From: Nemertoderma westbladi
Lineage: Eukaryota; Animalia; Xenacoelomorpha
Assembly (NCBI GenBank): GCA_032718475.1
Contig: JAUCBJ010008680.1
Location: 1 to 43,260 of the forward strand
DNA length: 43,260 nt
Reading direction: 5' to 3'
Shown here: in pieces, positions 1 through 43,260 of the stretch
Layout: each line of letters starts with the position of its first letter
Numbering within the stretch: the stretch's first letter is position 1
Notes under the pieces: generated by a model
Told to the model about the DNA's origin: nothing
The model's input: the letters and a program-made list of their open reading frames with translations, nothing else
Databases searched by the model: none
Translations under genes and position numbers: made by a program

Positions 1-957
1 CGAAAGGGAAATGGTTTTATTTAAATATCATACCCAGCGGAGTCGAAACGATAAATCGAGAATAGAACACGAGAACTCTATTCGAAATCAGCTCGAAAGA
101 AAGAACGTGGAAGAAGGCTTGTAAAGACAAATATAGGCGAACCACTGGAGAAGAGACATATGTTAATGTCCAGGGTCCATAATGTGAATAGTTTTCCCCG
201 GGGCACGGGTGCTCGCGGGCGGTCTCCTTCGGGAGGCTGTAAATTTCTCTTCCTTCATCGTTTTCCTGTAATTATTGTGATCAGTGTCACAATTAAAAGA
301 CAAGAATGAATGATGACGTGATGGAAAACTTGTCCATTGTGGTGTCTTATGGATACTACCCTATATCCTTCCTCCTCTTTACTCCCTTCATCGATCGACC
401 AATCATAGTGGTATCGTGGTATGGATCATACCTCATCCTAATAAATCTCCTCACCTTCTCTTCCCAACGCGCTCGGAGCTTCGGGAAACAAATACTAAAC
501 CTCCCAGCCCTTACTGTTCATCTGGATGCTAATATTGGTGTCCGCACCTCCTGTCCATGTCATATTCTGTTGATATTTATGATATCAACTTCCATCCTCT
601 CGTTCTTGATTAGATAATCAACCACTTCCTAATTTCCTCAAGTCCACAACCATGAAACAAGGACTGAAAGGACAAGTGGATAGTTTGTGAACAACTGGTA
701 CCATTATGTGTCATAAATCTGGTTGTTCACCTCCCTTAATGATTGGGGATATAAATCTTATGTAGAACAACTGAGGCAAACATATCTTTGAACTGGTGTT
801 TACCTCATCGTACTGGGGATAAATTCAATTGGAGATAGTCCTCGAATGTAACAATCCTCCTACTGAGATCGTATTTCGGAATATTTCAGAATGCGAAATA
901 GTTTTTCCTCTGCTCTACCATCGCTGTCGGAGAACATATTAGGCCTACAATGGGAAC

Positions 958-2733
958 ATGGAGAACATTCCATACCCTTTCGTTGATACTCAGCTGATTG
1001 CTCCTTGGGCCGAAGGCCGAGGTTTCTTTCGCACTATGTATGCCAATACACCCAGCGGCATTACTAAAGTACAACGGACATCCATCGGACATCTTGCCTT
1101 TCAAGAATATGGTTGGCATTTCAAAGTTGGAAATCCTATAAATTACCAGCAAGTATATGGAGATCATTACTCTCGTTTATATTTTGATGGACCATTAACT
1201 GCGCCTGGTGCCGTATATAGCTTTATGAGTGTTCCCCTTCGCCCTTCCTTAGCTATATACACGATCTTTGAAAACGCAGCACTTGCCGGTTGGCTAGCCG
1301 ATGTGTGCAGTCGTACCATACGCGCTCATCCGTTAATACTGGGAACTAAACTCGCCAAGTTAGACGAACACAATAAGTTCATACGTTTCGAATGTTTCCG
1401 GCGCTTTCTGACTCCGTTCCGTAACATCGATAGTCAGTTCAAGGATCGCGCGCTGACCAAGCTCAGTCTTAGAGACTCAGCTGCGGAGAAACTGAGTAGC
1501 GCTGGATTTGCCGTCTTTCAAGACGTTTGTATACAGAACCTACATTCATCCGTTATACAAAGACCCCGAATATCTACAGGTTATTCTGTCGTGGAAATAC
1601 AGACAGTGGGTCCACTTACGGAAACCGACGCACCCACTTCGTCTATGCAGCTGGAGGATGAACCAGTATGCTTGGAATCAGAAGCGATTCAACCTACGGC
1701 TTCCCGGAGCAGTGACAATGATTATGTCATAGAGTGGTATCAAGGTCCACAGCGTCTCACAGCGTACGACTATCGACACGCCAACTACGTTTCCCGAAAA
1801 CGTTGTCGATTATGCGCATCGAGAGACCACTTCACGCCTCTAGACTCGAGCGTACCTTGTTCCTATTTCCTCGAACAACCGATGATGGAAATATATTGTG
1901 CTTATTGCCGGCTTAATAACTCTCATATATTTGCCGTCTGCCCACAATTTATGACTCAATGTCATTACTGCCAGCTTAAAGGACACGAAAGTTACAATTG
2001 TCCCTTTAATCGCGATTTAGAGAGCGTAGACGAGATGATCACCCTGCGATACATCCGAGCTTGGGAAGCGAACGCAGATTTACATTGCGAATCCAGACAT
2101 CGCTATTACCCTGGACGAGCTTACGAGGGAGTTTACGCGTTCCATCCTTACCTATTCGCGTCGATTGAACAGAAAACACGCGTACCAAGTTACGAGTTAA
2201 TAAAGCGTGTTGGTGAGTGTATTTCCACCAAGTTTGTCAGGAAATACCTTAGAAACGTTAACCCTAATGATATAACCACATATCACCTGATCAATTTTGT
2301 CCGTCAGGACCCTGAGTATGGCGACATTTTCGTGAACTCGCATCCTGAACTCCAGGAAGTATCTCGGCGCCCATATGAATATCGAACCCGAGAACGCGAG
2401 CTGGAGAGAACCATTAAACCGAGAAAGTTCCTCACCACTCACGGTCCACCCACCGCTAGTGTCCAGACGACCCGTCAAGGACCCGTAGGAGCTGCTGTCC
2501 TGAGACGCGCTCTAAAGGCCGTTAGACCTCACTCCACTGAGGTTGATATTAATCAACCAGGTACTTCGACCGGCGGGTATACCGATCGTAACCCTGCACC
2601 TTCTGATGCAATTATATTGCACCCTTCGCCTAGGAGCTACAGCCCTCCTCGTAAAGTGGCTCGCCCCAAAGAGAAAAGGACTCTTGCTAGCCTCAAGAAA
2701 CTGCGTAAACGCCGTCCGCGCAAGAAAGACTAA
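958..2733 (+). CDS. Intronless 591-aa protein with three clustered CCHC-type zinc knuckles and a basic C-terminus; probably transposon/retroelement-derived
   Basis: CRLCASRDH...C, CAYCRLNNSHIFAVC and CHYCQLKGHESYNC (~1804-2001); ends KKLRKRRPRKKD (NLS-like); no RT, integrase or transposase motif recognised. Confidence 0.6.
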   Translation: MENIPYPFVDTQLIAPWAEGRGFFRTMYANTPSGITKVQRTSIGHLAFQEYGWHFKVGNPINYQQVYGDHYSRLYFDGPLTAPGAVYSFMSVPLRPSLAIYTIFENAALAGWLADVCSRTIRAHPLILGTKLAKLDEHNKFIRFECFRRFLTPFRNIDSQFKDRALTKLSLRDSAAEKLSSAGFAVFQDVCIQNLHSSVIQRPRISTGYSVVEIQTVGPLTETDAPTSSMQLEDEPVCLESEAIQPTASRSSDNDYVIEWYQGPQRLTAYDYRHANYVSRKRCRLCASRDHFTPLDSSVPCSYFLEQPMMEIYCAYCRLNNSHIFAVCPQFMTQCHYCQLKGHESYNCPFNRDLESVDEMITLRYIRAWEANADLHCESRHRYYPGRAYEGVYAFHPYLFASIEQKTRVPSYELIKRVGECISTKFVRKYLRNVNPNDITTYHLINFVRQDPEYGDIFVNSHPELQEVSRRPYEYRTRERELERTIKPRKFLTTHGPPTASVQTTRQGPVGAAVLRRALKAVRPHSTEVDINQPGTSTGGYTDRNPAPSDAIILHPSPRSYSPPRKVARPKEKRTLASLKKLRKRRPRKKD

Positions 2734-4105
2734 CTGTTTAGAGTATTTTTATATTTTAGAAACTGTGATTTTGTATATTTTATAGACTTCAATCCCATTT
2801 TCTGGGAGCGGTGTAAAAGCTTTTGTGGGATAACTGATTCGTTTGCCTTGTTGGCCAGTTCCCCCCCAGTCGCTAAGAATACTCTCAAAGTGATCTATAG
2901 CTAAAAATAGTGCAAGTTACCAGCTTATTGGCTGATTTGCTGTACGCAGGCATCTGGGCTCTGTTTAATCGGCCAACAAGCCTAGGGAGGTTGCGTCATA
3001 GCCTTGTTTTTGTATCTCCCAATAGAATTTGAGTTAGCCTTGATTTTGACCTATCACAGAGCTACTGAACTGAAATTTTCCTATCTCACTGCTCTTTCTC
3101 TGTGTTGAACGGGAGCTTCGTGGAATAAGGGTAGTTGGTATCCTCGTATAGAGCAGTAGTCACGAGTTTTTCAAAGCCACGAAAGAACGGCTTTTTAGTG
3201 TTTTGTGCTTTCTGCTTTTTAGCTCAACACTAGTAGGTTTAATTATAAGGACATATATCCTTTAACTCATGGAATCACTGCAGTAATCACTGCTGCATAA
3301 TACCTGCTGACACACGGCTTTTAATAACTGCTGAAACTGCTAAAATTTACCTGCTCAATCGATACTGTATACTGCTATTTGTTGTTGGTTATTCATTATA
3401 TTGGTTGATGAATTATTATATTGGAATAACGAGAAATAACCCCGAAACCCAATATTCTTGAAATACCGAAGGTAAGAGAGAAAGGTTACCAATAACGATT
3501 GTGACTTATGTTAAAGTGGTTTGAATTGAATCTAATGTTATTTGATAGACCCTACATGAGTCAGTCTGTGTTCCTTTTATATGTGACTAAAATCAGTGAA
3601 GATTGGCAGATTAGTGTGCAGTATTGTGCAGCATTGTGTATGAGTGAGTCTGTTAAAGAAGCAATTCCTAAAGAATGCGCCATATATGTGAATTATAATT
3701 AAGCCATATCGTTGTGAGTAGTTTAAGTCATAACTCTGTTTATATAGATAAAGCGCCACGTCCTAAAGGAACTGTTAATATTCCCGAAGGTGAATAATAT
3801 TGTCAGAGATTATATAATACTGTCAGTCGAATAATACATTAGGCTTACATAGCAATAAAATTAAACCGTCGAACCCAATCTCCCGGGAATATCCAGCGGG
3901 TGAATGGTCGCGCACAGATTGGTTTCGACTAGTGTAGTGAATCAAATACTTGTCATAGGCTAAAAAGCGATTTAATATCTAGAAGACATCTTAATTTGGC
4001 GGGTTAAACTGCCAAAGGTCTGAAAGCGCGAACAATACTGGTTGCTTAGCCACCCACTGGAATGGCATATTCAAGCCTTTATTAACAGCGCGTAACATCT
4101 CAATT

Positions 4106-5365
4106 CTATGACGCACTATACTAAGCTCTACGACGCACTATACTAAGCTCTACGACGCACTATACTAAGCTCTACGACGCACTATACTAAGCTCTACGAT
4201 GCACTATACTAAGCTCTACGACGCACTATACTAAGCTCTACGACGTACTACACTAAGCTCTACGACGCACTATACTAAGCTCTACGACGCACTATACTAA
4301 GCTCTACGACGCACTATACTAAGCTCTACGACGCACTATACTAAGCTCTACGACGCACTATACTAAGCTCTACGACGCACTATACTAAGCTCTACGACGT
4401 ACTACACTAAGCTCTACGACGCACTATACTAAGCTCTACGACGCACTATACTAAGCTCTACGACGTACTACACTAAGCTCTACGACGCACTATACTAAGC
4501 TCTACGACGCACTATACTAAGCTCTACGACGCACTATACTAAGCTCTACGACGTACTACACTAAGCTCTACGACGCACTATACTAAGCCCTACGACGCAC
4601 TATACTAAGCTCTACGACGCACTATACTAAGCTCTACGACGCACTATACTAAGCCCTACGACGCACTATACTAAGCTCTACGACGCACTATACTAAGCTC
4701 TACAACGCACTATACTAAGCTCTACGACGCACTATACTAAGCTCTACGACGCACTATACTAAGCTCTACGACGCACTATACTAAGCTCTACGACGCACTA
4801 TACTAATCTCTACGACGCACTATACTAAGCTCTACGACGCACTATACTAAGCTCTACGACGCACTATACTAAGCTCTACGACGCACTATACTAAGCCCTA
4901 CGACGCACTATACTAAGCTCTACGACGCACTATACTAAGCTCTACGACGCACTATACTAAGCCCTACGACGCACTATACTAAGCTCTACGACGCACTATA
5001 CTAAGCTCTACGACGCACTATACTAAGCTCTACGACGCACTATACTAAGCTCTACGACGCACTATACTAAGCTCTACGACGCACTATACTACGCTCTACG
5101 ACGCACTATACTAAGCTCTACGACGCACTATACTAAGCTCTACGACGCACTATACTAAGCTCTACGACGCACTATACTAAGCTCTACGATGCACTATACT
5201 ACGCTCTACGACGCACTATACTAAGCCCTACGACGCACTATACTAAGCTCTACGACGCACTATACTAAGCTCTACGACGCACTATACTAAGCTCTACGAC
5301 GCACTATACTACGCTCTACGACGCACTATACTAAGCTCTACGATGCACTATACTAAGCTCTACGA
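4106..5365. repeat. 22-bp minisatellite, ~57 copies (ACGCACTATACTAAGCTCTACG)
   Basis: Direct tandem copies with a few recurrent substitutions (gtactacac, aagccct, tacgctct). Confidence 0.97.
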
Positions 5366-7181
5366 CAAAGGATTATGCGTGAGATTGTTGACGCTTTATT
5401 CTTTACCAATTAACAGCTGTGTCTGTACTCTCCCGACTGTGGTGCCTACATTTTTATTATTTTATAAAACGGAGTTTAAGAGAATAAAAGATAAATAATA
5501 AGTAACTTGGTAGTTTAAAAATAGAAGGCGGTAACGGTACTCGTTTCCATAGGAACAGTGTGACATTTCTCTAGCAACCGCTGTATACGAAATGTAATTA
5601 TTATTGAAACTTGGGATAAACAACATGACTAGAAATAGTAGATGGTTAGTAGTAGTGACATTGGAGATGATGAGCGTTTCCATAGCAACAAGGTGACCTT
5701 TCCCTAGCAAATACTGGAAATGTAGTGTAATATAATGACCCCACTAGTCGTTTCAGGAATGACAATGACTGACCACCACATTCACTCTCGTGGCCACGGG
5801 CCGGATGCCACAGAACTATATCACACACAGACTGATTAATTGTATAATAGCAGTGCGGTGGCCTGCAAGTCTCAGCCGTCGTGCATGCAGAGTGGTACTG
5901 GGTTTTAGGGACCTACCTATCCTGTGAAGGACCAACAGTTCGACCAACGGAACCCTATCCAGACTGTTTGTGATGGTAGAAAATAAGTTACCTAATGATA
6001 AACGAATTGGACAAATTTATTCCGACAGTATTTCTTTCGTTGTAAAAGGACATCATATGATTATTTATTCTCTACCTACATGATGTATTGCACTCCAACC
6101 CAAGGCGTTCTAAACACTTTGTTTACGAGGCCTTCATCCAATCCACATATCAACAACAGCCTAATAAATGAAAAGTAAAAGATATCCTATTTTCAATCGC
6201 GAAAGCCATAATTTCTGATCCGTGTGTTTATTTACTCGTCTTAAGATTTGATGACAGTTGATTCTATATTTTTTTGCGTTCTCCATTCCGATAAGGCTTT
6301 CTGAGCCATCATTTATAGCCTTTTTTTTCACATTAAAAAATCTCCAAAGCCCTCTTTACAAAGTTGAATTTTTTCACTTCCTAAATTCCTAAATCAACTT
6401 TCAACTTCCTAAATACCTTATACACCCAGTAGTATTCACTTTCTTTCATTTCTTTTAGTGATATAAAGACCTGCCATTAGCTATGTTGGGAGAGCGTTGT
6501 ACTTAACTATTTTCTAAAAGAGTAGCAATTGTGAAAAGTAGCAGCTTTTCATTTCTGTTTCATATGTTCAGTTATCGGCGTTCTATTCTCCTATTCATAA
6601 TTAAAGACTTTAATATTCTAATGATTATGAATATTGATGAAATTATTATCCATATATGAGACTAAATACAAATAGACTGAAATAGACAGACAGACAGATA
6701 GACAAATAGACAGATACTTAAACACGGTAACCACGGTAACCTCGGTGTACGACAAACAATCTTACAACAGTGTTTTGGATTTCATCAGAGCGATGATAAT
6801 TTATCATAATGGTAACATTATATCGATAAACAAAATTACAAATTTTCTTAACTCTACATCAATTACATTTAAATGGAATTGTTCATGGTTTTCAATTTCT
6901 CATAAAGTGATGCATAGTATAAGTATAAAATGATATACAGTATAATATTTGATAAACCTAATTATAACATAGATGTACATTCTATTATGTTAATTACAAC
7001 AAATATTACATTTTGTGAGTTATATAAAAAATGTATCCCTAAGTTTTATATAACTAATGGAGAAGAGGGTATAGTAAAAAAATAGAAACCAATAAATATA
7101 TAACGATATTATGGTGAAGTAAAGGGAATGCTTTAAGCACCTTATAAAATGATTTGATACAGTTAATCATTATATATACAT

Positions 7182-7347
7182 CTATGTAGCTGTAGATTGG
7201 TAATACTTGTTTGTGTTGACATCGTTGGGTTCGGTAGATTGGTGGCTAGGATTTTGATTCGGGTGGACTGGTAACCTCAGGCGATCCCTTCTAGAAAGCA
7301 TCTCCAGGGTGCGGTGGTGTGAGTGAAGACTATCCATGTTATCCAAA
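7182..7347 (-). CDS. cac: Probable terminal coding exon of the Cav2 gene
   Basis: ttctttcag|T TTG GAT AAC...GCT ACA TAG; encodes [54 protein letters not shown]; phase 2 matches. Confidence 0.68.
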
Positions 7348-10300
7348 CTGAAAGAATAATTATTGGAAATAAGTTTGTATATATTAATGTAATTTGTATA
7401 ATATTTTTTTTAATTTAATTTATTGTGATAAAGAAAAGTGATCGGGTCCACGCCACTCTTACTCCCAATGTTGAATACTCGTCGTCTCCATCCAAACATT
7501 TAAATTACGTCCCGTAACGGCTACAGGTTCCGACCTGAATTGAAACAGGTCATCCTCGCAGCAGGCAGCACGATATATTTATGCTTATTTATACACATAT
7601 ATATACATATTTTACCTAATAATGCGGTTGGGAGATAGAATCCGAGGTCTGTAATTATTTAGATTAGGAATTGAGGATTCTGTGCTGCTAGTGTAACTTG
7701 GTAGACTGTTTATTGTCTTCAATCGATTGTCGAGAGCGGCGGTGTTGAGCTGATGAATGTCGGCGAGCCGGTAATGCGGTGGGATGTCGTTCGCTTCGGC
7801 GTCGTTGTCGCTACCAACTGAATCTCCCGGTAAACTATCGACGTTGTTAGAAACAAATTTACCAACATCCTCAATGATTTGTGAGTTCTGTAAAACAAAT
7901 TTACCAACATCCTCAATGATTTGTGAGTTCTGTAAAACAAATTTACCAACATCCTCAATGATTTGTGAGTTCTGTAAAAAAAATTTACCAACATCCTCAA
8001 TGATTTGTGAGTTCTGTAAAACAAATTTACCAACATCCTCAATGATTTGTGAGTTCTGTAAAACAAATTTACCAACATCCTCAATGATTTGTGAGTTCTG
8101 TAAAACAAATTTACCAACATCCTCAATGATTTGTGAGTTCTGTAAAAAAAATTTACCAACATCCTCAATGATTTGTGAGTTCTGTAAAACAAATTTACCA
8201 ACATCCTCAATGATTTGTGAGTTCTGTAAAAAAAATTTACCAACATCCTCAATGATTTGTGAGTTCTGTAAAACAAATTTACCAACATCCTCAATGATTT
8301 GTGAGTTCTGTAAAACAAATTTTTCCAACATCCTCAATGATTTGTGAGTTCTGTAAAACAAATTTACCAACATCCTCAATGATTTGTGAGTTCTGTAAAA
8401 CAAATTTACCAACATCCTCAATGATTTGTGAGTTCTGTAAAACAAATTTACCAACATCCTCAATGATTTGTGAGTTCTGTAAAACAAATTTACTAACATC
8501 CTCAATGATTTGTGAGTTCTGTAAAAAAAATTTACCAACATCCTCAATGATTTGTGAGTTCTGTAAAACAAATTTACCAACATCCTCAATGATTTGTGAG
8601 TTCTGTAAAACAAATTTTTCCAACATCCTCAATGATTTGTGAGTTCTGTAAAACAAATTTACCAACATCCTCAATGATTTGTGAGTTCTGTAAAACAAAT
8701 TTACCACCATCCTCAATGATTTGTGAGTTCTGTAAAACAAATTTACCAACATCCTCAATGATTTGTGAGTTCTGTAAAACAAATTTACTAACATCCTCAA
8801 TGATTTGTGAGTTCTGTAAAACAAATTTACCAACATCCTCAATGATTTGTGAGTTCTGTAAAACAAATTTACCAACATCCTCAATGATTTGTGAGTTCTG
8901 TAAAACAAATTTACCAACATCCTCAATGATTTGTGAGTTCTGTAAAACAAATTTACCAACATCCTCAATGATTTGTGAGTTCTGTAAAACAAATTTACTA
9001 ACATCCTCAATGATTTGTGAGTTCTGTAAAACAAATTTACCAACATCCTCAATGATTTGTGAGTTCTGTAAAACAAATTTACTAACATCCTCAATGATTT
9101 GTGAGTTCTGTAAAACAAATTTACCAACATCCTTAATGATTTGTGAGTTCTGTAAAACAAATTTACTAACATCCTCAATGATTTGTGAGTTCTGTAAAAC
9201 AAATTTACCAACATCCTCAATGATTTGTGAGTTCTGTAAAACAAATTTACCAACATCCTCAATGATTTGTCAGTTCTGTAAAACAAATTTACCAACATCC
9301 TCAATTATTTGTGAGTTCTGTAAAACAAATTTACCAACATCCTCAATGATTTGTGAGTTCTGTAAAACAAATTGACCAACATCCTCAATGATTTGTGAGT
9401 TCTGTAAAACAAATTTACCAACATCCTCAATGATTTGTGAGTTCTGTAAAACAAATTTACCAACATCCTCAATGATTTGTGAGTTCTGTAAAACAAATTT
9501 ACCAACATCCTCAATGATTTGTGAGTTCTGTAAAACAAATTTACCAACATCCTCAATGATTTGTGAGTTCTGTAAAACAAATTTACCAACATCCTCAATG
9601 ATTTGTGAGTTCTGTAAAACAAATTTACCAACATCCTCAATGATTTGTGAGTTCTGTAAAACAAATTTACCAACATCCTCAATGATTTGTGAGTTCTGTA
9701 AAACAAATTTACTAACATCCTCAATGATTTGTGAGTTCTGTAAAACAAATTTACCAACATTCTCAATGATTTGTGAGTTCTGTAAAACAAATTTACCAAC
9801 ATCCTCAATGATTTGTGAGTTCTGTAAAACAAATTTACCAACATCCTCAATGATTTGTGAGTTCTGTAAAACAAATTTACCAACATCCTCAATGATTTGT
9901 GAGTTCTGTAAAACAAATTTACTAACATCCTCAATGATTTGTGAGTTCTGTAAAACAAATTTACCAACATTCTCAATGATTTGTGAGTTCTGTAAAACAA
10001 ATTTACCAACATCCTCAATGATTTGTGAGTTCTGTAAAACAAATTTACTAACATCCTCAATGATTTGTGAGTTCTGTAAAACAAATTTACTAACATCCTC
10101 AATGATTTGTGAGTTCTGTAAAACAAATTTACTAACATCCTCAATGATTTGTGAGTTCTGTAAAACAAATTTACTAACATCCTCAATGATTTGTGAGTTC
10201 TGTAAAACAAATTTACTAACATCCTCAATGATTTGTGAGTTCTGTAAAACAAATTTACCAACATCCTCAATGATTTGTGAGTTCTGTAAAACAAATTTAC

Positions 10301-13300
10301 CAACATCCTCAATGATTTGTGAGTTCTGTAAAACAAATTTACTAACATCCTCAATGATTTGTGAGTTCTGTAAAACAAATTTACCAACATCCTCAATGAT
10401 TTGTGAGTTCTGTAAAACAAATTTACCAACATCCTCAATGATTTGTGAGTTCTGTAAAACAAATTTACTAACATCCTCAATGATTTGTGAGTTCTGTAAA
10501 ACAAATTTACCAACATTCTCAATGATTTGTGAGTTCTGTAAAACAAATTTACCAACATCCTCAATGATTTGTGAGTTCTGTAAAACAAATTTACCAACAT
10601 CCTCAATGATTTGTGAGTTCTGTAAAACAAATTTACTAACATCCTCAATGATTTGTGAGTTCTGTAAAACAAATTTACTAACATCCTCAATGATTTGTGA
10701 GTTCTGTAAAACAAATTTACCAACATCCTCAATGATTTGTGAGTTCTGTAAAACAAATTTACTAACATCCTCAATGATTTGTGAGTTCTGTAAAACAAAT
10801 TTACTAACATCCTCAATGATTTGTGAGTTCTGTAAAACAAATTTACCAACATCCTCAATGATTTGTGAGTTCTGTAAAACAAATTTACCAACATCCTCAA
10901 TGATTTGTGAGTTCTGTAAAACAAATTTACCAACATCCTCAATTATTTGTGAGTTCTGTAAAACAAATTTACCAACATCCTCAATGATTTGTGAGTTCTG
11001 TAAAACAAATTTACCAACATCCTCAATGATTTGTGAGTTCTGTAAAACAAATTTACTAACATCCTCAATGATTTGTGAGTTCTGTAAAACAAATTTACCA
11101 ACATCCTCAATGATTTGTGAGTTCTGTAAAACAAATTTACCAACATCCTCAATGATTTGTGAGTTCTGTAAAACAAATTTACTAACATCCTCAATGATTT
11201 GTGAGTTCTGTAAAACAAATTTACCAACATCCTCAATGATTTGTGAGTTCTGTAAAACAAATTTACCAACATCCTCAATGATTTGTGAGTTCTGTAAAAC
11301 AAATTTACTAACATCCTCAATGATTTGTGAGTTCTGTAAAACAAATTTACCAACATCCTCAATGATTTGTGAGTTCTGTAAAACAAATTTACTAACATCC
11401 TCAATGATTTGTGAGTTCTGTAAAACAAATTTACCAACATTCTCAATGATTTGTGAGTTCTGTAAAACAAATTTACCAACATCCTCAATGATTTGTGAGT
11501 TCTGTAAAACAAATTTACCAACATCCTCAATGATTTGTGAGTTCTGTAAAACAAATTTACCAACATCCTCAATGATTTGTGAGTTCTGTAAAACAAATTT
11601 ACTAACATCCTCAATGATTTGTGAGTTCTGTAAAAAAAATTTACCAACATCCTCAATGATTTGTGAGTTCTGTAAAACAAATTTACCAACATCCTCAATG
11701 ATTTGTGAGTTCTGTAAAACAAATTTTCCAACATCCTCAATGATTTGTGAGTTCTGTAAAACAAATTTACCAACATCCTCAATGATTTGTGAGTTCTGTA
11801 AAACAAATTTACCACCATCCTCAATGATTTGTGAGTTCTGTAAAACAAATTTACCAACATCCTCAATGATTTGTGAGTTCTGTAAAACAAATTTACTAAC
11901 ATCCTCAATGATTTGTGAGTTCTGTAAAACAAATTTACCAACATCCTCAATGATTTGTGAGTTCTGTAAAACAAATTTACCAACATCCTCAATGATTTGT
12001 GAGTTCTGTAAAACAAATTTACCAACATCCTCAATGATTTGTGAGTTCTGTAAAACAAATTTACCAACATCCTCAATGATTTGTGAGTTCTGTAAAACAA
12101 ATTTACTAACATCCTCAATGATTTGTGAGTTCTGTAAAACAAATTTACCAACATCCTCAATGATTTGTGAGTTCTGTAAAACAAATTTACTAACATCCTC
12201 AATGATTTGTGAGTTCTGTAAAACAAATTTACCAACATCCTCAATGATTTGTGAGTTCTGTAAAACAAATTTACTAACATCCTCAATGATTTGTGAGTTC
12301 TGTAAAACAAATTTACCAACATCCTCAATGATTTGTGAGTTCTGTAAAACAAATTTACCAACATCCTCAATGATTTGTCAGTTCTGTAAAACAAATTTAC
12401 CAACATCCTCAATTATTTGTGAGTTCTGTAAAACAAATTTACCAACATCCTCAATGATTTGTGAGTTCTGTAAAACAAATTTACCAACATCCTCAATGAT
12501 TTGTGAGTTCTGTAAAACAAATTTACCAACATCCTCAATGATTTGTGAGTTCTGTAAAACAAATTTACCAACATCCTCAATGATTTGTGAGTTCTGTAAA
12601 ACAAATTTACCAACATCCTCAATGATTTGTGAGTTCTGTAAAACAAATTTACCAACATCCTCAATGATTTGTGAGTTCTGTAAAACAAATTTACCAACAT
12701 CCTCAATGATTTGTGAGTTCTGTAAAACAAATTTACCAACATCCTCAATGATTTGTGAGTTCTGTAAAACAAATTTACCAACATCCTCAATGATTTGTGA
12801 GTTCTGTAAAACAAATTTACTAACATCCTCAATGATTTGTGAGTTCTGTAAAACAAATTTACCAACATCCTCAATGATTTGTGAGTTCTGTAAAACAAAT
12901 TTACCAACATCCTCAATGATTTGTGAGTTCTGTAAAACAAATTTACCAACATCCTCAATGATTTGTGAGTTCTGTAAAACAAATTTACCAACATCCTCAA
13001 TGATTTGTGAGTTCTGTAAAACAAATTTACTAACATCCTCAATGATTTGTGAGTTCTGTAAAACAAATTTACCAACATCCTCAATGATTTGTGAGTTCTG
13101 TAAAACAAATTTACCAACATCCTCAATGATTTGTGAGTTCTGTAAAACAAATTTACTAACATCCTCAATGATTTGTGAGTTCTGTAAAACAGATTTACTA
13201 ACATCCTCAATGATTTGTGAGTTCTGTAAAACAAATTTACTAACATCCTCAATGATTTGTGAGTTCTGTAAAACAAATTTACTAACATCCTCAATGATTT

Positions 13301-16300
13301 GTGAGTTCTGTAAAACAAATTTACTAACATCCTCAATGATTTGTGAGTTCTGTAAAACAAATTTACCAACATCCTCAATGATTTGTGAGTTCTGTAAAAC
13401 AAATTTACCAACATCCTCAATGATTTGTGAGTTCTGTAAAACAAATTTACTAACATCCTCAATGATTTGTGAGTTCTGTAAAACAAATTTACCAACATCC
13501 TCAATGATTTGTGAGTTCTGTAAAACAAATTTACCAACATCCTCAATGATTTGTGAGTTCTGTAAAACAAATTTACTAACATCCTCAATGATTTGTGAGT
13601 TCTGTAAAACAAATTTACTAACATCCTCAATGATTTGTGAGTTCTGTAAAACAAATTTACCAACATCCTCAATGATTTGTGAGTTCTGTAAAACAAATTT
13701 ACTAACATCCTCAATGATTTGTGAGTTCTGTAAAACAAATTTACTAACATCCTCAATGATTTGTGAGTTCTGTAAAACAAATTTACCAACATCCTCAATG
13801 ATTTGTGAGTTCTGTAAAACAAATTTACCAACATCCTCAATGATTTGTGAGTTCTGTAAAACAAATTTACCAACATCCTCAATGATTTGTGAGTTCTGTA
13901 AAACAAATTTACCAACATCCTCAATGATTTGTGAGTTCTGTAAAACAAATTTACTAACATCCTCAATGATTTGTGAGTTCTGTAAAACAAATTTACCAAC
14001 ATCCTCAATGATTTGTGAGTTCTGTAAAACAAATTTACTAACATCCTCAATGATTTGTGAGTTCTGTAAAACAAATTTACCAACATCCTCAATGATTTGT
14101 GAGTTCTGTAAAACAAATTTACTAACATCCTCAATGATTTGTGAGTTCTGTAAAACAAATTTACCAACATCCTCAATGATTTGTGAGTTCTGTAAAACAA
14201 ATTTACCAACATCCTCAATGATTTGTGAGTTCTGTAAAACAAATTTACCAACATCCTCAATGATTTGTGAGTTCTGTAAAACAAATTTACCAACATCCTC
14301 AATGATTTGTGAGTTCTGTAAAACAAATTTACCAACATCCTCAATGATTTGTGAGTTCTGTAAAACAAATTTACCAACATCCTCAATGATTTGTGAGTTC
14401 TGTAAAACAAATTTACCAACATCCTCAATGATTTGTGAGTTCTGTAAAACAAATTTACCAACATCCTCAATGATTTGTGAGTTCTGTAAAACAAATTTAC
14501 CAACATCCTCAATGATTTGTGAGTTCTGTAAAACAAATTTACCAACATCCTCAATGATTTGTGAGTTCTGTAAAACAAATTTACCAACATCCTCAATGAT
14601 TTGTGAGTTCTGTAAAACAAATTTACCAACATCCTCAATGATTTGTGAGTTCTGTAAAACAAATTTACTAACATCCTCAATGATTTGTGAGTTCTGTAAA
14701 ACAAATTTACCAACATCCTCAATGATTTGTGAGTTCTGTAAAACAAATTTACCAACATCCTCAATGATTTGTGAGTTCTGTAAAACAAATTTACCAACAT
14801 CCTCAATGATTTGTGAGTTCTGTAAAACAAATTTACCAACATCCTCAATGATTTGTGAGTTCTGTAAAACAAATTTACTAACATCCTCAATGATTTGTGA
14901 GTTCTGTAAAACAAATTTACCAACATCCTCAATGATTTGTGAGTTCTGTAAAACAAATTTACCAACATCCTCAATGATTTGTGAGTTCTGTAAAACAAAT
15001 TTACTAACATCCTCAATGATTTGTGAGTTCTGTAAAACAAATTTACTAACATCCTCAATGATTTGTGAGTTCTGTAAAACAAATTTACTAACATCCTCAA
15101 TGATTTGTGAGTTCTGTAAAACAAATTTACTAACATCCTCAATGATTTGTGAGTTCTGTAAAACAAATTTACTAACATCCTCAATGATTTGTGAGTTCTG
15201 TAAAACAAATTTACCAACATCCTCAATGATTTGTGAGTTCTGTAAAACAAATTTACCAACATCCTCAATGATTTGTGAGTTCTGTAAAACAAATTTACTA
15301 ACATCCTCAATGATTTGTGAGTTCTGTAAAACAAATTTACCAACATCCTCAATGATTTGTGAGTTCTGTAAAACAAATTTACCAACATCCTCAATGATTT
15401 GTGAGTTCTGTAAAACAAATTTACTAACATCCTCAATGATTTGTGAGTTCTGTAAAACAAATTTACTAACATCCTCAATGATTTGTGAGTTCTGTAAAAC
15501 AAATTTACCAACATCCTCAATGATTTGTGAGTTCTGTAAAACAAATTTACTAACATCCTCAATGATTTGTGAGTTCTGTAAAACAAATTTACTAACATCC
15601 TCAATGATTTGTGAGTTCTGTAAAACAAATTTACCAACATCCTCAATGATTTGTGAGTTCTGTAAAACAAATTTACCAACATCCTCAATGATTTGTGAGT
15701 TCTGTAAAACAAATTTACCAACATCCTCAATGATTTGTGAGTTCTGTAAAACAAATTTACCAACATCCTCAATGATTTGTGAGTTCTGTAAAACAAATTT
15801 ACCAACATCCTCAATGATTTGTGAGTTCTGTAAAACAAATTTACTAACATCCTCAATGATTTGTGAGTTCTGTAAAACAAATTTACCAACATCCTCAATG
15901 ATTTGTGAGTTCTGTAAAACAAATTTACCAACATCCTCAATGATTTGTGAGTTCTGTAAAACAAATTTACTAACATCCTCAATGATTTGTGAGTTCTGTA
16001 AAACAAATTTACCAACATCCTCAATGATTTGTGAGTTCTGTAAAACAAATTTACCAACATCCTCAATGATTTGTGAGTTCTGTAAAACAAATTTACTAAC
16101 ATCCTCAATGATTTGTGAGTTCTGTAAAACAAATTTACCAACATCCTCAATGATTTGTGAGTTCTGTAAAACAAATTTACCAACATCCTCAATGATTTGT
16201 GAGTTCTGTAAAACAAATTTACCAACATCCTCAATGATTTGTGAGTTCTGTAAAACAAATTTACCAACATCCTCAATGATTTGTGAGTTCTGTAAAACAA

Positions 16301-19300
16301 ATTTACTAACATCCTCAATGATTTGTGAGTTCTGTAAAACAAATTTACCAACATCCTCAATGATTTGTGAGTTCTGTAAAACAAATTTACCAACATCCTC
16401 AATGATTTGTGAGTTCTGTAAAACAAATTTACCAACATCCTCAATGATTTGTGAGTTCTGTAAAACAAATTTACCAACATCCTCAATGATTTGTGAGTTC
16501 TGTAAAACAAATTTACCAACATCCTCAATGATTTGTGAGTTCTGTAAAACAAATTTACTAACATCCTCAATGATTTGTGAGTTCTGTAAAACAAATTTAC
16601 CAACATCCTCAATGATTTGTGAGTTCTGTAAAACAAATTTACCAACATCCTCAATGATTTGTGAGTTCTGTAAAACAAATTTACCAACATCCTCAATGAT
16701 TTGTGAGTTCTGTAAAACAAATTTACCAACATCCTCAATGATTTGTGAGTTCTGTAAAACAAATTTACTAACATCCTCAATGATTTGTGAGTTCTGTAAA
16801 ACAAATTTACTAACATCCTCAATGATTTGTGAGTTCTGTAAAACAAATTTACTAACATCCTCAATGATTTGTGAGTTCTGTAAAACAAATTTACCAACAT
16901 CCTCAATGATTTGTGAGTTCTGTAAAACAAATTTACCAACATCCTCAATGATTTGTGAGTTCTGTAAAACAAATTTACTAACATCCTCAATGATTTGTGA
17001 GTTCTGTAAAACAAATTTACCAACATCCTCAATGATTTGTGAGTTCTGTAAAACAAATTTACCAACATCCTCAATGATTTGTGAGTTCTGTAAAACAAAT
17101 TTACCAACATCCTCAATGATTTGTGAGTTCTGTAAAACAAATTTACTAACATCCTCAATGATTTGTGAGTTCTGTAAAACAAATTTACTAACATCCTCAA
17201 TGATTTGTGAGTTCTGTAAAACAAATTTACCAACATCCTCAATGATTTGTGAGTTCTGTAAAACAAATTTACTAACATCCTCAATGATTTGTGAGTTCTG
17301 TAAAACAAATTTACTAACATCCTCAATGATTTGTGAGTTCTGTAAAACAAATTTACTAACATCCTCAATGATTTGTGAGTTCTGTAAAACAAATTTACTA
17401 ACATCCTCAATGATTTGTGAGTTCTGTAAAACAAATTTACCAACATCCTCAATGATTTGTGAGTTCTGTAAAACAAATTTACCAACATCCTCAATGATTT
17501 GTGAGTTCTGTAAAACAAATTTACTAACATCCTCAATGATTTGTGAGTTCTGTAAAACAAATTTACTAACATCCTCAATGATTTGTGAGTTCTGTAAAAC
17601 AAATTTACTAACATCCTCAATGATTTGTGAGTTCTGTAAAACAAATTTACTAACATCCTCAATGATTTGTGAGTTCTGTAAAACAAATTTACTAACATCC
17701 TCAATGATTTGTGAGTTCTGTAAAACAAATTTACCAACATCCTCAATGATTTGTGAGTTCTGTAAAACAAATTTACCAACATCCTCAATGATTTGTGAGT
17801 TCTGTAAAACAAATTTACTAACATCCTCAATGATTTGTGAGTTCTGTAAAACAAATTTACCAACATCCTCAATGATTTGTGAGTTCTGTAAAACAAATTT
17901 ACCAACATCCTCAATGATTTGTGAGTTCTGTAAAACAAATTTACTAACATCCTCAATGATTTGTGAGTTCTGTAAAACAAATTTACCAACATCCTCAATG
18001 ATTTGTGAGTTCTGTAAAACAAATTTACCAACATCCTCAATGATTTGTGAGTTCTGTAAAACAAATTTACCAACATCCTCAATGATTTGTGAGTTCTGTA
18101 AAACAAATTTACTAACATCCTCAATGATTTGTGAGTTCTGTAAAACAAATTTACTAACATCCTCAATGATTTGTGAGTTCTGTAAAACAAATTTACCAAC
18201 ATCCTCAATGATTTGTGAGTTCTGTAAAACAAATTTACTAACATCCTCAATGATTTGTGAGTTCTGTAAAACAAATTTACTAACATCCTCAATGATTTGT
18301 GAGTTCTGTAAAACAAATTTACCAACATCCTCAATGATTTGTGAGTTCTGTAAAACAAATTTACCAACATCCTCAATGATTTGTGAGTTCTGTAAAACAA
18401 ATTTACCAACATCCTCAATGATTTGTGAGTTCTGTAAAACAAATTTACCAACATCCTCAATGATTTGTGAGTTCTGTAAAACAAATTTACCAACATCCTC
18501 AATGATTTGTGAGTTCTGTAAAACAAATTTACTAACATCCTCAATGATTTGTGAGTTCTGTAAAACAAATTTACCAACATCCTCAATGATTTGTGAGTTC
18601 TGTAAAACAAATTTACCAACATCCTCAATGATTTGTGAGTTCTGTAAAACAAATTTACTAACATCCTCAATGATTTGTGAGTTCTGTAAAACAAATTTAC
18701 CAACATCCTCAATGATTTGTGAGTTCTGTAAAACAAATTTACCAACATCCTCAATGATTTGTGAGTTCTGTAAAACAAATTTACTAACATCCTCAATGAT
18801 TTGTGAGTTCTGTAAAACAAATTTACCAACATCCTCAATGATTTGTGAGTTCTGTAAAACAAATTTACCAACATCCTCAATGATTTGTGAGTTCTGTAAA
18901 ACAAATTTACCAACATCCTCAATGATTTGTGAGTTCTGTAAAACAAATTTACTAACATCCTCAATGATTTGTGAGTTCTGTAAAACAAATTTACTAACAT
19001 CCTCAATGATTTGTGAGTTCTGTAAAACAAATTTACCAACATCCTCAATGATTTGTGAGTTCTGTAAAACAAATTTACTAACATCCTCAATGATTTGTGA
19101 GTTCTGTAAAACAAATTTACTAACATCCTCAATGATTTGTGAGTTCTGTAAAACAAATTTACTAACATCCTCAATGATTTGTGAGTTCTGTAAAACAAAT
19201 TTACCAACATCCTCAATGATTTGTGAGTTCTGTAAAACAAATTTACCAACATCCTCAATGATTTGTGAGTTCTGTAAAACAAATTTACCAACATCCTCAA

Positions 19301-22300
19301 TGATTTGTGAGTTCTGTAAAACAAATTTACCAACATCCTCAATGATTTGTGAGTTCTGTAAAACAAATTTACCAACATCCTCAATGATTTGTGAGTTCTG
19401 TAAAACAAATTTACCAACATCCTCAATGATTTGTGAGTTCTGTAAAACAAATTTACCAACATCCTCAATGATTTGTGAGTTCTGTAAAACAAATTTACCA
19501 ACATCCTCAATGATTTGTGAGTTCTGTAAAACAAATTTACCAACATCCTCAATGATTTGTGAGTTCTGTAAAACAAATTTACCAACATCCTCAATGATTT
19601 GTGAGTTCTGTAAAACAAATTTACCAACATCCTCAATGATTTGTGAGTTCTGTAAAACAAATTTACCAACATCCTCAATGATTTGTGAGTTCTGTAAAAC
19701 AAATTTACCAACATCCTCAATGATTTGTGAGTTCTGTAAAACAAATTTACCAACATCCTCAATGATTTGTGAGTTCTGTAAAACAAATTTACCAACATCC
19801 TCAATGATTTGTGAGTTCTGTAAAACAAATTTACCAACATCCTCAATGATTTGTGAGTTCTGTAAAACAAATTTACCAACATCCTCAATGATTTGTGAGT
19901 TCTGTAAAACAAATTTACCAACATCCTCAATGATTTGTGAGTTCTGTAAAACAAATTTACCAACATCCTCAATGATTTGTGAGTTCTGTAAAACAAATTT
20001 ACCAACATCCTCAATGATTTGTGAGTTCTGTAAAACAAATTTACCAACATCCTCAATGATTTGTGAGTTCTGTAAAACAAATTTACCAACATCCTCAATG
20101 ATTTGTGAGTTCTGTAAAACAAATTTACCAACATCCTCAATGATTTGTGAGTTCTGTAAAACAAATTTACCAACATCCTCAATGATTTGTGAGTTCTGTA
20201 AAACAAATTTACCAACATCCTCAATGATTTGTGAGTTCTGTAAAACAAATTTACCAACATCCTCAATGATTTGTGAGTTCTGTAAAACAAATTTACCAAC
20301 ATCCTCAATGATTTGTGAGTTCTGTAAAACAAATTTACCAACATCCTCAATGATTTGTGAGTTCTGTAAAACAAATTTACCAACATCCTCAATGATTTGT
20401 GAGTTCTGTAAAACAAATTTACCAACATCCTCAATGATTTGTGAGTTCTGTAAAACAAATTTACCAACATCCTCAATGATTTGTGAGTTCTGTAAAACAA
20501 ATTTACCAACATCCTCAATGATTTGTGAGTTCTGTAAAACAAATTTACCAACATCCTCAATGATTTGTGAGTTCTGTAAAACAAATTTACCAACATCCTC
20601 AATGATTTGTGAGTTCTGTAAAACAAATTTACTAACATCCTCAATGATTTGTGAGTTCTGTAAAACAAATTTACCAACATCCTCAATGATTTGTGAGTTC
20701 TGTAAAACAAATTTACCAACATCCTCAATGATTTGTCAGTTCTGTAAAACAAATTTACTAACATCCTCAATGATTTGTGAGTTCTGTAAAACAAATTTAC
20801 TAACATCCTCAATGATTTGTGAGTTCTGTAAAACAAATTTACCAACATCCTCAATGATTTGTGAGTTCTGTAAAACAAATTTACCAACATCCTCAATGAT
20901 TTGTGAGTTCTGTAAAACAAATTTACCAACATCCTCAATGATTTGTGAGTTCTGTAAAACAAATTTACCAACATCCTCAATGATTTGTGAGTTCTGTAAA
21001 ACAAATTTACCAACATCCTCAATGATTTGTGAGTTCTGTAAAACAAAGCAAGATTGTAGATGTTGTACTTGGTATCTAATTTTGTTGGTTTATTTGGTTT
21101 CCACAACAACGCAACGTGTTTGTGTCTGTGGGTATTTAGCTCCCGCGTGTCTTTAATTACCGAAATCATTTTACGTGACTTAACATTGTGGGATATAATT
21201 TAAATTATACATCTATCTATCATCAAGGATACGATTTGATAAAAACTATTTTGAATTTAATGAAAGTTATTTATTGGTTATTATAATATTTTTCCAATCA
21301 AATATTAAAACACAACAGCACATGCTGCCATGCTGGTATGGAGAATTAATATCCCAAATATTATCCGAAAGTAACAACAAACTTCTACTTTTCCAAGAAC
21401 TTCTACTACTTCTACTTTCTCAAGAATTTCTACTACTTCTACTTTTCCCAAGAACTTCTACTACTTTTACTTTCCCAAGAACTTCTACTACTTCTACTTT
21501 CTCAAGAACTTCTACTACTTCTACTTTCTCAAGAACTTCTACTACTTCTACTTTCTCAAGAACTTCTACTACTTCTACTTTCTCAAGAACTTCTACTACT
21601 TCTACTTTTCCCAAGAACTTCTACTACTTCTACTTTCTCAAGAACTTCTACTACTTCTACTTTCTCAAGAACTTCTACTACTTCTACTTTCTCAAGAACT
21701 TCTACTACTTCTACTTTCTCAAGAACTTCTACTACTTCTACTTTCTCAAGAACTTCTACTACTTCTACTTTCTCAAGAACTTCTACTACTTCTACTTTCT
21801 CAAGAACTTCTACTACTTCTACTTTCTCAAGAACTTCTACTACTTCTACTTTCTCAAGAACTTCTACTACTTCTACTTTCTCAAGAACTTCTACTACTTC
21901 TACTTTCTCAAGAACTTCTACTACTTCTACTTTTCCCAAGAACTTCTACTACTTCTACTTTCCCAAGAACTTCTACTACTTCTACTTTTCCCAAGAAATT
22001 CTACTACTTCTACTTTCTCAAGAACTTATACTACTTCTAATTTCCCAAGAACTTCTACTACTTCTACTTTTCCCACAAACTTATACTACGTCTACTTTTC
22101 CCAAGAACTTATACTACTTCTATTTTTCTCAAGAACTTCTACTACTTCTACTTTTTCAAGAACTTCTACTACTTCTACTTTCCCAAGAACTTCTACTACT
22201 TCTACTTTCTCAAGAACTTCTACTACTTCTACTTTCTCAAGAACTTCTACTACTTCTACTTTCTCAAGAACTTCTACTACTTCTACTTTCCCAAGAACTT

Positions 22301-25300
22301 CTACTACTTCTACTTTTCCCAAGAAATTCTACTACTTCTACTTTCTCAAGAACTTATACTACTTCTAATTTCCCAAGAACTTCTACTACTTCTACTTTTC
22401 CCACAAACTTATACTACGTCTACTTTTCCCAAGAACTTCTACTACTTCTATTTTTCTCAAGAACTTCCACTACCTCTACTTTTCCCAAGAACTTCTACTA
22501 CTTCTACTTTTCCCACAAACTTATACTACGTCTACTTTTCCCAAGAACTTCTATTACTTCTATTTTTCCCAAGAACTTCCACTACTTCTACTTTCCCAAT
22601 AACGTTTCCGACGGAGCAGCGGCCTATAAATGTTGGCACTAAATGCAGAAATAACCAAAGATGCTAAATTACTAAGTGAAACATAATAATGAAAGTTATA
22701 AATGGGATTTCGAATTTGTCACTAAGATAACCACCGAAACCACTAACCTTATCATTAGCCTTACTGAGTTTATTTTTTTCCCTGAAGGAGTCAATCAACA
22801 ACAACACAGTAAATATCTTTCCACAGGTCATCTTTGGAAATCTTAATTCTGAAATAAATATAACACAGGCTTTAGCTTTCTCAGAGTCGTTTTTTATAGT
22901 AGACATTTCCCAAAAAAAATATATAGTCCTTACTAACCTTAATTGGGGGTAGTAACAAGTTATTTTAGCTTTTTTGACTACCCTTCCTTAGGTGATAGTA
23001 ACAAATCCAGTTCAATCATAGCTTTAGCTTTCTCACTAACCTTCCTTGTGGTAGTAACACATACTCCACCTACTGGCTCCAGAAGTCGAGGAAATCCTGT
23101 CAAGTACCTAACTGATCTAGACTTTGCTGATGACTTAGGAGTACTCTCAGAATCACTAGAGGGAGCCCAACGGCTCCTCAGCTCATTAGAACATGCTGCT
23201 TCTAGTGTTGGTCTTTTTATTAACTCCAGAAAGACCAAAATTCTGACAGTTAACTTTGAAAGTCCTCAGCAAGTCTCTGATCGGATGAGCATAAGCTCAA
23301 AGGATGGTATGCTTGAGCATGTGGACGACTTCTGTTACCTGGGATCATGGATCCGGAAGTCAGGTGAGGACCTTCGAATACGTAAGGGAAAGGCATGGGC
23401 AGCCTTGAATAGGCTCTCCAGGATTTGGAAGTCACCGAGAATTAATCGGAAACTTAAGGTCCGATTATTTAGAGCAGCAGTAGTTCCAGTACTCCTCTAC
23501 GGGAGTCCATGCTGGGCTCTAACTGCTGAGGACACCAAATCTCTGGATGGCACATTCACAAGAATGCTACGCCGGGTTCATTGTGTCAAGTACAATGCGC
23601 ACATCTCCAACCAGACACTATATAACATTGGAGGTGTCTCATTGGTTCCCCCAAGCTTGACACTAGAACAAAATCGCCTCCGCTTTGCAGGACATTGCTT
23701 TCGCCGTGAGGACCAGCCAGTGCATAATCTTGTACTTTTGCAGCCTCATGGAGTGAATAAGCATGGTGGACAGCCCATGACTTTCTTGAGACGCATCTTA
23801 AAGGACACTGGCCTTAAAGATGCGGATGATCTAGCAAATGTCATGGGTGATAGGGAGTTGTGGCGGTGCAATTTTGTTAACAAGCCGGCACAGCATTCTT
23901 AAAAATGCAGCTGCAATTCAGCATGCCGATCCTAGTAGTAGTAGTAGTAGTGGTAGTAACAAATCCAGTTCAATAATAGCTTTAGCTTTCTCGCTAAATT
24001 TCCTTAGGTGGTAGTAACAAATCCAGTTCAATCATAGCTTTAGCTTTCTCACTAACCTTCCTTGTGGTAGTAACAAGTCCAGTTCAATCATAGCTTTAGC
24101 TTTCTCACTACCCTTCCTTAGGTGGTAGTAACAAATCCAGTTCAATCATAGCTTTAGCTTTCTCACTAACCTTCCTTAGGTGGTAGTAACAAGTCCAGTT
24201 CAATCATAGCTTTAGTTTTCTCACTAACCTTCCTTGGGTGGTAGTAACAAATCCAGTTCAATCATAGCTTTAGCTTTCTCACTACCCTTCCTTAGGTGGT
24301 AGTAACAAATCCAGTTCAATAATAGCTTTAGCTTTCTCACTACCCTTCCTTAGGTGGTAGTAACAAATCCAGTTCAATCATAGCTTTAGCTTTCTCACTA
24401 CCCTTCCTTATGTGGTAGTAACAAATCCAGTTCAATCATAGCTTTAGCTTTCTCACTAACCTTCCTTAGGTGGTAGTAACAAATCCAGTTCAATCATAGC
24501 TTTAGCTTTCTCACTAACCTTCCTTAGGTGGTAGTAACAAATCCAGTTCAATCATAGCTTTAGCTTTCTCACAAACCTACCTTAGGTGGTAGTAATAAAT
24601 CACGTTCAATCATAGCTTTAGCTTTCTCACTAACTTTCCTTTGGTTGTAGTAACAAATAGTAACAAATACAGTTCAATCATAGCTTTAGCTTTCTCACCA
24701 GCCTTCCTTAGGTGGTAGTAACAAATCCAGTTCAATCATAGCTTTAGCTTTCTCACTACCCTTCCTTAGGTGGTAGTAACAAATCCAGTTCAATCATAGC
24801 TTTAGCTTTCTCACTAACCTTCCTTGGGTGTTAGTAACAAATCCAGTTCAATAATAGCTTTAGCTTTCTCACTAACCTTCCTTAGGTGGTAGTAACAAAT
24901 CCAGTTCAATCATAGCTTTAGCTTTCTCACTACCCTTCCTTAGGTGGTAGTAACAAATCCAGTTCAGTAATAGGTTTAGCTTTCTCACTAACCTTCCTTA
25001 GGTGGTAGTAACAAATCCAGTTCAATCATAGCTTTAGCTTTCTCACTAACCTTCCTTAGGTGGTAGTAACAAATCCAGTTGAGTAATAACTTTAGCTTTC
25101 TCACTACCCTTCCTTAGGTGGTAGTAACAAATCCAGTTCAATCATAGCTTTAGCTTTCTCACTACCCTTCCTTAGGTGATAGTAACAAATCCAGTTCAAT
25201 CATAGCTTTAGCTTTCTCACTACCCTTCCTTAGGTGTTAGTAACAAATCCAGTTCAATAATAGCTTTAGCTTTCTCACTACCCTTCCTTGGGTGTTAGTA

Positions 25301-28300
25301 ACAAATCCAGTTCAATAATAGCTTTAGCTTTCTCACTAACCTTCCTTAGGTGGTAGTAACAAATCCAGTTCAATAATAGCTTTAGCTTTCTCACTAACCT
25401 TCCTTAGGTGGTAGTAACAAATCCAGTTCAATAATAGCTTTAGCTTTCTCACTAACCTTCCTTAGGTGGTAGTAACAAATCTAGTTCAATCATAGCTTTA
25501 GCTTTCTCACTAACCTTCCTTAGGTGGTAGTAACAAATCTAGTTCAATAATAGCTTTAGCTTTCTCACTAACCTTCCTTAGGTGGTAGTAACAAATCCAG
25601 TTCAATAATAGCTTTAGCTTTCTCACTAACCTTCCTTAGGTGGTAGTAACAAATCTAGTTCAATCATAGCTTTAGCTTTCTCACTAACCTTCCTTAGGTG
25701 GTAGTAACAAATCCAGTTCAATAATAGCTTTGGCTTTCTCACTAACCTTCCTTAGGTGGTAGTAACAAATCCAGTTCAATCATAGCTTTAGCTTTCTCAC
25801 TACCCTTCCTTAGGTGTTAGTAACAAATCCAGTTCAATAATAGCTTTAGCTTTCTCACTAACCTTCCTTAGGTGGTAGTAACAAATCCAGTTCAATCATA
25901 GCTTTAGCTTTCTCACTAACCTTCCTTAGGTGGTAGTAACAAATCCAGTTGAGTAATAACTTTAGCTTTCTCACTACCCTTCCTTAGGTGGTAGTAACAA
26001 ATCCAGTTCAATCATAGCTTTAGCTTTCTCACTACCCTTCCTTAGGTGATAGTAACAAATCCAGTTCAATCATAGCTTTAGCTTTCTCACTACCCTTCCT
26101 TAGGTGTTAGTAACAAATCCAGTTCAATAATAGCTTTAGCTTTCTCACTAACCTTCCTTAGGTGGTAGTAACAAATCCAGTTCAATCATAGCTTTAGCTT
26201 TCTCACTACCCTTCCTTAGGTGGTAGTAACAAATCCAGTTCAATAATAGCTTTAGCTTTCTCACTAACCTTCCTTAGGTGGTAGTAACAAATCCAGTTCA
26301 ATCATAGCTTTAGCTTTCTCACTAACCTTCCTTAGGTGGTAGTAACAAATCCAGTTCAATCATAGCTTTAGCTTTCTCACTAACCTTCCTTAGGTGGTAG
26401 TAACAAATCCAGTTCAATCATAGCTTTAGCTTTCTCACTACCCTTCCTTGGGTGTTAGTAACAAATCCAGTTCAATAATAGCTTTAGCTTTCTCACTAAC
26501 CTTCCTTAGGTGGTAGTAACAAATCCAGTTCAATAATAGCTTTAGCTTTCTCACTAACCTTCCTTAGGTGGTAGTAACAAATCCAGTTCAATCATAGCTT
26601 TAGCTTTCTCACTAACCTTCCTTAGGTGGTAGTAACAAATCCAGTTCAATCATAGCTTTAGCTTTCTCACTAACCTTCCTTGGGTGTTAGTAACAAATCC
26701 AGTTCAATAATAGCTTTAGCTTTCTCACTAACCTTCCTTAGGTGGTAGTAACAAATCCAGTTCAATAATAGCTTTAGCTTTCTCACTAACCTTCCTTAGG
26801 TGGTAGTAACAAATCTAGTTTAATCATAGCTTTAGCTTTCTCACTAACCTTCCTTAGGTGGTAGTAACAAATCCAGTTCAATAATAGCTTTGGCTTTCTC
26901 ACTAACCTTCCTTAGGTGGTAGTAACAAATCCAGTTCAATCATAGCTTTAGCTTTCTCACTACCCTTCCTTGGGTGTTAGTAACAAATCCAGTTCAATAA
27001 TAGCTTTAGCTTTTTCACTAACCTTCCTTAGGTGGTAGTAACAAATCCAGTTCAATCATAGCTTTAGCTTTCTCACTACCCTTCCTTAGGTGGTAGTAAC
27101 AAATCCAGTTCAATCATAGCTTTAGCTTTCTCACTAACCTTCCTTAGGTGGTAGTAACAAATCCAGTTCAATCATAGCTTTAGCTTTCTCACTAACCTTC
27201 CTTAGGTGGTAGTAACAAATCCAGTTCAATCATAGCTTTAGCTTTCTCACTAACCTTCCTTAGGTGGTAGTAACAAATCCAGTTCAATCATAGCTTTAGC
27301 TTTCTCACTAACCTTCCTTAGGTGGTAGTAACAAATCCAGTTCAATCATAGCTTTAGCTTTCTCACTAACCTTCCTTAGGTGGTAGTAACAAATCCAGTT
27401 CAATCATAGCTTTAGCTTTCTCACTAACCTTCCTTAGGTGGTAGTAACAAATCCAGTTCAATCATAGCTTTAGCTTTCTCACTAACCTTCCTTAGGTGGT
27501 AGTAACAAATCCAGTTCAATAATAGCTTTAGCTTTCTCACTAACCTTCCTTAGGTGGTAGTAACAAATCCAGTTCAATCATAGCTTTAGCTTTCTCACTA
27601 CCCTTCCTTAGGTGGTAGTAACAAATCCAGTTCAATCATAGCTTTAGCTTTCTCACTAACCTTCCTTAGGTGGTAGTAACAAATCCAGTTCAATCATAGC
27701 TTTAGCTTTCTCACTAACCTTCCTTAGGTGGTAGTAACAAATCCAGTTCAATCATAGCTTTAGCTTTCTCACTAACCTTCCTTAGGTGGTAGTAACAAAT
27801 CCAGTTCAATCATAGCTTTAGCTTTCTCACTACCCTTCCTTAGGTGGTAGTAACAAATCCAGTTCAATCATAGCTTTAGCTTTCTCACTACCCTTCCTTA
27901 GGTGGTAGTAACAAATCCAGTTCAATCATAGCTTTAGCTTTCTCACTAACCTTCCTTAGGTGGTAGTAACAAATCCAGTTCAATCATAGCTTTAGCTTTC
28001 TCACTAACCTTCCTTAGGTGGTAGTAACAAATCCAGTTCAATCATAGCTTTAGCTTTCTCACTAACCTTCCTTAGGTGGTAGTAACAAATCCAGTTCAAT
28101 CATAGCTTTAGCTTTCTCACTAACCTTCCTTAGGTGGTAGTAACAAATCCAGTTCAATCATAGCTTTAGTTTTCTCGCGACTGTTAAGTTTATTTATTTT
28201 TAGAAGTTCGATTATATCGGAACGCAGTTCTTCATCTCTATCATCGCCAGTCTTCTCGTCTCTTTTGGTGTAAATCTCTAAAGACAACCTCACCAATGCA

Positions 28301-30564
28301 AACAACGTTGTTTTGAAATGTACCTAAATAGTAATAATACATTACATATATATTAAATTACCTTACCCATCTTTGGAACGTATAATACATCTTAGGTATC
28401 ACTTTATAAATTTTAACCTCTTTGTTGTACATTAATTACCATGCAATAAATTATTATTATTCCAAAATTGTAACATTACTCAACGCCGTTAGTATTAACA
28501 GCGAGTTGTTATTTAGCACTTTACAACTTTAGAGGACATTACAGCATTGTATTGGCCTGTACATTTAGTATTGTATTTGGTGTTATTGTTTACGTGGTAA
28601 CCCATGACGGCGTTAAGTAATGTCCACTAAGGGGACATTACTTAACGCCGTCATTGGATACCACGTAAACAATAGGTGGAAATTTGCCTGACAGCCAGAT
28701 AGGCCTACTGCATTACCTACCGGTAGGCGGGGTATAGCTATTAATAACCAGTAGGGCCTAGCTATATTATTATAACATGGCTCCAAACGCCACCATAAAT
28801 ATAAGCTAACTTATTTATAACATAATTTATGTCATTTTTACAATTATTTATACAGCAACTAATATAATTTGTGCAGTTTCTATCACTTATAATATATATA
28901 CAATCATTTCGTAATGTTAAAATTTTGGAATAAAACTACATACATACTTGTTGCAAAGTACTTTACAGTGTTCTGATCCTCGTGGCTTTATTTTCACTCA
29001 CTCACTAACGTTCGTTCGTGTAACAAAGCCACTCGGATCATCACACTGTAAAGTGCTACTTTACACACAAGTATGTAAATAGTAAATTATTTCATATCAT
29101 ACAGCTGACAAATAACTACATGTAGATAGCTGCGTTATGTATAAAGATTATATTTTAGAATAATTATTTTATACGTTTTCAATAGTTTAACAATTTATTA
29201 TTTAATTTGATTAAATGTCGATAGACTTTGTTATATCCAGTTGTAATAAATATATAATGGTAAATTAATATTTGAATACATTATAATAAAAATATATGAT
29301 ATATAATGGTAAATAAATATACAATGGTAAATAAATATATAATGGTAACTAATTATATTATGGTAAATAAATATAATGGTTAATAAATACATAATGGTAA
29401 ATTTATATTTGAATACATAATAATAAAAATATATGAATATATAATTGTAAATTAATAAATAATGGTAAATACGTATATAATGGAAAATTAATATATAATA
29501 TAATCATAAAAATATATGAATTTATATGAATATATAATTATAAAAATATATGAATATATAATTATAAAAATATATGAATATATATGAATTTATAATTATA
29601 AAAATATATGTATATAGTGGTAAATAAATATCTAATGGTAAATGAATATTTTAAACGAAATATTGAATATATTTTGGTAAATGAAAATTTCAATTCATTC
29701 ATGAAAATTAAATAATTTAAGTTTATAAATGGGTCTGTATAAAAAAGGATAATATATAAATAAAAAGGGGTCTGTATATCTTAAACAAGATGATTCGAGA
29801 TGAATATAAATTCAAACTGTTTCACTTCGGCCGGTTGTCGTTACCATAACTACCGGTATAGTTTGATTACCTTGTCGTCGTCCATTACAGGCATGTTCAT
29901 CCGTATTAATCTGCGATATGCCAACCTCCAGGGGCACTTTATACCAAAACCTAATGGCGGGATCAAAATCTTGAGAAGTTCAAAGGCGTCCGTGTATAGA
30001 ATGCGACCCCTGTATGGGAGGGATGCAAATATGTAGATTATTTGGGGGGAGTTAGTTACCTACTAGTGTGTATAATTGTATAATTAAATACTCAGCCAAC
30101 ACTACACCCATAGGTACCTACTGACATTATATTACACTGATAAAAGTTTACACTCAATTTATTTACTCAATGAATATTTGGTTCTACATACACATACCCT
30201 CAATCACTCCTTATCAGTCTGCAGTCTTCTATTGTATCTTACCTGCAATAAGCCTATAAAAACTTCCGAATACATTTTGGCCCCTGATACACCGTAGTAC
30301 AAAGTACACTCAACTCAACTTCTTCTTCCTATTTTTCAGAATATATACCATATAATATTACAACTTTCGTTGGGCACAGCTTTGTAAAGTCGGCAATGAC
30401 GTCCAGGTGGGATCGAACATTCCCGATGTAACTTACGTGGCATTGGGATCGTAATCCCCCCAAAGTTTCACGAATTCGTCTAGATGATGGGGACCCAGAA
30501 TCGATTTGTCTCGAGTTAGATATTCGAAATTATCCATTATTACAGCCACGAACAGATTCAGCAT
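7182..30564 (-). CDS. cac: Voltage-gated calcium channel alpha-1 subunit, Cav2 type, 3' part. Spliced model: join(30437..30564, 29871..30009, 28125..28323, 22748..22848, 7616..7887, 7463..7534, 7182..7347). The 5' exons are not found in this window.
   Basis: Manual translation gives [107 protein letters not shown]...[33 protein letters not shown]... This is the IVS6 end, GPHH, EF-hand, pre-IQ and IQ region of Cav channels. MLNLF/NFEY and [11 protein letters not shown] are Cav2-like. All junctions are GT-AG with matching phases; total 1077 nt = 358 aa + stop. Confidence 0.93.
7463..7534 (-). CDS. cac: Probable 72-nt symmetric (phase 2-2) C-tail exon
   Basis: tttcaattcag|G TCG GAA...TGG GA|gtaaga; open reading (R)[23 protein letters not shown](D); GC-richer than the flanking 81- and 115-nt introns. 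Confidence 0.6.
7616..7887 (-). CDS. cac: Cav2 distal C-tail exon (272 nt if the last acceptor of the 42-bp array is used)
   Basis: ttttacag|AAC TCA CAA ATC...ATT AG|gtaaaa; [22 protein letters not shown]...SPNRII is open; phase 0 matches the IQ exon. There is no conserved motif, so the assignment rests on phase, openness and splice sites. Confidence 0.75.
7851..21047. repeat. 42-bp satellite, ~314 copies (ACAAATTTACCAACATCCTCAATGATTTGTGAGTTCTGTAAA); the unit spans a Cav2 intron acceptor and exon start on the minus strand
   Basis: First to last acceptor is 21035-7887 = 13148 nt = 313x42 + 2, with two +1 T insertions near 8321 and 8617. Confidence 0.99.
21381..22598. repeat. ~27-bp intronic minisatellite (CAAGAACTTCTACTACTTCTACTTTCT), ~45 copies, degenerate toward the ends
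   Basis: Direct tandem copies with internal CTACTT sub-repeats; G-poor on the plus strand. Confidence 0.96.
22748..22848 (-). CDS. cac: Cav2 exon (101 nt): degenerate IQ-domain region
   Basis: tatttcag|AA TTA AGA...GAT AAG|gttagt; encodes (E)[33 protein letters not shown], which aligns by eye with the Cav2 'TVGKIYA..LI.E..R' motif; phase 1 matches the previous exon. Confidence 0.88.
22977..28176. repeat. 59-bp satellite, ~73 copies (GGTGGTAGTAACAAATCCAGTTCAATCATAGCTTTAGCTTTCTCACTAACCTTCCTTA-type unit); the unit spans the Cav2 exon end and donor on the minus strand; interrupted by an RTE
   Basis: Tandem copies at 23950-28176 plus 1-2 copies left of the RTE; a degenerate copy at ~22930-22980. 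Confidence 0.97.
23060..23949 (+). mobile_element. 5'-truncated RTE-clade non-LTR retrotransposon (RT C-terminal half) with (TAG)n tail and 12-bp TSD
   Basis: [36 protein letters not shown]; stop at 23902; tail tagtagtagtagtagtag; GTGGTAGTAACA at both 23048-23059 and 23950-23961. Confidence 0.92.
28125..28323 (-). CDS. cac: Cav2 exon (199 nt): pre-IQ region; its 3' end is the seed of the 59-bp satellite
   Basis: tatttag|GTA CAT TTC...AAG GAA G|gttagt; encodes [66 protein letters not shown]. Confidence 0.92.
28584..28674. repeat. Inverted repeat with 42-bp arms (2 mismatches) and a 7-nt loop; MITE-like
   Basis: tattgtttacgtggtaacccatgacggcgttaagtaatgtcc pairs with ggacattacttaacgccgtcattggataccacgtaaacaata. 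Confidence 0.85.
28941..29077. repeat. Imperfect fold-back element (~137 bp), MITE-like
   Basis: Nested inverted pairs: tacatacttg/caagtatgta, actttacagtgt/acactgtaaagt, tgatcc/ggatca, gtggcttt/aaagccac. Confidence 0.8.
29240..29690. repeat. Degenerate AT-rich low-complexity repeat (AATATATAATGGTAAAT-like)
   Basis: Recurrent ataatggtaaat and aaaatatatgaat motifs; almost no C. Confidence 0.75.
29871..30009 (-). CDS. cac: Cav2 exon (139 nt): EF-hand / PPLGFG region
   Basis: catacag|G GGT CGC ATT...GAC AAG|gtaatc; encodes [46 protein letters not shown]; enters phase 2, exits phase 0. Confidence 0.95.
30437..30564 (-). CDS. cac: Cav2 exon (128 nt): end of IVS6 and GPHH motif
   Basis: cggtag|ATG CTG AAT CTG TTC...GCC AC|gtaagt; encodes [42 protein letters not shown](T). 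Confidence 0.96.
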
Positions 30565-30783
30565 CTACCGTTCAGAATAATTATTTATTACTTGGGAGAA
30601 AAGTATAAATTGTATTCTTCAATTGTTACTTTTTCGCTCGGATATACCCCAAAATCGGGAGAAAAAGTTTCACTTTTTCAAATTAATTTTTGATAGGAAA
30701 AAAAGTAACCCATTGATTTTATTGCATTGATTTCATTGCATCGATTGCATTGATTTTACTTTTATATTATGTATATATAATGA

Positions 30784-33700
30784 ATGACGGCGTTTCTGCT
30801 ATCAGGAGCACCTCTAAACTACAGAAGAGCCTTTAAGGTGGCCTTCGAAGGTCTGGTAGACCACCCGGGGCTGAAGGGCGAGTCGGTGTACTACGATAGC
30901 CGGCACCTAGTAGACAGAGAGGTGGACACACCATACAAGAGGTGGGAGAAGCTGGAAGCGGATAGAGTCGAGGAGAAGAAGCAGGAAGAAATCGCTAGGC
31001 GAGAAAGGAGGGAAGCAGGCGAGAGAGAGGCGGATATAAGGGGAGAGGAGTATGGGTTCGAAGCCCAGGACTTGGACGAGCTAAGGTGGGGATCAGGGAG
31101 CTCGGGCGAGTTTCTGGGTGAGGAACTGGGATGGACGGAGGGATCGCCGAAACAGTCAACATCGGGATTGCAAGTGATGCCCATACCAGGGGGCTCTGAG
31201 GGCGATTTCGCAAGGAAGAGACCAAGGGAGCAGGAAGGGTGGAAAGTTGCGGGTGGAAACCGAGGCGGAAAGGGGCACAGTGGATCTACCGGGCTACCGG
31301 GCCCGGATCCACTCCCAGATGACGACGAGTTCGGGGAGATGCCGCCCATTGAGAGGATCGGCCACCCAGATATGGACTGGGTGGGCGGGAGAGTGGTGAC
31401 TGCTAGCGGGGCGAGAGCCTTCTGGGATAAACCCGGCAAGCGGGCCTGGGTGCACGAGGAGCCGGCGATGGATTTCGTGGGGAGCACCATCAGGTTGGGC
31501 GAGCAGCCGGGAACGGCACCACGGGTAGTGTTTGGGGAGACGATGCCGAAGGGGGAGGAGGACGTGGATATGGGTAGGGACCATAATGTTCAGATGTTTG
31601 CCTAGCAACGGCTCCAGGGGCAAAGGACGACTTGGGGCGGGGTGCGTTGATACACGGCTGTGATTACTGCGGGAGATTGAATCACCAGGAAAAGAGCTGT
31701 TTGTATCGATTTCAGAAGGGGACGAGCTGCCTCTACTGCCGCGAGTCGACCCATAGGATGGGTGCGTGTCCGAGGCTGCACAACCGCTGCTCTAAGTGTA
31801 ACTTCCGAGGGCACTATGGGCGCCAGTGCGACTGGATGGACGATGAAGAGAAATTGGACAAAATAGACCAAATCTCTAACCGCATCATCCGTTGCCACTT
31901 CTCATGTTCTGGAAGACTGTCTAAGAAGTTTCCTAAGGTGGTTCTGATTGTGTGCTACTCTCCAACTAGTGTTGCCACTGTAGAGGAGGTGGAAAATTTC
32001 TACCACAATCTACAAGCAGCTACTGATGGAGTGGATCAGCATGCATTCTTAACATTCCTGGGAGACTTTAATGCAAGTCTGCATCAATCACCTACATCGC
32101 CCTGGGTCTATAGCAATAGTGTTAACCGAAATTCTATTCATCTTCAGGATTTTATCTCTGGAAATGGATTGTTTTGGGCTGGAACCCAGTTCAAGAAGCG
32201 AACTGGAAAGCTATGGACTCATAGTGGACCCAGTGGTCACAAGTCCCAGAGACCATATTCTGTTTCGTAGGAAATAGAGGAGCTCTATACAAGACTGTAA
32301 TGAATTTACACTTCGACCCTTCTCCAGTGATCACCGCCTTATTGTTGCCAAGGTAAGACTTAGTCTGCGTGCTAGCAGAACAACGAAATCTGCCTTGCCG
32401 CGGCATGACTGGTCCTCTCTGTTGCAACAGCCAAGTGTGAGATCCAGCTTCGCACTAGAGCTGAGCAACAGGTATGAGGCTCTTGCCTCTGAGGCGGCAG
32501 ATCACTGTGAGGGCTATACTGCCTTTACAGAAGCAGTTAAGTTAGCAGCTGCAGAAACAGTTCCTGTATACCCTCGAAACAGGAAAAGGGCCCCCCGGAC
32601 TGACAACAAAATTCAGAAGTGCCGAAATGACTTTCATAAGGCGCAGAAAGAGTCCCGACTCAAACAGACTACAGCGGCCAAGAATGCAGTTAAGGCTGCA
32701 TCTAGGTCCCTGAACAGGCAGTACTCTGTTAATCTACAGGAGCTAATAAACCAACAGGTTGATGCCATCAATGATGCTGACGACAGCAGGCAATCATCCC
32801 AGGCATGGAAATCGATCAATTTGCTTACTGGGCGGAAAAGCCAACCAACCACCAAGGTTAAGGCTGAATCACCAGCCGATCGCCTCAATGGTTGGAAAGC
32901 CCACTTTGAAAAGCTCCTCAATTATGACAGGGTAATGCCTGATAAATTTATAGAAGTAAAAGTGTCTCTGTCTGTACTCCCAGATATTCCCATTGGTGAT
33001 ATCTCCTTTGCAGAAGTGAGGCTGCTGCAAAGAGCATTAAGACCAATCGTGCCAGTGGAGTAGATGGTGTTCCCCCTGAGGTCTTTAAAATACCTGAGTG
33101 TTTAAAGCTCATCTATCCCATCATAGTAGACATGTACCGAACAACAAGAGTCCCACAAGAAATGAAAACAAATAAGTTGGTGCCAGTTCCCAAGAAAGGC
33201 AACCTAACACTCTATGGTTCTTTTCGGGGAATCTCATTGATCTCGATTGCTGCAAAGCTATACAATAGAATTCTATTAAATCGCATCAGGGATCCCATTG
33301 AGAGACTGCTCCGTGGAAATCAAAATGGGTTCCGTAAAGGTCGTGGGACCATGGATCCCATTTTGGTGTTCGCATCGTGAGGAAGTGAGAGGAGTGCAAT
33401 TCAAGCATGGGGGGGCGAGCAGTGAGAGAAGAAGGGTCCCGAGGGACCGGAGAGAGAGTAAGGGACAACGAGGTCCGTGAGAGAGAGAGTAAGGGACAGA
33501 GAGGTCCGTGGGGAAGGTTAGAGTGAGGTTGTAGAAAATTGTGTGGAGAGAGAGAGCACAATTGTCTCAAACAGAGACACCAGATACCTTGGTGCAACAT
33601 AGCTCGCGATTGCACCAAGGAGGGGTAGTAATAACATACCCAGGGGGGGGGGGGGGGCGGTCATGAAAGCCGACCCCGAGAAAATAACTCCAACCCCCCC

Positions 33701-34150
33701 CCCCCCTTTTTTAGATTGGGTTCCAGCGGAATTGAAGCGCACTTAAGGTTGATGCTATCTTCTCACCGGGAAGATAGCAGGGGGGAGTGTAAGCGGATTC
33801 AATTCCATTACATTATCCACCTTAGAATGGGACCAGTGGCATTTTATCAATAAAGTTGGAGATACGAGATTAGCAATAATAATCTCGCCTCACAACCAAC
33901 TTTGGGGGGGGGGGGGGGGGCGACACAAGCCCTAAAGCCACAGAGAGAGGTGAGAGGTCAAACCACCTCGGAGGAAGAACACAGCTAGTAGAGGCTAGCG
34001 GCGGGGGAAACACTCACAGGGAGTGCCAAAGTGACAATTAGTATATTAGCCAATAGCAGGGAGGGAAGCACGTGAACAGAGATAGGAAAGCATCCACTGG
34101 GTACAGAAGGCCAAGTAGAGTAGGAGGTGAAACCAATATCTGTGTGTATC
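30784..34150 (+). mobile_element. GC/purine-rich unclassified retroelement-like remnant: disrupted ORF with three zinc knuckles, interrupted by an RTE fragment, followed by a PPT-like tract and possible 3' LTR
   Basis: Sharp GC rise at 30784; ORF 30784-31605, then a frame change to CDYCGRLNHQEKSC / CLYCRESTHRMGAC / CSKCNFRGHYGRQC; AGGGGGGAG (33779-33787) then TGT (33788); boundaries approximate. Confidence 0.5.
31855..33372 (+). pseudogene. Frameshifted RTE-clade LINE fragment (APE endonuclease C-part, linker, RT N-part)
   Basis: VCYSPT, LGDFNA and DHILFR (APE); LVPVPKKGNL, FRGISL, AKLYNRILLNRI and QNGFRKGR (RT); split over several ORFs. Confidence 0.88.
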
Positions 34151-34166
34151 AATCATACATTATTCT

Positions 34167-36222
34167 TTTTTTAATTTAATTTAATTTCATACACAAACAA
34201 ACAAAATATAGTTTGGTACACCGTAATTAATGTGCACAAATCGACCACCTAAACTATAAAATAACAAAAGCACAGACTGAAACAGAAACAAGACAAAATA
34301 TTGGTAATATGTAAGTGTATTAAACCCTAACCAACAAACTAAGAGAAGAATCATGCAGTGGCAACAAAATTTATAATATTATCTAGTTCAAGAGAATCAA
34401 AACCGGGAACACTAGCGTTATTTAACCGACAATTAATAAGTTCTTGTAACAAAGGAACCCGCCATTCATTACCAACAGGCACATGTGCATAACTCAAACT
34501 ATTAGCAAACCTTGGGACCAGAGAACGTAAATTATATATGTTACACCGGTTACCAATATTTCGTAAATTTGTGCCCGAACGTGTCCTACAATCAAAAACG
34601 CACAGTTCAGCCAAAAATCGTATAATACGTTTATTAGATGTGAGTAAAGAGTTAACAAATTTAACATAACGAGTTTGCAACATTACGCACGGATGCTTAA
34701 AAGGTACCAAATTCTCTACAATAAATCTATGTGTATTGTAAGGTAATCTGAATATTAATCTAATATTAATATTCCACGATGTATAAATTCTAGATGTACT
34801 GTCTGAAAAAAGGTCCCATAGATTACTCCCAAAAAGACAAGTTGCGTAAATCCGCTGGATATCGCACAATAAATAAGGATCAGAAAAATAAAACTCTTGT
34901 CTTAGTGCATTTAATTTACCTATTAATTGGCCGCGTTTTTTCAGTACATCAGACACCATACTATTGCGAAAATCAAAAACATGCCCCAAATGAACTGCCT
35001 CACGAACCCATGGCAAATCGTGACCATTTAAATGTATTCTGGCAGCAGGTTCCCTCCAACGCGTCGAGTTGCTGAATGCAATACATTTCGATTTAGACTT
35101 CTCTGGAGTTACATTTGTACTGAAAACTAAATCATTATCTTGTGCAAATCTTTCGCATAATGAAACCATAAACTGAAGGCCGCACAGAGATGGGCACAGC
35201 AAGAAAATATCATCCGCGTATGCTAGTGCACCCAAGAAATAAGTGCCTATCCAGCATCCTACACCTGCCTCTCGCAGACGCACAAGGAGCGAGTTGAGAA
35301 GAATGCAAAACAGAATTGGCGAGGCCACAGATCCCTGTTTTACACCATTAGAAATACCGAAAGGAGACGATAAAGTTTCATTCCAACGGACACAACAGGA
35401 TTGATTGGAATATATCCACAGTAGGGTACGTAGGAATAACGGAGAGAAACCCTTTTTGATCAGTTCCAAGAATAGTTTACACCACTCGACCATATCGAAT
35501 GCCTTTGTGAGGTCAAGTAGACTCCCATATACTGGTGTATTGTACCTGGAGTAATGACCAATCACCTCTGAGGCTACCCACGAGCACTGGCTTGTCCCCG
35601 TACCAGACTGAAAACCGAACTGCAGCTCATCCAATGAAAGGCATTCAGATTGTGACAGCAACATTACCCATTCAAATAGTTTGATTAACAATGATGACAA
35701 AGCTATTGCACGGTAGTTACTAGAGACGGCTTGATCACCCAGCTTATCTTTAATTAAAGGTAATATAACGCAAGTCAGAAGAAATTGAGGTACAAAACCA
35801 TGAACAAGAAACAAGTTAAATAACCTAACTAATTGCTCTCTAAATTCCGGGCCCGCATTGATTAAGCAGTCCGAATCAAAATCCAAAGGCTACATCTGTC
35901 TTAGAACTTTTAAGCTTATTCATAGCCTCCCAAACTAGCTCTGAAGTTATAAGCGGCAATGCATCCCTATCACAACTGTCCAATTTCTCATGAATCTGCT
36001 GCCGTAAACCTTCCAAATTTGAGTTATAAGGTTGATTAAACAATGTGGAGTAAATTGAAGCAAAGCGATCAGCTATTGACTGTGAGTCAACACAGTCATC
36101 TATTCTAGAACTGACTACAGGCGACACCCGACGCAGCTTCTTAATCTCCTCGAATATCTGTTGATTGTTTCTCAAACAGGCTTGCAGTAATTTGTCTCGC
36201 TGAATGTTATCAGAAGCGCGTT
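34167..36222 (-). mobile_element. 5'-truncated non-LTR retrotransposon (RT ORF2 with one frameshift near 35880, 3' UTR, (TAAAT)n/A tail); clade not assigned
   Basis: ILPLIKDK, NYRAIAL, QFGFQ, LDLTKAFD, GVKQGSVASP and AYADD in ORF 34351-35886; upstream ORF 35876-36175 is collinear; tail aaattaaattaaattaaaaaaa. Confidence 0.9.
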
Positions 36223-36519
36223 CTGTATTACTGATTTACCGGTCAGTTCATTAATCACAGAGTTGCAGACCGGTCATAGTTTATGACCGTCACCGTCACC
36301 AATATCACCAATTAATATCTGTGTATTTTCTGCTGTCATCCTGTATCGTGATATTCATTACATACTGATCCTGTGCTATTCTCATTCAGAACATTAATAT
36401 TGAGAAACACAAACTCCATTATTTCCCCGACGGCCTTCGGCCAAAACGACTATAGTACAACAGCTTCAGCGGAACGGTGACGCGTACAAATCTAACCCGG
36501 TCGGGATCTACGATCCCGT

Positions 36520-37665
36520 CACAGAAACAAGTTGCTGCAACTTGTTTCCGAAACTTGTTTCCGAAACTTGTTTCTGCAACTTGTTTCCGAAACTTGTTTC
36601 CGAAACTTGTTTCTGCAACTTGTTTCAGCAACTTGTTGCTGGACCCCCTCACACACAGAAACAAGTTGCTGCAACTTGTTTCCGAAACTTGTTTCTGCAA
36701 CTTGTTTCTGCAACTTGTTTCTGCAACTTTTTTCAGCAACTTTTTGCTGGACCCCCTCACACACAGAAACAAGTTGCTGCAACTTGTTTCTGCAACTTGT
36801 TTCAGTAACTTGTTGCTTGACCCCCTCACACACAGAAACAAGTTGCTGCAACTTGCTTCTGCAACTTGTTTCAGCAACTTGTTGCTGGACCCCCTCACAC
36901 ACAGAAACAAGTTGCTGCAACTTGTTTCAGCAACTTGTTGCTGGACCCCCTCACACACAGAAACAAGTTGCTGCAACCTGTTTCTGCAACTTGTTTCAGC
37001 AACTTGTTGCTGGACCCCCTCACACACAGAAACAAGTTGCTGCAACTTGTTTCCGAAACTTGTTTCTGCAACTTGTTTCTGCAACTTGTTTCTGCAACTT
37101 GTTTCAGCAACTTTTTGCTGGACCCCCTCACACACAGAAACAAGTTGCTGCAACTTGTTTATGGAACTTGTTTCAGCAACTTGTTGCTGGACCCCCTCAC
37201 ACACAGAAACTAGTTGCTGCAACTTGTTTCCGAAACTTGTTTCTGCAACTTGTTTCAGCAACTTGTTGCTGGACCCCCTCACACACAGAAACAAGTTGCT
37301 GCAACTTGTTTCCGAAACTTGTTGCTGGCTCCCCTCACACACAGAAACTTGTTGCTCAAGAAAATATCAATTATTTCAAAATAAATAGCTAACATGTCCA
37401 GTCATGTATATATAATATCAAACCACTCAAATTATCGCATGTTAGCTACTGTATTATTGGATGTAATAAAAGTTTAAAAACAATTGCTGGGAATATAACT
37501 TTCAGCAACTTGTTGCAAGACCCCCTCACACACATAAACAAGTTGCAGCAACTTGTTTCTGGACTACTCACACACAGAAACAAGTTTCGGAAACAAGTGG
37601 CAGCAACAAGTTTCTGTGTGTGAGAACAAGTTTCAGAAACAAGTTGCTCCGTGTGAGGGGGGCCT
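36520..37665. repeat. Composite palindromic minisatellite (14-bp subunits AACTTGTTTC[T/C]G[C/A] plus GGACCCCCTCACACACAG spacers) with a partly inverted outlier at ~37500-37665
   Basis: AGAAACAAGTTGC-T-GCAACTTGTTTCT (e.g. 36765-36791) and close variants recur; reverse-oriented copies at ~37580-37665. Confidence 0.9.
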
Positions 37666-38370
37666 AAAACAAATCTTAAATACTTAGCTAGTTTTAAAAC
37701 AATTAGATTGGTGGTTGTGGTTGCATGGCCTACTATATAGTAGTTTATTGTTAATTTTCGCATATTTGCTACGGAAACTAGGTAAAATTATAATCGTATA
37801 ATTTTAAAAAAATGTTCTATAATTGTTTTATTATACCATTTTTTCCTAAAATTATACTCTTTTCTTAGAAATTGCTCTGATACGGGATTCTAGAAAATAA
37901 ATGTTGCAGTATATTTATATAATTTTATTTATTATCCTATGGTACAGCAATATACCAAATTTGCTACACGGCATAAAACAACTTAAGATCTTTTCGTTGT
38001 TTGCCATCTTATAAATTTCATTAAATTTTACTGGGGGGTGGAGGGAAGGCCTACTAGTGTAACCCGTGTCACCATTATTCTGCCTTTGTATAACTGTTTT
38101 ATATCTGTTTTGGCTGTTGTTTTATGTTCTGGAACATATTTCCGACTCGGTACATGTTTAATTGTTATGGTAGCTAATGTTTTCAATGGTAGATAGTGTA
38201 TTCATAAAAATGGTACAGTAGCTAGTGTTTTCAATGGTAGTTAGTCTATTCATATAAATGGTACAGCAGCTAGTGTTTTCAAAAATACCAACAGATCGTA
38301 ATATTATTATGAATATCCATAGTAAAGTTAGCTTATCTTTATTAATTTACCAGTGAAAAGAGTCTAGTAT

Positions 38371-38638
38371 TGAAGAAAATAAAATAACGTAATTTCTGCA
38401 ACAATTTATTAAAAAGATTGTCGAGCGTTGAGAAAGAGATACAACTTCAATATTCCAAATACAATATAATATAATAGGCTAACATCATATAGCCTAACTA
38501 ACGGTAACGCAATACAAGTATTAATACATCAGGCACAGCTACTACAATCTGTATGTAGGCCTATATATATAACCATAGGTACGGTACCGTATTTCGCCCT
38601 GTACTACACACTACACAAACTCTACATACTCCCCCGCT
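38371..38638 (-). mobile_element. Polypurine tract and probable 3' LTR of the Gypsy element
   Basis: Minus strand reads AGCGGGGGAGTA then TGTAGAG... (TGT at 38626); AATAAA at 38410-38405; candidate terminal CA at 38371 (end uncertain, no partner LTR in the window). Confidence 0.55.
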
Positions 38639-38846
38639 AATAAAGCTAAAATATATAATATATATTTCAGGAAAAAATCCGAAGAAACCGTTACAAAGGA
38701 GGATGTCATTAGTTCCGAAAGTCTATACCTAGTTACCAATTTAGTTACAGTTTAAGACTAACAATACTAAAGAAAATATTGATTACATACCCAAAAAAGG
38801 AAACCCTACTTTACCAGTGCAATGTCTTTATGTGTGGCCTCCTAAT

Positions 38847-40935
38847 CTATTTATATATACGACCACTCCTAGTACATGAGGTCTGAGTATTATGTGTGTT
38901 CCTTGTAGTGGTAGAGCTCTGGGGCTCTTCTCCATGATTTGAGGGACTATTCACCGCAAAATCATAACTTATATCGAACGTTTCCTCTTCTGTATTCCCA
39001 GGATTCATATTGTCATTATCGACTTGCTCCACTGAATCCACTATCGACTGGGGACAGCGCGATAGTTTAGAGATATTCACTGTGTCTATCCAACCATTGC
39101 CATCATCAACCTTTACAATCTGGTTGGAGATTACTTCTATCACTTGCGCTTTGACAAGAGATTGTGTAGGTCCCTTCTTACAGAATACCCAGTTGCCATT
39201 CCTCAACCAGGTTGGTCCCGTGAATTTTACATAGGGTTTATCGGAGCTGGATGGCCTGGGTGCGACTGTAGAGAATCTGTTAAATCTTAAGAACCTCGAG
39301 TGAGGTGTGACACCTGTAATACGGTTAGTCAAGGCACGTATATTCCCCAATGCATTATCCAGCTCTGACTCCCATTGGTTCACATTCTTATTGGACTCTG
39401 CCAACCGAAGCAGAATGTGCCGCCAAATTATTCCGTTGTACCGTTCACACTGCCCATTACCTGAAGGATGATAGGCAGTTGTACGTGTTTTAGTAATATT
39501 CCATGATTCAAGATAATCTCTAAATTTCTGACTTTCGAACTGTGATCCTCTGTCAGAATGGACAGACTTACATGGACCAAATAGAGTAAACAGCGATGTT
39601 AAACATCGCTCAACAGTTTCTAACTTCATGTTTGGTACAGGAAATGCAAATGGAAATCTCGAAAACTCATCAATGCAAACGAATAAGTATTTATTTCTGG
39701 TGGCTGATGGTATGGGTCCTTTAAAGTCAACCGAGACTCTCTCCCATGGTTCTGTAGATGATGTAATTGTCCCGGGAATTGGTTTTACAAACCTTGGTTT
39801 CTGCTCACAACAAATTATACAGTCATGACATATCTTAGCGCAATCTTGCTTCAGCCCTGGCCAATCATAAAATTGTTTAATGAATTGATATGTCCTTTCC
39901 ACACCAGGGTGCCCCAAACCTCTATGAATCGTGTCCAATGAAACAGAACCTTGTCCATCCTGTAATCCTCCATCTGACGACTGAGATGCGCAACACCGGC
40001 TCAGTGCATCAGCTATGATATTGTCTGTACCTCTCCGGTAACTGATTTCAAATGCAAACTCAGCCAACTCGATGCGCCACCTACACAATTTCCTATTCTT
40101 CACTTTTGTTTTTGGCCGTTCATCTAACAAGTATGATACTCCTTCCTGATCTGTTAATATTTCAAAACGCCGCCCCATTAGAAAGTCTCTCAGTTTATCC
40201 ACACAGTAATATATCGCAAAGGCCTCTAGTTCTGGTGTGGACCAATATCGTTCTGTCTGACTAAGGCTGTGAGAAATAAAGGCGATGGGACGTCCATTCT
40301 GTGATAGCATACCTCCAATAGCACTGTCAGATGCATCAGTTTCTAAAACTAAGGGATCAACTAAATTTGGTATCAATAAACACGACTCCACTATCTGTCT
40401 TTTAATTTCTGTGATAGCCTGGATACATTCACTATTCAACGGGAAGCACCCCTCTTTGAGTGATACAAAGAGTGGATTAGCTACCATAGCAAAGTTCTTC
40501 ACCCATTTTGAGTAATATACGCATATTCCAACAAGCCTTTCTAAAGCTTTCTTGTTACTGGGCACTGGCAGGTCCATAAGCCCTTGATATCTAGAAGGAT
40601 CCGGTTTGGTACAACCATTACCAATAATATGACCCATAAACTGAATTTCAGTTTTGTGGAACTCACACTTAGTTAGCTTAAACCTCATTTGGGCAATTCT
40701 TGCTCTCTCTAGGAACTTCCGCACCCGCTCATCATGCTCTTTCGTATCATTACCAAATACAACAACGTCATCCACTATTACTTCAACCCCTTCTAGGTCT
40801 GAAATAATGTTCATAATTTCTCTCTGGAACACTGCGGTTCCATTAGTTACCCCATATGGGAGTCTATTAAATTGAAACAGTTTACCCCCGGCCTCGAATG
40901 CGGTGTAAGGTCTTTCCTCTTCCTTGATAGGAGTA
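38847..40935 (-). mobile_element. Ty3/Gypsy LTR retrotransposon pol (RT C-part, RNase H, integrase), 5'-truncated
   Basis: YTAFEAG..FQFNRLPYGV, IVDDV (RT); LETDAS, ELEAFAI, TDQ, ADALSR (RNase H); H..LGHPG, C..C, VDFKGP, SDRGSQF, GNGQCER (integrase); domain order RT-RH-IN. Confidence 0.95.
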
Positions 40936-41164
40936 GTATAAGATACTATGACACCCGGCCATGGTCACCCGTAGCCCATCATTACCATCCATTTCTAGTA
41001 CTCTGTCCAATCAGATGCCACTATTTCAACCTTTTGCGGTGGTCGTTATTATTTCAACCAATCAGATGTCAGCATTTCATCCGTAACCATGGCAACTTCT
41101 CAAGTTCCCGCTTATTCCGCTAGAGGCGTTATTAGTCACCCAGCGCTAGTACTCCGTCCAATCA

Positions 41165-41420
41165 CCAACCTTTATTTTACAGGTGTTCGAGTGTCTACAC
41201 TTAGCATCAGGTAACTTCTACTATTTTTCAAATCGCAATTTTTCAGCAACCAGTATTTTCATATTCACCAACCTATATTTTACAGACGCTAGAGGTGTCT
41301 ACAGGTAACGTCTACTATTTTTCAAATCGCTATTTTTCAGCAACCAGTATTTTCATATTTACAAACCTTTATTTTACAGACGCTAGAGGTGTCTACAGGT
41401 AACTTCTACTATTTTTCACC
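41165..41420. repeat. Short imperfect direct repeats (ttttacag..gtgtctac..aggtaacttctactatttttca x3) within an unidentified non-coding insertion that truncates the Gypsy RT
   Basis: Three related copies beginning at ~41168, ~41270 and ~41364. Confidence 0.7.
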
Positions 41421-42319
41421 AGTAACTAAATTTAATTTCGCAATTTTTCAGATAACAAAATATTCAACCGGGTTCGAACTCGGGACTGTTATAACTCCTC
41501 ACAACTCGTCACCCACTCTTCCACCCAACCTCGAGAGAAAAAGGCGATAAATATCCGAGTTATAGCTGTTGAATGCCAAGTAATAATTATTCAATATCGA
41601 TTTATTCATCATAACTGGTCGCAGATGTTTACAAATAGCTTGTGGTAGTATCAATTATAAATTATTGTTCATTGAATTCTATACTATAGCATATGTTACC
41701 AACGAGATCCAATTATTCTAATGATTTCGATAGCATAAAATGCATATTAATTAATACGAAATACATCTAACTAATAATAATAATTTACTTGTTCTACATA
41801 CATTATCAGTACAATATTGACAGGTTAATTACGTTTGAATATAAGATGGAATGATAATTAATGTTTAGATGTAGGGTATTGATTGTTGTGAGTATGTGCT
41901 AGATATAGCAGTAATAGTGTTATTCGATATGTAACATTATGAAACAATGTCTCATGTATACACTGTAGTGTTGCAACTATGTGTAGGTAAGTCAATGTGT
42001 CAGTGTTAATATAGTATATTACATTTTTTATAATATATTGGTTCTACAGAGTGATGCTGGGTTTTAGCACTATTAATTTGACATTTTTTTATTGCGAAAT
42101 TAGATTCACTGAAAAATCACATGAATAAACTTTGCGAGACATTCCTTAACTATTCTTTGACAACAAATTGTCTATCTATCTATTTTGAGTAAAAAATGTG
42201 AAAATTAAAATGCAAGTCTTAAAAACTGAGTAAGACTGATTTCACTTCTCTGCAAAATATTACTCGTATTTCCAGCATTTTTGAAATTTAGGTCTCCAGT
42301 TGTGATACTCGGAGCCAGC

Positions 42320-43260
42320 TTAAAAACGATTCCTAGCCATATGACTTCTGTTGGATCGGTTGTAATACCTGTTGTCATAGGTTATGTCACATTGGTCATT
42401 ACTGGGGTACGAGGTATGTTCAGATTGGTCTCTTAGATGAGGGTTTGGGAAGTGTTGATGTGGATAATCATGTCTACTCACTCTGTTCTTCTGATACTGC
42501 TGGTATGTTTGACTTTGGTGTCGAGATGATTCTGGGGCATGTCTCCAAGAGTTCCTCACATACTCCGTATGCCTATTATTATCTTGCAGGATAGATTTAT
42601 ATTGATTACCATTATAGTTGGCTTGATTGTTATTGTGTCAGTATGAATCCCTAGAGGTTTTGTAGTGTAGATCAAACCCTTTATTATTCCGCTTCATATC
42701 TGTGCTGCTTCTACTGCTTCCGTTTGTTGGAAGGGGTGCTTCGTTGGGTTTCTTGTTCGTATCTCGTTTGATGTTGCTTAAAGTTGTTGTGTTCATTCTT
42801 GCTACTACCTTGTGATTTTCTTAGATTGACAGTTTCTTTGGAAACATTATTTAGATTCACCAAGAAATCAGTCAGTTGTTGTGGAAGTATGGTAATTTTG
42901 GTATCATTATCTAGTTCACTATATTTGTTTTCAGTCTTAATGTTGTGCTGCATCTGGATCTTTGATTTGAAGGTTGGTTTGGCAGATCTTTTTGGTTCTT
43001 GCCAGGTCTCATTGTTTTTGAGGACTTGTTCTAGAGTAGAGGGACATTTCACTGATGGGTTTGTGATTATTACAGAGTCTTTTCTTATGTTTGTTGGTAC
43101 CTGACTTCCTTGTAGGGATTCACCTTTCTTTTCCTTTATGCTGTATGAGTAAGTAGGATCCATTTCAGTTTCATTTGAATTGTCTGATATATTATCTACT
43201 GTTATATACTCATCAGTCTCTGATGGTGAAGATATGTCTGTTGTAGAAGTTGTGGACTTC
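42320..43260 (-). pseudogene. Interrupted low-complexity ORF, possibly a decayed LINE ORF1 C-terminus
   Basis: ORFs 42711-43163 and 42320-42559 are hydrophilic and Q/N/S-rich; an NKYSEL motif resembles the N(R/K)(F/Y)xxL seen in some LINE ORF1s; no firm domain. Confidence 0.25.

Follow-up and report, generated by a model that had tools for sequence, protein, structure and literature searches.

Two consecutive introns of a predicted Cav2-like channel gene in Nemertoderma westbladi contain large tandem arrays whose units are copies of exon edges joined to their splice signals. One array repeats the donor edge of the pre-IQ exon and the other the acceptor edge of the exon after next, and together they are a very large pair of "mirage" minisatellites without demonstrated function. 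This class has already been named and published, and the finding is not new in kind but distinctive in size. We place the probability at about 0.75 that the arrays are neutral junction-spanning minisatellites, tolerated through the choice of exon-proximal splice sites. The abundance of large tandem arrays, which make up 48% of the window (the whole 43,260-nt stretch of contig JAUCBJ010008680.1 that was analyzed), supports this neutral reading.

Only the 3′ end of the Cav2-like gene lies in the window, where six predicted minus-strand exons with GT-AG ends (A to F; Table 1) join into one frame of 334 codons. Phases match across the five junctions, each bounded by GT and AG, and with the first donor and last acceptor chosen, the joined exons contain a single stop, codon 335 of 335. 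Skipping exon D or exon E breaks this frame. The exon boundaries are predictions from frame, GT-AG signals, and homology rather than from RNA, and those of exon E are without homology support. Pfam models for Ion_trans and GPHH matched exons A and B and Ca_chan_IQ matched exons C and D, with the curated cutoff passed by B and C only. Human Cav2.2, Cav2.1, and Cav2.3 were the three best PDB sequences for exons A and B, ahead of all Cav1 chains, which agrees with the Cav2 identity proposed in the initial annotation and points to a Cav2 (non-L-type) alpha1 subunit rather than Cav1 or Nav, judging from best matches and Pfam domains. Identity to other Cav2 proteins is 65 to 74% in exon A and 38 to 48% in exons C and D. 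Searches by tblastn with two other Cav2 proteins gave matches in exons A to D only and none in the 12.7 kb upstream of exon A, a region that contains retrotransposon frames. Exon C (28126 to 28323, minus strand) is about 10 residues longer than in other Cav2 proteins, the extra residues lying at and just upstream of the repeated part. In one sequencing run whose RNA nature is a guess, 0.15 of the words of 28177 to 30700 were present, close to the 0.13 expected from exons alone; the same single candidate run gave 0 contigs on exon E, and these results speak neither for nor against expression or a particular site choice.

Table 1. Predicted exons, tandem arrays, and inserted element in the 3′ part of the Cav2-like gene
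Feature	Position	Strand	Description
Exon A (predicted)	30437..30564	-	End of domain IV S6 and EF-hand-like region, Cav2-like alpha1 subunit
Exon B (predicted)	29871..30009	-	GPHH region, PF16905 E 3e-15
Exon C (predicted)	28125..28323	-	199 nt, pre-IQ; PF08763 E 8e-7; donor AAG/GTTAGT
58-bp donor-spanning array	23950..28176	-	72.7 copies as assembled, 95% matches (TRF)
LINE fragment	23059..23949	+	Truncated non-LTR retrotransposon, 891 bp; RVT_1 E 1.9e-5, below Pfam cutoff
Tail of 58-bp array	22869..23058	-	Part unit, full unit, decayed 45-nt unit, 49-nt spacer, 14-nt copy
Exon D (predicted)	22748..22848	-	101 nt, IQ region; PF08763 E 0.008; array on each side
27-bp array	21381..22603		44.7 copies; wholly intronic, in intron D-E with the 42-bp array; internal control
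42-bp acceptor-spanning array	7851..21047	-	314 TTTTACAG acceptors, 21035 down to 7887; 314.2 copies as assembled, 98% matches (TRF)
Exon E (predicted)	7616..7887	-	272 nt with last acceptor; C-tail; no Pfam match
Exon E2 (possible, optional)	7463..7534	-	72 nt, AG/GT bounded, frame kept; no homology support
Exon F (predicted), coding part	7182..7347	-	Terminates in TAG

The donor-side array lies in the intron between exons C and D, and its minus-strand unit consists of the final 52 nt of exon C followed by GTTAGT. The initial annotation had described this composition correctly; the length of 59 bp given there did not stand, as 69 of the 72 units measure 58 bp. The first unit is exon C's own edge, and the array consists of 72 units and one partial unit. 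The copy belonging to exon C differs from the unit consensus at one base, 25 distinct unit types are present, and divergence increases away from exon C (rho of 0.46 across 72 nonindependent units). The LINE fragment interrupts one 58-bp unit and runs antisense to the gene; the 11-bp direct repeat that flanks it is likely a target-site duplication. Beyond this insertion, the tail of the array finishes with 14 nt identical to the unit start, which stop 20 nt short of the exon D acceptor. The idea that the 49-nt spacer in this tail is a further decayed unit was rejected for lack of significance (225 of 2000 shuffles).

On the other side of exon D, in the intron between exons D and E, the 42-bp unit joins the TTTGTTTTACAG acceptor to the opening 30 nt of exon E. 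The array has 313 full units, each with TACAG at its end, and then the copy that belongs to exon E. TRF and unit identity thus agree with the initial annotation that both large arrays are copies of an exon edge and its splice signal, including the composition given there for the 42-bp unit. Its placement of the arrays in consecutive introns of one gene also held, with exon D, which it had lacked, between them; one complete copy of each repeated exon remains and the A-to-F frame is intact, and the 13,148 bp added by the 42-bp array and 4,175 bp added by the 58-bp array match the approximately 17 kb it had given. A local origin had been proposed as well, and is favored by the copying of adjoining exon edges; no 14-mer match of either unit was found outside the arrays within the 43-kb window.

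Units of the 42-bp array fall into 12 sequence types, with 200 of 313 identical and a mean divergence of 0.86%. The array is young or freshly homogenized, and for this reason the open frame of exons E and F is weak proof of continued use. The identity of so many units, and a long block that recurs at a lag of 74 units, would also fit real arrays whose copy numbers were inflated by assembly. The pattern of variants makes such inflation highly unlikely. Rare variants recur in register at the 74-unit lag, yet the duplicated blocks differ from each other, which points to genuine unequal exchange and away from read error. There are only two indel units in the 42-bp array, both carrying the identical change, and the 58-bp array has its many unit types, its gradient of divergence, and its LINE fragment. 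Random read error would not produce such unit-variant patterns. In the 42-bp array, all but one of the 23 rare variants fall within units 187 to 311, the exon-near end. A polarity rule anchored at the exon was considered and rejected: the 58-bp array is most uniform beside exon C, and the 42-bp array has its rare variants at the exon-near end.

In frame with exon E, the 42-bp unit amounts to 14 codons. A giant coding exon or coding VNTR was nevertheless ruled out by three units with an in-frame TGA (at 20741, 12383, and 9275), two frameshifted units of 43 bp (at 8645 and 8350), and the finding that 11 of 314 acceptors are in frame. The 10 distinct substitutions in the array, a small sample, comprise 2 synonymous, 7 nonsynonymous, and 1 stop change out of a possible 25, 93, and 8, and appear as expected without coding selection, of which they give no sign. 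In 91 of the 313 units (7888 to 21035, minus strand), a variant makes GTTAGT 21 nt after the acceptor, the same hexamer as in the exon C and D donors; the result is a weak frame-keeping microexon pattern (AG-21 nt-GTTAGT; donor match 6 of 9) that occurs in none of the last 15 units. On the plus strand, the region of this array (7775 to 21153) contains up to 3,926 stop-free codons. This array is an annotation trap, in that thousands of open-frame codons on both strands could mislead gene callers.

The two arrays present 361 exact decoy splice sites, 48 AAG/GTTAGT donors and 313 acceptors, or 383 decoys in all with the 22 further donor copies altered to AAG/GGTAGT. The figure of approximately 390 in the initial annotation was slightly high. 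Since none of the 48 extra AAG/GTTAGT donors keeps a stop-free frame, and since an open, in-phase exon results from acceptors 304 to 314 only, the last 11 of 314, both arrays are probably intronic. Frame logic and precedent predict that the first donor and the last acceptor are used and that the arrays are spliced out, in keeping with the tolerance proposed at the outset, as the frame is kept only by exon-proximal choices. RNA structure did not distinguish the arrays from shuffled sequence. Energies of duplexes between the two arrays that would loop out exon D fell within the range of the shuffles, of which 74, 78, and 130 out of 200 were as strong, and folds of three units that could mask the decoys were not stronger than shuffles (108, 156, and 130 of 200).

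Several points count against the neutral reading: 3′ scanning would favor the 5′-most acceptor, the published precedents compared have 2 to 25 copies, not 313, locus L001 (one of three informative loci) is without the C-D intron, and no further Cav exon turned up in the 12.7 kb upstream of exon A. The 5′-most acceptor retains the original intron context, with 14 of 20 pyrimidines upstream compared to 12 of 20 for the last acceptor, and its use would lead to a stop at codon 100 of the exon. The channel would then end after 7 repeat units, and the gene could be a truncated, decaying, or dispensable paralogue in which relaxed selection let the arrays grow. Retention of the native upstream intron, the position of that first stop, the divergence of C-terminal exons C and D, and the fact that no exon further upstream lies in the window are consistent with this scenario. 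It is difficult to reconcile with five GT-AG junctions in matching phases, six exons that make one open frame, and the closeness of exon A to other Cav2 proteins, and in the precedents the exon-proximal site is the one used. We regard use of the first acceptor as distinctly unlikely.

A leaky acceptor array would be a different outcome, in which the last 11 acceptors add 14-residue blocks to the C-tail, upstream ones truncate or degrade the product, and array length tunes isoforms or dose. For such a leak speak the unit length of 42, a multiple of 3, the in-frame and stop-free acceptors 304 to 314, and the weak microexon pattern in 91 units. Human CBS intron 13 and 6-16 also use the nearest two pseudo-donors (PMC1557585). 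TACAG is kept in all 313 extra acceptors, but this invariance is weak evidence, as there are only 10 distinct substitutions. The frameshifted units lie close to the exon end, at distances of just 11 and 18 units, and have not been displaced from it, the variants look unselected in the coding frame, and the donor array yields stops only and includes 22 copies with an altered donor GT position. A leak is thus unlikely, and slightly less likely still is its use as a satellite-based dial, in which the 13-kb acceptor array would form an in-frame ladder from its last 11 acceptors just after the IQ region, upstream acceptors would truncate, and length would set the isoform mix. The length-tunable control offered as one possibility in the initial annotation found no support here, given variants that look unselected and no special RNA structure.

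If the arrays are neutral junction-spanning minisatellites, each would have been seeded by a chance local duplication of an exon edge with its splice signal, through slippage or microhomology. The 7-bp sequence TTTGTTT occurs in the intron end and again 42 bp later in exon E, exactly at the edges of the acceptor unit, and microhomology-seeded duplication can explain this unit, as the motif positions suggest. Ordinary minisatellite turnover by unequal exchange could then have amplified the seed, as indicated by the 74-unit block duplication and the polarized variants. Survivorship may set the placement at junctions. Duplications inside exons would be purged upon expansion or frame shift, and a duplication carrying a splice site would leave one complete exon and turn its copies into intron. 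Judging from precedent, the arrays would be removed whole, with the cell continuing to use the site beside the intact exon.

Two of the four arrays in the gene touch no junction. The 27-bp array in intron D-E is separated from the exon D donor by 145 nt and from the first acceptor by 346 nt, and intron B-C contains a degenerate AT-rich repeat; neither was in the initial annotation. Under a survivorship null in which duplications were placed randomly and those within exons were purged, 7 to 23% of surviving duplications spanned a junction, depending on unit length and model. The probability of two or more junctional arrays among 3 or 4 was 0.015 to 0.23 (12 values), and is to be read with the window itself having been chosen for showing the junction-array pattern. 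Because of this range and the two nonjunctional arrays, the common rule proposed for the two large arrays held as a description, in that both straddle a junction, and was not shown as a special rule. A special rule of junction placement is neither shown nor excluded, and a modest real enrichment is compatible with the null (lowest P of 0.015).

With the arrays collapsed, the introns would be short, approximately 89 nt for C-D and 489 nt for D-E. Eleven short metagenome loci were compared, nine of them distant Cav genes and two (L003 and L004) short chance matches, and a junction array was absent from all 11. Sequence searches with exon B returned 3 distant matches, and those with exon C returned none or a single unrelated repeat protein. 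Three loci were informative for the C-D intron position. At the same codon and phase, L008 has a donor and an acceptor and L002 has a donor, and L001 is without an intron. For the D-E position the comparison gave only a similar phase-0 site in L001, where a likely donor is 29 codons away from the IQ exon's conserved T, compared to 27 codons in this gene. The C-D position is therefore common to distant animal Cav2 genes and the intron predates the repeat, so that the introns are likely old and were enlarged rather than created by repeats. Intron gain by tandem genomic duplication was rejected on the same comparison with L008 and L002.

Close relatives of these arrays are known. Two amphioxus reports describe "mirage" minisatellites in Adh3, the globins BflGb6 and BflGb9, troponin C, and PGBD5 (PMC3087553, PMC3902484). 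As in the arrays described here, the units (10 to 160 bp) lie across exon-intron boundaries, 5′ and 3′ boundaries are both affected, several arrays can occur per gene, many but not all copies keep AG/GT, and there is concerted evolution with decayed edge copies. PGBD5, for example, has two arrays within one gene, of 2 to 7 copies (PMC3902484). Copy number differs, at 3 to 6 in the globins and 2 to 7 in PGBD5 compared to approximately 72 and 313 here, and a 13-kb single array and a LINE insertion are found here, unlike in the amphioxus mirages described. Reverse transcription-PCR indicated that amphioxus mirages leave regular splicing undisturbed (PMC3087553), and normal splicing and allelic length variation have been demonstrated there, whereas normal splicing is a prediction for the present arrays. 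The recurrent route of satellite birth suggested in the initial annotation is thus real, and had already been described and named (PMC3087553, PMC3902484, PMC1557585).

Human minisatellites in F7, CBS, 6-16, LMNB2, and PDGF resemble the 58-bp array, in that the first unit crosses the junction and further copies of the donor extend into the intron. There are 25 pseudo-sites in 6-16, 15 to 20 in CBS intron 13, 10 to 15 in LMNB2, and 16 to 18 in PDGF; only the most upstream donor of the 37-bp VNTR in F7 intron 7 is used, and 6-16 and CBS additionally use two pseudo-sites (PMC1557585). These human arrays have 5 to 25 copies and tested site use, and the F7 unit combines 4 exon and 33 intron nt, compared to 52 and 6 here. 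On the acceptor side, CBS 844ins68 is a duplication of an intron/exon junction in which the distal site is favored and normal mRNA is made (PMC2630376). This matches the behavior predicted for the 42-bp array, with one extra copy compared to 313. Tandem repeats at exon-intron boundaries also recur in human duplicated genes at genome scale, where they can create new introns (PMC2812944); the C-D intron position here, in contrast, is common to distant animals. A literature search that took in few subscription papers and no supplements returned no report of this locus, of an array of hundreds of acceptors, or of a genome-wide enrichment test.

The significance of the pair lies in its scale, with 313 extra acceptors compared to 2 to 25 copies in the published examples compared, plus a donor array on the far side of the 101-nt exon. 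Should the gene be expressed and normally spliced, exon-proximal choice would withstand hundreds of identical competitors over 13 kb. Even if the array is silent, picking out the last acceptor among 314 near-identical ones would be an extreme natural test of exon definition versus 3′ scanning.

Other repeats and mobile-element sequences were observed across the window. Upstream of exon A, a 512-codon non-LTR reverse-transcriptase frame (34354 to 35889, minus strand; RVT_1 E 3e-20) is accompanied by two plus-strand frames that had no Pfam match (32278 to 33060 and 30784 to 31602), and these three frames probably lie inside a large intron. Farther out are a complex array at 36531 to 37356 with 13-bp and 30-bp subunits and higher periods of 56, 69, 82, and 108 bp, a retrotransposon pol frame of 705 codons in which RT, RNase H, and integrase domains were recognized (38850 to 40964, minus strand), and two copies of a 94- to 103-bp sequence with 87 to 94% identity (41162 to 41418). 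Intron B-C contains palindromic stretches at 28584 to 28674 (92% over 91 bp) and 28935 to 29083 (73% over 158 bp), possibly remnants of small DNA transposons. A 22-bp array of 57 copies (4105 to 5366) lies 1.8 kb past the predicted stop, where no junction is predicted. The plus-strand open frame at 958 to 2730 is 591 codons long, encodes several Cys/His clusters, and had no Pfam match; its atlas neighbors are CCHC zinc-knuckle proteins at 0.75 to 0.86, a lead only, and it may be the gag-like frame of a mobile element.
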